Shown one piece after another: positions 1 through 64,000 of a DNA stretch of 64,000 nucleotides. The first letter of the stretch is position 1, and every line of letters begins with the position of its first letter. Below the pieces are notes generated by a model. It was given only the letters and a program-made list of their open reading frames with translations, was not told the DNA's origin and did no database searches. Made by a program: the position numbers and the translations under genes. This DNA is from Blasia pusilla (Eukaryota). Location of the stretch: NCBI GenBank assembly GCA_050084515.1, contig CM114271.1:18166001-18230000 (forward strand), given 5' to 3'.

Positions 1-152
1 AATAAAACATTTTCTCATTGCACTAAATTAGATGGCCTTTTGAAGTTGTTGAGTGGAATGGCTCGGTATTTAAAGAATGAAGAGCAGACTGCACAGTTTT
101 TGAACATTGTGTTCAGGTTTTAATTCTAATTTCTCTTCTGTGCTTATTGCAG

Positions 153-1217
153 ACTTGTGTTAGATTCTGAAAAGCTACCTCTGATAATTCCCTTTATACA
201 CACAGGCATGCAAGACATTATGCCTATTGGGCAGAAGCTTCCGGGTATATACAAAAGGGTAAGAACAGAGGATACTAGCTATCACTTGGTCTCAGGGCCT
301 TGCATGAGGTTACTTAGCAGATGGCCAACATTATGGTTTGTCACTGGCAATTCCAAACTGCACATCTAAGAACTTGGACTCAGTCAGGAGTTGGTCTATT
401 GCATGCATTTAAAGGATATAATCCACTGCAATGAAAGACCAAGGTTTTATGGATTTAATCTGGTGTGTAAGTGGACAGGTAGTATTGTCTTAACATTAGT
501 CTTTTTCGACCGCTTCCGCTTTTAGAAGAGAAAAGGTATAGGGCAAATTTTAAACAATGTGCGTATATGCTAACAATAAAATTCCTTCATGGTTCGCCAC
601 AGGTCACTGTGGTAGTTGGAGATCCAATATACATGGATGATCTGGTGAAAAAGCACACCGAGGAGGGTCTGTCTAAGGCCATCTTATATGATGCAATTGC
701 ACTCCGCATTGAGGAGACTATGTGGAGAATGAAGAAAGAACTCGAAGAGCTTGTAGTCCTCAATCAAACCCGGGAGAGTAATGCTGCAGTTGGTGGAGTG
801 CGTAAGATTGGCAAGGTCGGTGGCATCTGGCAGTATGTGGATTGGGACACCCAAGGCATTTTAGCCAATGAGCTTGATTCAAGCGACTCTCCAACTTCTG
901 CTGACAACAAGGAGACGGTTGCTGAAACTTCACTCGGTCTGCAGAGAGTCGATGGATTTTCTAATTTTGATAGTCTGGAAACTCCTGAATCAAACTGTAA
1001 GCACTATCCTGATAATGAGACGGAGCTCTGCTTAACAGACATGTATCATGGTGCTATTAAAAGAATACAAGGCCACATAGACCCATCCATGTGGATGGGT
1101 TTTGCTGCCAGGAGTTTTTTGAAATATGGAACAAAGGTAGAGAATGTCCAGGACTGTCTAGGGGGAAGATATTGGAGAAGAGTAGAGTCAGCTCTAGAAA
1201 GGCTCTTGTACAGTTGA
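153..1217 (+). CDS. TAZ: Tafazzin-family phospholipid/glycerol acyltransferase, last two coding exons (153-258, 603-1217); the 5' part lies outside the window
   Basis: Exon 153-258 follows tgcAG and precedes GTaag. It encodes (R)LVLDSEKLPLIIPFIHTGMQDIMPIG, matching the tafazzin GRLVLD..VPFVHTGMQ.IMPIG motif. It splices in frame to cAG|GTC at 603 (VTVVVGDPI); stop at 1215-1217. Confidence 0.8.
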
Positions 1218-3340
1218 GGGCTTAAAGAGGACCATGGAATCTGATGTGGAGCAATTTTTACGAGGTCGTGTTGAGGCTATAGAGGATAGAGTATTCCCTC
1301 ATTCTACGTCAAGGGAATCGTTCGTCTAAGGGTTTAGAAACCATGTTAGAGTTCCTTGTGCTATGTGATCATACATGCATGAGACCCCTAGGTGCCTTTC
1401 TAGTTGAGCAACCTCAATTGTGAATATAGGGATAGAAATGTAGCTCTGCTGTCTGTCTGCTACTGAGGGTGAGAGTTTTGATGGAGTTAGGATGTGAAGA
1501 TTAAGTTAGATGCGCTTTGAGCACTTGGAATGTTATCATGAGAGTTGCCAATTGTCAAATGGTGTGGGGCTTGTGTGGACTTCTTCATGAAGGATGGTGA
1601 AGTTGCCCTGTTGCTGTATTTCCTCAACATCAGTCCATCCTATTTCTGTTTTGTTTGGGAGGGTCCTGTTTTAACCATAACCAGACCTTTAGCTGGATTC
1701 CCAACTCCCTCATTGTGAAAGAATTTCAGACCGTGATTTGATTGTCTTGACGACATTTGTTATCCCTTGTACGGTTGAAAAAGCAGGTGGAATGTCACCT
1801 CTACAAACAATTTCAGATAAAATGATTTAAAAAATCTGTGTCTTAGACCAGAAAGTCTATTATTACTGGGGTGGCCATGGTAAGGGTTAGTTCCACATGA
1901 TTAGGAGCTTTTTTCGCAGATGAAAAATGCATCGGTTTTCCATTGTCAAACTCATCTTTGGATAGTTTGCACTTTCCACCATGACAAGCATCTTGTTGCA
2001 TGCAAACAAGAGGTAAGCCAAAGATGAGAGTGAATTGTGGTAAGATTTGTGTTATAATCAATTCCTGCTAATGTAACTAGCTAGAATGGGGAATTTATAT
2101 ATTATGTTATCCTGACCCCTCACTATCTAGGTTGTCATGTGCTGCGTGCCAGAAACATCAGTGGTCTCTGCGCTCATGATCCCCACTCCTTCCCAGGGGA
2201 TTGATAGAGCCTTGCAAACTGTTGTTCACATGTCTGAGATCCAAAGACTACTGCCACATGTTAGAGCATTGGTCCTTCCCCGGGTCATGAATCCACATCC
2301 CTTTTCTCACAGGAACTGAATTTGTGAGGTGGCTATATAAGACATGGTTTCGGAACCTCTGATGGTGGACCAAACTTGGTCAAGTTAAGGCAAGCTATAT
2401 GAGACAGAATCTGGTTTACCTTCGATCTTGAATCAAACGTTTTGAGTGTAAGGCAGTCTCATCGTCTGAAAGTCTTCATGACTTAATTGTGTCGAAGTCT
2501 AATGTCCATCGATTTAGGTGAGCTAATGACAACTTGTGTGCAGCCAGTATTTGTGTAGACCTGATGCTCTGAGGTGGAAAGTACTAAAATTCCCCCTCTT
2601 TGTAGTCAGTCGTAAAGTTTAGAGAGTTTTCTGTCGAGATTGGAAAAGCGTAGTCTAAATTTGAACTGTTGATCGTCACAATGCCTGGAAGACTTTTAGC
2701 CTCGTCATGAATTCACGTTGGACGGGCTATTCAAACAAGGAAGCACTTTATAGTTAGAGGGTCAAAAGATGAACTTGCGAAGTCCGAGATAGGTAGACTT
2801 GTACGACACATCAAATGGAAGGATGGAATAGTCCAAAATTTGTTCCTGCAGAGAACTGACACGAGGAAGGAGCTTGCCTCCTATTAAATGGTAAAGATCT
2901 TATGTCTTTTGAAATGTCTAGTGTGGTAATTCAGGGGGTACTATAGAAGACCAAAACTGATGTTGGGACGTTTTTCAGGTCTAGTTAGAGTGAAGATCAT
3001 TACTTTGGATTCAAGAGGGCTTCTTAAAAATACTCCTGTTCCTCTTTGTTTCTTTTCGTGTTCATATAACCTACCCACTAACAATTTCTTCCTATAGTAA
3101 CTTTAACATCACTACTGAATCTCTTCCCTTCTCAAAGGGCCATTACTCTTGTTGTGAGACTGTAAGTCAAAATTCTGGGAGTTCAAGAAAGATATGGTTT
3201 AGAACAAGTTTAGACAAATTGTGTAAGAAGCACCCTCAGCTATTCTGGTCTCCATGTTGAGGACCCACAAGATTCCATATACGAGCGTACGATAACGTGC
3301 AACATGGTGCTGTTGCAGATGTACTTGTTCTACAGCCTGC

Positions 3341-3473
3341 GAAAACCGGTTGGAATTCGAGTAGGTCCTTTGTATTTCGTATCTCAAAACTGGTTCAAAA
3401 ATTGGAATTACAGCTTCCGATTAAATGTTCCCGCTGATGGACCAGGTCCCGCGAAATAACTCCCCAAACCCTG
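3341..3473 (+). repeat. Dispersed MITE-like repeat family, copy 1
   Basis: gaaaaccgg..gaattcgagtaggtcctt..tatctcaaaa..ggttcaaaa..ggaattac..ttccgatt..gatggacc..aactcccc is shared with 43035-43168. Confidence 0.7.
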
Positions 3474-5004
3474 GTAGATACAGGACGTCTGGATGAGGTC
3501 ATCCAACTGGCTGGGTTTTCGAATGAAATCGACACAATATTGATGTTTTGACCATCTTGCTCCTCCAAGTTAGCAAAGCTTTGGATGGTAAACTTGATTC
3601 CATTTGAAGTACTTACATCTTAAGCATTTCAGGAAAAAAATATGGAAACCATCGGCAAACGAACTTGCAAATGAATAATTTCAAATGTATGCTAGTTCAT
3701 GATCAAAATATAAAAATCAAAATATAAAAATCAACCATATCCATGTTAGAAATTGTACAAAATCATACCATGGAGTTTTGAACTACCCACAAACAAGGTG
3801 TTTCCTAAGCAAGTGTTAGTGTCAATCCTTTGGTAGCTCACTTCCTAAAGCCAACCAAAAGTAGTGTTGTTGAGTTATCAAGGACAATGGCTTGCATCAT
3901 GTGTAGTTCATAAACCTCTGAACTCTTATCCAGGATGTTCCCACAATCTCCAAATACGAAGTTCCCATGAATCTCCCTCGTAGAAAAAGCCATAAAAACC
4001 ACATTCACTCATTGAAAATTGAAAAGTGTCCAGTATCCGGCACCTTTCATAGGGGATCACGTGTACAAGAAAGGTGGGAAATGGAATACGCGTGAATAGA
4101 TAGGTTTAGCGAAGAGAACAAAAACAACATTTGCTTGTAGAGGCCGTAATCATAACCTACCCATAAAACACAAGTGGATGGAGATCCAGTTTGGGTCCTA
4201 ATGTGGTCACCTGGGTGCACTTGTGCGAGCCTGAAGAAATCGCTTCTTCATTCCCCTTCTCGAAATATACTAAGAATCCAAGATGGATCGCTACAAGAAA
4301 GCAACAATCTGCATGAGGTTCAAGAGTGATACACGAATATTCGTGGAAATATTAAACAATCCAATGCAAGCTAGATGAACGACTGCACAGAAAATAATCG
4401 AGTGAGATAGAGGAGAACTGAAGACCATCAGCGGCAGCACACTACATAGACTCTACTACATCACCCAAAGAACATAGAAAATCACATGAAGAAGAAACGA
4501 CCCCCACCGATGGAAGAATCTGTCCGAACTTGCCACGCACAAGAGTTGAATTGCTGTCACCATGGAGTCACTAGGAGACAAGGCTCAAGGGACTGGAAAA
4601 ACGATTGCCAACTGTGCAGACGCCGGGAGATCCCTGACACTACAAATCTCGCCAGATGCAAGGGACTGGACTATTCAAATTATATAGGGCACTGAAAGTG
4701 GGAAAAACCCTCTGGTCAGTCTTAAGGCAGAATACACAGGAGGCAAATGTGTCAATAGCCACTTTTGCAGTACTTAACTGCTGCATAACCAGAACAGGTA
4801 TCTTAGTACGTAGCTTCCTTGGGTGCGGAATATATCTACTTCGTGGCATGTTGACAACTACTTTTTAAGATACCCTTGAAGGAAGAAACAAATTTTTTAC
4901 ATCCCAACTAATCCAGCTGGGAGGGATTCCCTACTGAGCCACGAACTATATTTTCTTTTGACTGTGCAATTATGATGAGAATTGACCGAGGGGTCGGGGC
5001 AGTA

Positions 5005-7384
5005 CTATGAAATTGTACATTTATCACCTGTATCATTGGATGTGCCACCATGATCCCTCTCTACATGATTAACTAAAGATATTGCATCGTTGAAGCCCCT
5101 CCCACATTTTGGACACACGTCCAACTGTTCTTGAGAACCTCCCACTCTCCACTGCCCTGTGGAGTGCACGTTCTCTGCATGTTGAATAAGCTCAACCACT
5201 GTTCTAAAACGGCCTCCACATTGAGGGCACAATTCTCTGGCACCAGAGTTGTCACCACCAACTTGTAACCTTGACGAAGTTTGTCCAGTAGGATTTTCCC
5301 ATCGTTGAGTGCTACTCTTGACTGTAGTCAGTATGCTGTTAGTCGTAGAACCCAGCTTGGTTATACCTTTCCCAATTGTTGTTGCAGCAGTCTGGGAGGC
5401 AGAACGGACAGTGGATACACCTGTAGTGCCATTCTTGGCTCCTCCAGAAGCGCCCAGTGAAGCTTTTTCCCTAAAGCTTTTAAAAAACTGACTACCAAAC
5501 ATAGATGTATTCTTGCTCGCATCAGCTTTTCTAAATTCTTGACAACCGTGATCCGAACCAAACCGGTGCTTCAAACATATTTCCCGTCCACAGTCTTTGC
5601 ATCTCACTTTGTTGGAGAAAGTAAGAAGCTCTTTGCAGCCAAGAACAGGACATCTTGGCTTCTTGGTGGCTTTCGTATAATTACTAGGATCGCAATTTGA
5701 CTGGACATGCCTTTCCCAAGTCAGGTTGGGATCCTCTGAAGGTATCAAACGAACAGCTTTTGCACACATTGGACACACCAAAACAGTGACGTCTTGTGAA
5801 TTAGCTTTGGGACATTGGTGATTTCCGTATGTCCTGTGCTCCAGACAGAAGACCTGCACCACACTCCCACGAAATGTTAAAAACGGTGTCCTTATCCTTA
5901 ATGAGTGACTAATTACCAACCAAAGGTGACCAACCAAAGTCATCAACTCCTCACCAACTATGCATTCAAACATGCAAACTTGGGAGGAAGAGTAACTCAT
6001 CTGCATTGCCAAGCTACCATTAACTATACTACAATAGAACCATGACTTACCACCTGACCGATGTTCAGAGAAAACTGCATATAGAAATTCTCTAAGTTAT
6101 TAACGTAGGAGCTGAATGCCCATGTAGTATCTTCGACATCTCATGAAAATAGTGTAGCAGGGCACTTGAGTATTCAGTGAGATAAGACAAGGTGATGGAT
6201 GGGAGGTAACTCTTAGTTTGGACAAACTTACAGTAACACAATGGGTACCAGTAATATCCTGTGACATCTAGACGTGTTGATCTAGGCAACGACAATCTGA
6301 CCATTGTAAACACAACTATTTGGAACTAAAAATTAGACCATTTAATTGAAATATGAGCTATGATTTTCAACTCATCGCATTGCCTTGGATCCCTCGTTGA
6401 GCGACTTTTAGGTGATTTGGGCCTCTCCTTAATAACATCCTACAATCAAGAGTGAACATAATGGAGAAACAAAGTGATTCCTGCTGTATCTCCTTCGGCT
6501 CAGCAGTCAGTGTTGAGGGTGGTGCTTGGGCAAGAATCACAGATAGATTTTTACCAGATGTCATCGGGTAGAAGTCTATCCTGCTATTGAGTATACTGGT
6601 AGAGTATCCTGCTACAGACCTACAAAAAAAATGGGGATTGTTCACGAGTGGTAGATCCAGCTTGCTACATTCAAATGCAGATCTAATCTGCATAGTTGGA
6701 GGCGGCTAACACCATTTTCTCTCGGTTGACATCAAAAGTTTCCCATTGGTCACGCTAGCAATCCGTATGCTAGTGAAATGAAGAAAGCGGAAAGATTCAC
6801 GAGCTCTTGTGGAATTGACATTTGTGTCAGAAGAGTAAATCTGCGACCAGGTTGGAATTTGGTGTTTTTCATGGAGGGAAACTGTTATACGAATTAAACG
6901 GAAAAATCGCAAATCAATAGAACTGGTTTGTAGCTTTTCATCTCGCAGAAACAAACGCAACGCTTTGTCTCAGGAAATTGCAAGTTGTACTCGGTTTCGG
7001 GAAAGCCCTTGAAAGGAAATCTACTATTATGCAGGAGCACACAGCGAGTTTCTTTCATAATCACCATTCCCTACATTCCGGAACTTACAGATGCATCGCC
7101 TGGGGCACAAAGAGGATTCTTCCGAAGTGTGCGAGTTTTGTCTATCCTATCTCAAAGAGGAATAGGAGAGGGGAATTGAGTAAACCCCGAGCAACTGATT
7201 AATTATAATATATCACACGACAGTCTAAAAGAATCGTGAAAGCATGGGGAACGCCTCAGGACATCACAAGAGACAGTGTACACACCTGTTGGCACGCATC
7301 ACAACTGAAAGGCAGAAAGTCGACCAGACTACATTCTCGCACTGAGCAGTGCTGGCCAAGATTTGGAAACTCAGGCGTTCCCAT
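5005..7384 (-). CDS. AN1-AN1-C2H2-C2H2 zinc-finger stress-associated protein (SAP11/SAP13-like); exons 7384-7286 and 5853-5005
   Basis: Exon 1 MGTPEFPNLGQHCSVRECSLVDFLPFSCDACQQ|GT joins AG|VFCLEHRTYGNHQCP (AN1 finger 1). AN1 finger 2 is CPVLGCKELLTFSNKVRCKDCGREICLKHRFGSDHGC. Two C2H2 fingers follow: CPQCGGRF..LIQHAENVH and CPKCGRGF..LVNHVERDH. Confidence 0.92.
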
Positions 7385-8815
7385 CTTCAGTCAGAAATAA
7401 TCCTGCTGCTGATCCTGAAATTTGGATGCCTCGGTGGAAGATAAAATGAAAATGATTTGCCGAATCCGACAAGAAAAGAATCACCAAGAACTAGATCCGC
7501 GCAACCTTCCAGACAAGCATGTTCCGAACAGATAATTGATGGAATTCCGATTGGTGCCAATAGTTCATTGTCACTCGAGGAGTCGTCACGCTCGTATTTT
7601 CCGAGGGACACAGAGTACAGCAGGTAGCGTTGCTAGATCTGAATGCAGGCACTTCGAAAATCTTCAGGTCTAAGCTCCAAACTTCATATCGCTTCGCACT
7701 GACGGCACTTTTCTACCTGTTTCTCACTAAAGCGTAGGAGAGAGAGCGACAAGACGACGCAGCACAGAAACTCCGAGAACTTCTCCGATTCTCCACTTCA
7801 ATCCCCATATTCACCGCCAAAAGTGCACTCCGGCAGCAGACGAAGCAGTTCACGGCAGCCAGAAAACCACCATCGAACAAAAATCCTCTCCCCTGGACAA
7901 CATTACATCGAATTCGCCCCACCGCTCCCTCCCTCCCGAGAGAGCGAGAGCGAGAGGCGCTCCGGGCCTGACCGAGCTCTCTCTCCGGGTACATGGAAAC
8001 AATGACGCCCCTGTCATAACGCTGCCAATCTTCGCGGCGCACGTTCGGACTCGCCCGGGCCGCCAGCCAGCGACGAGCGAGCGAGGTTCGGAAGCTGCAG
8101 TGGTTGGTGACAGACCAAAGACCAACCGGAGCAGCCCGACGCTCTTCCCTGGGCCCGAACTCATAGGAGACAGGACTAAGGACCCCCGTGAGTCCTTAGT
8201 CCGCAAGGTTGCCTTCTTCCGCAGAATCCACAGACGTTCGCAACTTCGCCGTCCGGGGCTGGGTTGGTCGGTCCCACCGCACACGGGAACCTGAGAGGGT
8301 CCTACCTTCCTAAGTTCCTAGGGGCTCAGAGCTGCCCTACGGACAACGACCGTAAGCCAAAACGGGGTACCCCGTTGGGATTACCATCATCGTCCTCTTC
8401 CTTACGATATTTGTAGTTTTAAATCTATTTTTATTTTATAATATCAAATAAAAATCACGGGTGTGGTTTTGAGTTTCCGTTCACGGCAGTTTAGACTCGG
8501 GATTTATGACGATTCGAATAAATAAATATCTAACTATAAAATCTATATTATGATGGGATAGTGTCTTCTTGATTTGCAAACACTTTTATATTTGACACGT
8601 GGTAACTGGGCATCAAAATATTGTTTCACATGGCACGGGCAATAAGAAAAAAAATTGAATTTGTGTGGAACATCATTAATCACTTTCTTTCACTGCCTAT
8701 ACACTAAATAAACCTTTTAAAAATAAATAAATTTCGTGCATCGCATGGACACCTTACTAGTCTCTCTTTGATATCGATACATGTCGATAATCATACTCCT
8801 AGAACTTGTGACATT

Positions 8816-10271
8816 TGTTACAAACCCTATCGGACCAACATGTTGAGATGAGTATGAGAGTGAAATCCCATCCCTTCCCATATCAACAAAATGCCACACA
8901 ATTATTTTTAGTGGAGACTTGATCAACCATCCTAGGCTTATCCCATTGTTGGCTCTAGTGAACACTCCCACACACTCTTTTGAAGTCCAAGAGATATCAG
9001 CATATTTGCACGGCTTGGTATTAGGCCTAGTGGTGTGGAAGACACATATGCTGATCTGCATATGGGCTCACATGAGCACATAACACTAGGATACTCTCAA
9101 CTTATGACATCTTACTTACTACGACATATGCTCTCACTATAGAGCTATAAAGTGATTTGGTTGAATCAACTCTTGGTCTCATCATATAATATGACATGCT
9201 TGAACCTCTAAGTGTTGTTTGAATGTGGAATTGGCACCTTTCCAACTCAAAAATCAAGAGTCCCTACCCTAAACCTCTCACTAAACCTTCAACCAAGCAT
9301 CATGGGTTATTCGTTTGAGTGTAACAACACATGCTATAGCTAAAACACCACGCCAAAGGGCCCCTTAAAAAACACCCTTTGTGTTATCCAAAAAAGAAAC
9401 ATCAAGAGTCTCCAACACTAACTCAATATCTAATGTGGTTGGAAACTCCACCACTTTGGCACTTACTACTTGCCAAGCAACACTCGAATGTTCCAATGTC
9501 GAAAATTCCTCTACGATCTCTCCACTAGGAGGTACTACTATGTCTCCAAAAACTATTTGCAAAAATACCATGACTCTAAGATTGGTGGAGGCCAACCAAA
9601 ACACCTTTGCATATGGCCATACCTAATGTTTTCATATCCATAAAACAAAATAAGGATGTTCCGCACTTCATTTTTTCCGCCTCCTACAATGTAGTCAACT
9701 AAAGTTCATCATGAGCTCTTGGAGGCTCCATTAGTGCTCTTAAAAATCCAATTAGCGTGCTCGCCACTCCACTTGATGCACTTAGCATTCCACTTGGTAT
9801 CAAAGTTGCACAACAACGGGATCATCATGACCTCCAACAACATGAACAATGTGGTGACCCGATGAACCTACTAGCCTTTCCTCTTTGGGGATTCGAACTC
9901 TACATCAATATCTTGTGGCTCAAATGCTCTACCTGCCCCATGAGTCACGATGGATCTTGCATCCAACTACACAACAACGCATAACAAATCCAACCCTACA
10001 TTTGCAAGTCATGCATTTGTATTATAGGTCTCCAATGCATCACTTCCAACTCCTTCATTTGTTGGATGATGTGCCATGGTAAGCACATCCCTCTATTATT
10101 CCATCCATTGCATCCAAATCCTCATGTTACCATTCAGTACAACAATGCCATCATCTCAATGGATGGTTGGCCCTCTGAACCATGTGTCGTGCGAATCCAC
10201 ATCGTCATACAACATACATCGTTGACATACCATACTCACATACATACATAACATAGACGAGAGCATCCACA
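8816..10271 (-). mobile_element. Highly degenerate LTR-retroelement-derived sequence abutting the truncated RT
   Basis: Starts with TGTGGATG at the RT break point. It shares short blocks (acgatgtggatt, agagggccaac) with the LTR-like region at 39.8-40.0 kb. No intact ORF; the left boundary is uncertain. Confidence 0.35.
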
Positions 10272-10789
10272 ACTTCAAAGGGTCCAATGTGCTACTCTGA
10301 ATCAGGTCCCTCTCCATATCACTATATCGGTAGGGACGACGGAAGATTAGCGTATCACTAGCCAAATCAATCCGTATACCGGGTCGAACCAGAGCACCCA
10401 ACTCCTTCATGCTAAAGGCAAAACAACTCCTATAAGCACGTAGGAACTGTGTCAAGCGTCGTTTCTCACCTCCTGTGAGCTTGGGCCCAAGTAATGGCTC
10501 CCAAGTCTCCTCCACTGGCACACTAGAGGGAGAGGACGATGCCATTGGCTGCTACGCAACCCCCTCACAAGATGGTACACCCTTAGCTACACCATCATCT
10601 GAGCAAATAACTCCTCCACCAACATGAGCAACCAATTCCACATGCCCAACAATTACATCCCATTTACTCCAAGGATGCAAAATACTACTCTCCTCGCCCC
10701 CAGCCGATGCCTCTACCGTCTCGGTAGCCATCGAGCTCATTACAAGGGGTGGAAGACCCACAGACATAGTCCGAAGTCGACGCTGCTCG

Positions 10790-11745
10790 GCCATACCAAG
10801 ACTCAAAATCCAAGTCAAACAATTCAGGTCCATGGCTTGACCCAACACATGACGTCGTGAAGCCTCGAAATGGAAGCAACATTTGTCATACCAAAGAGAA
10901 AATCCCATCACGCTCTCTCATCAGCGTTAGGCTCCACCAACTATCGCACATGAGAATCCCATAGAAGCCCGGGACCACCTTCCCTGTATGCATGTGACAA
11001 GGGAAAACTCACAAATGTAGGTGTTGCCATCCTAGGCTGGCCCACACGGTTCACCACTACCATGGGTGACCGATCAATAACCCTCACCACCTGAGAAAGT
11101 CGCCCAGTATCCAAGATACTATCCACTGTAAGGCAAGGATCTGCAGACCTTTGCATCATATGCTCGACGTAGAACCTCCCTAGGCAACAAGTTTGTCCAC
11201 CACAAGCGTGGGCGATGTGCACGCTGAGCCAACTCGTTGCATCCAACAACACCGCTGGTCCAATCCAAGACCGCACCTCATGAACACTCGCCATCATCGG
11301 GGTCCGAGTGTCACCCAACAATGGAATATTCTCCAGAATGTAAGCTAGAGCACGTGCTTGATGAACGTGAAGATGTCGTAACACCCGTAACATCTCCCAA
11401 AACAATCAAGACCTAGGGTCGTGTAATCCCTCACCACGACCAGCACGTGTATGACCCTGACATGGCTATCCAGAAATCACCAAATCCACAGGACCAACCC
11501 TCTCAAGGTCTTGCGCCCCCAACAATGCAATGTGTGACGGCAAAACACGCTGGTACCCACGAATAGCTGATGGCGGCAACAACTCAGGATATCTCCGCAT
11601 CAACTGACCAATATGTCGGGATGAGACTCTCTGGGCCGTCTCATCTCGCTCCACATGCACGTATCTCCGCATAGGAATACCGGCCTGCAACACTACAGCC
11701 AAACCAGTGCTAATCCCACCAAAGAGATCTAACACACAAATGCCC
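10790..11745 (-). pseudogene. DNMT3-like C5 DNA cytosine methyltransferase domain embedded in the retrotransposon pol (disrupted)
   Basis: Motif I VLDLFGGISTGL; motif II YVHVERD; motif IV VDLVISG*PCQG; motif VI YILENIP. After a frameshift, motif VIII reads AHRPRLWWTNL (compare DNMT3 AHRARYFWGNL). Motif IX EPNADERERVMGF and motif X SRRHVLGQAMDLNCL follow. Stops at 11466-68, 11406-08 and 10941-43. Confidence 0.88.
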
Positions 11746-12040
11746 TCCGCCGGATACTGCCATACAATGGGTGTAGTATCCAAAGGGGATAACCCAACTG
11801 GACCAGAAGTAGGAGTCCGCCGTGGGGCCTCCTCTTCCTCGTGAGGTATAACAGCCTCACACCAGGCCTCCTGCACTAGGCGATCAGCCTCCTGCCGTAG
11901 TGCATCGCATGAACTCCAAATTGGCACATCCAACGATGAGGATGCCACTGCTGCAAAAATAGGGACCTCCTCTACCTCCTCATGCGGAGGAGAATCCATA
12001 GCAAAAACATTACCCTCCAAAAAGTCTCCTGGCCAAGTGA

Positions 12041-12859
12041 CTACTCCACTAAAACCAACCACAGATGCTGACACTGTGGGGAAGACCCTCCTGGTCGAGC
12101 CCCATAAATAAATCTCATAGGAACTTGGCTCATACGTCCATCCCCGGACTGCCAACCAGGTCTATAAGACGCTCTCTCAGTCCAGTAATCCATCTGAAAA
12201 CCCATCGGGTACAATATTGCTCCTCCAACTAGTACATCATACGACTCGGCTGATGTGACTACCGCAGATACTCCCAACCGGGAGCTATCAGTCGCATGAT
12301 CTGGTCTCACCTGTACAGAAAACATCTCCCGTGTCATGAATTGAGACCTATCATTGGCTCCTCCAAGTGATGTTTGAATCTGGAATGGGCAAGGCTCAAG
12401 ATCTGACCTCCGAATACCCAAACCAGTGCATGCCGCCTTTCCCAACATCAAAGGTTGGGCACCAGAGTCTAACAAGACTCTATCTGGTCTATACACCTGT
12501 CTTGTAGGACTCACCAATCGGAATATCCCAATCCGGTTGTCCAACATACATACACCAGGTGTAAGCCTCTCACGATCAATGGCTGGCCGGGCTAGTAATG
12601 CATCCATCTTCGCCGCTGCTGCCTGCCAAGTAGCACTGGTACTCAATCCTACACCTGACATAGAGGGTCGCTCCACCGCAACACCCTCATCCACCTTAGC
12701 ACGTGTAGCAGTAACATCCCCACGTTCACACAACGTGGATGCTAGCTGAAATACAGGAGCTAAGTCAACTCCTAAAGCCATCAGCTCCGTGGCCGAAAAC
12801 AATGGGGATCCCAACACTGAAGTTTCCATCCGCAATCTTTTGCCTTTGGATCGATGCAT
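12041..12859 (-). pseudogene. Retropepsin-like aspartic protease region of the Gypsy pol
   Basis: VLLDSGAQPLMLGK active-site motif and a downstream YDVLVGGAIL (ILG-type) motif. Confidence 0.8.
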
Positions 12860-12999
12860 CCGTGTCTACTACACGCCATGTAGATGCCTCAGTCCCCACT
12901 TTCGGCTCAATAGGCTGCGTAGGAACCATGGATGGAGTCCTAAGCACCTCAGACAACAAGAATGACTGGAGAAGCCTAGCTGCGCCTCCCGGCCTCACC

Positions 13000-15166
13000 C
13001 CTCTGTGGGTCCAACTCACAAGAGCACCACGTGGCTCGACGCTTTCGAGTGGCTCCTCTCGTGAATCGCAGCCGATGCCTCAACTTTTGTCTTTGCACTC
13101 GCCATATAAGAGAGATCATCCCCTCCATAAGAGGTGGAAGCCCCCTGCTCCCGAACACGATCTATCTTTGGATACCGACCATAGTAGCCAGCTTATGCTC
13201 CTACTGCTCAATCCTGGCAGCCATAGCTGACTCTGTCGTAGTGGTAGGGGTAGCCACCGTAGGCTCTCCAACCACTGGTCCACCTCTACCACCCCTACCA
13301 CCTCTACCACCTCGGCCTCTCGGAGCTACTCCACCACGGCCGCGGCCTGATCTCAACTATGGATGAAGATCAAAGCAACGCTCTTGAGGATGACCTGGTC
13401 TCCCGCAATGATCACACTGAGTTGGGGCCGACTGAGGCCCATCCTTCAAATTCCGTCTCCCATCCTCTTGGGAACAAAACTTCCTAACATGATCACCTCC
13501 ACATGTCCAACATGACTGTCCTTGCTGCGGGGCAGCAAATGAAGGCAATGGTCTCTACGCAAGTGTCTCTTTAGGACCGGACTGAGGTCGTGTGTACCCC
13601 CCACGACTCCCACTACTACTACCACCACCACTACTATGATACTGTGAGGTGGGCTGCTGAACACGAGAAGTAGTAGTTGTATCCCTACTAAATGCGGATG
13701 TCACCACTCCCTCCTTCACCATGTTAAGCTCAATCTTCTCAGATAGAGCAAACACATGGATCAATGTGGATGAATCATCACTCATAAGAGTAGCATCACG
13801 TACCCTGAGACGCAACTCTCTGTCCAAGATCCCATACCAAAACTAGAGTGCCTGAGCCTCAGTCACACCCTAGGTAACTGAAATCAAGCGTCGCATACGA
13901 GTTTATGCCTCACGAAGACTCTCACCAGTCTTTCGCTCAAACTCTTGAAGACTCCTCAACTTCTCTTTGTCTTCACTCCTTGATAGTTCTTCTTCAACCT
14001 CTTGAAGAACTCTGCAACCGGGCTAAACAATGGTGGGGCACTAGTACCTCCACTAGTACCCCCACTGGTACCTCCATGGGTACCTCCACTGGTACTCCCA
14101 CTCCAGATCGTACTCGTACCACTCAACGTCGGGCTGGCTGGCATAGTAGGAGCACTACTACCAATACCACCATGGGTGATAGACACATAGCGTGGAGACC
14201 AATATTGTCTCCACGCCTCAATCTCAGCAACATGGTCCTTCCTAAACTCATGGTAATCATCCATGTGTGGTCCCTCAAAGTGCTGAAACAACCCCTTCCA
14301 AGCCAAGAAGGGTGTAAACAACGTGGCGTTCCGCAACATCTGCATATCACACCACGTATCAAACTCTTGCATGAAGTCCTCCAACTCAATGGTGCCCACT
14401 GCACCCGAGTACCGTCGTGTGCCCTTCATGGCCCCATATATCCTATCCATGTCCCAAATCAATGGAGCTGCAACACTCGATAACAACGTAGAAGACTCGG
14501 TGTTTGGAACACCCTCGTCCTCCTCTTCATCAACCGTCGGAAGTGGAAAAGGTAGCCGGTACCTAAATCCACTCCGTGTGAAACCACCACTGTCCGCACC
14601 ACGGTCCCCAACCAGACCACCAAACAGCTCCGTGATGACCAACGTCGATGCCGCCCCACCACCAAATTACCACCTCTAAGTAACCAAGTGACGTCGATGT
14701 CGCTGTACTATTCTAGCTCTACTGGCTATGGGTGTAGGCAACCTAACCTGTCATCACCACAAGAAGCCTCCCACGGTCTACTGGTCATCACTCCAGCCTC
14801 ACTACCGGTAGCACACAGGAGTAACACTACTCTGGAAATCAGCGTCAACCCTAACAATGGGCGCGCAAGCAAGAAGCAACGATGGAGGGGATCCAAACAC
14901 AGGAAGTCCAACGAAAATCCTCCAATCGCAAATGGAAATCAACGTAACATAATCCACCAAACGTGGCGCCCCCTGAATCCACAAAACCCACCACACAATT
15001 CTAACGCAATAGCTACTCCGCCGCGGGTCGATGACGTGCTAGTCGAACTTGCAGCACTTGAAAATATCATCTGCATGGAGAGGCTACACCGTACTATGCG
15101 CAAGAGGTCCATCAACCAAAAACCTGAGATGCATAAAGTGCCTAACACCTCTCCGAACAGCACCAA
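13000..15166 (-). pseudogene. Gypsy gag (frameshifted), with capsid-like region, two CCHC zinc knuckles and an RGG tract
   Basis: ORF fragments 13956-14642 (ELEDFMQEFDTWCDMQ..), 13555-13827 (LDRELRLRVRDA..FALSEKIELN) and 13357-13548 (two knuckles), followed by GRGRGGVAPRGRGGRGGRGG. Boundaries are approximate. Confidence 0.75.
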
Positions 15167-16197
15167 ATGAGCTACAACAGTGTGTACACTGGCAAAGTTA
15201 AGAACTCAGCAGTTAAGCGTCTTCCAGGCAGAATAGCCCAAAGATGGGTGACCGGTTATGCAACACTCAAATCACAAATCCTGCAAAAAATTCCTCACGC
15301 CCAAGCAAGCAAGCTTGCTTGCTTGCTCCTTGCTCCTTACTCCGCCTCTCACGCCCACTCGCCCCGAGCTACCACGAGTTGCCTTGAAGCCTCAAAACGC
15401 CGAGAAATGCTCGAGACATGCCCCGTTCGCCACGCTTCGCCATGCTTTGCCATGCTTTGCTATGGAGAGAGAGGCCCAACTAGGGCGCCCCCAACGGGAT
15501 AGGCGTCTCCAACAATGAACAAGTCACCAACCAACCAGCCCCTCCGATCCGCTGTCCACCATAGCCAGACCTTGAGCTAGTCCGCAAAATTTCGATCAGC
15601 AATTACTCCACAAATCCTTGACCAAAATTGAATCTGTTTCAACCAGAATTGAATTGACCACCATAGCTATCTCTCCACAAAAAATCAGCTACAACCAAAC
15701 TCTGTATTCAGAGCTAAAATCAGACAAACTTGCTGTCCATACACCTCCAGAATCGCAAATCCGACAGCGCTTCCGCCCAGTTTCATGCACACAGAAATCC
15801 GCAACGCTTCACACACTCGAGCAGATAGCTTCACATGAGATCAAAATACAAGTAGCAACATGAACCTCTCACCCGATCTAGATGAACTTCAACAGAGCTT
15901 CCGCACTCCAAGCTCTCCACATCAAAAAACCGTCGAACACGAATCAGAATCTTCAATCCTTGATAACTTCCAACTCCCTTGACGAAATCCGGCGATCTAA
16001 AGCACGTTGCAAAGCTCTCAACAAGGCGCTTCTTTCCCAACCAACCACGCACCAGATCGACACCTCCAACATAGGCCACAAGCCATGAACATCCACGGCC
16101 GAGTACACAATCAGCCCTAACAAGATCCTACTGATCCACAATCGAAGCTACCATCGATCTACTCCAGTTCTTTGAGTGAAATCCGTGAAAGACCTAC

Positions 16198-16544
16198 TGT
16201 CATAAAACACATATAGAATCACATACAATCGAGCCAAACCCACTCCACGATGGGAGAATCTAGGTCGAAGCTTGCGGGAAACAGCCTAGCCAAGAGCTCT
16301 ACTCACTACCAAGGCTAACTCCCAACGCAACAGGCTCAAATCAAAGAACTGACTGTTCTTTGAGTGCACTCCACCTTATATCCTCCAACCTAAGAGCGGG
16401 CCCTATTGGAGAAGCCACCCTCAACTGAGTAACCCCCAAACCTATGTATGAAATCGCATCTCTACCTAGACACTGCGGCCCTACATAAGGTATGGCCTCT
16501 ACTAGCACACTATACTCTACGACATAATCCATATGGTCATGACA
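16198..16544 (-). repeat. 5' LTR (about 347 bp) of the methyltransferase-bearing Gypsy element
   Basis: On the minus strand it begins TGTCATGA and ends TTATGACA (TG...CA with 6-bp terminal inverted repeats). It has an internal TATAAG near 16380-16375 and lies directly upstream of the gag leader. Confidence 0.7.
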
Positions 16545-17350
16545 CATGCCCTATACATGGTTGATATCTACAACCACATGGTGAGACAATTTATTATCAA
16601 GGACTAGATCTTTGGTTGAGTAATGGGATGCATTCATGTAATGGTGTTTCAAAAAAGAACTACAAAGATGACACCACAAGTGTTTTTCCTATGGGATGTT
16701 CATACCAGTATATCTATCTTCATGTTAATTTTATTGCGAATTAGTAAAAAAATATTATTTATCTAATAGATTTTTTCAATGACTATTTGCCTTTAGGATT
16801 GTCTCCACATGGTTTCTCTATGAACATCGATCCTTAACTTATACTTTAAAAAATAAGAAAGGGTCAAAAGACAAGCAAATGGGACACTAATACAGTATTG
16901 GTGGTTTCTAGGTTTACGCAACATCACACACACGAATAAATAATTTTAAAGAGAATATTGGGGATGAATTTTTCATTCCATGGATCCCATTGATTTCATC
17001 GACTTGGGTTTTCTTTTAATTCATTGAAAATATAAATTTCCTTTTTTCTTGTTTTTGGATCATTATTAATAAATCTCAAATTCAAATTAGTAAAGAAATT
17101 GGTATGTGCAAAGGGTTCATTTTTTTTTTCATAATAATGATATTAGACGTTCTATGGGGCAGGTACTATAAGTCCAATCTATACGATTCTTTGAAAAGAA
17201 ATCCGTGAGAAATCTTTTCAAAAATTTTATAAACTCTACACCATTGCCCATAATGCACCCTTTCGCCTTGCACTAGATGTATCACACGGAATTATTATTT
17301 GTATTTTAAAAATAAAATATTAATTAAAAAATTTATACGAAATAACTTAC

Positions 17351-17520
17351 ATTATATGTAGAAAAAAGATGGGGAAACCCATCACATTACAAAAGTGGGG
17401 ACATAAAAAATAAAAATATGGACCTCAAGAGGTCAAAACCGGAGGAGAAAGAAGGAAGCCTCCCCTAACGATCAAAATCACCATCAGCATAAACAATATC
17501 AATAACACCCGAGAGAGGGA
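17351..17520 (-). mobile_element. Short 3'-end fragment related to the CRE-like element at 23.9-27.1 kb
   Basis: tatatgtagaaaaaagatggggaaacccatcac..acaaaag..gacctcaagagg aligns by eye with tatatgtagaaaaaggatgggaaacccatcac..acaaaag..gacctcgagagg at about 23922-24004. Confidence 0.6.
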
Positions 17521-17632
17521 TCACCGCGACGTTATCATGTTACCGCCCCTGCAACTAACCACGTCGCCCCCGTCTCGAAATCCGCGCCTCTCAAGGGCCT
17601 GGAGTCTGCAGAAAGAAGCCCCGTGCACTAAG

Positions 17633-17790
17633 CGGGTTTCCGGGAGTTTCCCGGCGGGATCCGATACCTTGCCGGGAATTTCAAATCGGGAACAGTAGTC
17701 CCGGTTTGCAGGTACGTTATACAAAGAGTTCTTTGTATAATGTATCTGAATAAATAACCGGTAACCGGCCAGATTTTCTCGAAACCGCGG
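17633..17790 (-). repeat. Dispersed MITE-like repeat family, diverged copy
   Basis: The reverse strand reads aaaccgggactactgttcccgatttgaaattcccggc..gaaactcccggaaaccc, resembling the family end. Confidence 0.4.
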
Positions 17791-19856
17791 AATCCGGATG
17801 CCCCCGAACGTTGGCACGAAGTGTTCTAGTTGAAGCCTTAAGTCCGAACCCTTCAGTTCGGACTCCGGAGTCGGGACTCGGGAGATGGGCCGAGTAATGA
17901 TTCCCCCGTGTCTTGTGAGGGGACCATTTACCATTAATGACGCGCAGTTCTCTGCAAAAGAGGAACGGAAGTTACGGAACGGAGGGGAACCGGGCCCCGG
18001 GACTAGGGGCCCGAGGGTCTGTTATGAGAATCAAGGGTCAAAGTGGGCCACGTTTTATTAATTATTAATTACCTTCTAGATCGTCTTGACGAGGCACCGG
18101 CGTTAGACCATGAGATCGAGGTTGCCGGCTGCCGGACGATACGGTGCGGAGTTGGGAATGTAAATTGCAAGTGCGAGGCGACGCGGGTCCGATAGCGGGA
18201 GGGACGAGCCCGGGCCCGAATGTATTCCGGGTGGCGCCACAAGTAATTCTATCCACATTCCTGGTCCAAAAGAAAACATTATATCGTCACGGGGAGCCGT
18301 GCGTTTCGGGTCATGGTTAGAAAGACGCCTCTCGCCGTTCATCGACCTTGGGCTTGACTGCCTGGTGAAGGGTCATTGTTTGGTAACCAGTGGAAGCTTG
18401 ACACAAATCTGGAAAATCAGACTGCTTCCTATTTAAACCGGTTGTCTTTTGACCAAATTTCGTTCCTCGGCTAGGGAGGTGCGAGCTCCGAAGGAGTTCT
18501 TTCTCAAACAACGGCCTGAGCCTTAATGCGGATCTCAGCATCCTGTGAGGATGTCGTTCACTTTCTTAGAAATTTCACCACGCATGAGAAATTGAGTGAG
18601 GCGTATCAAGCTTAATTTCATATAAAATACCAAATCACTAGTCTTATAAATAGTCCAATCAGTCAAAGATGCACAAGTGTCAACTTCTGTGCGGGATAAC
18701 GATCTTGTTGTCGTCGGATGAAGGTTGCCCTAAGCGATGGTGGCCATCGTGGTCGAACCCCACTCATCATCAATGCTCGTCCCAGCTCCGTAAGACACCT
18801 TAATTCCAGGATAAGGATACCACATGTGGAGATCACGAGCTACTTTCGGAAAGTAAACAACGTACTTGTTCAACATCGGTCAGAATCGCTAGTCACCGTC
18901 AGTTCGCCAGAAACATGCCCGTTTACTGATCCCCGTGTACAGGCAGGACCTTTGGGGGCAGTCCACGCAGCCCAGGGTCTCATTGAAGGCATCCATTTGC
19001 ACAAAGCTGACGAGAGGAAACACACTTGAGCAGCATAAATTCTCTAGTAGCCCCAAATGCTTACTTATCCAGGAAGCGCGTTGCTCTGACTTCCAGACTT
19101 GATTCTTCCTATCCAGGCTAGGTGGCTAGATAAAAAGCTGAACAAGGGGCCCCAAGTCTGAAGAAACATTTGATATACCTTCCCAACCTCCAAGCACCGC
19201 TTCGCTTAATGCAAAGAAGAAGTAAGACAAGCTAAAATTTCTCAATGCCAACAGGCATATAGTGCGTATATACAACTAGCCGATGTCCCTGGACATTACA
19301 GCCTACCACTGAAATATGTCTATTGCCCTCAATGATCTAACTATCAGTCAATATTCCACCTTTATCAACATATAAATATGCCTGTCCATCAGAGTGACTG
19401 CCCCACAGTGCCAGAGCAATTCGTTCTCGAGTAAGAAATACAGTTCATATCTCAAAGGTTGTAGCTCACGTAGTTCATGTGCTCTACTTACAGCTGTGTC
19501 ATCGTCTGTGGAGAAGACTAGCATATCTGAACAGAGTTAACGTCTCATGAGATGCCTCTACACTCTTCCCTGGGGATTTACTGCCCTGGAATCAGCGTAT
19601 GTGAAACCCTCAGGTCTGATGAGACCTCCACATCCAACGGCTTTGTTGGCTGTTTGCTGCTGAGGCTTGGATAGGAGACCAAGCAACTGAAACTGAATGC
19701 AAATCTCGGAAAGTACATAATTGTGTTCATCCCGGTAAAATTCCAAAAAGTTAACTCTGCTTCAAGGCTGGAATTCAGCCACTCATGGAAATCTAACACA
19801 ATGGTACAAGAGAGTAAAGTGAACTCCAAATTCTCACCTCGTGTGCAAGCTTCACA

Positions 19857-22800
19857 TTAATGTTTCTGCTCTAGGCTTTCATAGAACAAGATGTAACCAT
19901 GATCTGTATTGTTTGAGTATTCTTGCGTAGAACCAAAAAAGGTCTGCACAACCGATTCATCGATAATCTCCACATTTTCATCATCAAAGAAAAGCCAGTG
20001 ACTGTGGCTCTTAACTAGACTGACGTAGTGACCATGATTAGGCCCACTTCCAACATGAACCACGACAGCAAACAATGAGTACTCTGCTTCAGACCCGGGT
20101 GCGTCATCCGTTGTATTGCAGAGTTTAAGCTCCAGTGGGAACACAACTCGATATGAGAGTTTCTTGTACCTTCCCAGTTGCTCAATGAACTTAAATCGCT
20201 TTAGGTGAAGAGCAAGTATTCGAGGAGGGGACTTAATCTTCATTCTTTTCTGTGCCTCTTGCAAACTGCATGACATTGAAACTGACAATTCAGCGGATTG
20301 TAAACCAGAAAATTTTCATGGTTCAAACTTGTACTGTCATCAATGTTAGTAACTATTCTCGCCATGAAACCTAAAATCTCCAACACCATATTTTCTTGAT
20401 ATTTACTTCAGTCCTATCCTGTTGTGTCTATTTCTTTCATTGACTATGGAGAGATGTAAATATTAAGAGCAGCGGGGAAATGTTGGATGGCTTCTTCTCT
20501 AGTCCATCACCCTAAAAACTGGCTTTAGGACCGAAGGAAGAAATCTTACCTGCAGCACTTGTCGCAGAAAAATTTGTCCTCGGCATTCAATGTTTCTGTG
20601 GAACTGAAGTTTCGGAGACAACTCGTGATGGAACTGTTCTGCTCAATATCCAGACTGAGGTCCAAAAACGTCTCATCTCGTGCAGTTATGGTTTCACACC
20701 TGAGACACCTTGTTTCATTTGTCAACGTACCCTGGAAATAGTTTCGAACATTAGTGAAGAGGCGGATGTGTAAACTCTAGTCGCAAATTCCCCCAAAACA
20801 AGGCCCTTTCGTGTGCGATGAGAAACAACATGCAAATATATGAACACGTTTGTCAGCACAGGTCAGAAATTTAAGATATCCACGTAACACCTCTTGCATA
20901 AGGTCCAGGGGAGTGGGTGGATATTGTGGTAGACATGGCAAGGGCTATATTTTTGCAGCTAAACATTCATCTACAGAAGTACAGTTTGAAATAGAGATCT
21001 ACTAGTACTTGAGGCATGTGTCGGAGTCTGAAGGGAAACCTGAAAGATCTTGTGCACCCATGTAACCACATTGTGATAATGATTTCCATTTGATGTCCCA
21101 TTGGCAGTGCCATTCGCCAACCTGTCAGGGTGGGCTTGGTGGCCTGACGTTGGTTTAGAAGATGCCTTGGCTTCTTTCTCCAAAATGTCCACGAGTTCAT
21201 TTAGGAGAAAGTTCAAAAATTCATGGGCGTCCTGCAAAAACAAATCCTACTTAAGGCAACTATACAGTAGATGCCCTCCCTTCAAAAGTCTCCTAGTTCT
21301 GGTGGTTGTATGACAGCATAAAGAAACAGACAGGAAATACAAATCCATTCCTGGCTCACAAGGCGGTCTTCCTCATAAAGAAACACTGACAGGAAGTACA
21401 AAATCTATTCCTGAATCACAAGCAGGTCTTCCACATAATTCAGAGTAGCTACCAGCTTTGCAATATCATGGATATTCCGGACATAAAAGCCCAACTTCAA
21501 TAGCCTCACACACATGAGAAAAAACATGAAGCATCCATACCTGATGCATATAGCTCCGGAAGAGTTCATTCTGCTTCTTCACTCTTTGAACAAAACGCTT
21601 AGGAGCTATAACTCCGGTCTTTTTCTTCTGGGAGTTAATCTGCACAGCAAAGCATCATCCATCTGAATTTAAAAAATCAAGCAGTGGTGGTCCCAGACAG
21701 TGAAATCACAGTAGGGATGCACAAAAACGTGGACATAAGAAAACAGTATGGTGAAGACACCAGGTTTTTTTGGTTCCAAAAGTGGGTTAGTTTAGTGAAG
21801 TGACAAGGAAGAGATTACCCACCTGAGTAAACAGTTCCGACAAGCATGTGAGGAGATTTTCCTCCGTTTCGCCTGAGCCCTTGCTGCGGCTTGCATGCTC
21901 CAGCAGTTGATCCCTGAACGGGACACAGAAGTATAGAGCCTGTAGCAATCCCAAAACTGTAGTCAGATGTCACTAATCGAAGCTATCCGGTGGGAATACA
22001 TCCCTTTAAGTGTCCACAAACTAGTACAGAGCATCAACCAGGTGTGAAAAGAAGTGAAGATGACTAGTAATTGGTAAGGAAAACGATGACAATGCACTGA
22101 ATCTGCCCTCCCTGATCATTTCATTCGTGGCAGCTTCTTTTTGGGCAGGATGGTCTAAAATGCCTCAAAATCTCAACTTGCGACGATACTTTTCCGAAAG
22201 CCTAGCAGGAATATCTAGGTTCAGGAAGGAACCAAACAGGCTTGCCGATGGTTTACGTGGAGTGAAGGACCATTCTGAACGCTGAACAACAAAAAGAAAA
22301 CCATTGCCGCAGAGATAATAGGGCAACCCGGAAGCAAAAAATACAGCGCTATCCCTTAAATACAACGAAAGCTAATACAAAAGACTGACGAGAACTCAGC
22401 ATTTTTTCAATAATTGGCCTTGTTTGACCTAATAACCTAAGCGTGATACCCTCGACGACTACGAAGAAGAAATTTACACCGTTTCTATCTCTGGTTATGA
22501 CTTGATTAAGTAGCACACACTGCGTGCTGGACATTGGCAGTGCGCTGACCTCCCCAGCATGAGATAGTAAACGTCTACGAGGACGTCCGTAGTTACAGTG
22601 CATAGATTACAAAAAAACTAACTCAATTCTGACCAGAGCGTACTTCTTCTATTTTTCATATTCATGGCACAAATTGGCGGAGGTTTCAATGATCTATGAA
22701 AACAGCCACTTAATTTGCATTCTCCCGTTTCTTGACGTAACAGAGCGGTACTAGGATCCGAAAGGGTTGCAACCTGGCGGGTGACGCCGTGATGGGTTGT

Positions 22801-23276
22801 TCGACTAATCTACACAGAATAAAACATCATCTCTTATTTTCTCTACGACGCCCTAAAGATATACCCTGAATTCGCGCCTGCGCCTCCGAATTTCTGTACT
22901 ACTGGATGCTGGGCCACCGATCTCCCCGTATCGACCTACATGTAAGCGAAATTTCGTCCAGAATCTGAACACACGCTCGACATAGACCTCCAGCCTGAAA
23001 TCATTCTCTCGCAAATAAGAGTCGGATCCAACATTTCCTCTCACAAGAAGAGAACCGCGCAAAAGTCAGAAGTATCAACACCCATTTCTTCGTGCCACCC
23101 CTTGAATGAAACAGCCTAGGTATACAAGGCTTGTCAGAGAATGTCTGCCGTACCTGCAGCACACTATTGCAGTAACAGGTGTTCCCAAAGTTCTCTAATC
23201 CAAAGTACCGCTCTCCTTCGGGAAATTGATCCCCTAGCGCCTTTTCCAGCTTTGATCCTGAACTTCCCATTACCAT
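19857..23276 (-). CDS. UBP3: Ubiquitin-specific protease UBP3/UBP4-like (USP12/46 family); exons 23276-23154, 21939-21823, 21639-21541, 21231-21040, 20731-20550, 20265-19857
   Basis: N-terminus [41 protein letters not shown] (Cys box), [15 protein letters not shown], and His box [26 protein letters not shown]. All five introns are GT-AG with consistent phases. Confidence 0.95.
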
Positions 23277-23484
23277 GCGTCTCTCTCCTCCCTCTGTCTA
23301 ACTCCCCGGATTTCAACAAGTACACGGAGCCCGCAGTGTGCACCCTAGACCTACTCCTCGCCACCACGGCACTGCAAGGGCAAGAGATGCGGATCGCGGT
23401 GTGTGATCATATCTCCAGTTTCATCCTTTCCTTCGCCACCGTGACTGAATTTTTTTCCAAGATCGATCCTTACCGAAACTAGAT

Positions 23485-23641
23485 TCACTCACATCTCTCT
23501 CCCTCTCTACGTCTTCCCTCCCTACTCTTCCTCCTCCTCCTACTGCCCTTTTTTTTTCCACCCCCACTCAAATCAAATGCTCCCTCCTGTTCCAAAGCAG
23601 TCACCACTCCGCTCCCCCTCTCCCTCCATCCATCGAAATCC

Positions 23642-23672
<31 letters not shown>

Positions 23673-23750
23673 TCCTCCCTCTCTCCGTCCTCTTCCACCT
23701 CCCTGTATGTGTTCCTCTCTCTCGCTCTCTCTCACTCTGTGTCTCACTCA
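23485..23750. repeat. CT/GA-rich microsatellite tract in the UBP 5' leader/promoter
   Basis: (CT)n runs at about 23640-23745, immediately upstream of the minus-strand UBP start. Confidence 0.7.
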
Positions 23751-23914
23751 GCAAGCAAATGTTGCTTCCCCGCTGCCGTGCAGAGAGAAGGTCGACTAGT
23801 CGCGGATGTTTCTCCGGATACTGCTGATTACGCTGCTCATGATCTTGTTCTCGTCTGTCCGTCCGTTAGTCCCGCCGCTGCCGACGCTCCGGACTCGGTT
23901 GTCGAAGAAAGAAT

Positions 23915-36253: not shown

Positions 36254-39200
36254 CTCTCAATCCTTCTCGTGCCCTTGGTTCACCCTTATCGTTCTCTATG
36301 TGATGTTCAAATTTCAAACAACCTTAAAGATCCTCCCTATATATATACTTCTAGACATCCCTATCCCCTCACTACATCTAAGGAAGTCCTCTTGGACAAC
36401 TCCTTGTGGCCCTCAGCCAATTGTTATGATAGTTTGGGGTGGTTTCTTGACCTCTTATTTATGCCATCTTATTTATCCCAAATGCATATTGGTTCTAGCC
36501 ATTATGACCTAAAACATGGAAACCCATAAACACTCAATCAAGTTCCAAGCCAGGTTACAATTCCCTTGATGCTCAATTCTTGTCGGACTTGAGGTCTTAT
36601 CAAGTCCCACTTGACTTATGGTCTCGCTCTACTAGGTCACAAACCCATCATCATAGATGCCCATCAAGGCTCTTTTATTTCTTTTGCAACTTATATCTTG
36701 CTCTTGAGTTTGTGACGTGATTTTATCACAATGTGAGCTTACTAGAGTTTTGATGTTCTACATTGGCATGCGTTTGGTTCAAAGGGTCGCAAAAGAGTAT
36801 ATAGGGCAATATATATGAATGAGATGTGGATCTTATATCCATGTCGATGAGATGTTAAATAAATAAAGATAGAGGCTATTAATAATATAGCCTCTATCTT
36901 TTAATAATATAGAGGCTATTTATTCAACAACACTTTTACGCTCATCATCAATCATTAGCCATTAAAATGGTTAATGAAGTCCGATAAACTTACATGGAAG
37001 CTTGGTAGGTGGGCTTTGTTACTATAGGAGTATGATTTCTAAGGTGGTTCATAGGCTAGGTCGACTAAACTAGGATGCACATGGATTGAGTTGCAACCAA
37101 TGTTCAAGTTAGGGAGACAAGATAAGAGCTTGATGGCACGGAGATTGAGAGTTATGAGGAGATGATATATATCAGGTTGACATGCATCTACCTTCCTATG
37201 TTGGTTAACTATGTCAAGTCAGCATAATTTAGCAATTCTAGTAGAGGGGTTGGATGGTGACTCTTTAGATCTAGACATGTGTGAGGAAGTTATGGATAGT
37301 CATTATATCCATGCTTGCTATGATGTCACAATATGAGGTTTTGGCATCATGGTGAGAACTTTGAGTGTTAGGGTAGAGGGGAGGGGGGGTATGAGATCCT
37401 ACTCAGAACCATCAAGTTCATGTGGGAAGGGGACACCAATTTTATGGGTGTGGGAGGATAGCGGAGTGTGGGTGGTGACTCATTCTTTCCCATGAGCATG
37501 CATCGTGTGACATGCCTATGCAATGTTGGGGCATTTTGGTGTAAAGTATACTTATAACTTACTATAGGTTTAGTATTGGTGGTATGGCATGCAGACCAAC
37601 ATTCAAGAGTTTGTACCTAGATACATGGTAGGAAAGGTTGACATCCTCATCCATTTTACACAGACCGATTAGGGGTCGTCCATTCCAATTATATACGGAT
37701 GGGAGCATGTTGGGTCTAGGAGCAATGCTCACTCAAAGTGATGATGAGGAGAGGGAGCTCCTTATGGCTTATTTGAGTCAATCAAACAACATTGCAGAGG
37801 CAAAGTCTATCTCCTACCAAGGAGAATGCTTGGCTCTAATGTGGGCCATGACACATTTTAGGTGTTATCTATTCAGAAACCCTTTTACTCTTATCATTAA
37901 TCATCAACCGTTGATGTGGTCAATGGAGTCCGACAAGCTTATGGGGAAGTTTCTAAGTGGGCTCTATTTCTATAGGAGTAAGATTTTGAGATGGTTCATA
38001 GGCAAGGTCAGTTGAACCATGATGCAGATGGGTTCAGTTGCAATCCATGCCGAGTCAGAGACACTACTCAGGAGTTCGACGGCATGAAGAGAGTGATGAG
38101 GAGATGGTGCTTGATTGGCACGCATCTACCTTTCATTGTTGGTTGACTATGTCAGTTCAACAACATATGATGACTTCAGTGGTGGGATCAAATGATGAGT
38201 CTCCAGATCTAGAGGTTAGTAACGAGGCGGCGCGTAGTCGTGATATCCATGATAATGTGGAGGTTGTGGAGTTCCTACCTGGTGTCATAGCGAGCATAAT
38301 GAGTGCTAGAGAGCAAGATCAGATCCTACAAAGAGCCAAGAGGTTCAGATGGGAGGGGACACACATTTTACGGATGTGGAGGGATGGTAGAGTACGAGTG
38401 ATGCCTCATCCTTCTCATAGAGCAGGTGTAGTGCGACATGCCTACAAGGAGTTGGGGCATTTTGGGGTAAGGCGTATTTACAACTTACTCCACATTCAGT
38501 ATTGGTGGCGCAGAATGCATATTGAGGTTCATAAGTTTGTAGCAAGGTGTATGGCGTGTGACTGAGTGTAAGCATCTTTCAATGCTCCCACTTCGTAGTT
38601 GCATTCTTTATCGATTATGGGGTTAGGTTATTGGTAGACGAGTCGGTGAATTCTAGACTTTGTGGGACCTTTTTCATTAACGAGGCATCACTATAGGTAT
38701 GTGTTGGTAATGGAGGAGCAAGTTATCCAAGTGGATTGAGTTGGTGGCACTACCAAACAAGGCAAGCAAGGGAGTGGCTTATGCATTTCTAGATTGTGTG
38801 CTCAGTCATTTTGGTGCACCGGAGGAGAAGTTAACTGACAAGAGTACCGAGTTTGGGAGAGAGTTCTAGGCCTTGTGTGATCGGGCGCTAATAGATCACC
38901 GCACCACATCTAGAGATCCTCTAGAGGCGGATGGATTGGCGGAGAAAGTAGAACAGATGGTGAAGAGAGGGTTACGCAAGTATGGCTTGCTACAAGGAGA
39001 TTTGAGGGAGTGGGATCTACAATGGCTATGGTTGGATGTGGGGTATCGCTTCAGTCGGCTAGCATCCTTGGCATTATTTTCATCATAATTTTTTCTCTAT
39101 GGGATAGAGTTGGATTTTCCTTTATCGATTCGATGAGACATGGCGAAGGTGTTGGATCTTGATGACCCAGATGTATGGGTGCAAGCATGTTCTAAGAGGG

Positions 39201-39540
39201 CACATATTTTTCATGAATTATGCCCATGGCATTTGAGAGCTTAGCTACAACTCAACATAGGGATACATTCAGGTATGCGATCCTTCGTGGAGGAGTTTAT
39301 CGTCCACAAATTAAGAGATTTCATTCTGGAGATTATGTGTATTTATAACAAACGGCACCCAAGATTGTAGATGTCACTACAAGACGCATATTTTTGGGTA
39401 TGCACGAGGTCTTGCCAACAGAGTCCTTAAGTTGGAGGGACTAGACGGTATGGTATGGTTAGGAAGGATCATATGCGCAACTGTGCACCATATCATCTTT
39501 CGAATGTGGATGGGAAAGTGGATTTGAGCTTGGCAGTGGT

Positions 39541-39697
39541 AGGTGCGGGCTTGAGGTGTATGTTGTGTAAATCTACAAGGGGTACAACCACCATGTTGGT
39601 GTGTAATGGTTCTTCTCCGGGATGAAATATATCGTGTCTGACCCTCCCTCTTGATGCGGTTTCCACAGGATGATGGTTATGTTCTAGTTGTGTATAG
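39541..39697 (+). pseudogene. PHD finger at the C-terminus of the Gypsy integrase (degenerate)
   Basis: Translates GAGLRCMLCKSTRGTTTMLVCNGSSPG*NISCLTLPLDAVSTG*WLCSSCV*, which fits the C4HC3 PHD pattern CxxC..MLxCDxCxxGWHxxCLxPPLxxVPxGxWxCPxC with decay. Confidence 0.8.
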
Positions 39698-41255
39698 GGT
39701 AGTAGGGCATGTCATGTACATGTGATGTATGCTATATGGAGATAGGGAGACTCTAGTGCTAACTAGGGGGGTGGTTGTGCAGTCTCGATGTACAAGCGTG
39801 CATGCATTTTTTTTATGTGTGGATCTATCAGTGTGTTGGGAAGATTGATGTTAAGCGGAGTGTAGATGTGACCAACGATGTGGATTTTGTAGTAATGTGT
39901 ATGCGTACAAAAACTATCAGATCTTAGTTAGCCCACATGTAGAGTTCTACTGCGTCGACGACTTAGAGGGTCAACAACCTATTTGGATGTAACATTGTCC
40001 TAAGATGTCGGATGAGGTTGGCTTCTGGCAACAATTCCGTTGCGTAAAGAACATTATTCCTGACGATTTCCCTATTTGGTGTTAGTTCGTAAGGTGACCC
40101 GTTAACCGAGTCAATGGTCACGCGGTAACTTGTGCATGCAGGTTATCAGTCGGATGGTTGGGGGAAGATCCTTTTGGTTCTTCCTAAGGCTATAAGAGAG
40201 GGAGAGATGGCTTTCCCAAGCTATCTTTCTCAAGTTGAGCCTTTGGAGCACTTCTCTTGCTTGTGTATGTAGAAATTAGGGTGCTAGCATTTAGATTCCC
40301 TCGTAGTGGAGGGTGGATGTGGATCGATATGTTGATGTAGATTCAAGGGTTGAGCCTTAGGCCGTGTGAATCGTTTATATTGTGATTTGTTTTTGTTCGG
40401 TCTCAATGTATATAAATAAGTGCATTTTGTTTATGTATGGATCTACATGTGTGGTGGAATGATCGATGTTGTATGGAATATAGATGTGATCAACAATGTG
40501 GATTGTGTAACAATGTGTATGCGCACGGAAAAAATACAAATACAACGTTACTTTTAATCCCACAATTTTTTAAATCCACGATTTTGGAACAAGTGATATG
40601 CTATTCAAAGAAAGCTACTAAAGAAAGTACCCCCACATTATAGTATAGATGCGATTAAGGGATGAGTTTGGCCTCACTACCAAAAAATTAGACCATTCTA
40701 TGAAGACACATTTCCCATAGCTCTCCCATCTTGAAATAAAAAGAGATGAGAGCACTTTCGAGTTCCCTTTTTGCACTAGCAGTCGAGATTGCACCATCTT
40801 CAACTTATGTGAAATGAAATAAAGTTTCATGAGCTTCTTTCTTCCTCCTTTTATATGGACTAGTAAGAATGCTCATGCAATGCACGAGCATCTAAATTTA
40901 CTATAGAACTCATGATAATATATTTTTAATTAATTCAAGAATCCTCCCTTGAATGGATGTAATGCTCAATCACTTAGTCTATTGCACCCCAAATCTGTAG
41001 CAACTCTCCCCTCCAATCGTACCCCAACTCCATTGATCTAAAACAAAATGCTTGCATGGTAGCTTCTACATGTGAAAAACAAATAGAACATCAATCCGAT
41101 AGTAGAGAGCTAGAAAATCCCCATTTCTTCAACATCCACCCTCCACTTCTTCAACATCCACCCTCCTCTCTCAACAAAGACCGATCACACTTCTCAATTG
41201 CAGATTTTGCTCCACCATCACACACAAATTAGGGACGTGAAACCAAGAAATTAGA

Positions 41256-41600
41256 TTGTTCAAGGCTCAAGAAGAGCTAGACTCCGTAGTGGGAAGCGAT
41301 CGTCTCGTGCAATGTTCAGACATATATCAACAACCTCCCACTATTGCAGCGGATTGTCAAGGTGTCACTATGCCTGCATCTCCCCGTCGCTCTTGGCCTC
41401 CCTCACTAAAACACAAAGGCTTGAAAAATCTCATATTACTTCATAGTTGTGGGGACCGTGATCTTCATCAATTTGTGGGCAATTTTTAGGGCTTCCAAAT
41501 CATGGGAAAACCCCCTAGAGTTCAACCCTGATTGATTTCTTGCTTATCTTGCTGCAAACAAATCTCCAAAGGGGACACATTTCGAGTTCCTGCCATATAT
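41256..41600 (+). pseudogene. Cytochrome P450 (CYP71-clan-like) internal fragment
   Basis: KAQEELDSVVGSDRLVQCSDI, a frameshift, then NNLPLLQRIVKVSLCLHLPVALGLPH*..GTVIFINLWAIFRASKSWENPLEFNPD*FL..KGTHFEFLPY. This covers the J/K helices and the PERF region and stops just before the heme Cys motif. Confidence 0.85.
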
Positions 41601-42231
41601 TACCCTTCTAGAGTGCAAGTGCATCTCATTTCACAAAAGAGGACTGCCGCTCTTGAAGGCGCCTTAGTTGGTTGATCCACGGAACTCCATGAGAAAGAGA
41701 TGAGTTGATGCACAAACATAAGAAGCGAGAGGGGGACAGAGGAATAATTTTATTCAATAGTGAGTGGTGCTCAATTGGGGATAGATCTACTCAGAGTATG
41801 GCACCATCGGTGCTTAGATGTACAAACTTGTGATTCTTGAGCACTAAACTGAGTTTGAAAACCATGGACGAAAATTGGAGGTGATTGATTGATATCATGA
41901 GATGAGTAGCAAAATGAATGTCTCAAGATCATTCGCAACATGTTTATCAGTTTTCCAGGTAGAAATCGGCCGGGCACAAGCCAAATCGGGTCGCGCCAGA
42001 TCAAGGTCTCGCCACTGCGAACGTGGGGACGCAGGATGTTGTTCATACGGCATTGCCGTCGTGCTAATGCCTAGCCGTCCCTTCCTTATCACCAATGCTT
42101 TGAATCACGTACTGGCCAACGTTAGTGATTGCAAAATGGTTTCTCAATGAGTGTCATCTCAACAACGTAGAGAATGCCCGGTGCATCACATAGAACCGAA
42201 AGAGGTTTCAAATTTCAATTTGTGGTAACTC

Positions 42232-42234
<3 letters not shown>

Positions 42235-42321
<87 letters not shown>
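42235..42321. repeat. (GA)n microsatellite
   Basis: Pure GA dinucleotide run of about 87 bp. Confidence 0.98.
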
Positions 42322-42325
<4 letters not shown>

Positions 42326-42440
42326 TTTTTAGTCCACGCGAAGCCGATCTGGCTTATGGGACCCCTTCCACATATGTGAAATTGACATCGCATCCGACAT
42401 GGCACCTTCACATCTAGATTTGGGGTTCTCACTCAAGAGA

Positions 42441-42700
42441 TTTTTTTTTTTTTTTTTTTTTTTGTGAAGGCTTGGAATTTTATCCAGATTTTTAACCTCG
42501 GCGCATAGTCAAGGCACACACATGAAAGGCACACAAGGCGTTCTCTCTCTCGAACATGGACCATCCATGTCCTAGGTAGGGACGCCACGCCTGGGTTGAC
42601 CCGCCCCACTTGCCCAAGGGGAGAGTTGAACCCAAGACCTCTTCAAGAGGACCTTATGTTTGTTCAGCTAACCTCTTGGTCATCTACCGCTTGATGATAA
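42441..42700 (-). mobile_element. tRNA-derived SINE-like element
   Basis: On the minus strand: box A-like TGACCAAGAGG (42682-42672), box B-like GGTTCAACTCT (42632-42622), an unrelated body, and a 23-nt poly(A) tail (T run 42441-42463 on +). Confidence 0.55.
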
Positions 42701-42954
42701 GCTCGTCTCCAGTTTTTAACTCTCTCTCTCTCTCTCACAAGTGTACATTTCAAATCACTACATTTGGAGGGGCTTCACTTCTTTGGGAGGGGGAAGTTAC
42801 CAAAAGAAGTAACCCCACCCCCACTCCTCACATTATAGTATAGATGCAAATGTTTCCTCCCACGCATATGACATAAGGATTCGACCACACATGTCTCTTA
42901 GTGTCAAAATAGCCCAAGAGAATCCCGCTCCGCTCTACACCATGGAAGCCAACC

Positions 42955-43168
42955 AATGATCCGGGAGATTCGGGGTTACAAGTATGGCTAGCCGATTAAA
43001 TTTGAGAATTTCCGATTGATTTTAAAGTTGCCTACGAAAACCGGCAGGAATTCGAGTAGGTCCTTGTTATTTTGTATCTCAAAATCGGTTCAAAATCCGG
43101 AATTACCGTTTCCGATTGGACATTTCCGGCGATGGACCGCGTCCTCCGAAAAAACTCCCCGAACCATG
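42955..43168 (+). repeat. Dispersed MITE-like repeat family copy
   Basis: Shares blocks with 3341-3473, 36029-36253 and 44630-44770. Confidence 0.7.
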
Positions 43169-44629
43169 AAGGCAACCTTTAGTGCTAAGCCTTTGGCTAC
43201 TTTCCATGACACCCAAACTTAAAAAACTACTAAATCTTTGAAAGGAACACCACATGTACCGCCTAAAACACTAAAGCTTTGGAAGAAACCCTAAAGTGCG
43301 ACTGCAAAAAGGGGACTCGCTCGTGCTGTCGGCTCTTTTGATTTCATTTACCTATGGGAGAGCTATGGGAGTGTGTCTTCAGATCATATCATCCCCTAAT
43401 TCTCCGCCAGCTTGACCTTCTTTTTGGGATGCGTCTCTCCAACGTTAATTTTTTTTTAAAGATGTGGTTTTATTCCATCTATTTCCATAAGGAAGCTACA
43501 TTACCCTAGGAGAGCTTTCAAACATGAAAAGCCATTCTAGGTTATATACCAACATAGATTGACGAAAATAAATATGGACTTAATTAAGTCAAAGGCGATG
43601 TGATGAGGAGCCTCTCTAAGACCTCGTCACCTCACTTCCAATTACCAAAATACCCCATAATCTTCCTTAAACAAGTCCACACTTTACCTTCCCTCCTAAC
43701 GCAAATAGAAGAAGCTAGAGGACGGATGGGAGTCATGGGACGAATCCCTCAAAAGGGATATACGACGGGTACCAAGATTCCAAACCACTTAATGGATAGA
43801 AAGAAATAAATCCATGAGGAAGATGCCATCCACTCGAATAGAAGATGGTGCAAAAAATAGGTACCTGGGAACCTAAACAAAGAATGAGAACAAACCCAAG
43901 AGGAAAATAGCAAGATAGCTTGAATAAGCACCATCTCACCGTCCTTATGAAGGAATGCAAACAAACCCGCATAAGACACCCCCGCAGAGAAAGACAAAAG
44001 GGAACTTTAAGTTACTTTAAATTGAAGGGATGAATGGAAAGAAAAAGAAACTCACGAGTAAGATACCGATGACTCGAAGATACCAACACCACTTTGCCAT
44101 CCGTATAAGGCTATGGGGATGGGGGTTTGGCACTCTGAGCCAAAGCCACTAGAAATCTTGGCGATATGTGAGGACATATCTTAAGTGCAAACATAAAGCA
44201 TCAGTCCTTTGAGACATTTTTGGGGGAAGAGGAGGGGCTCGACCTTAATAGAGGCCGGGAAAAATGAACAAAAGGGACTCAACGAGATGGAGAGATATTA
44301 AGTGCATCACTAGAAAATTTCCGATTAGGAAATTAGAATGACTTTTGTCAAATCTTCGTATCCGGAGAATAGGGAACATGTCCCGATACATCTTAAAATG
44401 GAAATCTTTACTGCCCCTACATACATTCGGTGTTTTTTTTTTTTTCTTCTTCATTATCTAACCTATCCACGGTACTTTACACTAGTTTAATAACTACTTC
44501 CCCTCTCAAATTCCCCTCCCCGCTCCCTTCTCAAGGCCGCACACTTAGGTTAGAGGTAATTTAGAGGTAAGTTTCTCATTCTTAAAAACTTCCTCAATAT
44601 GGACATCCCTAACAATACCAATAAAATTA

Positions 44630-44770
44630 ACCGGTTAAAATTGAAAATTACCGATTGTTTAAAAGTTGCCTACGAAAAACCGGTTCTTCGTATTTCGTAT
44701 CTGAAAACCGGTTGAGAAACCGGAATGACGGTTTCCCGGCAATGGAGCGAAAAAACTCCCGGAACCGTGA
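44630..44770 (+). repeat. Dispersed MITE-like repeat family copy
   Basis: ccgattg..aaagttgcctacgaaaaaccgg..gtatct..aaaaactcccggaacc matches 43012-43166. Confidence 0.65.
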
Positions 44771-46221
44771 TCCGTGATACGCGAAGGCCCTCCCGTCCCA
44801 GTGTAGGAGAAAGACGTGCAAAAGGCATCCGAGAATGGTCCTCAAACGAATTCTGTCGATTCCGTACCCCTCAGATGAGCTGATACGAATTCCTTTCTCG
44901 TGAACCGAGACTCTGCGTCCCGAGGTCACCATCTTCCGTTCTTCCTCCCCTCCCTCCGCTGCGGTCCGCCATCGGCCCTGGAGGATCACACCGAGCGCAC
45001 CGAACACATCCCCGTAAAGTGTCCCTGGTAGAGGGAGGTGGACGCGCTGGCAACTCGGAACAGGACGAACTCGTTTGGGGGCGTGTACAGCAGGAGTTCC
45101 GTCCTGCTGGTAAGTTCATATGGGTCCAGAGCACAGGGACCTGCCGCTGCCCATCACAACGAACAACAATGGCTTGTTTTTTGTCGTCCTGTGCTCCTTC
45201 TTTCTTCAGCTTCCGGCATCGGGCGGCAGCAGGCGATCGCCGGCCTACACGTAGTCGGGTAATTCGAGGACTTTCGACGGCTTGGATTTTGCACTCTCCG
45301 CGGAAGCATCGCGCAGGCCGCAACACCTGGAGCCGGAAGCCTCCTCCGCATAGGTCTGCGTGAAATGCATCCAGACGAACTGTTAATAGTAAGTGTAGGG
45401 AGGTCCGGGACAGCTTCGTCTGCCGCAGTTCACTGCGGTGGGGTGCGTAATCCGTTGTGAGTTCTGATATCGGGAAATCGCCGTGCGTCACGGTCGCGTG
45501 GGATTTTGGCCGATGCATGCGGAGTAAATGAGTCGCGCCTGGAGGATATGTACAGTGTCACCCTCCGAAGCTTCCGCGGTGCACACGGGTAGGTCACAAA
45601 TTGCTAGCATTTGTAGGTGGAGTTCACGAGACAAATCTGACTTAGACCCGCGTATGAACGTAGAGTGAAATGGATCGCTCCGGCTCTTTTAATAGTCATG
45701 TGAAGTGCTGGGGTCGTACACAGCAGTGGCTGGCGCCCGGCTTTGAATGGCTGCATGAGGATCTGGATGCCAGGGCATAGCTTTTCGTGGAAGGAGACAG
45801 GGTTGAGATCTCGCCATCGACTCATTTCAATTCCGAAGGCTCTCTTTTTTGGCACTTACATACATGGACGTGTGGGCAGACTCGAAAGTTGAGACGCTCC
45901 AGTCTTGCACGAGTGAGAAGGATGGAAGCGAAAACCACAATAATCGACACAGAGATGCCCAATTACACAGCAATTTATAGCGATTGTCCCACAACTCGAT
46001 TCTGTACATATTTCACAGTTCTCTCAAGGGAATCAGGGGTCCCCAGATCCCTAGTCCTGGTATGCGCCTTGAGACAGTGGTAGTACACTATGCCACCTCA
46101 AGCAACCTGGAAATTATACGTAATGATCTGCTCCTGCGGCAGATACCTGAGAATCGCTCAAAAACCATCGAGACGTTTTGTTTTGACTACGACGCATTAA
46201 ATTGCAAGGGCGTCGGGTAAG

Positions 46222-49200
46222 TTAGCCGGTGTTCCTCATGCCTGCCGCTATTCCATTGATAGTGATGAGCAATGCATCTCTCAGTTTCGGATTGTTCTCG
46301 TCCTGCCTCAGTCTCCGGAGGATCTCTACCTGAAGCATATTGATGGGGTTTAGGTATGCCAATCTACTCTCTATAAGCCTCCGCAGTGTCTTGTTGTTCT
46401 CAGAAAGCTTGTGATGGCCACTGACTTCCAGTACGAATTTCTCTGTTAAGTAATAGGCTTCCCGAAGCTCCATCCCAAGCTGTTTGCGTTCAGGCGACAC
46501 GAGCACTTCGTCGTAGTGCTTCGCGATGGGTATATCCGCTTTTGCGAGGACCATCTCAATTAGGTCGACTGTCGATTGGAAGAAAGGCCATTCTCGATAC
46601 ATAGCTTGCAGATCATCACGGCCACCCTTTGCAATGACGGATTCCAGCCCAGCCCCGACTCCAAGCCATGCCGGTAGAGTCAAACGTGTTTGTGTCCAGG
46701 CGAAGATCCAAGGTATCGCCCGTAGTTGTTGAACACCGCCAGTCTTCTTCCGTCGAGTTGGTCGACTTCCGATGTTGAGGTTCCCCAGCTCTGCTTCAGG
46801 AGTAGCTTCATGGAAGTACTGCAGAAACTGTTCGTTGTTGAATACTATACTGCGGTAGTGTTGGCAACTAACCTCTGATATGTGCTCCATGACATTCCTC
46901 CAGTTGGGTGAACGAGGAGGATCTGGAGGGTGCAAGGTCGCAAGAAGAACGGCAGTAGTGTAGATCTCCAGTTGTCGGACAGACGTCTGGGCAAGACCGA
47001 ACTTCGCCTGCACCATTTCTCCTTGTTCCGTGACGCGAAGTGACCCCTACATTTTCAAGCGCATAAAACCAACCCAGTCAGATGTGTAACACTACAGAAA
47101 TTTCCACCTATCCGAACCCTGCTAGGAGGATTCAACGCTTTCAAGTCCGAAAATGTATATGTAAGAAAGACTGACGATATTCCCGGCAAGTAGAATTTGT
47201 AGATTCTCACGAATTGAAATGTGTAGGCGTCACTAAGAGCACACAGTGAGAGCATTCTGGCAGTTGCGGAGCATTGCATCAGATTCGACGACAGGTTCTT
47301 GTTATCGATAAAAAAAAATGTGAAGCATTTGACTAACTCCAAGCACCTCGTGAAATAAAATTGGATTTCACTTACTTGGAGATGAAAGTATTGGAAATCA
47401 ATACTTTCATCTCGACATAGGAGAAGTTCAATTTCTCACCATGACAGACCCGGGTGGTTGTGACTGAATAGCGAGGTACATAGGTCCACCTCCACGACCC
47501 ACACTTCCTCCACGACCATGGAACAAGGTTACTTTGATACCGCACTCCTCGCACGCTTTCACCACATCTTCCTGTGCTTTGTACAGCTCCCAAGCTGCGG
47601 TGAATCGTCCTGCATCTTTGCCGGAATCAGAGTATCCTAGCATGACCTGTGAACATCAAGCCTTTCAGAAAGTGATTTGCACTCGCCATAGACCGTGAGC
47701 GAATCAGAAGCGATATAGTGCAAAAACAAATCAAATCATTGCATTTTTAGACAACTTGGAAACACAACTACTCTTAAGGTGTCACATTTGGGCTAACGCA
47801 CACACTGAAATTTGATAATAGTATCCTATCGCGCTACCTCTTGATGCCCGCCGTGATTTTCAATAAGATGCTCCCTGTACCATTCAATCCCAAGGAGTTT
47901 ACGGATTACAGTTCCTGCATCCCGTAGATCTTTGACAGTCTCGAAGAGAGGAACCACGCGTAACCTGCAACACACGTGAAAGGTTGATTCTAAAGGCTTA
48001 GGACATTATGAAGCTACTTGTCACGGAACATGACTCTACTGGATTAATCTGGCGAGGAGTTCGTCACTTTCCACTAGAAGCCGTGAGCACAAGAGATCCG
48101 CCAGGTCATAGTGATCTAATTGTACGTACCTTCTACCTGTGCGGTCGTGAACACAGTTCGAATTTCTAACAATTCTGGTGAGTGAGTTTCAAGCCCATTG
48201 TATACCACGAGACTGGTGAAACATCGTGACATGCTTTTAAGAACGCATCACATTATGCCGGCACTTCGCAGGGACAATGATGGAGAAACGGATTGCATGC
48301 ATGTCCGTGGCCTCATACGAGGCTCAGAAAGATCCTTACGTTGAGCCTGGGCAGGGCCTCCCTAGTTCTCCAGCTACAATCAAACGTGCTTCCTTCAGCA
48401 GTAGCTCCACAGCGAGGACATCACTAGCCTGCAGAAACATCGAAAAATATAAATCTTATCGAACTTGAATCCAGAAATACTTCCAGTCATCACAGGGGAT
48501 CTTCCACAATGTTTGCCCATGAGATAGTTATTTAAACATGGGATCGTATGGCTCGCGCTGAAGTGATACAGGGTGTCAGGGTGTCAGGGCTAAATTCCTT
48601 GGCTTCAAGGAAATGGAATCTCATCACGAAGAGACTCTACCTCTGATGCCATTGAGATGATGTATGCCTCCAGTGAATGTGATCCAAGCTCAGCTGCTAC
48701 ACGGAAAGTGTTCAAAACTTCCCTGACCTCCGGTGATACCTGCACAACCAGTGTCCAACCAGCAATGGGAATGTCAGCATCCTTGTCATCTATCGTAGGG
48801 GATGCGCAGATAAACTAACAAAATAGAATTACATGAGAACCGTACTGTATAGCTGCAGAGTCAATTCTCGGGTCTTGACCGAAAGGGTCAAGCAAAAAGG
48901 GTCTCAATCAACTTTTTCTTCAAGAATTACTAAGGAAGAAGCAGGGATGACGTAGTTACACGCCAACCGAGTGGCGATTCTCTACATGAAAATTTTATGT
49001 CAATCAAAAAATCTGCTGATTAGACAAGCATACTACTGTGAAGTTAATGACCCGGACTGCAGCAAGGTCTCAGAAGGGTTCAAAGGAGATACATAGAAAG
49101 GATGGATCATGTGTGGTACAGACCTCAATTGACGGAGGAACCAGGGGTCTTTTCCCCTTCAGCTCTGTTTCGAGGAACCTCAACTTTCTCTCCTCGTCCC

Positions 49201-52200
49201 ACTCACTGTATGTGCCCATCTCAAGAAACTCTGTAATTGCATCCAGAGTTTCCGTGTGTTTGTCGGATTCCTGGAAACACATCAAGAATAGCGTACACTA
49301 TTTACACAGAGAACTCATCAACCCACAGAAGTAAGACAGAGCAATAAGTTAACCAATTTTCTGGACTTGTCTACATCGAAAGTAATCATACCTGCCGCAA
49401 ATCGAGTTTCATTAAAGTCATTCCGAATGTAGAAACTCGCCTTATCAAATCTGCAAGGCGACCATCTGCTAGAATTTCTGAGCCAGTGATTTCCTGCAAC
49501 CATCTCTCACATCTTAAATATTGAACTCGATACTCAAGAGAAAACCCATGAACGTAAAATTTAGGGCAAGCAACCTCTCATATGCTCGACTAGATCAAAA
49601 CTCCTTGATCGGTCCAACTAAAAGCCCTTCCATAGTATTCTGGAGACAGTAGTCCTCATTCCATTTTGGAAAAGTATGTTGTAGTCGTTGATCCTTACAT
49701 TGACACCAAAATTCACTACACGACTACTCTGATATGGAGAATGATGGAAACCTTCACCATGAAACTTGCAAATCTGAAAGGCCCCGAGATTTTCCTCAAA
49801 AGACTACTAAAAATGAATTTTTTCAATGACAGTCTTTCCGGCAGAAAATAATAGGTGTAAGGATATCAAGCATCAAACCATGGATTCGTGACACAAAAGC
49901 AGGGGTTCAAGAAGTTCCTCTGTTGTTTCATAATAGTCGTCTGGATCAAGATCACAAGGCAGGCCTTCTAACAACATCTCCATTCGCCTCCGGGTATTTA
50001 TTAGCTGCCCCCAGAGAAGACCAACTTTGTCAGTATTTCTTTATTACAAAGCATTGCCACCAGATAATTAGTATCACTAAGCAATCGATTTACTACTTCT
50101 GGCAGAAGTAGCTACACTTCAGATCTCTCATTCCTTAACTCAATAATTTATCTCTAGTCATAAGACTTTCTCATCAACGATCCCACCAACCCTCATTTGA
50201 AGTAGGAACACACTTCGTAACTCAAAGCTTACTGACATACACTCAAACAGAACGCCAGCCAACCTTCTCTCTGACGTGACCAAGAACAATACGGTAAGGT
50301 GCTATGTCTGGGCGGCCACTAGAGCTTGGATGCAAGAGCCTGTCAACGCTCGACTTATTTAGGTTAGACTCCGATCCAGATTTCTTTTTGAAAGAGCCAG
50401 AATGGTTCAGTCCTCTTGGTGTGGTCGTTGAAACTGGTGAAAGCGGGGCCGAAACATTTAGAGGCTGAAGTCCCATTAGCCCCTCAACTTTTGGGACACT
50501 TGGAGGTGCTTTGGCCACGACATCGAAGTTCAAAGCGTCTGCTGAAGATACATTCTGCATTGATGCCAAAATAACCCAAATACAAAACACTGACATGAGT
50601 TTCCCAAGAAATTACATGAGATTCATTACTACCCTTCCGAAAATTCGGTTAAGACATATCCAGCAAACAAGAGGTAGAAAGGAGATTGAGAAAGATTCAC
50701 CAGAAATGCCGAGCATCCGCATGTATTGAGATTAGTGAAACTGTAAGCCACACAGTTAAAACCAAAGTCCCCCCGACACAAAGATATGTTACCCGATAGT
50801 CGACATCAGTCACCGGAAGTTCCAATAGTGGCATGTCCAGGTCTGCCTCCCCATCATTAGCATTACCTGGTTGATGACAGCATGAAAACATGTTTACCAC
50901 CATCGTTCACTTCAACCTAAGTGGACACAAGGAGGGAGGACAAGCAGATAGTGGACGAAGCGTCTTGAACGGAGAAAGAAAAGAAAATAGTACAGTTTCG
51001 AACGTCTGATTTTCATCCAACTCCGTATATCTGCATAAACGTAGGAACTGGTCATAGGACACACGAGTTTAATCTATTTCAACGCCAGAAGCACGCAACA
51101 CCGAAGGAAGTTTGCTTCGGTCAATACCCGTGAACCCAGGCACATCTGCTCCAAATGGCAGGTGATATGGCAAAGGTTGACCAGGAATCTCAATGTGATC
51201 TGAATGCTTTTTCTGTCGCTGATCAAACCAACTGACGTGGTGATGCTCCTCATGCAACTGTTGCTCTGCATTTCCAATGCCAGATTTCCAAAAGTGGATC
51301 AAAACCTAGAACGCGGTGTGGATGGTGTGGAGCAGAAATGATCATAATCTGAATGCCAAATAATCCTGTAGGCCCAGCATTCCTTCTACTTTGCATCAAA
51401 ATTGTTATGGAACTGACCGCGAGTCAGTACGTCGTATGCAAGGCGGGCGAGCTCATCACTGCATGTGCTCATGGACAATTCAAAACGGAGTCCATCAACT
51501 TCTCGAAGATACAAGTCTGCGGCGATCCATCTTGCAAGGTAGGAAACATCCCGTGTTACCTGCCAAAATTACATCATTGAAAGACGTCTAATCAGATTCT
51601 TCATCAGCTACTTACGGCTCAGATTGCATACAAATGTACAATACATGCATTTTCTTTTCTCCAACAATCACTGCACATAAACCCTATTTCTAAGTTTGAG
51701 TTGTGAAATCGGTTCCAGACATTTGGCTCCAATAGAAAGTTTTCTTTCAAAATCGAACCGTTACAGGCATTGCATAGAGAATTGAGGCTCTAACATTGTC
51801 ATCATACATTTCAGCAGAATCTACTTGTACCGGGGGTGGGGGACACCCAAGCTGAAACATATGATTATCAAAAATTACCTTGGCAGTTACATTTGGATTT
51901 CCGTCCCTGTCACCACCCATCCAAGAGCCAAACTTGATTGGTGTGGTTGTCAAAGGTAATGCTCTCCCCGTATGCTACAGAGGAAACAATTGACATGTCA
52001 TTTTCACACTAACATCGTCACTTAAACTGATTATGAAAACGCACAAAACGAGGTCAAGCCCTTTCCCGAATCTGCAAAACCAAATACTTTGTGATTGAAA
52101 TAGTCGACATCGGAAATTGTAGAACTGAAGTTCAAGTGAGATGCCTGTCGCCTTATCCCTCAAGGGTTTGAGCGTAGAACCAATTGAGGAAACCTGAACT

Positions 52201-54780
52201 AACATCGAGGACCTTTGCATGTTCAGACAAATTGCATTTAAAGTACCTTCTTTAGAGCGTTGCTCACGCGGCGTAGATAGTGGGGAACAGCTTTCCAAAG
52301 TGATTGTTCGACGATATGCAGACCTGAAGAACATCACAGAATTAAACTGACTTCGCGAAAAGCGCCCACACGATAAAAAAAAAGGCGGTACGGGTATGAT
52401 CTTAACGATACAAGTATGAGGCAGGAGTAACCAAACTTCAATAACCCCAACTTCTGATCACAAACTCAGGTTGACATTTACCTCCACGAGCTTCATCTAC
52501 AGGAGTTGGTTTTCGGCGCCTCAGTTCGTCTGTTTGCCACAGAGAGGTTATTTCCCTGACCTGTAAGGAAGGCACACGGTTGAAAGTAGGTCCCACACTT
52601 CGTGCGAGGGATGGGATCGAAATAACAAGTAAAGAATCAGACGGATGAGCGACGGCTCACATGTCAAATGTAAACAAGCAATTCAATAGCATGCTATCAA
52701 TTACCAGATCCTCAATCAAGAGATCCTTGTCTTCATGAGTGAGATCCGTGCGATCGTTCCTCTCCAGAAGATGCTGCACACGGAAGAAACGAAGTCCGAG
52801 CACATCAGGTTCATTCGGTCGAATCACGCATTTTGCATCGACCAGCGTTCAGTTCAGGGCTAATGTCCTCATAATTAGCAGTGTCAATTCTTCAGATTAC
52901 TCCATTGTTGGATGAGATGGCCCGCAGGCTGCGAACTCACACAACTAAAGAGTTCACGCAAGTGCGGCTGTTAAAGAGGTCCTACAAGACTATAACGTGA
53001 ATAATTGTATTGTCGCAAGCAGGCCGAACTCAAGACGCAATCAAGCGTTGCCAACATTGTTCGCATTATGACGGCTCCTAGTGCCAATTACTTGTAAACA
53101 GATGTGACACGTGAAGAAGGCTTTCAATTCCAATTATATCAACGAGAAAGCTTGCCAAGCTTCTGAAAATCTTGACGACAATGTACCGACCAACTTTCCC
53201 CAGCATGGACAGCCATTCCCAAGTTTCTTGATCCTCTAAACGTGGCAGATAAATTTTGAAGCCAACGTTTTTTCCATTTGCGGCATGCACGGAAACTATC
53301 AAATCCGCCGCGACACTTGGACTCTAGATAGTCCTAGCATAGTCAATTGACTCACCGCGATTCTCAAGAATTTATACTGAATCGTACGCCTGTTGATTTG
53401 CGTGGGGTGGGCTGTTAAAACAATTCCGATATCCTGAAATCAAACACATTTAATAAGAACATGCCCTCAAGAAAATTCGGGAAAAAACTAAGTCATGTAA
53501 GACGAGTCACGCGTAAGAATACGACCGTCCGATATCTTCAGAAAGATCTCATGGAATAGTGAACGTAACTCGCCTGCTCACAGACAGCTTTGTAGAGTTC
53601 ATCCTGAGATACACCACTTTGAATGAGCCTGTGGAAAACATCATCACAGGACTTCGACATGTGGCCAGGCAACTTCGTCCTTCGTACGCTGCAACCACCA
53701 CAATATTTAGTGAGTTGGAATCGTGTCCTTTTCAAGTCGAGGAGTAGGATGACGACCGAAATACATGTAACAACGATTACAAACCACAGGTCTTTCCAGA
53801 GTATTACCGATGGTGAGTTTCCGCAATTCCCATCAAGTTTAAGTAGTGACTAAATGTTCTAGCCAAAGGTACCGCTTCCTCCAACTCCATTCCTGATACC
53901 TCTCTCTGAAGTTGCTTCTGGAGATAATCCGCTGCATCAGTTACTCCAGCTAGACGCATGTGGCACTCACTCTGCAATCCAGAACGCACGTGGGTCAGAC
54001 ACGTGCGTCGTGCGTCGAGATGGGCAAAAATATGTGAGGAATGACACTGAAATGTGTTTGCGTCGAATCTGCGATCAACATGAGATCGGACAGTCGGCTA
54101 TAACAAACTCTCCAACTAGTGTTCAGTTCCTGCAAATGTAGCAATAATCTATGGTTCACGAACCATCAAATTCAAAGCAAGCGGTGAGACTCGTAACTCG
54201 ACGAGTAATTTAGCCTTCCACTTGCAACGCTCTGCACTGGCTGTCATACACCACATATCTCAAACAATTCGAGAGTGGTTCGAAACCGTGCAAGACCCGC
54301 GCGGAGTTCGGATGAAGTTATCTTGGAATGTCTGCTAACAACATCTTGCGATGTTTGACATTTGGAAGTCCATGAAGCCCAAAGAACAATTCATGCATGG
54401 ATAACGCAGAGTAACCAAATGTCGGCAAATGGACAAGAGCTGTGCGCTCCTTCGCGTAGGGCATTAGCTCTCTCCGTTCCCGAACGTTTACTGGATGGTG
54501 ACAAATACCAAACGAACTTCTCGAACACAGCAACAATACAATCGTTACGTTTCGATAGTGGAGTTCAACCCGAACTTCAACTAGGATGGCTTCTGCCAAT
54601 ATGTCAAGCAGGGAGAGTAATTACCTGCGCCAGAAGTCGCACGCGGTCGACCTTTTCAGTGAAATCGGGTCCAACCTCGCGCAAGAGACAATCGTTGAGC
54701 AAATTCCCCAGCAGATGACAGTCGTCATCGTAGGCCTGGAAGGAGATCTCCTCCGCAATATCATCGGTAGTATCAGTCAT
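46222..54780 (-). CDS. PPC4: Bacterial-type phosphoenolpyruvate carboxylase (BTPC/PPC4-like), about 20 exons
   Basis: Starts [24 protein letters not shown] at 54780, with no plant-type SIDAQ phosphosite. Contains VLTAHPTQ (53433-53356), [35 protein letters not shown], a disordered insert (about 51270-50260), [26 protein letters not shown] and [12 protein letters not shown]. Ends GMRNTG* at 46222. Confidence 0.96.
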
Positions 54781-56404
54781 GATAGCTTAATCACGACGAA
54801 CCGAGTGCACTTGCCAGGCGAAAAGTTCACTCCCCTACGCTATCGATCGAATTCCCTCCTCCCTTCACATTCTGCTCTCTCCGCTCCTACATACTCCACC
54901 CGATCCTTGGCGAGCTAAGCTGACACTAACGGTGCTGAAAGACTTGACGAGTAGTCGGCGATCTATCGCAAATCTCTCTCCTCATAGCCGAGAAGCAAGC
55001 GAAGCGATCCTTGTATACCTTGCGTGATCCCGCTACCTAGAGAGAGCTCGCGCTCAACTATTGGTCTACTCTTCCTCCCTCTCGCGCGCGCGGGCTCTCT
55101 CTCCATGTGCGCTCTTTGTATCTAGTCCATCCCTCAGCGGCTTCCAATGCTTTAAGGGTTCTACTACGAACGAACGAACCACAGTAGGTTTTCTCCTCAC
55201 GGGCCGGATCCGTCATCCCTGCGCGGGCCTTGCGAATCCCAGCCTGATGCAACGAAGAGCGCGGTCGTGAAACATGGTGGGGTCTACAAGAGACTGGCCA
55301 ACCTCTTGACCTCCTGCCACGTGCTACATCCGTTCTTCTTCCGTCGTCCCCAGGGATGAGGAACCAGCCGAAATCGAAGGACTCTGTCCGCCCTGCGTCT
55401 TCCGCTGAGTCCCCCGACCGACAAAGAAGCCCCGCCTCTTCGCTCTGCGATCTGTCAGAACGCCGTACTCTCTTTCCGTCCAACTATCCACAGTACTGTG
55501 ATTATGTGATACCAACACCTATCCTAGTCTCTTATCTCCTACCTAGTTACAGTGTCCTTTATCAACTGTTATCTGTCCGTGTTATGTGCTGGAACTCGCA
55601 CTCCGTCGATGGGGAATCATCCACCCGATTCCAAAACGTAATTGTTTGTCAGGAGTGGATGGATTATTACGGAAAAATCATCTTAGGAAAAGAACCAGTG
55701 AGCGCCACTTGGAGAGGGGGGAAATTATTATTTTTTATTATCATTGAATTAAAGCTCCAAATGAACGCCCGTGTGAAGTTTTTCATCTTGATTTGCGTTT
55801 AATTCTGTTGAGTAAGATTTAAATGCAAAAGAAGTTTTAACAATTAGATTAATTTCTTTTTTTAATTTTAAAAACTAACCTTATGACAAAGTGATGAATT
55901 CCTCCAGGTATTTGCTTAAGTGGCCCCGTGCGCTACTTATGTTGCTTAAGTGGCCCCCCTACCAAATCTCTTGCTTGAGTGGGGCTCTTACCTACAACAC
56001 CTTGTTCATGGGAGATGAGCTATCGGGAAGTCCGGTAATTGTTCTAGCACCATTTCCATAGTAGTAGACCTTTGCACTTAACCGCAGAAGTTCACAAATT
56101 TCAGCCAATGGGGAGAGGAGGGACCATTTTAGCCGCAGGTTTAGGGTGGAAGTCCTGGGTTTAGGGTGGAAGTTTGGGGTTAGCCGCAGGTTTTAGCCAC
56201 ATGTCCAATGTGTCATGGCATTGCAGTAAGCTCATGAAGTTTCAGCCAATGGGGAGAGGAAGGAGCATTTTAGCCGCAGGTTTGAGCCGCAGGTTTTAGG
56301 GTTTGGGGTGGAAGTGCATAAATTCCAGCACTTGACATACATTATACAACATGGATGTGATCACCGTTTCACCATAAAACAAAAAGGAACTTTACAAAGA
56401 TTTA

Positions 56405-58304
56405 TTACATGCTTGGACCTATAGAATCCAACCGCTGCAAGTCAACAATAGCCACTAGAGCCCTGGAGAAACAGAATGCCTCATCCAAGCCGTCTGATGA
56501 CACACCTAGCCTACTCAAGAGATCACGAATAAACTTTGAATTCCTTGCTGCCGAATCTTGCAAGGTTGTCACTCTACGCAAGGCTTCTTCCCACCCACCT
56601 TTTTTGACATAGCCGGTCACTCCTAACTTTGTAATGAGATCTCCTTTGTCAGCGAGAAGAGCTGCATGCCTTAGCTCCATAACTTCAACACACTTGTCTA
56701 CTCTAGCTGTGGTTTGTTCAGTGAGATGAATTTTGTCCTCCCAACACTCCAAATGCACCACATCTTCCGCGGGCATCCCCAAATGGTTAATCCATAATTG
56801 TATGATTCTCTCATCAATTAGAAACCCTCCTTGTGGCGCACCCGGGTCTTCCTCTGGTACTTCTTCCGTTGGTTCCTACATCCAAAGACAAACCGAATCT
56901 GTACATCAGATAACCTACAATAGAAAATAGTCGTCATGTGTGATTAGCCCCACTTTGTGCTTAGCACAAAGCCTTTGATTGTGATTAGCCGCCAACTGTG
57001 AATAGGCGTCGGGTGTGCATAGCCGCCCACTGTGAATAGGCGCCGGCTATGTTTACCCGCCGGTTGTGATCACTAAGGCTATGTGGATAGGGTTTAGGGA
57101 CAATCCAACAAGTATAGAGTAAACCTTCAAGTATATCTTGACTCCTCCACTAAGAAGGCAAAACATCCATAAGAACTTACTACAATTTGTGAACAACAAT
57201 TGGAGAATAGAGGCCATGTTAAAGGAGATGGGCAATTGAAGATTGGTATAATACCCTTATGTCCAAACCTTCGGCTCCCACAACATTATGGAGTACACCA
57301 TCTTCACTTGATGGTTTGGGTTGTGGAGCACCACGTGTTGGTACCATTGCTAGGGCTTTGGACCGCATGTGATTCAACCACCATGTGGAATCCTCAATTT
57401 GCACATAGTTTTTCACATGGTACACGCTCTCAGTCTGGCATAAGCGGTTAACCATATGCACCTCAGGGATACTATCTGTTTGCAATTGTTGATCCACTGT
57501 GAACATATGGTCAGTTTGACTCATTTTGTTCACAAGAAACTTGTCCATGGTTTGAGAGCCTCGGGTAATCACCATAGGCTCCACTAAAAGATGGGCCTTG
57601 GTCGTTGTTGTAGGGTGAGCACATGGTGTGCCGCTTGCCATGTTCCCATGAGGGCCCCCTGTAGTGTTCTTCATAGGTGTCTCTGCCGTGCCTTTCCTTG
57701 TTGTGCCTAGAGACTCCCTACGGTGTTGTGAAGGCCCAAACTGAGAAACATTGGGAACTTCCCAACCTCCTACCTTTTGAGTGTTCCATTCACGCAAGTT
57801 CCCAAATTCTTGCCAATCCAAGCCATCGATACCATCCTGCCATTGCTCATTCCCTTTTCTTTCTCCATTCTTCACTCCATGTACAGGTGAAGGTGAATCA
57901 TGCCTGTTGGTGTCAGTGTCATTCGGATTGGAGTGAGGGCTAGCCGCATCCTTCTTGTCATGCTCCTTTGCTGCACTATCCTCCAAATGAATGACATGAT
58001 ATTCTAACTCCTCCGCTGCCTTGTCCTCAGGAGTATTCAATTCCTCTGTGATGCCTTTGATCACCTCATCTATCACCTACTGAGTATCAATGACACCCAC
58101 CTCACAAACGGGTTCATCTTGCTCCTCCTCGACATGGGGTTCCTTTAGTCCTTCACTTTCCCCTGAGACCATAGGAAGGCCTAAAGTATGCTCCTCCACA
58201 ATGACATTGCTCTCATGTGTAGGCTCTGCTACTGCAATACCCAACCTTGAAATTTCCATTTTTGCACGGCGAGGTCGACTAGCCATAGTAGTATTCTGTA
58301 GCAC
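56405..58304 (-). CDS. Uncharacterised MULE-internal ORF(s), acidic/low-complexity with a helical C-terminal segment; possibly a spliced, disrupted second gene
   Basis: ORFs 58077-58304 and 57219-58076 are in frame and separated by one TAG; ORF 56405-56782 is on the same strand. No recognisable domain. Confidence 0.35.
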
Positions 58305-59210
58305 CCAAAAAATAAATTTATAAGACTACGAACTTCACAATTGACATCCTCAGAGCAAAAGGAAAGGATATCAAGTCTTTAGACACCAACTTTGGAGTCT
58401 ATGGAAGGAGGGACTTTATTGGAATCTTCTTTTCGAGGAAACGATTATACATGTCTAGATGAAAGAATGCCAAGCTGTGATGAAATCTTACTATACTTAC
58501 ACTTGGATTAGAATTTGTAGTAATTGGCATAGTTGCAAAATCTTCTTCTTGCTTAACTTTTGCTGGAGGTGTAGATGTCCATTATTCACTCCATGTACAG
58601 GTGAAGGTGAATCATGCATGTTGGTGTCAGTGTCATTCGGATTGGAGTGAGGGCTAGCCGCATCCTTCTTGTCATGCTCCTTTCTGGCAGCCTTGTCCAA
58701 AGGCTGTGAATAGCCGCCGCCGGCTGCTATTAGTCTACTTGCGCTTTGGCTGAGAATAGTTTTTTCCCTTTGCCATTAGTTGCCTTGATCTTTGGCAAAG
58801 AATAGACGCGAGTTCATGTTCATCTTTGTTATTAATTTATATGGCTGTGAGTAGCAGTCGGTGCATGTTAGTGCGAGAACTTTATAACCTCTCTGTGAAT
58901 AGCCGCCATTGGAAAGTTAATGCTTGCAAGTGCCCTCGGCTGTGAATAGCCACCGTTCATGCATGTAGCCAAGAAACTAAAACAAAATGAATACAAATGG
59001 TAAGAACCCTCACTTTCTTCTTTACTTGGGTTTTTGGCCGAGACTTCAGATTCTTCATCTTCGATTGTGGAAGCTCCTTCCCGACTCCATGTGAGGAACT
59101 CTTCTTTCTCAGTATCTTCTTTTGAGCAATGAAATCATCGCTATCATTTGAAGTTGGTGCCTTCCTGTAGTAGTGTCTTTGGTAAGTAGCTTCAGTTTTA
59201 TGAACAATCG

Positions 59211-62200
59211 CTATGATTTGTCTTTGGGCTCACTCTCATCCTTTCCTGCATTTTTCCTCTTCCGAAGATTCTTGGGCTCGGTCGGTGGAGTCCCACTCAG
59301 CTTTGCCTTCCCTTTCAATTTTGGATTTGATACTAGGCGGGCCTCTCCTATAGTCACTTCATGTGAGGTCGGATCATTGCCATGGTTGAAGAGAATGGTC
59401 AAAATAACTCTAACTCCACTTTCTCTCACTTTCTCTTTCTTGGCTCTTGGTCGGAGGACTTGCCTGATATCAAGCATGAGTTTCCTGTAGACATAGGTTG
59501 CCCAACCCACCGGAATCCCTTCCCAAGCCCGGCATGCCATTGATAACATGCTTGCAGGGACACACTCAGGGTTTGCTTTCATATGAAAGCAACGATTCAG
59601 TTGTAATAGTAGTATAAGTTCATCACTTTTCACGATCGGTATACTGCTTTTGTAGATCTGCCTTATGAAGTCATTGGTCCAGATAGGATCAACAAGTTTA
59701 TGTAAGTCCATTCCAACAATGACATCCCAAGCCATTACATGCGTACATGGCCAACAAGTATCTTGGAACTCTAGGCATGAACAACTGCACTCAGGATGCA
59801 AACGCACATGCAATTGGTGCGCACTAGTTGTGGAAGTGACAAGTGCATTTGTTGCATGTGAGGCTAGTACATCAAAACTTTGACAATTGGCTTCATTCTC
59901 TCGATAATGAATAAGTGCATAAGTAGTCAATTTGTTGGAGAACTTCTCTGGATGACATGCCTCTACTTTTCTTTATGCGTAAGTTTTCATCATGTAATTC
60001 CACAACTCACGAGCAATTACAAGTGGAGGTCTCTCCCTTATAGGTTTCATGGCAAAATTTATGACCTCTACAAGATTTGAGCTCACTTTGCCATAGCGTG
60101 GCAAAGGGAATGCACACCTCGCAAACTTCTCTGATCCTATGTCTTGTATGTACGAGGCTCCATCAACTATTCGTTGAATATGATGCCTTTCTAATTCGTT
60201 AATCCACATGTCATACCTGGAAAACAAGACCCTCAATTGTCGTTAGCCGTTGTGAATAGCGCGATCGAAAAATCCGATTTAATCCTAAATAGCCTCCGTC
60301 CTAACAAGGTATAAAATTAGCAACCGTCCTAACAATGAATAGCCTATAGGAAATAGCAGCAATCCTAACTTTGACTATCCATTGTCCTAAAGGGAATAGC
60401 AACCGTCTTTACTATGAATAGCCGCCGTCCTGTAGAGAATAGCAGTCGAAATAGTCGCAGCCTTTGCAAAATACTACCCTTGAATATACAAGACCTGAAA
60501 AAACAAGACCCTCAATTGTCGTTAGCCGCCTCATAATTATGAAAAGTGCAATCAAAAAATAATATGTCATTAGCCGCCGTCCACAAAGGGTTCAAATTTA
60601 GACGCCAATTTAGCTGAAAATAGTCATCGTCCTAAAAAGATTGGAATTTAGATACCGATTTAATCCTAAATAGCCTCCGTCCTAACAAGGTATCAAATTA
60701 GCAACTATCCTAACTATGAATAGCCTATAGGAAATAGCAGCCGTCCTAACCTTGACTATCCATTGTCCTATAGGGAATAGAAGTCGTCTTTAATGTGAAT
60801 AGTCGCCGTCCTATAGAGAATAACAATAAAAAATAGTTGCAGCCTATGCAAAATACTACCACTGAGTATACAAGACTCCCATATGTAAAATGTAAGGAAT
60901 AATGAAATGGATTGATTGCTTACTTCTCCCTGGTCCTGGCATAAAGGCAGGAAATGAAAAATTCTTCGGCAACTTTTCCATACCGTGTTTGAATATTTTG
61001 TCTCAAATGTTGGGCACACATGCTATGTATATTCTGGGGGAATATTATACGCATGGCATGTAAAAGGCCCTTTTTTCTATCAGAAACAATAACAATTTTG
61101 GGATCATCTAAAGTTGGGATGGCTTTCTTCAGATGTGCACAAAACCATTCCCATTCCTCATTGTTCTCCCAAGGAGATATGCCAAATGCCAAAATGATCA
61201 TATTGGCATTTCCATCCAACATGGACGCAATGAAAATCTGCATTGGATACTTCCTATTCTTTGTATGGCACACATCCAAGCCAACTACCTTTTGCACATA
61301 AGGAATGATGTTCTTCATGGCGGATGGACAAATAAATAGCCTCTTGAAGATGGCAGATTCTAAATTCCAAACATCCCAAGCGGAGGTGGCAAAGGGGTCA
61401 GCTTCCTTTACTGCATGTATGTAAAAGGAATCAAATGGAAACCTGCCCGTTCACCCCCATTCATCCAATCTCGACATATTTCTTTGCATCTCCACGCAAG
61501 AAAGTAAGTTGTTCGCTTCTTGTACGTCTGCGCAAGGACTTCTAGAAGGCTACCCACAGGGATGCTTGGTTGATTTACAACCCTATCTGCTGATACCATT
61601 GATAACCACTTTTCCTTGTGGGTAGGACCCCTCCATGTATGAATGTGCCCCGGACAAGTGTGTTTCAAATTACACACCGTTATCTCACATAGGCATGTAC
61701 TTTTATGTCGTTGGCAACGGACCCTCCACTCGCAAACTTCATCTTTACATGATGTACCATTCCCCTTCGCTGAAAGTATGTACCTAGCAAATTGACCACA
61801 TGCCCCATTCCTGGCGGTGGGGACTCTCGCTTCACCACTCTTTCTCCTTTTCTCCGTCGGAACGTCTAAGCTTACTTTAGGTTCTGAGAAAGAATTCTTG
61901 AAAATTGGCTGGTTAGGCCTCTTACTATGTTGAGGTTGCCACGGGACCCCCATTCCACATGCAAGCCTTGATATACGTGGGTCTTGAAATTCTTCACTAT
62001 GTCCCCCAATATCTCCAATCGAGGGTCCACACACATTAACTGCAACTTCGTTGACATTAACCTCCGTGCTATTTTCCGCCGACCTCCCCCTAACATCGTG
62101 CGACTTTTTTCCACTGTGATTAGTAGTCGTTGAATATTCCTGAATATTTTCCTCCAATCCTCCAGTGTCGGATATGTTGTTAATACCATGTACGCTCGTG

Positions 62201-62574
62201 GTTATGTCTTGCAAATGTGAATGGCATACAAAACTACATTTCTTCACAAGAGTTTCCTCCTCCTAAGGATACGGTCCATTTCTTGAAGTCTTCAAACGGC
62301 TAGAGGGTTTGTCCTCATTGAAAATAGGAAGACCTTTGCCTCTGATCTTTGCGCCAAATCTACATATTCTAAGCCAATACCATTTCTTGCTGCGTGCGCA
62401 ATGCTTCGCTCTATAATTCAGCGAGCACCAACAATCTAGTGAAAACTCAAACTCATCAAAGTTGCGGAACACTTGCTTCAATTGTATCCGTTCGGCATGC
62501 CTCCTTATTGCACATGATGACCCAAAGGTTGTTAATGAATCTAACTCTAACTGCGGTTGATGACTACGCCACAC
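59211..62574 (-). pseudogene. MuDR/MULE transposase with SWIM zinc finger (disrupted; intron about 60922-60217)
   Basis: CEWRVRC..CNLKHTC; VGLDVCHTKNRKYPMQIFIASMLDGNANMIILAFG..ENNEEWEWF..IVSDRKKGL..HSMCAQHLRQN; YGKVSSNLVEVIN; SWIM CSCSCLEFQDTCWPCTHV. In-frame stops at 62263 and 59973, and a frameshift near 61425. Confidence 0.88.
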
Positions 62575-62619
62575 CGATACAAATCGTTAAGGCAAACTTA
62601 CATTATGTCCACCAAATAT

Positions 62620-63520
62620 CCACTACTGCGGCTCTTGTGAGTAGGCTCACCTCTGAGAAGTACAAAACAACTGCAACGGCGGCTATTCAAAGTAGGTTGA
62701 CCTTTTAGGAGTACAAAAAAACTGCAACGGCTGCTATTTAGGCGGCTATTCTGAGTACTATCACCTCTTAGGAGTACAAAATATCCACAAACGCAACTAT
62801 TTTGAGTAGGCTCACCTCTCATGAGTACAAAAAACTACAACGGAGGATACTCTGAGTAGCCTCACCTTTCAAGAGTACAAAATTACTACAACGGAGGCTA
62901 TTTCGGAGGCTAGTCTAAGTAGGCCAATGTCTCCCGAAAACAAAACAACTACAACGACGGCTAATTCGGCGGCTATTCTGAGTTGGCTCATCTCTAGGAA
63001 AACTAAAAATCTACAACGGCGGATATTATGAGTTGGCTCACCTCTCAAGAAAACAAAACAACTACAACGGCGGCTATTCTGAGTTGGCTCACCTCTCATG
63101 AAAACAAAACAACTACAACGGCGGCTATTTCGGTAGTTATTCTCAGTAGGCTAAGCTCTCAAGAAAACAAAAAAATCACAAATGTGGCTGAGTCGACCAC
63201 TCTTATGACTAGGCTCAACTCTCAAGACAACAAAAAGCTACAACGACGGCTAATTCGGAGGCTTTTCTGAGTAGGCGACCCTCTCAAGAAAACTACAAAA
63301 ACTACCAAGGTAGCTAATTCGGCGGCTATATTGTGAGGAGGCTTAGCTCTCAGGAAATCAAAATAACTACAATGGCGGATATTTTTCCGGCTATTTTGAG
63401 TAGGATCATCTCTTAGGAAACGAATAATCTACAACGACGGCTATTTCGATTATGGTGGCGGCTATTGCACAATAATCATCATTTATGGATCGAATATCCA
63501 TCTCGGCGGCTATTTTGACG
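62620..63520. repeat. Minisatellite array, about 51-bp unit with an optional about 12-bp insert, roughly 15 copies
   Basis: Adjacent units ctacaacggcggatattatgagttggctcacctctcaagaaaacaaaacaa (63011-63061) and ctacaacggcggctattctgagttggctcacctctcatgaaaacaaaacaa (63062-63112). Confidence 0.9.
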
Positions 63521-64000
63521 GCCAATAAACCCTTAGCTTTGAAACCCAGCGACATTCTTACCTTCTTCTAGGCTGAACCCTTCCAGATAGGGATCATTCT
63601 TGGACGTGGAGGCTCGCCATAACTTGAAAGCAGCCGAAGACTCTCTTGATGGTGGCCTTCGTTCATAAGATCCGCAGTTTTGGTCTTTGCGACTAGAACC
63701 AACCAATCCATTGTCATCCAGAGGAAAATGTTGTCTACTCAAGTCTGGAAAATCATCATCAGTACACGAGAGCTCATGATGTTTGGGTAGCTCGACACCA
63801 TCCATTCTCTAATCAAGCTTGTGAACAGTAAACACTGATTAGTAAACAAATTAACATGTGCCAGAGAGTGTAAGCACGAGTGTTGATCACAATTTGCATG
63901 ATCAAAAGTCCTAACTCGAAAGTGATAAACCCTAACTCGGGATTGTTCTCATATCCAAAACTTCTTTGCTACAGTAACTATGTAGAAGAACATTTGTACC

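What the first reader, a model, noticed from the sequence alone, without database searches (positions are those of the whole stretch)
10272..16544. Ty3/Gypsy retrotransposon encoding its own DNMT3-like DNA cytosine methyltransferase between protease and RT
Seen: on the minus strand the order is LTR, gag (two CCHC knuckles), protease (LLDSGAQ), linker, C5-MTase domain, then RT N-terminus (IFRRPYRYSDMERDLI). The MTase motifs are in canonical order: I VLDLFGGISTG, II VERD, IV ISG*PCQG, VI ILENI, VIII AHRPRLWWTNL, IX ERERVMGF, X RRHVLGQAMD. It has no introns, and only a 1-nt frameshift in a C-run near 12078 separates it from the protease frame. It therefore looks like an integral polyprotein domain and not a captured host gene. 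Known: motif VIII and IX/X resemble DNMT3, and the order is not the circularly permuted DRM order. DNMT-carrying retrotransposons were reported in dinoflagellates and the charophyte Klebsormidium (de Mendoza et al. 2018). I am not aware of them being characterised in land plants. Inference: the family could methylate its own cDNA or insertion sites, for self-silencing or camouflage. This copy is dead.
Basis: partly seen in the sequence, partly recalled or inferred. Interest (0 to 1): 0.92.

Follow-up and report, generated by a model that had tools for sequence, protein, structure and literature searches.

The report
Gypsy retrotransposon carrying a DNMT3-like methyltransferase
This is a dead, internally deleted copy of a multi-copy, transcribed plant retrotransposon family whose own gag-protease reading frame ends in a DNA cytosine methyltransferase domain like the host's de novo enzyme, a kind of element so far described only in an alga and in dinoflagellates.

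Summary
On the minus strand, 16544 to 10185 is one Ty3/Gypsy-type element: gag with two CCHC knuckles, protease, a DNMT3-like C5-methyltransferase and the first about 90 residues of RT. Read through with X at its stops, the MTase frame passes Pfam PF00145 (30.1 bits, cut-off 22). Its best solved relatives are DNMT3A and DNMT3B.

The domain is not a one-off capture. Fifteen Marchantia polymorpha proteins, one Calypogeia, one Sphagnum and 56 metagenome loci show the same gag-PR-DNMT-RT order. Reads from the source organism cover the DNMT part as deeply as gag and PR. Stranded RNA reads from sister copies cover it in sense. dN/dS of the DNMT is 0.17 between divergent subfamilies.

New anatomy:
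- The DNMT closes ORF1 (gag-PR-DNMT). A stop conserved in 29 of 30 copies separates it from RT-RH-IN-PHD.
- The repeats are A...B-A-B, not plain LTRs, yet the ends are TG..CA with 4-bp target duplications. Klebsormidium's KnitGypsy-Dnmt3 has the same layout.

This copy is dead: 11 stops, 5 frame changes and RT to A2 deleted.

Verdict: a new land-plant member of a known kind. What the enzyme does is untested. I infer self-methylation of the cDNA.

The parts
16545..16548 (-). Target-site duplication CATG, upstream copy
   Evidence: The same 4 bases follow the other end at 10184-10181. L031 (AAGG) and L054 (CACA) also have perfect 4-bp duplications. L007 is imperfect.
16177..16544 (-). Repeat A1 (368 bp). 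It starts with TGTCATGACC and holds TATAA at 16380-16376 and GTTCTTTGA at 16349-16341.
   Evidence: The start motif is shared with 20+ metagenome loci. The end of A was defined by comparing A1 with A2 in L031. Depth here is about twice the internal depth.
14451..16176 (-). Leader of 1.7 kb. It begins with CTCAAAGAAC (16176-16167) at the position where a primer-binding site would lie.
   Evidence: This decamer is the reverse complement of GTTCTTTGAG, which lies about 30 nt after the TATAA in A. Both are present in 9 of 13 copies examined. No tRNA-type primer-binding site: the iMet motif has no match in the element.
12979..14450 (-). gag with two CCHC zinc knuckles (within 13357-13554); 7 in-frame stops and 2 frame changes
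   Evidence: Collinear with Marchantia P0159 residues 1-471 at 52-59% identity. Knuckle patterns are. zf-CCHC is found in relatives.
12080..12835 (-). Aspartic protease (LLDSGAQ); no stop in this copy
   Evidence: 56-70% identity to Marchantia copies. Weak Pfam gag-asp_proteas hit. Asp_protease_2 in relatives.
12077..12100 (-). Copy-specific frame change between the PR frame and the DNMT frame
   Evidence: Most sister copies run from PR into the DNMT linker in one frame.
10866..12074 (-). Linker plus DNMT3-like C5-MTase catalytic domain (motifs I, IV, VI, VIII, IX, X in canonical order). Broken by TAG 11468-11466, TGA 11408-11406, TAG 10943-10941 and TGA 10910-10908, a local out-of-frame patch around 11277-11119 and a frame change near 10917.
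   Evidence: PF00145 30.1 bits. DNMT3A is the best solved relative. 55-66% identity to Marchantia copies. Stops are listed.
10555..10865 (-). C-terminal tail of ORF1 after the MTase
   Evidence: Aligns to the last about 100 residues of Marchantia P0159, which ends at window 10555. ORF1-like proteins from many sources end 80-150 residues after the MTase.
10552..10554 (-). Conserved ORF1 stop (TAG, followed by CAG CCA ATG), in frame with RT
   Evidence: 29 of 30 copies have TAG or TAA at this codon and 1 has TAC. Same picture.
10276..10551 (-). Start of ORF2: N-terminus of reverse transcriptase, cut off at 10276
   Evidence: P0161 residues 696-785 at 66% identity. Reads of sister copies leave the window sequence at 10276 (loose ends).
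10273..10275 (-). Internal deletion joint. The rest of RT, RH, IN-PHD, B1 and A2 are missing.
   Evidence: The L031 element aligns at 1-5533 and 9032-9127 only. Loose ends at 10272 and 10276.
10185..10272 (-). Repeat B2, lacking its 5' end; it finishes with ...CGCACGACA, which is the element's 3' terminus
   Evidence: 82% identity to B2 of L031. All RNA reads that cross 10185 run on into 16544 with 2 bases between: 90 and 124 reads against a local depth of about 82 and 107. That is the B1-A2 junction of sister copies.
10181..10184 (-). Target-site duplication CATG, downstream copy

Best explanation
Window 16544-10185 (minus strand) is a decayed, internally deleted copy of a multi-copy Ty3/Gypsy-type retrotransposon family of a liverwort-like plant.

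The intact form reads: A - leader - ORF1 (gag, protease, DNMT3-like cytosine-C5 methyltransferase) - conserved stop - ORF2 (RT, RNase H, integrase with a PHD finger) - polypurine run - B - 2 nt - A - B.

Shown here:
- The methyltransferase is an integral domain of the element and has been kept by purifying selection.
- It has the DNMT3 catalytic fold and all catalytic motifs, and lacks the PWWP/ADD reader domains of cellular DNMT3.
- It is part of the Gag-protease frame upstream of the stop.

Inferred:
- It is made in Gag-like amounts, while RT-RH-IN is made only by read-through of the leaky stop.
- As part of Gag-PR-DNMT it is packed into the particle in which the cDNA is made. It methylates the element's own new cDNA or pre-integration complex, so that new copies arrive already carrying the host's 5mC mark.
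- Integration is by the DDE integrase at TG..CA ends with a 4-bp duplication.
- The A...B-A-B layout is best read as a canonical [B-A] LTR product that was circularised and then opened at the palindromic B/A joint.

This particular copy is dead.
For: Domain identity:
- PF00145 at 30.1 bits for the window's read-through and 49 bits for the near-intact relative L011 ORF2.
- Best solved relatives are DNMT3A (E 1.7e-07 and 4.8e-11), then DNMT3B and 3C, then NtDRM and M.HaeIII.
- AlphaFold model of L011 ORF2: pLDDT 85.7, pTM 0.80. The top Foldseek hits shown are all DNMT3A/3B/3C, best E 6.3e-20, TM 0.84.
- The catalytic Cys and the ENV Glu are invariant in 37 of 37 aligned relatives. PCQG, ENV and RxR are invariant in the 6 close relatives.

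Integral to the element:
- 20 of 20 long hits carry the MTase. All 20 align collinearly with the window's gag, PR, DNMT and RT N-terminus where they cover those parts.
- Pfam order is DNMT-RVT-RNaseH in P0161 and P0175 and CCHC-PR-DNMT-RVT-RH-IN in P0037.
- Of 224 retrieved proteins, 65 have DNMT before RT.
- 56 close metagenome loci have the same order.
- Summed contig depth over the DNMT bins (X1 about 30,000-44,000; X8 2,161-4,975) is like that over the gag and PR bins. Most flank bins read 0-7, one 108.

Selection: DNMT dN/dS is 0.17 (50 pairs, dS above 1), against gag 0.24, PR 0.35 and linkers 0.42-0.46. Window against L001, L002, L025 and L031 gives DNMT 0.28-0.31.

Expression: 2,336 and 1,982 RNA reads were laid, with first mates on the + strand exceeding those on the - strand about 10-fold or more in every bin of the element. 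Only 14 and 22 reads are 99% or more alike, so they come from sister copies.

ORF1 stop: 29 of 30 copies; P0159 ends there; over 20 ORF1-like proteins end 80-150 residues after the MTase.

PHD on integrase; also Pfam in P0192 and P0022.

Termini.

This copy is dead.
Against: No enzyme activity was measured here. The only tested relative of this kind, the KnitGypsy-Dnmt3 domain, gave no methylation in yeast. Its authors call this inconclusive because DNMT3B also failed.

Nothing shows that cDNA is the substrate. RNA, host chromatin or a structural role are not excluded.

Read-through of the stop is inferred from conservation and context only. An ATG two codons after the stop in 28 of 30 copies would also allow re-initiation, although the most intact copy, L011, has GTG there.

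The dN/dS values use Nei-Gojobori on tblastn-derived codon maps of mostly dead copies. dS above 1 is saturated, so the numbers are rough.

The Marchantia proteins are gene models and may skip defects by introns.

CpG o/e of the element (0.66) is the same as the window's (0.67), so this copy carries no special methylation footprint.

The circular-intermediate reading of A...B-A-B rests on sequence logic alone.

The strand assignment of the RNA assumes the usual library type.
Confidence: 0.85

Rival explanations
1. One-off capture. A host DNMT3 gene or retrocopy landed inside this single Gypsy copy and has nothing to do with the family.
For: The window holds only one copy with an MTase. Bryophytes do have cellular DNMT3 genes, such as MpDNMT3b (passages).
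Against: The same domain sits at the same place in 15 Marchantia, 1 Calypogeia and 1 Sphagnum protein and in 56 metagenome loci. PR runs into the MTase in one frame in most copies. Read depth over the MTase equals that of gag and PR. dN/dS is 0.17.
Confidence: 0.01
2. The domain is kept but no longer methylates DNA. It would serve as a DNA- or RNA-binding or scaffolding module, in the way DNMT3L does, or as an RNA methyltransferase acting on the genomic RNA.
For: KnitGypsy-Dnmt3 showed no DNA methylation in yeast. The domain lies in the Gag frame, where nucleic-acid chaperones sit. De Mendoza et al. raise RNA methylation for their LINE-borne DNMT.
Against: Inactive paralogues such as DNMT3L lose the catalytic motifs (recalled). 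Here the catalytic Cys and the ENV Glu are invariant in 37 of 37 relatives, and the FxG, PCQ, ENV and RxR motifs are kept in close relatives. The fold matches DNA-bound DNMT3A best. SymbioDIRS-Dnmt3 domains do methylate CG de novo.
Confidence: 0.2
3. The enzyme acts on the host genome, not on the element's own cDNA. It would methylate the neighbourhood of insertions, rival transposons or host genes to the element's advantage, perhaps guided by the integrase PHD finger.
For: The integrase ends in a PHD finger, a chromatin-reader type of domain. The MTase is made in Gag-like amounts, far more than one particle's cDNA needs (inference).
Against: The MTase and the PHD finger lie in different reading frames and would be separated by protease cleavage. 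No targeting domain was found next to the MTase: Pfam finds only PF00145 there. There are no methylome data here.
Confidence: 0.15
4. The minus-strand piece (16544-10276) and the plus-strand RT-RH-IN-PHD piece (35089-39760) are two halves of one element split by an inversion. On this reading the copy is not internally deleted.
For: The breaks are almost complementary. The minus piece stops at L031 coordinate 5533 and the plus piece starts at 5572; on P0161 the figures are residue 785 and residue 782. The geometry fits an inversion of 10276-35088.
Against: The minus piece is followed directly by B2 and the matching 4-bp duplication. The plus piece is 66% identical to L031, whereas about 77-80% is expected from the minus piece's 75%, because 3' halves are the better conserved. 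No A or B repeat follows the plus piece.
Confidence: 0.07

Closest known systems
KnitGypsy-Dnmt3 of Klebsormidium nitens (de Mendoza et al. 2018, Nat Commun 9:1341; passages and figure legends read)
   Same: - Gypsy domain set with an unrearranged Dnmt3-type MTase inside the polyprotein, and no introns.
- Purifying selection (their Ka/Ks below 0.2; here 0.17-0.3).
- The odd repeat layout 'A-coding region-B-A-B', which they note is that of DIRS elements. It was found here in 3 of 3 loci that hold the whole 3' end.
   Different: - Host is a land plant (liverwort-like), with close copies in Marchantia, Calypogeia and Sphagnum. They placed the acquisition 'in the K. nitens lineage'.
- Here the MTase closes a gag-PR ORF ahead of a conserved stop. 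They describe it as in the Pol ORF. Their figure is not held, so the exact position in K. nitens could not be compared.
- No K. nitens sequence came back from any search, so orthology is untested.
SymbioDIRS-Dnmt3 of Symbiodinium (same paper)
   Same: A Dnmt3-type MTase in a retrotransposon polyprotein, and A-coding-B-A-B repeats. Its MTase domain methylates CG de novo in yeast.
   Different: DIRS elements use a tyrosine recombinase and make no target duplication. This family has a DDE integrase (rve and Integrase_H2C2), TG..CA ends and 4-bp duplications.
Cellular DNMT3 (human DNMT3A/3B structures; PpDNMT3b and MpDNMT3b in bryophytes)
   Same: Best sequence and fold match to the DNMT3 catalytic domain, with canonical motif order.
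   Different: About 20% identity to human DNMT3A in the structural alignment. No PWWP or ADD domain. No introns. It is embedded in a Gag-PR frame. No tree rooted with plant DNMT3 was made.
Green-algal Gypsy elements with RT-RH-DNMT-IN-PHD order (database proteins from Scenedesmus sp. PABB004, Monoraphidium neglectum and Cymbomonas tetramitiformis; I know of no paper on them)
   Same: Related MTase (30-40% identity), Gypsy RT, RH and IN, and a C-terminal PHD finger.
   Different: The MTase sits between RNase H and integrase, not between protease and RT. On the MTase tree the two orders separate with a single change, and the clade of this order has SH-aLRT support of 97.
Leaky stops between gag and pol (murine leukaemia virus) and TMV-type UAG-CAR-YYA read-through; Tf1 self-priming (all recalled, not from a call)
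   Same: An in-frame UAG/UAA followed by CAA CCC or CAG CCA lies between the upstream frame and RT. A decamer just after the TATA box is complementary to the primer-binding position.
   Different: Neither read-through nor self-priming was tested. Most copies have CCC, not YYA, as the second codon.

Membership tests
Pfam PF00145 C5 cytosine DNA methyltransferase | Score above the curated gathering threshold | tested here: met
   30.1 bits against 22 for the window's read-through. 49 bits for L011 ORF2. 27-46 bits in relatives.
Pfam PF00145 C5 cytosine DNA methyltransferase | Catalytic motifs I (FxGxG), IV (PC), VI (ENV) and VIII (RxR) present | tested here: met
   All are present in the window. 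PCQ directly follows an in-frame stop, and motif VIII lies in a shifted patch. The Cys and the ENV Glu are invariant in 37 of 37 relatives.
DNMT3 clade (as against DRM, DNMT1, DNMT2 and bacterial enzymes) | Closest to the DNMT3 catalytic domain by sequence and fold | tested here: met
   phmmer against PDB ranks DNMT3A, then 3B and 3C, then NtDRM and M.HaeIII, then DNMT2. All Foldseek hits shown are DNMT3A/B/C. No rooted tree with plant DNMT3 was built.
DRM (domains-rearranged methyltransferase) | Circularly permuted motif order (VI-X before I-IV) | tested here: not met
   The order is I, IV, VI, VIII, IX, X along the frame.
Cellular DNMT3 | N-terminal PWWP and/or ADD reader domains; a multi-exon host gene | tested here: not met
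   Pfam finds only CCHC, protease and PF00145 in ORF1-type proteins. The frame is continuous with the protease.
Ty3/Gypsy (Metaviridae-type) retrotransposon | gag with CCHC, aspartic protease, then RT-RNase H-integrase in that order, with a DDE integrase | tested here: met
   In full relatives: P0037, L011 and P0192. In the window only gag, PR and the RT N-terminus remain.
Ty3/Gypsy (Metaviridae-type) retrotransposon | Two identical long terminal repeats at the very ends, a tRNA-type primer-binding site after the 5' LTR and a polypurine tract before the 3' LTR | tested here: not met
   The layout is A...B-2nt-A-B. The polypurine run precedes B1, not A2. There is no iMet primer-binding site. 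A self-complementary decamer lies at that position instead.
Ty3/Gypsy (Metaviridae-type) retrotransposon | TG..CA termini and a short target-site duplication | tested here: met
   The window has CATG, L031 AAGG and L054 CACA. L007 is imperfect. That is 3 perfect of 4 complete pairs.
DIRS/Ngaro-type elements | Tyrosine recombinase and no target duplication | tested here: not met
   rve and Integrase_H2C2 were found and no phage-integrase domain. Target duplications are present. Only the repeat layout is shared.
KnitGypsy-Dnmt3 kind (DNMT3-bearing Gypsy) | Gypsy domains, a Dnmt3 MTase in the polyprotein and A-coding-B-A-B repeats | tested here: met
   against the paper's description.
KnitGypsy-Dnmt3 kind (DNMT3-bearing Gypsy) | Common descent with the K. 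nitens elements (MTase and RT cluster together; same domain position) | not testable with these tools
   No K. nitens sequence was returned. The paper's figure and supplements are not held.

The most novel reading that the evidence does not exclude
Bryophytes, including the genetic model Marchantia, carry a still-transcribed lineage of Gypsy elements descended from the same stock as Klebsormidium's. These elements (i) make a DNMT3 catalytic domain as the tail of Gag-protease, upstream of a leaky stop, so that it is packed in quantity into the particle and pre-methylates the cDNA. They (ii) integrate with a DDE integrase from a circular or LTR-LTR-joined intermediate opened at an internal palindromic site, which produces the A...B-A-B layout. 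I am not aware of this replication geometry being described for integrase-bearing LTR elements.
Probability: 0.3. Interest if true: 0.85.

Novelty: new member of a known kind. Interest (0 to 1): 0.66.

Why it matters
Retrotransposons that encode the very enzyme type hosts use to silence them are known from Symbiodinium and one charophyte alga, and their purpose is still open. The Gypsy-borne enzyme has never been shown to be active.

This finding puts the same kind of element into land plants. Many copies are annotated as anonymous 'hypothetical proteins' in Marchantia polymorpha, a plant with transformation, CRISPR and methylome tools. One 90%-identity cluster of 18 member sequences suggests recent activity. 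The question 'what does a transposon do with its own DNMT3?' thereby becomes testable.

It also moves the origin of this element type back from 'the K. nitens lineage' to at least the streptophyte stem, or else implies transfer between lineages.

Counts of DNMT3 genes in bryophyte genomes can be inflated by these copies.

The Gag-frame placement, the conserved stop, the PHD-tailed integrase and the A...B-A-B ends with target duplications give concrete handles on mechanism.

Tried and rejected
- **Whole genome:** none is held for the window, so no copy census, intact-copy search or within-genome dN/dS was possible.
- **Pfam on separate ORF pieces:** 0 of 9 hit PF00145. Only the X read-through did.
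- **Self-comparison of the window:** no second copy of A or B and no LTR pair.
- **iMet-type primer-binding motif (recalled):** 5 matches in the window against 4.8 expected, none in the element.
- **Run search:** no holder of the stretch was on record as RNA. The RNA evidence comes only from laying two raw-read runs of the same species label.
- **Pile of fragment ends at 16383:** not read as a poly(A) site. The window's A has about 27 extra bases there compared with the loci, so clipped alignments are likelier.
- **Klebsormidium sequences:** none among the 150 listed of 1,929 hits, the 20 hits or the 45 hits. Names could be looked up for only 30 proteins. Most are unnamed metagenome products.
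- **L011's first in-frame stop, about 30 codons before motif I:** considered as a second programmed stop and rejected. It is not shared by other copies.
- **CpG depletion as a sign of self-methylation:** the element's o/e is 0.66 and the window's 0.67, so this is uninformative. L011's 0.28 is a single case.
- **Literature:** 7 full-text searches found no report of DNMT-bearing retrotransposons in liverworts or mosses. Supplements were closed and subscription papers, such as the 2017 Marchantia genome paper, were not searchable, so prior mention there cannot be excluded.
- **Not run:** the third homology search, the second fold job, complex prediction and the Atlas search.

Full report
**1. What is in the window**

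On the minus strand the stop-to-stop ORFs give, in order:
- gag (13956-14666 and following frames);
- two CCHC knuckles (13357-13554);
- a protease with LLDSGAQ (12041-12865);
- a frame with VLDLFGGISTG ... ISG*PCQG ... ILENI (10941-12161);
- AHRPRLWWTNL in a shifted patch (11119-11277);
- VMGF...RRHVLGQAMD (10552-10917);
- an RT N-terminus (10156-10551).

Scanned piece by piece, none of the nine ORFs reaches PF00145. The frame 10941-12161 read through with X at its three stops (P0001) scores 30.1 bits against a cut-off of 22. Its best solved relatives are DNMT3A (E 1.7e-07), DNMT3B, NtDRM, M.HaeIII, DRM2, M.HhaI and DNMT2, in that order. The motif order is the canonical one, not the DRM permutation.

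The window is plant DNA. It holds a PEP-carboxylase exon (46222-47046) and an AN1/C2H2 zinc-finger ORF (5005-6096). No whole genome is held.

**2. The methyltransferase belongs to the element family**

A full HMMER scan with P0001 found 1,929 proteins at E up to 0.001, 32 of them at E up to 1e-30. Many are polyproteins of 1,200-3,200 residues.

A word-indexed search for longer proteins gave 20 hits at E up to 1e-10: 15 from Marchantia polymorpha, 1 from Calypogeia fissa, 1 from Sphagnum fallax and 3 unnamed. All 20 align collinearly with the window over whichever of these parts they cover:

| Part | Identity to the window |
|---|---|
| gag | 42-76% |
| protease | 51-70% |
| MTase | 46-68% |
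| RT N-terminus | about 66% |

Pfam gives DNMT-RVT-RNaseH for P0161 and P0175. It gives CCHC-protease-DNMT-RVT-RNaseH-integrase for the unnamed P0037.

A scan of metagenome contigs returned 80 loci from 112 confirmed relatives. L001-L056 are close relatives with the same order.

I laid two DNA contig sets and two RNA read sets of the coded 'organism A' on 9000-17500 at 85% likeness or more.
- 138,636 (X1) and 3,220 (X8) records lay on the element.
- Summed depth in the element is 17,883-121,873 (X1) and 1,615-8,992 (X8). Most flank bins read 0-7; the bin at 17236-17500 reads 108.
- The MTase bins (10704-12123) are at about 30,000-44,000 and 2,161-4,975, no lower than gag and protease.

The tool warns that these sums are not copy numbers. 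I use them only to say that the family is multi-copy and that its copies include the MTase.

**3. Selection and integrity**

Most metagenome copies are dead, with several stops in every domain but often a single frame. Transitions dominate the differences.

L011 is nearly intact. It has no stop in any aligned codon. Its three same-frame ORFs are 957 aa (CCHC, protease), 438 aa (PF00145, 49 bits) and at least 766 aa (RVT, RNase H, integrase).

Unnamed database proteins called without introns give uninterrupted ORFs of 1,330-1,451 aa with protease and MTase. An example is P0207, whose cluster has 19 members.

Nei-Gojobori dN/dS was computed on codon maps anchored to Marchantia proteins:

| Comparison | MTase | gag | Protease | Linkers |
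|---|---|---|---|---|
| Near-identical copies (dS 0.02-0.15; decay after insertion) | 0.66 | 0.81 | 0.95 | 0.74-0.83 |
| Divergent pairs (dS above 1) | 0.17 (n=50) | 0.24 (n=8) | 0.35 (n=38) | 0.42-0.46 |
| Window against four L-copies (dS about 0.5-0.9) | 0.28-0.31 | 0.33 | 0.33-0.36 | 0.21-0.40 |

The values are rough. dS is saturated, both partners are dead, and stop codons were dropped. Still, the MTase is at least as constrained as protease and gag.

The catalytic Cys and the ENV Glu are invariant in 37 of 37 aligned relatives. An AlphaFold model of L011 ORF2 (pLDDT 85.7, pTM 0.80) matches DNMT3A, 3B and 3C catalytic domains in every Foldseek row shown (best E 6.3e-20, target TM 0.84, about 20% identity).

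**4. Expression**

In two stranded RNA runs of organism A, reads cover the whole element. First mates lie on the + strand at depths of 18-88 and 9-114. On the - strand the depths are 0-7.5 and 0-2.2. For the usual library type that means RNA of the minus strand, the element's sense strand. Only 14 of 2,336 and 22 of 1,982 reads are 99% or more alike. The reads therefore come from sister copies, and this copy is silent or nearly so.

**5. New anatomy: the MTase closes ORF1**

In the RT frame, the codon before '...QPMASS..ETWEP' is a stop in 29 of 30 copies that carry the anchor: TAG 19, TAA 10 and TAC 1. These include the near-intact L011 and the window (TAG 10554-10552, then CAG CCA ATG).

Marchantia P0159 ends exactly there, at window 10555. 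More than 20 ORF1-like proteins from several sources end 80-150 residues after the MTase.

The family's layout is therefore ORF1 = gag-protease-MTase, then a stop, then ORF2 = RT-RNase H-integrase.

The context UAG/UAA-CAA-CCC (CAG CCA in the window, CAA CCA in L011) resembles the TMV-type leaky context CAR-YYA. That comparison is recalled, not from a call. I infer read-through. Re-initiation at the ATG two codons on is an alternative, but L011 has GTG there.

Some lineages have one fused frame (P0037, P0192).

The integrase ends in a C4HC3 PHD finger (Pfam PHD in P0192 and P0022).

**6. New anatomy: the ends**

The window has no second LTR. Full loci show the layout A1 (about 340 bp) - leader - ORFs - B1 (about 113 bp) - 2 nt - A2 - B2. 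It is seen in L031, L027 and L028, that is 3 of 3 loci that hold the whole 3' end.

The element starts TGTCATG and ends ..GACA. It is flanked by 4-bp duplications in the window (CATG), L031 (AAGG) and L054 (CACA). L007 is imperfect.

In the RNA runs, every read that crosses 10185 continues into 16544 with two bases between. The counts are 90 and 124 reads against a local depth of about 82 and 107. That is the B1-A2 junction of sister copies.

The window copy has both true termini. It lacks everything from L031 coordinate 5533 to 9032: the rest of RT, RNase H, integrase-PHD, B1 and A2. Loose read ends at 10272 and 10276 mark the joint.

De Mendoza et al. describe 'A-coding region-B-A-B' for SymbioDIRS-Dnmt3. 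[quoted passage not shown] This family shares that peculiarity.

Further details:
- A polypurine run (AGGGGGG) directly precedes B1, not A2.
- A TATAA in A is followed about 30 nt later by GTTCTTTGAG. That decamer is the reverse complement of the CTCAAAGAAC directly after the end of A1. Both are present in 9 of 13 copies.
- There is no tRNA-iMet primer-binding site.

My reading is inference only.
- Reverse transcription, perhaps self-primed as in Tf1 (recalled), would give ordinary [B-2nt-A] LTRs.
- The integrated order A...B-2nt-A-B is what results if that product is closed end to end and opened by the integrase at the palindromic ..CAYGACA-NN-TGTCATG.. site. The A2/B2 joint is then the closure point.

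**7. Wider family**

I sorted the 224 retrieved proteins by domain order:
- 65 have the MTase before RT, as in this family;
- 75 have it between RNase H and integrase;
- 78 show the MTase alone;
- 6 show none.

Named members of the second order are chlorophytes: Scenedesmus, Monoraphidium and Cymbomonas.

On a quick ML tree of 150 MTase domains the two orders need a single change. The clade of the second order has SH-aLRT 97, and the window nests among Marchantia copies. The tree is unrooted and has no cellular DNMT3 in it. One acquisition followed by a rearrangement and two acquisitions from related donors therefore cannot be told apart.

**8. State of this copy**

ORF1 carries 11 stops in codons aligned to P0159: 7 in gag and 4 in the MTase, at 11468, 11408, 10943 and 10910. 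It also has 5 frame changes, a shifted patch holding motif VIII and the internal deletion. The copy is dead.

**9. Mechanism**

Shown:
- The domain is integral to the element, selected and of the DNMT3 fold.
- It is encoded in the Gag-protease frame upstream of a conserved stop.
- The family is transcribed.

Inferred:
- The domain is made in Gag-like amounts and packed into particles.
- It methylates nascent cDNA, so that insertions arrive marked. De Mendoza et al. proposed the same idea.

Untested: any activity at all. The KnitGypsy domain was negative in yeast, which the authors call inconclusive.

**10. Novelty**

This is the same kind of element as KnitGypsy-Dnmt3, so it is not a new category.

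What appears new:
- its presence in land plants (liverworts, and a Sphagnum copy);
- its multi-copy and transcribed state;
- the ORF1 placement with a conserved stop;
- the PHD-tailed integrase;
- target duplications at A...B-A-B ends.

Seven full-text searches and the passages read found no report for bryophytes. [quoted passage not shown] Supplements and subscription papers could not be searched.

Noticed in passing
window 35089-39760 (+ strand): A second, 5'-truncated and decayed fragment of the same element group: RT, RNase H, and integrase with PHD-finger remnants. It begins at almost the element coordinate where the minus-strand copy breaks off (L031 coordinate 5572 against 5533). It is more divergent (66% against 75% identity to L031), so it is probably a separate insertion.
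   Followed up: partly
L011 (321-6809): This is the most intact relative. It has no stops inside any domain but a very low CpG o/e of 0.28 with a TpG+CpA excess of 1.43, against 0.57-0.66 in the decayed copies. It could reflect long-term methylation pressure on an active lineage, but it is a single case.
   Followed up: no
database proteins P0083/P0184 (Scenedesmus), P0185 (Monoraphidium), P0221 (Cymbomonas) and many unnamed: A large sister group of Gypsy elements in green algae carries the related MTase between RNase H and integrase, again with a C-terminal PHD finger. I found no paper describing them.
   Followed up: partly
L001-L056 and window 10185-16544: Decayed copies carry many stop codons but often a single reading frame. 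Transitions far outnumber transversions in the read differences. Both fit deamination of methylated cytosines.
   Followed up: no
window 25462-26205 (- strand), within the GC-richer block 22000-28000: Another reverse transcriptase ORF (PF00078, 71 bits) lies in a block with the same strand skew as the finding. It is a different retroelement and was not examined.
   Followed up: no
window 46222-47046 (-) and 5005-6096 (-): Host genes: a PEP-carboxylase C-terminal exon (PF00311, 381 bits) and an AN1/C2H2 zinc-finger (ZFAND2-like) ORF.
   Followed up: no
window 16364-16341: A near-perfect hairpin, CTCAAAGAAC-(5 nt)-GTTCTTTGA, lies just downstream of the TATAA in repeat A and is conserved in most loci. 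Its first arm repeats the decamer found at the primer-binding position.
   Followed up: partly
window 30001-36000: A long AT-rich stretch (GC 0.33-0.34) lies between the two element fragments. Its content was not examined.
   Followed up: no
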